13,828 nucleotides of DNA from Methanomicrobiales archaeon (GCA_037137755.1 JBAXJR010000054.1:1-13828); one strand, 5' to 3'; shown: positions 1 through 13,828, counted from the stretch's first letter. The notes: generated by a model from the letters alone, not told the origin. Made by a program: numbers and translations.

Positions 1-1297
1 GTCACACCCTTCGCGGGTGTGTGGATTGAAATCACAGGAAGGTGACAACCCAATGAGCCGCCGCATGTCACACCCTTCGCGGGTGTGTGGATTGAAATTT
101 CACTTCGGGGTGGTACTTCACCGGGAACCCCCGTCACACCCTTCGCGGGTGTGTGGATTGAAATATCTGAGGAAAGAACAGACCCCGAATAAAACCCAGG
201 TCACACCCTTCGCGGGTGTGTGGATTGAAATAAACCAATGGCAAGGGCGAACTATCCCGGCCCCGCCACGTCACACCCTTCGCGGGTGTGTGGATTGAAA
301 TAATTTACGCCCTCCGGAGGCATGTGGAAAAGGGCGTCACACCCTTCGCGGGTGTGTGGATTGAAATATCACGAACAGGGAAGATATTTCGACATCGAAG
401 GGTCACACCCTTCGCGGGTGTGTGGATTGAAATTCATTCGGGTTGTCTACTGAGGGCTTAAGGGACGTCACACCCTTCGCGGGTGTGTGGATTGAAATAT
501 CAGGATGATTACTATGACAAGAACAAAACCCGTCACACCCTTCGCGGGTGTGTGGATTGAAATTTACCCGTATGCTTAACAATCTGATCGGCCCATGTCA
601 CACCCTTCGCGGGTGTGTGGATTGAAATCGGAAGAAAAGGTAATCCAGACTTACACCCCGCCAGTCACACCCTTCGCGGGTGTGTGGATTGAAATAAAAC
701 GCCCAATTTGATCATTAATTAACTTTTGCGTCACACCCTTCGCGGGTGTGTGGATTGAAATGTGCAGGAGGGGTAAACAATGTCTGAAGATTCAACCAGT
801 CACACCCTTCGCGGGTGTGTGGATTGAAATAGGGCAGTACTTTTCGAGATCGCTCTACGGTTACCGTCACACCCTTCGCGGGTGTGTGGATTGAAATACA
901 GGAACCTGTGTTGGACAGGTTGGTGCAGAGGTAGTCACACCCTTCGCGGGTGTGTGGATTGAAATAGCAGGGAGAAGTGAACAATTGGCAACCCTGCGAG
1001 TCACACCCTTCGCGGGTGTGTGGATTGAAATAAAAGATGGGGCAATTATCGGTGGCTTCTCCAAAGTCACACCCTTCGCGGGTGTGTGGATTGAAATTTA
1101 TGATTATTGCCTCAATGTAATGAGGGATTAAGTCACACCCTTCGCGGGTGTGTGGATTGAAATGAGATGGAGCTTTAAGTATGCTCAAACAAATTGAGTC
1201 ACACCCTTCGCGGGTGTGTGGATTGAAATCGCTTGTGTCGCGGGAAAAGGACTTAACATATTTATGTCACACCCTTCGCGGGTGTGTGGATTGAAAT
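1..1297 (+). CRISPR. CRISPR array, 20 repeats / 19 spacers, type I-C-like repeat GTCACACCCTTCGCGGGTGTGTGGATTGAAAT
   Basis: Identical 32-bp repeats start at 1, 67, 133, 200, 270, 336, 402, 467, 532, 597, 664, 730, 799, 866, 934, 1000, 1066, 1132, 1198 and 1266. Spacers are unique and 33-38 bp. The repeat has a hairpin CACACCC-TTCGC-GGGTGTG and a 3' ATTGAAAT handle, which implies + strand transcription with the leader left of the window. The subtype is inferred from repeat shape only. Confidence 0.99.
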
Positions 1298-1340
1298 GTC
1301 CAGAAATAACGAAAAACCTGACTTCCTGTATCTGATAACT

Positions 1341-1348
1341 AAAAAAAA
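1341..1348 (-). terminator. Archaeal oligo-T terminator of the replication operon
   Basis: An A8 run (T8 on the minus strand) lies 17 nt beyond the stop codon of the last operon gene (1366). Confidence 0.6.
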
Positions 1349-1365
1349 TTCAATATCCCCCCCAT

Positions 1366-1800
1366 TCACCTCCCGATAAACAACGCCCCCTTCCTATTCC
1401 GCCCATCCAGCACAGCCAAAACCGATCGCAAAGGAACCGTGTAATAATACGGCGAAATACTAAAATTCAACGCCCTTCCCGAAGCCGATAATTTAGCAAA
1501 TCCAACTCTATTCCTAACACTCAACGTTAGAACATCCCGTTTCTCCCCATCCAGAACAGCGTCAATATCCCCGTTCAACAGGATGAATCCCCGGTCATCA
1601 ACATCCGAGTAAATCGCAAGCCCATCATGACACATCGCAATCCTGCCAACCTTCACAAACGATGAAACCTTGATCGTTTCAGTCTTCCAGCCCGGAAGTC
1701 CGGGCTCCTGGATCACCTCTGCAACCGTATCCGCTGGTTTGCCTGAAAACCCCAATAATGCCTTAAAAGCAGAAATAAACCGCAATACCATATGAAACAT
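1366..1800 (-). CDS. Hypothetical protein, 144 aa, with an internally duplicated beta-beta-beta-alpha unit (two ...AVLDG endings); possible nucleic-acid-binding protein
   Basis: TGATG overlap with the upstream gene and SD-like GGGAGTGA. The internal repeat is GFILLNGDIDAVLDG / YYTVPLRSVLAVLDG. Confidence 0.8.
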   Translation of the reverse strand: MFHMVLRFISAFKALLGFSGKPADTVAEVIQEPGLPGWKTETIKVSSFVKVGRIAMCHDGLAIYSDVDDRGFILLNGDIDAVLDGEKRDVLTLSVRNRVGFAKLSASGRALNFSISPYYYTVPLRSVLAVLDGRNRKGALFIGR

Positions 1801-2048
1801 CAGGTCACTCCCTTCGATATCGCCCGTCTCTGTGCGTTTATAGAGGCCCGTTTGGCCTCCTTTTCCTTCAGGTACCGAATCCTGCTGTTTGCAGCGATTT
1901 TATCCCGATTCCGGCGATAATAGGCCGCTCTTTGCTCCCGGTCCTTTTCCGGGTTCCGCAAACGGTACCGTTTCCACCTCGGAACAACCTTTTTCCGGTG
2001 TTTCGCGATCGCGAGAGCGGTCCGGAGGGTAACCGTGCAGGTCGTCAT
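1800..2048 (-). CDS. Small, highly basic helical protein, 82 aa; probable DNA-binding protein
   Basis: ATGA overlap with the primase-helicase stop and SD-like GGGGGTG/GGAGG. It has an Arg/Lys-rich 14-aa periodic motif (YRLRNPEKDREQRAAYYRRNRDKIAANSRIRY) of the kind common in viral proteins. Confidence 0.75.
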   Translation of the reverse strand: MTTCTVTLRTALAIAKHRKKVVPRWKRYRLRNPEKDREQRAAYYRRNRDKIAANSRIRYLKEKEAKRASINAQRRAISKGVT

Positions 2049-5000
2049 CCTCCTGCACCCCCTTCAGCAGACCCGGCAGCCCCGGGCTTTTCCCGGTCGT
2101 AACACTGCTGGCAGATGCTCGTTCCGGCTGAATGGTCACGGTACACGGCCTTTCCGAGGTTGCATACCTGGCACCGGCCGATATCATTTGAGATCCTCAC
2201 CATCCTGCCAATCGCAAGGATACCCGGCAGGGGAGGACCCTCATCCTGTTCCCGCTTCCGTGCCGTTTTGTAACAGGAGCTGCAGATCCGGCGGGCGGTT
2301 TTATCGGCCCTGGCCTTTCGTTCCGGGGTTAGTTTCTCGATGTACTCAGTACCTTTGTGCCCGCATGCGGAACACATGGTGTGGTATTCGGCATGGTCGA
2401 GCAACTTGTAATCCCTGCTCGATATGTGCTGCAGAGGAGGGCTGTTTGCTGCAGTTTCTGCAGGTAGGCGGCACGTGTTTCCGAAGTTATATTCAATCTG
2501 TGAAGATATTTTTAAAATCGGAGGGTTAAACGTCCGATTATCAGGTTCGTTGGAAACAATTCCCGGATCACATTCAGTCAAAGGTGCAGGCCTTTCACCT
2601 GGCGTTGGGGGTGCTGTGTCTTTTAAATTGCCGCCTTTAGTACTATTATTAATAAATATATTATTATTATACAGTCCGTTTACGGTTTCAGCACAGTGTT
2701 CTTCTTCTTTTATCTGTGCAACAGTTGTGGAAAACCTGCTTCCAACGGTTGATAGTGCCGCCTCATCGTGGATGTCATGACCGTCATGAACACGACGGTC
2801 GTCATGGTCTTCATGACCGTTATGATCGTGATGATCGGAACAGTCGTTGTCGGGGTCCAGCCATACCGAACCACCCGAAATCCAGGCACGGTATACGACG
2901 TGGTTGAACTGGTAGACACGGGCATGACGCCTGACACCCTGGCCGATCTCGTCGTCGGTTGTCACCGTCCGGTCCATGAAACTGATCGCAGGACACTTGT
3001 CGAGGAGCCCCGAGTACTGGGTATCCCTGCACTTGTACCCGTGAATGAGCTTGTACACGTAACTGTACGAGATCCCGGTCAATTCCATCATCTGCTGGAT
3101 CGTCAGCTCGGTCCGGCCGTCCTTCGCAAATGCCGTAACCAGGTCAGACTCCCGCCTGGTCAGCTTCGTCTCCTGGCCACCAACGGTCCCGTTCAGCATT
3201 CGGAACAGGCGGGCGGCTGCTTCGAAATCGGCGAGCGTTGCCTCGATAAATGGGCTGCCGCCATCGTGGCAGTGCTGTTCCCGCTGCATGAAGAAGAGGG
3301 CGGCATGGGCCTTGATCAGTGAATAGAACATCTCCGGGTTCCTGCGGTTCGTCTTCGTCTGGAACCCGATACGGCGGGCGAACGGGATGGAAACATGGAC
3401 CCGCTCGTTCCCGATAATTTCCCACATCGCCCGGCAGGTGAGGACTTCCGGCCGGACCGAGTTCGAGAGGCCCGGCGGTTCCTCCTCTTTCTTCGCCATG
3501 TCTTCGAGGACGCTCGCGTCCTGCTCGGGTGAATCGTCGATCCAGCAGGTGAGCATCCGGTTGAATACCTGGTCGTCCCCCGAGCCTTCGACCTTCGCGA
3601 CCCACCAGAGACAACGCTCCGGTATCCGGCACACGACCGCCTTCCGGTCCTTGCTCACCGTCCGGTAGATGATCGGTTTTTTGAACGACGACGTGGAACC
3701 TTTCAGGATCTCCTGCATCTCCTCGGAGAGGTTCTTGTCGTCGAAGACGATCACGGTCCCTGGCTTCATGTCGTCCTTGTAGAAGAGGAACTTGTTCGAC
3801 ATCGCCCCCTCCAGCTTCACCTGCTCCGGGACCTGCAGGAGGATCTTGTTGAACGTGTCGCTCTTGCCCTTTCCGCTCTCGCCGCTGACCGAGACATGGA
3901 GGCCGTTCGTGTTCTCGACCGACCGGGACGCTAAGCTCATGACCAGGCATTCGGCAGGGATTTCGTCGCCGACATGGTCGAGCGAGAAGGTGGTGAGCAT
4001 CGCCTTCAGCGGGTTGCCGTGTTGCAGAACGGCCATCGCCTCATCGTAATGGGAAAGGGTGGTAAGGTTCGGTGCTGGTAACGGGGTGCCCGGTCCCGGT
4101 GGCCCGGGAAGTGGGGGTGGCTTGTTGACGCTCACCGTCCTCTTCCGGTCTCTCCCCGGTTCAAATTTCTGCCGCAGTTCCGGCCACCGCTGGGTCCCGC
4201 CACCGCACGAGCTGTGATGGCATCCGGCGTAAATCGCTCCGCTGGGGAACTGGATCGCAAACGAACCGTCCTTGTGAGCTCCCGAGAACGGGCACTCTGA
4301 AAGGGTGAACAGGACGCCACCCTGGTACGGTTTCTCATCGGCGATGCCGATCGCATGGTCCCGGAGCCAGCGCCCGAGGTCGATCCCCTGGCCGGCCGGG
4401 GATGTCTTTTTCTCACCCGTTTCCGTGATCGGCTTTGTTGCCCCGGCCAGTTGTGTGAGTTGTTCCCTTGATACCCGCACGATGCGACCGGGAACTGATA
4501 CAAGCTTCGAACGGCGATGGGGCCGGGCCTTCGTGCTGTCGCCCTTCCTGCTCACCGTCCCGTACAGCTTCCATATCCTCGATGCATTGTGGTTTGCCGT
4601 GTCGACCGTCCTCGATGTGTCGTTGAACAACAACGCGAGCGCTTCAAGGCCCCGCTTTACGAGGTCCGTGCTCTCCGCGTCGTTCGGCAGGTCGATGGCA
4701 TACAGGAGGTGAGCACCGTTCCCGCTGTCGCCGAAAACCGGTTCCGGCCACCCTTCGTCGGTAAGGTACCGGGCGATCCGTGCCGCCTTGTCAAGAGCAG
4801 CCGAATGTTCCGCATCGCTCGATGAAACACCCGATACCCGGACCGCATCGATATCGACCGGAAACCACCGCCTTCTCGTGATATTCTCATCACCGGTTGT
4901 CGGGTCCTTCTTCCCGAGCCTCATCCTGACCCGGTTCGATGACCGGGCAAGCAGGGCCGGGTCGAGTTCGTTCAGGGTTACATAAATCCCTTGGGGACTT

Positions 5001-5149
5001 GCCCCTTCCACTTTTTCCGCGTCGCTCGCGAGCCGTTCCATGTCATTGTAATACCCTGATGCAATGGTATCTCCGAAGAGGGCCCGGAGTTCAACGACCT
5101 GCCCGGTATCGAAGAGGAGATCGAGAGCATCCGCTACCTGGTTATCCAT
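2045..5149 (-). CDS. AEP-superfamily primase-polymerase fused to a Zn finger, AAA+/P-loop helicase, HTH and two C-terminal Cys4 Zn fingers (MGE replication protein), 1034 aa
   Basis: AEP motifs are DID (4847-4855), DSGNGAH (4709-4729) and D-x3-N-x-SRIWKLYGT. These are followed by a CPFSGAH...CHHSSC Zn finger and a Pro-rich linker. The ATPase has Walker A GESGKGKS (3860-3883), Walker B VIVFDD, a candidate Arg finger FNRML and a sensor-2-like RRN. Next come an HTH-like TIQQMMELTGISYSYVYKLI and the C-terminal CSAC/CSSC and CQVC/CQQC pairs. SD GAGGT precedes the start. Confidence 0.9.
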   Translation of the reverse strand: MDNQVADALDLLFDTGQVVELRALFGDTIASGYYNDMERLASDAEKVEGASPQGIYVTLNELDPALLARSSNRVRMRLGKKDPTTGDENITRRRWFPVDIDAVRVSGVSSSDAEHSAALDKAARIARYLTDEGWPEPVFGDSGNGAHLLYAIDLPNDAESTDLVKRGLEALALLFNDTSRTVDTANHNASRIWKLYGTVSRKGDSTKARPHRRSKLVSVPGRIVRVSREQLTQLAGATKPITETGEKKTSPAGQGIDLGRWLRDHAIGIADEKPYQGGVLFTLSECPFSGAHKDGSFAIQFPSGAIYAGCHHSSCGGGTQRWPELRQKFEPGRDRKRTVSVNKPPPLPGPPGPGTPLPAPNLTTLSHYDEAMAVLQHGNPLKAMLTTFSLDHVGDEIPAECLVMSLASRSVENTNGLHVSVSGESGKGKSDTFNKILLQVPEQVKLEGAMSNKFLFYKDDMKPGTVIVFDDKNLSEEMQEILKGSTSSFKKPIIYRTVSKDRKAVVCRIPERCLWWVAKVEGSGDDQVFNRMLTCWIDDSPEQDASVLEDMAKKEEEPPGLSNSVRPEVLTCRAMWEIIGNERVHVSIPFARRIGFQTKTNRRNPEMFYSLIKAHAALFFMQREQHCHDGGSPFIEATLADFEAAARLFRMLNGTVGGQETKLTRRESDLVTAFAKDGRTELTIQQMMELTGISYSYVYKLIHGYKCRDTQYSGLLDKCPAISFMDRTVTTDDEIGQGVRRHARVYQFNHVVYRAWISGGSVWLDPDNDCSDHHDHNGHEDHDDRRVHDGHDIHDEAALSTVGSRFSTTVAQIKEEEHCAETVNGLYNNNIFINNSTKGGNLKDTAPPTPGERPAPLTECDPGIVSNEPDNRTFNPPILKISSQIEYNFGNTCRLPAETAANSPPLQHISSRDYKLLDHAEYHTMCSACGHKGTEYIEKLTPERKARADKTARRICSSCYKTARKREQDEGPPLPGILAIGRMVRISNDIGRCQVCNLGKAVYRDHSAGTSICQQCYDREKPGAAGSAEGGAGG
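2765..2836 (-). repeat. Degenerate 9-bp tandem repeat encoding an (x-H-D)n His/Asp-rich tract
   Basis: Encodes DHH DHN GHE DHD DRR VHD GHD IHD; CATGA-type units recur every 9 nt. Confidence 0.75.
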
Positions 5150-5151
5150 TT

Positions 5152-5331
5152 CTACCTCTCCGGGGCAGGGTCAGGCCCGTCGATAAAGGAACAGGCCCAG
5201 GTCGATTCACCGGTTTCTGCGCATGGATACGCAGCGGCGCAATTTGCTTCCTGGCAGAGGACCATTCCCTTCGAATCGGACATGAGCGGGCATACGAGAC
5301 GCTTTACCGTCCGCCCTGTCGATTTAAACAT
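5152..5331 (-). CDS. Small Cys-rich protein, 59 aa (MFKSTGRTVKRLVCPLMSDSKGMVLCQEANCAAAYPCAETGESTWACSFIDGPDPAPER); putative Zn-binding
   Basis: Translated by hand and not in the track. It has SD GGGGTGA, overlaps the upstream micro-ORF, and stops 2 nt before the primase-helicase ATG. It contains 5 Cys. Confidence 0.7.
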   Translation of the reverse strand: MFKSTGRTVKRLVCPLMSDSKGMVLCQEANCAAAYPCAETGESTWACSFIDGPDPAPER

Positions 5332-5446
5332 GGCATTTCACCCCGGTGGACCAGGCGATATAACCGGAGTCCGGAATACTGGTGAGAAGTCCGGCAGGCT
5401 CTTTGCGACACGGGCAATCCGGAAGGGTGCAGAGTCGGACGGTCAT
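5324..5446 (-). CDS. Micro-protein, 40 aa (MTVRLCTLPDCPCRKEPAGLLTSIPDSGYIAWSTGVKCHV)
   Basis: Translated by hand. TGATG coupling to the 103-aa gene, SD-like AGGGGT, and an overlap with the next start; it exactly fills the operon gap. Confidence 0.55.
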   Translation of the reverse strand: MTVRLCTLPDCPCRKEPAGLLTSIPDSGYIAWSTGVKCHV

Positions 5447-5757
5447 CAGAGGGGACCCCTGTACGCGATCCGCTCCATCCCGCACTCTGTTATCTCTCCC
5501 CGGTAAAGGGCCGCGATAGTTTCCCGCGGGACCAGCCAGGCATTGTTCAGGACGGAAATCACAACACCCTCGTTATGAGGGTGCTGGAACACTGATGCCT
5601 CGACATCGGCATTACCATGTTCCAGCCTGAGCGGTACTTCCTTCCGGAAGACAAGAAGGGTAACGATGTCAGCCGGTGCAAGGTAAAAGGTCCCTGCTCC
5701 GGAACGTATGCGGATCCGGCCTTCGCTCCATGCACACATGGAATCACCGGTTTGCAT
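5446..5757 (-). CDS. Hypothetical protein, 103 aa, with a two-unit beta-beta-beta-alpha pattern similar to 1366-1800
   Basis: Strong SD GGAGGGG, coupled at both ends. The units are GRIRIRSGAGTFYLAPADIVTLL and GVVISVLNNAWLVPRETIAALYRG. Confidence 0.8.
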   Translation of the reverse strand: MQTGDSMCAWSEGRIRIRSGAGTFYLAPADIVTLLVFRKEVPLRLEHGNADVEASVFQHPHNEGVVISVLNNAWLVPRETIAALYRGEITECGMERIAYRGPL

Positions 5758-5875
5758 GAGCCCCTCCGATCACAATTATTTTACCGTCAGAATTTTCATT
5801 AGATAATTGCTCCTTCTGTTTTCGTACTGTCGAAGGTATTGATAGGGGGGAGCATTCTACTTCTGTGCGGGACAT
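5744..5875 (-). CDS. Micro-protein, 43 aa (MSRTEVECSP...GGAHANR); shorter start within track ORF 5744..5959
   Basis: SD-like AAGGTG before the ATG at 5875; overlaps both neighbours. Confidence 0.45.
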   Translation of the reverse strand: MSRTEVECSPLSIPSTVRKQKEQLSNENSDGKIIVIGGAHANR

Positions 5876-6000
5876 ACGGCACCTTGTTTTATGATGTTCC
5901 GGATGGCAATCTCTTCGAAGGACCGACCGATCCATACGAACCGTTTTGTGGGTTCGCATAAGCCGGTTGCTTCCTGTGCAACGAGTATTTTTCTTTTCAT
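5857..6000 (-). CDS. Micro-protein, 47 aa (MKRKILVAQEATGLCEPTKRFVWIGRSFEEIAIRNIIKQGAVCPAQK); probable first gene of the operon
   Basis: Translated by hand. Weak SD CAGGA; its 3' end overlaps the start at 5875. Confidence 0.45.
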   Translation of the reverse strand: MKRKILVAQEATGLCEPTKRFVWIGRSFEEIAIRNIIKQGAVCPAQK

Positions 6001-6134
6001 GCGAATTTCCTGCCGTTTCACGATTTTGTTTAGTCGGGTACGGCGTTACTTCGTAGGAGTCTGGAGATATTAAAATATGGCATTGGTTAGCCCAATAAAA
6101 CAGATTTTAAAAGGTTGAATCGCGAAACGGAGAG

Positions 6135-6142
6135 TTATATAA
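6135..6142. promoter_or_regulatory. Palindromic TATA box TTATATAA, potentially bidirectional
   Basis: Archaeal TATA consensus located between the minus-strand operon and the hairpin-rich non-coding region. Confidence 0.45.
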
Positions 6143-6737
6143 GGGTATGGCGTGTGCAGTGTGAAAGTGAAGCGAGCGGATGTGGTGCAGTGAGGTAACG
6201 TGGCTTATGAAGGTTACTAAATTTGGGGAGGTGTAAACCTCCCGGCTCCTTCTATTGCCCCTTTTCCGTGGGGCATTTACTATTCTGTTACGAATCGGTA
6301 TCAACAATAGGGGAGACCTCGCCGTAGGAAAAAAAATGGGAAGACGAGGCAACCTCCCAGCTGGGAGAGAGAGAAACTGTGAACGATGGTTCGGAAAAAC
6401 GGGGTCAGCGGAAATATTTACCCATCCCTCTGTTTCGGTTATTCTCTATAATGCTCCAGAATTGTCCTTTGATGTAATATTCAACCCTTATTTTTGCCTG
6501 GTCCATAAAAAATTCCAGGTACTACTAAATTTAATGCCATTATTGTCATCATTTTCAGATTTAGGTCAGTTGTATGAAGAATGATAGCAAAAACATCAAA
6601 GATTCCAGGAAGTACAAAAAGCATCGCAGGATTTCGGAAAAATGAGTAAAAAATAGCATTGGGTGATTATTATATCTCTCGCATGTGGGAAAATCGGACA
6701 TGACTAAAATTAGCCATTTCCTTGACCTATGGCTTAA

Positions 6738-6829
6738 TTTGGTGGCCAAAAGAAAGGTGTGTACCATATCTCACTTGTTTTGGTACACAACTCTGTTACG
6801 TTTGATTTGGTGTACAATTTGGTACGCAA
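6738..6829. repeat. Cluster of five 12-bp TTTGGT-NNN-CAA-type motifs (4 direct, 1 inverted)
   Basis: TTTGGTGGCCAA 6738-6749; inverted TATGGTACACAC 6757-6768; TTTGGTACACAA 6779-6790; TTTGGTGTACAA 6806-6817; TTTGGTACGCAA 6818-6829. Confidence 0.8.
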
Positions 6830-6879
6830 AAAGCCAGGATGCGAGAAATGTCCTGCTGCCCCCCAACCTTACCCAATGC

Positions 6880-6886
6880 TTTATAA
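6880..6886 (+). promoter_or_regulatory. Putative TATA box of the SnoaL-like gene
   Basis: TTTATAA about 80 nt upstream of the ATG at 6964. Confidence 0.45.
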
Positions 6887-6963
6887 TGTCCTACGTGGAG
6901 TTCCCGATCAGTGTACGGGATCCATGGGCAGCTCCGGTTCCTGGTATACCAGGAGAATCTGAC

Positions 6964-7401
6964 ATGTCAACTGTTGAGGAAAATATGCGTCTTATGCAGA
7001 CGCTTGATGATGCATGGAATTCCCAGGACTGGGAAACATTTAATAAACGCCACGCAGCCGAGGTCGATGTATTCTGGCCAGGGCAGGCAGATCCGACCCA
7101 TAGCCGGCATAATCATAAGGAAGAGGCAGTAGCATTTTTTAAAATTTTCCCGGATAATAAAGTGGGAAACAGGCCTTACAAGATATTTTTCGGTCAGGGA
7201 GATTACACCTGTTCGGTTGCCGATTTCACCGGGACTTTCAAGGGCCCGATGACTGCTCCGGACGGCAAGGTAATCCCGCCGAATGGCAAGAAATTCAAGG
7301 TAGATTTTTGCACGGTCGCCCATTGGAAAAATGGTGAGATCGTCGAGGAGAAACTCTTCTATGACAAGATCTCCCTGATGCAGCAGATCGGCCTGATGTG
7401 A
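6964..7401 (+). CDS. SnoaL-like / ester cyclase (NTF2-fold) protein, 145 aa
   Basis: LDDAWNSQDW...FPD...FGQGDY...FTGTFKGP...IPPNGKKFKVDFCTVAHWKNGEIVEE is a typical SnoaL-family pattern. SD AGGAG precedes ATG 6964, so the track start at 6685 is too long. Confidence 0.9.
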   Translation: MSTVEENMRLMQTLDDAWNSQDWETFNKRHAAEVDVFWPGQADPTHSRHNHKEEAVAFFKIFPDNKVGNRPYKIFFGQGDYTCSVADFTGTFKGPMTAPDGKVIPPNGKKFKVDFCTVAHWKNGEIVEEKLFYDKISLMQQIGLM

Positions 7402-7423
7402 GAATCCACATCAATAACACAGC

Positions 7424-7430
7424 TTTTTTT
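7424..7430 (+). terminator. Oligo-T terminator candidate
   Basis: T7 run 22 nt after the SnoaL-like stop codon. Confidence 0.45.
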
Positions 7431-7470
7431 AGTAACTGACACTAAAAACGGATAAAGGAAAAGAATTGTT

Positions 7471-8172
7471 ATGGAAGGAAAAAACGAAAATCCCGGTGAT
7501 GCAGGGAAGAATTCAATGAAGATCACCGTGAGCAAAAACGGCCCCTTTATCGTATCAGGCGGGGTCCCACTCATCCAGGAGGAGATTTGCAATGATGAGG
7601 AGGGTTACTGCCGGAACTGGCGGGAGGCAAAGAAGTTTCCTGTCCAGGAGCAGTATGCACTTTGCAGGTGCGGACATTCTAATAACAAGCCCTTCTGTGA
7701 CGGGACGCATGCGAAGGTCCACTTTGAAGGCACAGAAACTGCAGGGAACGAATCATATCTCCGCCACCCGAAGATCATAAAGGGACCTGAACTGGAACTG
7801 GCTGATTACGAAGGTCTCTGTGTCCATGCACGGTTCTGCATGCGGGCAGGTGGGATCTGGAATCTCACGGAACAGTCCGATATACCCGATGCGAAGAAAA
7901 CTGCAATAGAAGAGGCGTGCAATTGTCCATCCGGCCGGCTTGTGATTCGCGACCGGAAGACCGGAGAAACGATTGAACCGGAACTGGAAAAGTCCATCGT
8001 CATCATCGAGTATCCTGCACGTGGGGAGCATGGACCTCTATGGGTGCGTGGCGGTATCCCTGTCGTGTCATCCGATGGGAAAGTGTACACCATCAGGAAC
8101 CGGGTCACACTCTGCCGGTGCGGGAAATCATGGAATAAACCATTTTGCGACGGGAGCCACGTGGAACGGTAA
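7471..8172 (+). CDS. CDGSH iron-sulfur domain protein (two CDGSH domains flanking a divergent ferredoxin-like domain)
   Basis: LCRCGHSNNKPFCDGTH and LCRCGKSWNKPFCDGSH, with central CVHARFC...CPSGRL. Confidence 0.93.
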   Translation: MEGKNENPGDAGKNSMKITVSKNGPFIVSGGVPLIQEEICNDEEGYCRNWREAKKFPVQEQYALCRCGHSNNKPFCDGTHAKVHFEGTETAGNESYLRHPKIIKGPELELADYEGLCVHARFCMRAGGIWNLTEQSDIPDAKKTAIEEACNCPSGRLVIRDRKTGETIEPELEKSIVIIEYPARGEHGPLWVRGGIPVVSSDGKVYTIRNRVTLCRCGKSWNKPFCDGSHVER

Positions 8173-8254
8173 TTGCTATACGATTCGGAGAGTATGGATT
8201 GAACAAGAGATCCAGGAATTGGGTGGTCGGATGACAGGGAAAATGAGGTAGAAT

Positions 8255-8731
8255 ATGGCACTTACCGACGCACAAAACCTGTTCACCTTATTTTTCGCTA
8301 TTTATTTTGGTATGATGGTAGGTCGCTCCCATGAAATGTACAGGCCATGGGACACCTACCATGCCTGGAAGGGAAGGTCTCAAAATATCAGGCGCCTGGT
8401 TACGGCATGGATAATTTTATTTATCCTTCCACTCTTTCAATTTGCAGTCTTATTTGCCCTTCTTGGTTCTGTTTATATCCCATTCGATTTTACGATGGCC
8501 GGCATTGCCAATATTGTCCTGATCGGGTTCGGTTCGTTTTTCGAATTCGGATATTTCAGGATTTACGAGGCGTTCCTGCACAGTTATCCGGAATCGTTTT
8601 TTTCGGATGAAGAATTATCAGAGATGAAGGAATCGGGCAAAATCCACCCTGGATTTTGGGCACACTTTATGCCCGGGGTATTATATGTAATCCTCTCAAT
8701 TATGGCGGTGCTCATCGCAATTTATTATTGA
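8255..8731 (+). CDS. Hypothetical integral membrane protein, about 4 TM helices
   Basis: SD GAGGT and four long hydrophobic segments. Confidence 0.85.
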   Translation: MALTDAQNLFTLFFAIYFGMMVGRSHEMYRPWDTYHAWKGRSQNIRRLVTAWIILFILPLFQFAVLFALLGSVYIPFDFTMAGIANIVLIGFGSFFEFGYFRIYEAFLHSYPESFFSDEELSEMKESGKIHPGFWAHFMPGVLYVILSIMAVLIAIYY

Positions 8732-8819
8732 CCCGATTGAAAATCAAGCCAGTGTCTTAATAAAAAGATAAAAGGATGAAGATTGGCCCTCTCCGGAATC
8801 AGATCCGGCAGATGGCCCG

Positions 8820-9437
8820 TTATTGCATGCCAAGCCCAATCATCGCACCATACTTCGAATATACTTCCTTTACCAGTTCACCCGATTTCGGGTTCGCCCA
8901 GTCGTGCATCCATTCCGATACCAGTGATTCAACCGTGATCGGGATTACTCCTGCCTGGAGCATCCGTTTGATCCCGTACTTGTGGGCAGCACAGGTCGAG
9001 TCTCCGGCGGCATCTACCAGTCCGTATACTTCATACCCGTCCTTCAACGCATGGAGAGCCGTATAAGCAAAGCACATACTCGTCCAGAGCCCGGATACCA
9101 CCAATTTCCTGCGTCCTGTTTTCTTAAAGGCATTGTAGACCGGTTCATCTTCAAACGCATCGAAACTGAGTATCGTCCGTGAGAACACTTCCTGTTTTGG
9201 AAATATCCTCGTAATATCTCCAATGAATTCCCCGTTTCTCTGTGGTCCGATTGTTGTTAGTATAACAGGGATATCAAGGATACTGGCGGCCTTTGCAGCA
9301 CAGGTGGCAGCAGCCCGGATGAGGACCTTGTCCCCGGAGGCGACACCTGCAAACATTGCAGGCTGGTAGTCAACAAGCACGAGGGCACTATTCTTATCGC
9401 TCAACAATTCGAATTTTCCATCGTTTGGATTTACCAT
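8820..9437 (-). CDS. Isochorismatase-family cysteine hydrolase (YcaC-like)
   Basis: ALVLVDYQP, IPVILT, GRRKLVVSGLWTSMC (catalytic Cys), GYEVY..VDAAG, RMLQAGVIP, EWMHDW; SD AGGGAG. Confidence 0.92.
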   Translation of the reverse strand: MVNPNDGKFELLSDKNSALVLVDYQPAMFAGVASGDKVLIRAAATCAAKAASILDIPVILTTIGPQRNGEFIGDITRIFPKQEVFSRTILSFDAFEDEPVYNAFKKTGRRKLVVSGLWTSMCFAYTALHALKDGYEVYGLVDAAGDSTCAAHKYGIKRMLQAGVIPITVESLVSEWMHDWANPKSGELVKEVYSKYGAMIGLGMQ

Positions 9438-9546
9438 TGTTTAAGTCTCCCTTAATGATATCTGGATCTCCCATACTACCTCTATAGATATTCGGGTATC
9501 CACGAATCTGTAGCCAGAGAAGAAAAAATGAAATATTGCAAGATAA

Positions 9547-9951
9547 TTATTTTTCTGTTGGTTTTCCGTCGAAATGCTCTTCCTTATCGATGGCTTCCTG
9601 CTTCGTCTTCCGCACAACCTTGTCCAAGTGCTCCGGCGGGGAGTATATTGTGTACAGTTTGAGATTTTTGGTGGCGGAAGTGTTGATTACGTTGTGTTTC
9701 GCGCCGGATGGCACTATTACACCGCTGCCATCTTTCACGACGTGCCGGGTGGCATCGATCACAACAACTCCCTCACCCTCTTCGAAGCGGAAGAACTGGT
9801 CAACGTCGTCATGTGTTTCCTCACCGATATCCTCCTTCGGTTTGAGGCACATCAGGACCAGCTGACTGTATTTTCCCGTATACAGTACCCTGCGGAAATC
9901 CGTGTTCTTTTTTGTTACTTCTTCAAGATTGTCTGCAAAACCTTTCTTCAT
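9547..9951 (-). CDS. Cupin domain protein
   Basis: SQLVLMCLKPKEDIGEETHDDVDQFFRFEEGEG...VPSGAKHNVIN...LKLYTIYSPPEH; SD GAGGTGA. Confidence 0.93.
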   Translation of the reverse strand: MKKGFADNLEEVTKKNTDFRRVLYTGKYSQLVLMCLKPKEDIGEETHDDVDQFFRFEEGEGVVVIDATRHVVKDGSGVIVPSGAKHNVINTSATKNLKLYTIYSPPEHLDKVVRKTKQEAIDKEEHFDGKPTEK

Positions 9952-10108
9952 TTTTCTTCACCTCTTATGTATCCTGATAAATTCTCCATGTAACCGTTCT
10001 GTCAGTTTCATACTCTACGCCACAAATGAGGCACATTCTGCCCGGAACTATACCGTCGAAGTACCGGGTAAATGATCCCATCGGGCTTATGCTATCAGAT
10101 TCCTAACG

Positions 10109-10414
10109 TTATATCTTGGTGACTTTATCCATTTTCAGCACTTTCTTGGCGACAATGAAGACGACCAGTGCGACAATGACAAAGTAAATCAGGTCTGAAA
10201 GGAACGGGCCCCATCCGATTGCGAAGGGACCAATATGGGCTACTGCCGTTTTCCAATCCCCGCCGGGAATTATTACCGCGATGATTGGCATAATCAGGTT
10301 ATCTACAAAAGATTTGACAAGGGCTGATGCAGCGACACCTATTATGAAGGCAATCGCGAGACCGATGATCTTATACTCCTGCAGAAATTCCATAAACTCA
10401 GACATAAAACTCAT
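10109..10414 (-). CDS. mscL: Large-conductance mechanosensitive channel MscL family
   Basis: EFMEFLQEYKIIGLAIAFIIGVAASALVKSFVDNLIMPII...WGPFLSDLIYFVIVALVVFIV. The likely start is ATG 10414 rather than 10456. Confidence 0.92.
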   Translation of the reverse strand: MSFMSEFMEFLQEYKIIGLAIAFIIGVAASALVKSFVDNLIMPIIAVIIPGGDWKTAVAHIGPFAIGWGPFLSDLIYFVIVALVVFIVAKKVLKMDKVTKI

Positions 10415-10656
10415 CTTCTTCACATCCTGTATAGGTTGTAAATATTTTTCAGACACGATAAAATGATAGGATTGTTCAGGCGTATTATGAGGCCATATGA
10501 AAACTGCTCTCTATGATTTTCCAGGTTACCCGAACATAAATGCTCGATGAGATATGGTGAATTGCCCACAATTTCATAATAATTTCCTCTTACCCCAAAT
10601 TCAGAGGGATATCTATATCGTTCATAAGATCCACTATCTGCCTGAGGTAACATAGC

Positions 10657-10890
10657 ATGGTAAATATCGGAGGACTAGGCGGAATTATAAGTGGCGGACT
10701 CAGCTCTCCCGAAGGGAAGGAACAAATAATGAAATTTCTTACATCCCCGGAAGGAATGGCAATGATCCAGCAGTTTATTGGAAGTCCCGAGGGAAAACCT
10801 CTTGCGGGGCAACTTCTGATGCCGATACTGGGGAATCTCGGGGTTCCTGAAACGGTTTCACAACCGTTACAGCAGTACCTCCCCAAATAA
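10657..10890 (+). CDS. Small hypothetical protein, 77 aa, with three 12-aa SPEG helical repeats
   Basis: SD GAGGT; LSSPEGKEQIMK / FLTSPEGMAMIQQ / FIGSPEGKPLAG; T-rich tract after the stop. Confidence 0.8.
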   Translation: MVNIGGLGGIISGGLSSPEGKEQIMKFLTSPEGMAMIQQFIGSPEGKPLAGQLLMPILGNLGVPETVSQPLQQYLPK

Positions 10891-11190
10891 TTGAATTTCT
10901 GTTTTTTCTATAATACGGAATATTAAGTATTTCCGTTAAAATTGTGCAATCGTTTTTTTCGAAATGTTCAGCCTGATCCATGGTAAGTACCATTCCTATA
11001 CACGGAATTGCCCTTTGCTTCCTCATTCTAAACGTTGCGAAGACTATTACAGAAAAACAATGAGCTAGGCCAGCCACCCAAAAAAAATACAGAAACAGAA
11101 AATCGTCGCACCCAGGTGAGTGAAAGCAAAGGAGTGGCTGGCGTTAGTGGAGGTGTCACAACGGATACTCTTGTTTGAGTGTTTTCATTC

Positions 11191-11531
11191 TCACGCCGAG
11201 GATAACGTCGGTAATATGATTCCTTTCCTGAGCGTACCTGCAATCAGGGATTTCTGATCCTGGTATTCTTCCGTGGTCAGGGTGATTACATCGAGAGGGA
11301 CTGTGAATTTTTTCACGGTATGCATTTCCGCATCTTTTGTGAGGAGTGCCCGATCAAAAATATCCCGGTTTGCAAAATCATCAGAAATTATTGCGATGTC
11401 GATATCACTTCCGGGTATTGAAGTACCTGTGCTGGATGAGCCGAACAGGTGAGGTTGTTGATCCGGATTCCATTATTCCTGATTTGTGAACTGAAAAAAT
11501 TTACCGCTTCGAGGACCTTTGCATCAACCAT
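11191..11531 (-). pseudogene. Minimal nucleotidyltransferase (MNT), frameshifted
   Basis: Hand reconstruction gives MVDAKVLEAVNFFSSQIRNNGIRINNL/LFGSSSTGTSIPGSDIDIAIISDDF...PLDVITLTTEEY...LSSA*, with the GS-x10-DxD motif. The 341-nt span is 1 nt short of a whole number of codons; the break is near 11450. Confidence 0.88.
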
Positions 11532-11889
11532 GTGAGGATCTCCTTTGTCTCTGCAATGGTTTTCTGTGTCTTTGTTTTGTTATATTGTTCAAGGATCACT
11601 TCAAGGTTATGGGGATAACGCCCGGTAACCCCGATACGGTTGATAATAAACAGAGCGTCCAGATTTTGCTGCGGCAACTCTAGTTCAAGAAGTTCAACCA
11701 GATAGATTAGGCTGTGGGTCTTTTCCGGATTGTCATTAAATTTTTCTATGTATAATGCTTTTAAGGCTTTTTCCAGTGCAAGATGGCAGAAGAATATCGC
11801 CGGGGGATATCGTTCTGCCGAGACGAGAGATTCGGCATGCCAAGATCATATTGTGCCTGTCGAAACCATTCGCCTGAATCACTTGCCAT
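11501..11889 (-). pseudogene. HEPN domain protein, frameshifted
   Basis: Hand reconstruction gives MASDSGEWFRQAQYDLG/AESLVSAERYPPAIFFCHLALEKALKALY...KTHSLIYL...GRYP...KEILTWL. The 389-nt span is 1 nt short; the break is near 11838. The gene overlaps the MNT start. Confidence 0.88.
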
Positions 11890-12055
11890 TATAGAAAATC
11901 CTCAACTAATTCTTTATCTTGGGTATGCTGTCTGATAATATATTGTTTCATTTCTTCCCGAACACCTTTCTCTTCTCAACCCTGCTTTCTACTCTTGCTA
12001 TGCAATTCCTTGAAATGAGTCTTAAGATCATTTCCCTGGTAATCCGGGGAGAAAA

Positions 12056-12814
12056 TCAGGTAGATGAGGTAAACGAGCTCCACCTAACCCTTCCATTCAC
12101 CCCAAATGCCCCACCAGCCCCGATCTGCTCGTGCACAGCATGAACATATCCGAGAGCTGAAGTATTCCCGATGCCCGTCAGAGACCGCGATCCAGCAGAG
12201 AACTGGCCCGAGCCGTGACCGGTTGCCTCCATGTTCATCAGCATATTATCCGGTTGCCCGGTGTCACCCTGGCTGATCTCACCAGCCGAATGGTAATTCA
12301 AAGCATCAGTCATGAACATCGTTGAAACCCCTGCGTATTCGCAATAGGCCTGGCGAGTAAGGTTTGCTCCCTCTGCATCGAGTGAGTCAGATCCGCAAGT
12401 AACACCTGCAGCCGGTGACCCGACTGAGTAAACCATAAGCGACTCAGTTAAAATCCCTGGCCCCTGGCTGTCCACCTGCTGACCTGTCGAGAACTCAAGA
12501 GTATCATCCGCCGACAAAGACCTATCTCCTGAGTACGTCACAGGACCGTTCACCAGGACTGATCCTGAATATCCACCACTAAGTACCTCCGGACTGATTC
12601 CAAGCGGAGGAACCTTAGTCATATCCCCGTCCGAAGCCATCCACGACCATTCCGAAGAGCTCGACAATCCTTGATCTCCACTTGCCGATATCGCCACCTC
12701 GCAAGAGGCAGCCTGGGCCGGGGTAATCCCGGTACACGCCACCCCGAGCACAACGGCAGCGAAAATGCAACCGCCAATGACCAGCTTTCTCCGCTGCATC
12801 AGTCGCTTAATCAT
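12056..12814 (-). CDS. Predicted secreted/surface protein, 252 aa, Ser/Gly/Thr-rich
   Basis: Basic N-terminus, hydrophobic core and an AQA-A cleavage-like site; ATGA overlap with the upstream gene. Confidence 0.85.
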   Translation of the reverse strand: MIKRLMQRRKLVIGGCIFAAVVLGVACTGITPAQAASCEVAISASGDQGLSSSSEWSWMASDGDMTKVPPLGISPEVLSGGYSGSVLVNGPVTYSGDRSLSADDTLEFSTGQQVDSQGPGILTESLMVYSVGSPAAGVTCGSDSLDAEGANLTRQAYCEYAGVSTMFMTDALNYHSAGEISQGDTGQPDNMLMNMEATGHGSGQFSAGSRSLTGIGNTSALGYVHAVHEQIGAGGAFGVNGRVRWSSFTSST

Positions 12815-13203
12815 GTCGCCTCTGTCTTTCCTGATCCCTTGATGAGCCCGTATTCAATATCATACCAGGTAGATGGGACGGTAATCGTGTAGGTGTCAAG
12901 CCTCTCCGCTTCAGCCTCCGCCACCTGCCGGAGCAGGCTTTCCTGCTCGATCGGCGAATGGTCGAATGTGAGCCACCGCTTCGTGCTGTCGGTCATCTTG
13001 TACGATCGGCCCGGGACCTCTGATGGTGCAGATGTCACCGTATCGTCAGTCGGGTCAAAGTAGCTCAGTACCTGGCTGGTTGTTGCAGATGCAGCGTTTG
13101 CCGAAACTGTCGCTTTCGTCGCTCTCGTGTGCTGCATGTATGCGATGAACGCAGCAGCAAGCGTAATCAGAATCTCAATGAGGTTGGTTAATTCCGGATC
13201 CAT
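12811..13203 (-). CDS. Hypothetical protein with an N-terminal membrane anchor, 130 aa
   Basis: SD AAGGAG; TM segment LIEILITLAAAFIAYM followed by a soluble domain. Confidence 0.85.
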   Translation of the reverse strand: MDPELTNLIEILITLAAAFIAYMQHTRATKATVSANAASATTSQVLSYFDPTDDTVTSAPSEVPGRSYKMTDSTKRWLTFDHSPIEQESLLRQVAEAEAERLDTYTITVPSTWYDIEYGLIKGSGKTEAT

Positions 13204-13357
13204 GATGTTCTCCTTTTATTTTCTCATGCTCCGCACGCAGGGCCTCGAACTCCGCACAAATTACCTCATACTTCCCGATTTTCTCATAAATCAAGAAAAG
13301 CGAAGGGTAAAGCGGAAGTACGACGCCGAGGATAAGGGCCGTAGTTTCAATATCCAT
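13175..13357 (-). CDS. Small membrane protein (TM helix plus coiled coil), 60 aa
   Basis: Strong SD GAGGAGGT; TM ALILGVVLPLYPSLFLIY; overlaps the next gene's start. Confidence 0.75.
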   Translation of the reverse strand: MDIETTALILGVVLPLYPSLFLIYEKIGKYEVICAEFEALRAEHEKIKGEHHGSGINQPH

Positions 13358-13436
13358 AGTGGACCTCCTCGAACAGGGAGGCCGAGAATAGAAGGAGCAG
13401 GGATTAGGTCCGGCTCTCCCGTGTTCAATTAGCTGT

Positions 13437-13828
13437 TCAGGCGAGTGCGGGCTTTGTGTTGGCCCAGGTGTTCACGCGGGCGACAATCGCATTGTCCTCG
13501 TATGAGGAAATGGTGACGGTCTTCCTGGCCAACGTGACGGTATAGTCCTCGCCGTTTGCATCGTGACAAGTCAGCGAAATGGAATACCCTTCGCCTTCAG
13601 TGTCCTGGATGGGGTCTCCGCCGATTGCGGTTGCGAGTGCCGTGTTTCCGACAAGTGCGGCCGCAGCAGCGGTATAGCCTGCAACGGTTGATGCCTTTGC
13701 AGTGGCAGTACCCATGTTCTTCAGGGTTGTGGGGTTTTCATAGACCACACGGATGCCGAATGACTGTGAACCACGGACGGTACCGGGATGAGTCTCACCG
13801 GCTACAACGTGGTCCACGCACTGGAATG
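13437..13828 (-). CDS. Conserved hypothetical protein, 5'-truncated by the window edge
   Basis: The frame stays open to position 13828 (...FQCVDHVVAGETH...). The C-terminus L-x-CHD-x-NGE-x-Y-x-V...SY-x-D...V-x-TWA...PALA resembles a family I recall from Methanomicrobiales genomes (unverified). Confidence 0.8.
   Translation of the reverse strand, partial: FQCVDHVVAGETHPGTVRGSQSFGIRVVYENPTTLKNMGTATAKASTVAGYTAAAAALVGNTALATAIGGDPIQDTEGEGYSISLTCHDANGEDYTVTLARKTVTISSYEDNAIVARVNTWANTKPALA

What the first reader, a model, noticed from the sequence alone, without database searches (positions are those of the whole stretch)
1..6830. Primase-helicase replicon directly abutting an intact CRISPR array
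Seen: a complete, coupled replication operon ends 68 bp from the last repeat and is transcribed toward the array. No cas gene, integrase or transposase is in the window. Three readings are possible (inference). (a) The element carries its own array for competition between elements, using host Cascade. (b) The element integrated at the array's distal end. (c) It is a CRISPR-associated primase-helicase analogous to CRISPR-associated Prim-Pols (CAPP), which are AEPs encoded near cas1/cas2. I consider (c) least likely, because the operon looks like a standard MGE replicon.
Basis: partly seen in the sequence, partly recalled or inferred. Interest (0 to 1): 0.8.

Follow-up and report, generated by a model that had tools for sequence, protein, structure and literature searches.

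The report
Integrated replicon beside ordinary CRISPR array end
A small integrated mobile element that encodes a fused primase-helicase sits next to the old end of a normal chromosomal CRISPR array in a methanogen genome; they look like neighbours in a variable genome island rather than parts of one system.

Summary
The window has 20 identical 32-nt repeats at 1-1297. After a 68-bp gap comes a translationally coupled minus-strand operon (p71, p103, p59, a 1034-aa protein, p82, p144) that reads toward the array.

The array does not belong to the element. The window is a whole contig. The same repeat runs off the end of contig C42 of the same Methanoregulaceae MAG, directly after a complete type I-C cas operon and its leader. 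Contigs from independent metagenomes join that leader and a C42 spacer to repeats of the window. The window therefore holds the trailer end of a chromosomal I-C array.

The 1034-aa protein has no hit in the local Pfam, PHROG or NCBIfam libraries. Its predicted fold is an AEP prim-pol (Z 16.8), a zinc-binding domain, an MCM-type AAA+ core (Z 22.4), a winged helix and C-terminal zinc ribbons. The element spans about 1366-6296 and has no integrase. Related copies usually carry tRNA-integrase modules. The genome holds four full and several partial paralogs.

Adjacency to CRISPR is not the rule: 8 of 160 relatives have cas genes or arrays within 10 kb, and 0 of 20 related I-C loci have the element after the array. 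There is a modest enrichment (15 of 145 copies within 15 kb of cas1, against 2-4 expected). The CAPP-like and element-borne-array readings are rejected.

The parts
1..1297 (+). Trailer (promoter-distal) part of a chromosomal type I-C CRISPR array: 20 identical 32-nt repeats and 19 spacers. It is cut by the contig start. The leader-proximal part (11 repeats), the leader and the cas3-cas5c-cas8c-cas7-cas4-cas1-cas2 operon lie on contig C42.
99..132 (+). Spacer 2. It matches 33 of 34 nt inside a PLP-dependent decarboxylase gene of the same MAG (C43:10284-10317). The 5' flank of the protospacer is GAC.
1298..1365 (.). 68-bp junction between the last repeat and the p144 stop codon. It has no degenerate repeat and no homology to other element copies or to the trailer flanks of relatives. 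On the operon strand it carries T8 and T5 runs.
1366..1800 (-). p144, the last gene of the element; function unknown. Homology among copies ends at its stop codon, which marks the right end of the element. Solo remnants of its 3' end are scattered in the genome.
1800..2048 (-). p82, a small basic protein. Its only profile hit is a weak match to phrog_17714 (E 1.1e-4). It is multi-copy in the genome and present in 14 of 160 related loci.
2045..5149 (-). 1034-aa replication protein: AEP prim-pol, zinc-binding domain, MCM-like AAA+ core, winged helix, disordered His/Asp-rich linker, and four CxxC zinc ribbons.
4442..5149 (-). AEP primase-polymerase domain (aa 1-236). D99, D101, H147 and D183 are invariant in the family alignment.
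   Evidence: 6zp9: Z 16.8, rmsd 2.5, 173 aa aligned
4157..4393 (-). Zinc-binding domain (aa 253-331), weakly similar to the Twinkle and DnaG-type zinc-binding domains. C286, H292, C310, H312 and C315 are invariant.
   Evidence: Z 5.5-5.7
3155..4087 (-). MCM-type AAA+ ATPase core (aa 355-665). The Walker A motif is G423-S430 and the Walker B motif ends at D470-D471.
   Evidence: 8w0f_E: Z 22.4, rmsd 3.4, 275 aa aligned
2078..3154 (-). Winged-helix region (aa 666-765), low-confidence linker (aa 769-905) and C-terminal zinc ribbons (aa 906-1024; invariant C926/C929, C956/C959, C993/C996, C1013/C1016).
5152..5959 (-). Three small upstream ORFs (p59 5152-5331, p103 5446-5757, p71 5744-5959). None has a family hit. 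p59 and p103 have homologs upstream of paralogous copies.
5960..6296 (.). Non-coding left arm of the element, with two short hairpins. Homology with the copies in L010 and L105, which lie in another context, starts at about 6296.
6297..6843 (.). AT-rich stretch that could not be assigned. It is not shared with other element copies and is not syntenic with relatives.
6844..10923 (.). Chromosomal block (SnoaL-like, CDGSH iron-sulfur, membrane protein, isochorismatase, cupin, MscL). It is 90-91% identical to same-genus genome G003, contig C134.

Best explanation
The window joins two accessory features of a Methanoregulaceae genome that work independently.

(1) The array is the oldest (trailer) end of an ordinary, active chromosomal type I-C CRISPR array. 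Its cas operon, leader and newest spacers lie on another contig.

(2) Next to it lies an integrated element of about 4.9 kb (about 1366-6296). It belongs to a family that is very common in Methanomicrobiales. Its core gene is a fused AEP prim-pol / MCM-like helicase, which by inference primes and unwinds the element's own DNA for plasmid-like replication. This copy belongs to a sub-lineage without its own integrase. By inference it either depends on integrases of related elements, as a satellite would, or is immobile.

The two are neighbours because both sit in a variable island that has long been a landing site for such elements. No step of CRISPR function is inferred to need the element. The element does not own the array.

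Shown: the locus architecture, the protein folds, the multiple copies, the different contexts, and the absence of the element at related I-C loci.
Inferred: replication function, mobilisation in trans, and lack of functional coupling.
For: Array identity. The window is the whole contig C54. The same repeat occurs 11 times at C42:19071-19769 and runs to that contig's end. It is preceded by a 151-nt leader and by cas3, cas5c, cas8c, cas7, cas4, cas1 and cas2, whose I-C-specific NCBIfam models score above their cut-offs. In Logan contigs of runs X1 and X5 the C42 leader is joined directly to the window repeats at 664 and 799. In X5 C42 spacer 9 is joined to the repeat at 1132.

Protein. The N-terminal domain model has pLDDT 85.9. 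It gives Z 16.8 to the S-2L PrimPol, 13.6 to RepB' and 13.0 to PriS. The AAA+ core gives Z 22.4 to MCM, and Foldseek gives E 6e-9. Catalytic-type residues, Walker motifs and cysteine pairs are invariant in the alignment.

Mobility. The genome holds paralogs at 64%, 50% and 48% identity plus partial copies. 581 of 595 pattern-matched stretches in species-representative genomes and 448 of 592 in metagenomes encode a relative. The profile of the N-terminal domain matches in 88 of 151 genomes of the order. An 84%-identical DNA copy with the same two ends lies between unrelated flanks in L010 and L105. 62 of 160 loci carry a tyrosine integrase upstream on the same strand, and 27 of 160 have a tRNA gene within 6 kb upstream.

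No coupling. 8 of 160 loci have a cas gene or an array within the fetched flanks. None of 20 related I-C loci has an element protein after the array, and 1 of 19 has one upstream. The G012 I-C locus has no element after its trailer. None of 29 spacers matches any of the 160 related loci beyond 15 nt.

Hot spot. Orthology with same-genus genomes ends at C42:~1568-1596. A remnant of the p144 3' end follows there, both in this genome and in G003.

Single copy. Contig depth over the element is about equal to the flanks, and no excision or circle joint was seen in 4 runs.
Against: Co-localisation exceeds a uniform expectation. I cross-read by hand the listed rows. 15 of 145 prim-pol copies lie within 15 kb of a listed cas1. 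My arithmetic from 292 cas1 matches in 151 genomes of about 2.3 Mb gives an expectation of 2-4.

Five further independent copies lie within 2 kb of an array trailer end. Three of them (L241, L243, L247) have the window's geometry, and they involve three CRISPR repeat types.

A 13.2-kb block holding a prim-pol element plus a cas locus is 95.6% identical between MAGs assigned to different families. Its left border lies 1.1 kb upstream of the prim-pol gene.

The I-C locus of this genome lies between a full p144 and a p144 3' remnant on the same strand.

No att repeats or target duplication were found, so the way this copy integrated is unknown. Replication activity is untested.
Confidence: 0.65

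Rival explanations
1. Composite mobile island: the I-C CRISPR-Cas locus is cargo of, or hitch-hikes with, prim-pol elements. The replicon and the whole CRISPR-Cas locus would then move together as an integrated plasmid-like unit.
For: The I-C cas4-cas1-cas2 region was found in only 1 of 12 same-genus genomes. The locus is bracketed by a full p144 (window 1366-1800) and a same-strand p144 3' remnant at C42:9265-9333. In L236 and L237 a prim-pol element and a cas locus share a 13.2-kb block at 95.6% identity between MAGs of different families, and L238 keeps the same order at 69-76% identity. 15 of 145 copies lie within 15 kb of cas1.
Against: G012 has the orthologous I-C locus without the element. 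None of 20 related I-C loci has it downstream and only 1 of 19 has it upstream; no p144 remnant was found in those 19 upstream stretches. The element occurs with the same ends but without any cas genes in L010 and L105. The two p144 copies are only about 82% identical, with no identical core. G003 has p144 remnants at the same chromosomal site without the I-C locus. Wrong binning of contigs could explain the 95.6% block.
Confidence: 0.15
2. Targeted insertion: elements of this family prefer the borders of CRISPR loci, especially trailer ends, as integration sites.
For: Independent trailer-adjacent copies exist: L068 (= G040), L064 (= L183), G088:C11, G043:C15 and G068:C1. G132:C7 lies 1.2 kb from the cas3 start. 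A precedent exists for a mobile element aimed at CRISPR repeats: Tn7-like transposons in cyanobacteria (PMC11837452; I saw only the title and the start of the abstract).
Against: Orientation differs between cases (3' side in 4, 5' side in 2). Distances vary from 68 bp to about 0.7 kb. No shared junction sequence was found. Canonical members sit next to tRNA genes together with their own integrase. About 95% of copies are not near CRISPR loci.
Confidence: 0.1
3. The element carries its own array and uses the host's Cascade to compete with other elements.
For: Only the physical adjacency and the fact that the last repeat is perfect.
Against: The array continues the cas-linked C42 array. Element homology ends at the p144 stop codon. 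No spacer matches related elements. A perfect terminal repeat occurs in 5 of 15 related I-C arrays, so it is not informative.
Confidence: 0.02
4. A CRISPR-associated prim-pol that serves adaptation, like CAPP.
For: The AEP fold also resembles the CAPP prim-pol domain (7nqd: Z 11.1, rmsd 4.6, 181 aa aligned).
Against: CAPPs are described as lying in the operon with cas1-cas2, mostly in type III systems (PMC8211822, passages read). Here the gene lies at the trailer end, converges on the array, belongs to a multi-copy element family, and is usually far from any cas gene. Other AEPs give closer structural matches.
Confidence: 0.02

Closest known systems
Small integrated elements with the arCOG07809 prim-pol protein (e.g. 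Mpal_2033 of Methanosphaerula palustris); Makarova et al. 2014, PMC4158269 (passages read)
   Same: The host group is Methanomicrobia. The elements are small islands. The core protein is described as primase + helicase + HTH + Zn finger. Some copies carry integrases and have defined integration sites, and homologs lacking the primase domain exist. This genome has such helicase-only homologs on C30 and C45.
   Different: Membership was not tested by sequence, because I had no reference sequence. The paper calls the ATPase a superfamily I helicase or DnaA-like AAA; here the fold is MCM-like. I did not identify the associated PD-(D/E)xK nuclease (arCOG09441). The paper's figure and supplements were not seen.
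BcMCM, the primase-MCM fusion of a Bacillus cereus prophage (PMC3273815; title and start of abstract only)
   Same: An AEP primase domain fused to an MCM-type helicase and encoded by an integrated mobile element.
   Different: The host here is an archaeon. The protein has extra parts: a zinc-binding domain between the two modules, a winged helix and four C-terminal CxxC ribbons. No sequence similarity was tested.
ORF904 of plasmid pRN1 (prim-pol + SF3 helicase + winged helix)
   Same: A single multidomain replication protein on a small archaeal plasmid or integrative element, with the same order of functions.
   Different: The structural match of the prim-pol domain is weak (1ro2: Z 6.9). The helicase here is MCM-type AAA+, not SF3.
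CRISPR-associated Prim-Pols (CAPP), PMC8211822
   Same: AEP fold (Z 11.1) and physical nearness to a CRISPR locus.
   Different: There is no operon link with cas1-cas2. The system is type I-C rather than type III. The gene belongs to a mobile-element family. See the membership test.
Type I-C CRISPR-Cas loci
   Same: Gene order cas3-cas5c-cas8c-cas7-cas4-cas1-cas2, then leader, then an array of 32-nt repeats. Twenty related loci in the order have the same layout.
   Different: Nothing unusual was found. The only point is that all 31 assembled repeats are identical, including the last one, which is also true of 5 of 15 related arrays.
Tn7-like transposons that target CRISPR repeats (PMC11837452; title and start of abstract only)
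   Same: A mobile element repeatedly found at CRISPR arrays.
   Different: The mobility machinery is different, and here there is no evidence for insertion at a defined position relative to a repeat.

Membership tests
Type I-C CRISPR-Cas array | Adjacent I-C signature genes (Cas8c/Csd1, Cas5c, Cas7/Csd2, Cas1c) | tested here: met
   On C42, bit scores against curated cut-offs are: TIGR01863 464.6 (218.65), TIGR01876 178.4 (85), TIGR02589 340.7 (182.25), TIGR03640 488 (385).
Type I-C CRISPR-Cas array | The window's array is the same array as the one next to cas2 and the leader | tested here: met
   The repeat and strand are identical at the C42 end and the C54 start. Metagenome contigs join the C42 leader and a C42 spacer to window repeats.
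AEP (archaeo-eukaryotic primase / prim-pol) superfamily | AEP catalytic fold | tested here: met
   6zp9 Z 16.8 (rmsd 2.5, 173 aa); 3h20 Z 13.6; 1v33 Z 13.0. The model has pLDDT 85.9.
AEP (archaeo-eukaryotic primase / prim-pol) superfamily | Conserved acidic and histidine catalytic motifs | tested here: inconclusive
   D99, D101, H147 and D183 are invariant in 33 sequences. Assigning them to motifs I-III is my inference; they were not superposed on a solved active site.
AEP (archaeo-eukaryotic primase / prim-pol) superfamily | Primase or polymerase activity | not testable with these tools
   Needs biochemistry.
MCM-family AAA+ helicase | MCM-type AAA+ core fold with Walker A and B motifs | tested here: met
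   8w0f_E Z 22.4 (rmsd 3.4, 275 aa, model residues 358-666). The archaeal MCMs 6mii and 4r7y give Z 21.2-21.8. G423-S430 and D470-D471 are invariant or nearly so.
MCM-family AAA+ helicase | N-terminal OB-fold/zinc domain of cellular MCM | tested here: inconclusive
   All MCM alignments cover only model residues about 351-760. The N-terminus is a prim-pol plus a zinc-binding domain. MCM-specific hairpins and the arginine finger were not examined.
arCOG07809 (Mpal_2033-like) integrated elements | Four-domain protein: primase, helicase, HTH, Zn finger | tested here: met
   compared with the description read.
arCOG07809 (Mpal_2033-like) integrated elements | Sequence membership in the arCOG | not tested
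   No arCOG profile or reference sequence was available. The precomputed label PF27228 is absent from the local Pfam copy and from the paper library.
CAPP (CRISPR-associated Prim-Pol) | Location in the operon with cas1-cas2 | tested here: not met
   The gene lies beyond the trailer end and converges on the array, while cas1 lies at the other end of the array on C42. 152 of 160 homolog loci have no cas gene or array in the fetched flanks.
Array carried by a mobile element | The array lies inside the element's borders | tested here: not met
   Homology between element copies ends at the p144 stop codon. The array is continuous with the chromosomal cas locus.
tRNA-targeting integrative element with tyrosine integrase (the canonical form of this family) | Own integrase and a flanking tRNA gene | tested here: not met
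   The window has no integrase and no remnant of one (best E 0.49). There is no tRNA gene on C54. Relatives have them: 62 of 160 loci carry an integrase and 27 of 160 a tRNA gene.

The most novel reading that the evidence does not exclude
Prim-pol/MCM elements of Methanomicrobiales and CRISPR-Cas loci are physically linked more often than chance allows because they travel or settle together. Either CRISPR-Cas modules ride as cargo on these plasmid-like replicons, which would explain their patchy distribution, or the elements home to the borders of CRISPR loci. The window would be one instance. Its I-C locus would then lie between a full p144 and a p144 3'-end scar.
Probability: 0.2. Interest if true: 0.65.

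Novelty: new member of a known kind. Interest (0 to 1): 0.38.

Why it matters
As a single locus this is ordinary: a normal I-C array next to an integrated element. Two things may be useful.

First, a very large protein family, labelled "hypothetical" in every named hit among the 120 listed, gets a fold-based domain map. More than 2000 protein clusters matched, and the N-terminal domain occurs in 88 of 151 sampled genomes of the order. The map is prim-pol, zinc-binding domain, MCM-like helicase, winged helix and zinc ribbons. An integrase-less sub-lineage with defined ends also emerges.

Second, these elements are found near CRISPR-Cas loci about 4-8 times more often than a uniform model predicts, including several copies directly at trailer ends. 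If this survives a proper census, it bears on how CRISPR-Cas loci move between archaeal genomes.

Tried and rejected
Profile and sequence searches
- Pfam, PHROGs and NCBIfam gave nothing for p1034, p144, p103, p71 and p59.
- A sequence search and a profile search of the PDB gave nothing useful.
- PF27228 is not in the local Pfam copy and appears in no paper of the library.
- The ESM Atlas search for p144 gave a best score of 0.89 with no family, so it is uninformative.

Junctions and borders
- No degenerate 21st repeat follows position 1297.
- The perfect last repeat is not evidence of truncation, because 5 of 15 related arrays also have one.
- No direct or inverted repeats mark the element's ends.
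- No integrase remnant lies in 5700-7000.
- Window 1298-1365 and 5960-6850 have no similarity to the trailer flanks of G012 or L068, or to the G003 flank. The highest z against shuffles was 2.7, with the observed score (16) below the best shuffled score (17).
- I considered the 105-nt repeat X as an attachment site. It is not present in the window and occurs in only 2 of the 160 loci, so I dropped the idea.

Spacers
- The 29 spacers gave no match above chance against the 160 related loci.
- The window's array region against the phage and plasmid collections gave only repeat-driven matches to other I-C arrays.
- Two spacers had no exact match in IMG/VR. The other 27 were not searched there.

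Mobile-element databases
- Viral contigs hold only the N-terminal prim-pol module (7 loci, 37-43% identity).
- The isolate plasmid and phage collections likewise match only the N-terminal module.

Read-level evidence
- No excision, circle or empty-site joint was seen. Only assembled contigs of 4 runs could be laid, so rare forms would be missed.

Other
- Rfam and tRNA scans of the window and two related loci found nothing.
- tRNA-derived att repeats of at least 16 nt downstream of canonical elements: none found for any of the 30 tRNA genes, in 27 loci.
- Supplements of the cited papers could not be seen. Those of PMC4158269 and PMC5862659 may list this family.


Full report
**1. What the window holds**

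The window is the whole 13,828-bp contig C54 of a 2.64-Mb MAG with 106 contigs, estimated 90.6% complete. Homologs of its proteins are named Methanoregulaceae, Methanoregula or Methanolinea.

Bases 1-1297 hold 20 identical 32-nt repeats (GTCACACCCTTCGCGGGTGTGTGGATTGAAAT) and 19 spacers. After a 68-bp gap, a minus-strand operon ends at 1366. It consists of p71, p103, p59, a 1034-aa protein, p82 and p144, with 4-nt and 1-nt overlaps at the last two junctions.

To the right lie ordinary genes: SnoaL-like, CDGSH, isochorismatase, cupin and MscL.

**2. The array belongs to the chromosome**

The same repeat occurs 11 times at the 3' end of contig C42, on the same strand, and runs to the last base of that contig. 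It is preceded by a 151-nt leader and a complete I-C operon of cas3, cas5c, cas8c, cas7, cas4, cas1 and cas2. The subtype-specific models all score above their cut-offs.

Contigs from four lake and freshwater metagenome runs were laid on the window. These runs may include the source sample.
- They bridge the last repeat into the element (X1 1268-3353; X5 1266-1689).
- They bridge the element into the SnoaL block (X1 4949-7607; X2 5865-7621; X3 4949-7285; X5 6080-7057).
- Loose ends show the C42 leader joined directly to the window repeats at 664 (X1) and 799 (X5), and C42 spacer 9 joined to the repeat at 1132 (X5).

These are population variants of a single array. They tie the window's repeats to the C42 leader and indicate that the array has been gaining or losing spacers. 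The window thus holds the trailer end. Twenty related I-C loci in the order have the same layout, and 12 of them have arrays of 65-91 repeats, so the true array here may be much longer than the 31 assembled repeats.

**3. The 1034-aa protein**

No Pfam, PHROG or NCBIfam model and no PDB sequence matches it. Its family is large. More than 2000 clusters match, every named hit among the 120 listed is labelled "hypothetical", and the hits carry a precomputed label PF27228 that I could not look up.

AlphaFold models built with family alignments show the following domains:

| Residues | Domain | Best evidence |
|---|---|---|
| 1-236 | AEP prim-pol | S-2L PrimPol Z 16.8; RepB' 13.6; PriS 13.0; CAPP 11.1; pRN1 6.9 |
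| 253-331 | small zinc-binding domain | Z 5.5-5.7, weak |
| 355-665 | MCM-type AAA+ core | Z 22.4, rmsd 3.4, 275 residues; Foldseek E 6e-9 |
| to about 760 | winged helix | |
| 769-905 | disordered, His/Asp-rich linker | |
| 906-1024 | zinc ribbons with four invariant CxxC pairs | |

D99, D101, H147 and D183 and the Walker motifs are invariant. "Primase-helicase" is therefore right, and more precisely a prim-pol/MCM-like fusion.

Makarova et al. 2014 described small integrated elements of Methanomicrobia whose protein (arCOG07809, Mpal_2033) has primase, helicase, HTH and Zn-finger domains. They proposed these as satellite-like elements (PMC4158269, passages read). This is very probably the same family, but I could not test that by sequence.

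**4. The element**

The genome holds full paralogs on C59 (64%), C58 (50%) and C10 (48%). It also holds partial copies on C101 and C11 and helicase-only relatives on C30 and C45.

Across the order, 88 of 151 genomes at least 90% complete have the N-terminal domain, with 197 matches in all. This genome has 5.

Comparison with the closest copies fixes the borders. L010 is about 84% identical in DNA and L105 about 80%. The two share one context with each other, and that context differs from the window's. Homology runs from the p144 stop codon (1366) to about 6296, where a hairpin-rich terminus begins. The element is therefore about 4.9 kb.

Synteny with the same-genus genomes G003 and G002 starts only at 6844/6873. 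That leaves 547 bp unassigned.

Canonical relatives differ from this copy. 62 of 160 loci have a roughly 400-aa tyrosine integrase 0.8-4 kb upstream on the same strand, and 27 of 160 have a tRNA gene just before it (the map of L248 is an example). The window's copy, L010 and L105 have no integrase and no remnant of one. No PF00589 match lies on C54, C59, C58 or C10, although C58's copy has its integrase on contig C63 (L122).

This is therefore an integrase-less sub-lineage with defined ends, seen in at least two contexts. I infer that it is mobilised in trans or no longer moves. No att repeats were found. Contig depth over the element is about equal to the flanks, and no excision or circle joints appeared. 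Only contigs could be laid, so this is weak evidence.

**5. Is the adjacency meaningful?**

Against a functional link:
- Among the best 80 relatives from species-representative genomes and the best 80 from metagenomes (2.19 Mb in total), true arrays lie within the fetched flanks in L026, L064, L068, L149, L175 and L183. L064 and L183 are the same locus at 99.6% identity.
- cas homologs add L024 and L028, giving 8 of 160 loci.
- The inverse test used 20 I-C loci with Cas1 55-84% identical to this genome's. None of 20 has an element protein within 20 kb downstream of cas1. One of 19 (G119) has one upstream.
- The only same-genus genome with this I-C locus (G012; 1 of 12 genomes) ends its array with a degenerate repeat and has no element there.
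- No spacer matches the 160 loci.

For some link:
- I cross-read by hand the listed rows of the order-wide cas1 and prim-pol scans. 15 of 145 listed copies outside this genome lie within 15 kb of a listed cas1.
- My arithmetic gives an expectation of about 1.9 using only the listed cas1 rows, and about 3.7 using all 292 matches in 151 genomes of about 2.3 Mb.
- Three of the 15 share one arrangement, so the events are not all independent.
- Maps of 16 loci (the 15 pairs and one at 18 kb) show copies directly at locus borders:
  - L241 is an I-C locus with the window's geometry and degenerate trailer repeats about 250 bp from the last element ORF.
  - L243 and L247 involve other CRISPR types. 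There the prim-pol gene ends 669 and 765 bp from the trailer-most repeat.
  - L235 (= L068) and L064 have the element's 5' side at the trailer.
  - In L242 the prim-pol gene starts 1.2 kb from the cas3 start.
- L236 and L237, binned in different families, share a 13.2-kb block at 95.6% identity that holds both the element and a cas locus.

**6. The local picture favours a shared hot spot**

Orthology of C42 with same-genus genomes stops at about 1568-1596. Immediately after that point lies a remnant of the p144 3' end (C42:1780-1896). G003 has p144 remnants at the same site but no I-C locus there. A second remnant (C42:9265-9333) lies 1.9 kb upstream of cas3. Further remnants lie on C10, C34, C50 and C43.

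The stretch from C42:~1600 to C54:6843 is thus a variable island. It has received such elements repeatedly and also houses PAS-domain sensor kinases and the I-C locus. This explains the adjacency without any functional coupling. It does not exclude co-transfer of CRISPR-Cas with such elements, which I keep as the main rival (0.15), or border targeting (0.1).

**7. Verdict**

The array is ordinary. The element is a new member of a poorly characterised but previously described kind.

The modest enrichment of this element family near CRISPR-Cas loci is the only part that might reward further work. It needs a census with island-aware controls before anything is built on it.

Paper supplements could not be seen.

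Noticed in passing
window 99-132; G000:C43:10284-10317: Spacer 2 matches 33 of 34 nt inside a chromosomal PLP-dependent (Orn/DAP/Arg-type) decarboxylase gene of the same MAG. The 5' flank of the protospacer is GAC, not the TTC that I recall as the I-C PAM. This looks like a tolerated self-targeting spacer.
   Followed up: partly
G000:C42:1780-1896 and 9265-9333; C10:31717-31863; C34:22413-22541; C50:3339-3491; C43:16939-17049; also L010, L046, L131: Solo remnants of the last 70-150 nt of the p144 gene occur at these places. They often lie downstream of a full copy on the same strand. The I-C locus of this genome lies between a full p144 and such a remnant. They may be scars of an attachment site or of decayed elements.
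   Followed up: partly
G000:C71:1701-1815, C45:1-104, C6:77983-78080, C93:2036-2131; L187 5033-5286; L100 10348-10558; L119 both ends: A conserved hairpin-rich repeat of about 105 nt occurs 4 times in the genome. In G012 it lies about 190 bp after the I-C trailer. In G003 it lies 16 bp beyond the synteny break next to the SnoaL block. Contig L119 has perfect 123-nt inverted ends that contain its core. It gave no Rfam or tRNA hit.
   Followed up: partly
window 12042-13828; G000:C10:27230-29168; L072 9731-11534: Three genes of unknown function (252, 130 and at least 126 aa) have paralogs at 46-91% amino-acid identity on C10, next to an Orc1/Cdc6-like gene, and a copy in L072. In each case they lie within a few kb of a prim-pol element.
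   Followed up: no
window array, variants seen in runs X1 and X5: Metagenome contigs show array variants in which the leader abuts window repeats 664 or 799, a deletion variant that joins C42 spacer 9 to repeat 1132, and unknown spacers before repeats 67 and 402. The array varies within the population.
   Followed up: partly
L049 13964-14169; L181 11963-12160: Related tandem repeats of about 100 nt (3 copies) lie about 1 kb downstream of the prim-pol gene in two distant element copies. They could be iterons of an origin.
   Followed up: no
p1034 aa 5-331 (window about 4157-5137): The prim-pol plus zinc-binding module alone has homologs on the 285-kb plasmid of Methanomethylovorans hollandica (46% identity, annotated as a HEAT repeat protein), in a Bacteroides phage (36%), in a 7.5-kb 'Bacteriophage sp.' record (31%) and in 7 IMG/VR contigs.
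   Followed up: no
L236 4320-17491 and L237 (reverse strand): A 13.2-kb block at 95.6% identity holds a prim-pol element and a non-I-C cas locus. It is shared by MAGs placed in different families, and the left flanks differ. This indicates either recent transfer or wrong binning.
   Followed up: partly
G000:C51:6-135: Three copies of a 20-mer, spaced like CRISPR repeats, lie at a contig start. This may be a second small array.
   Followed up: no
window 2762-2832 (p1034 aa about 773-796): A short His/Asp-rich low-complexity stretch, encoded by imperfect 9-nt DNA repeats, lies in the disordered linker of the replication protein.
   Followed up: no
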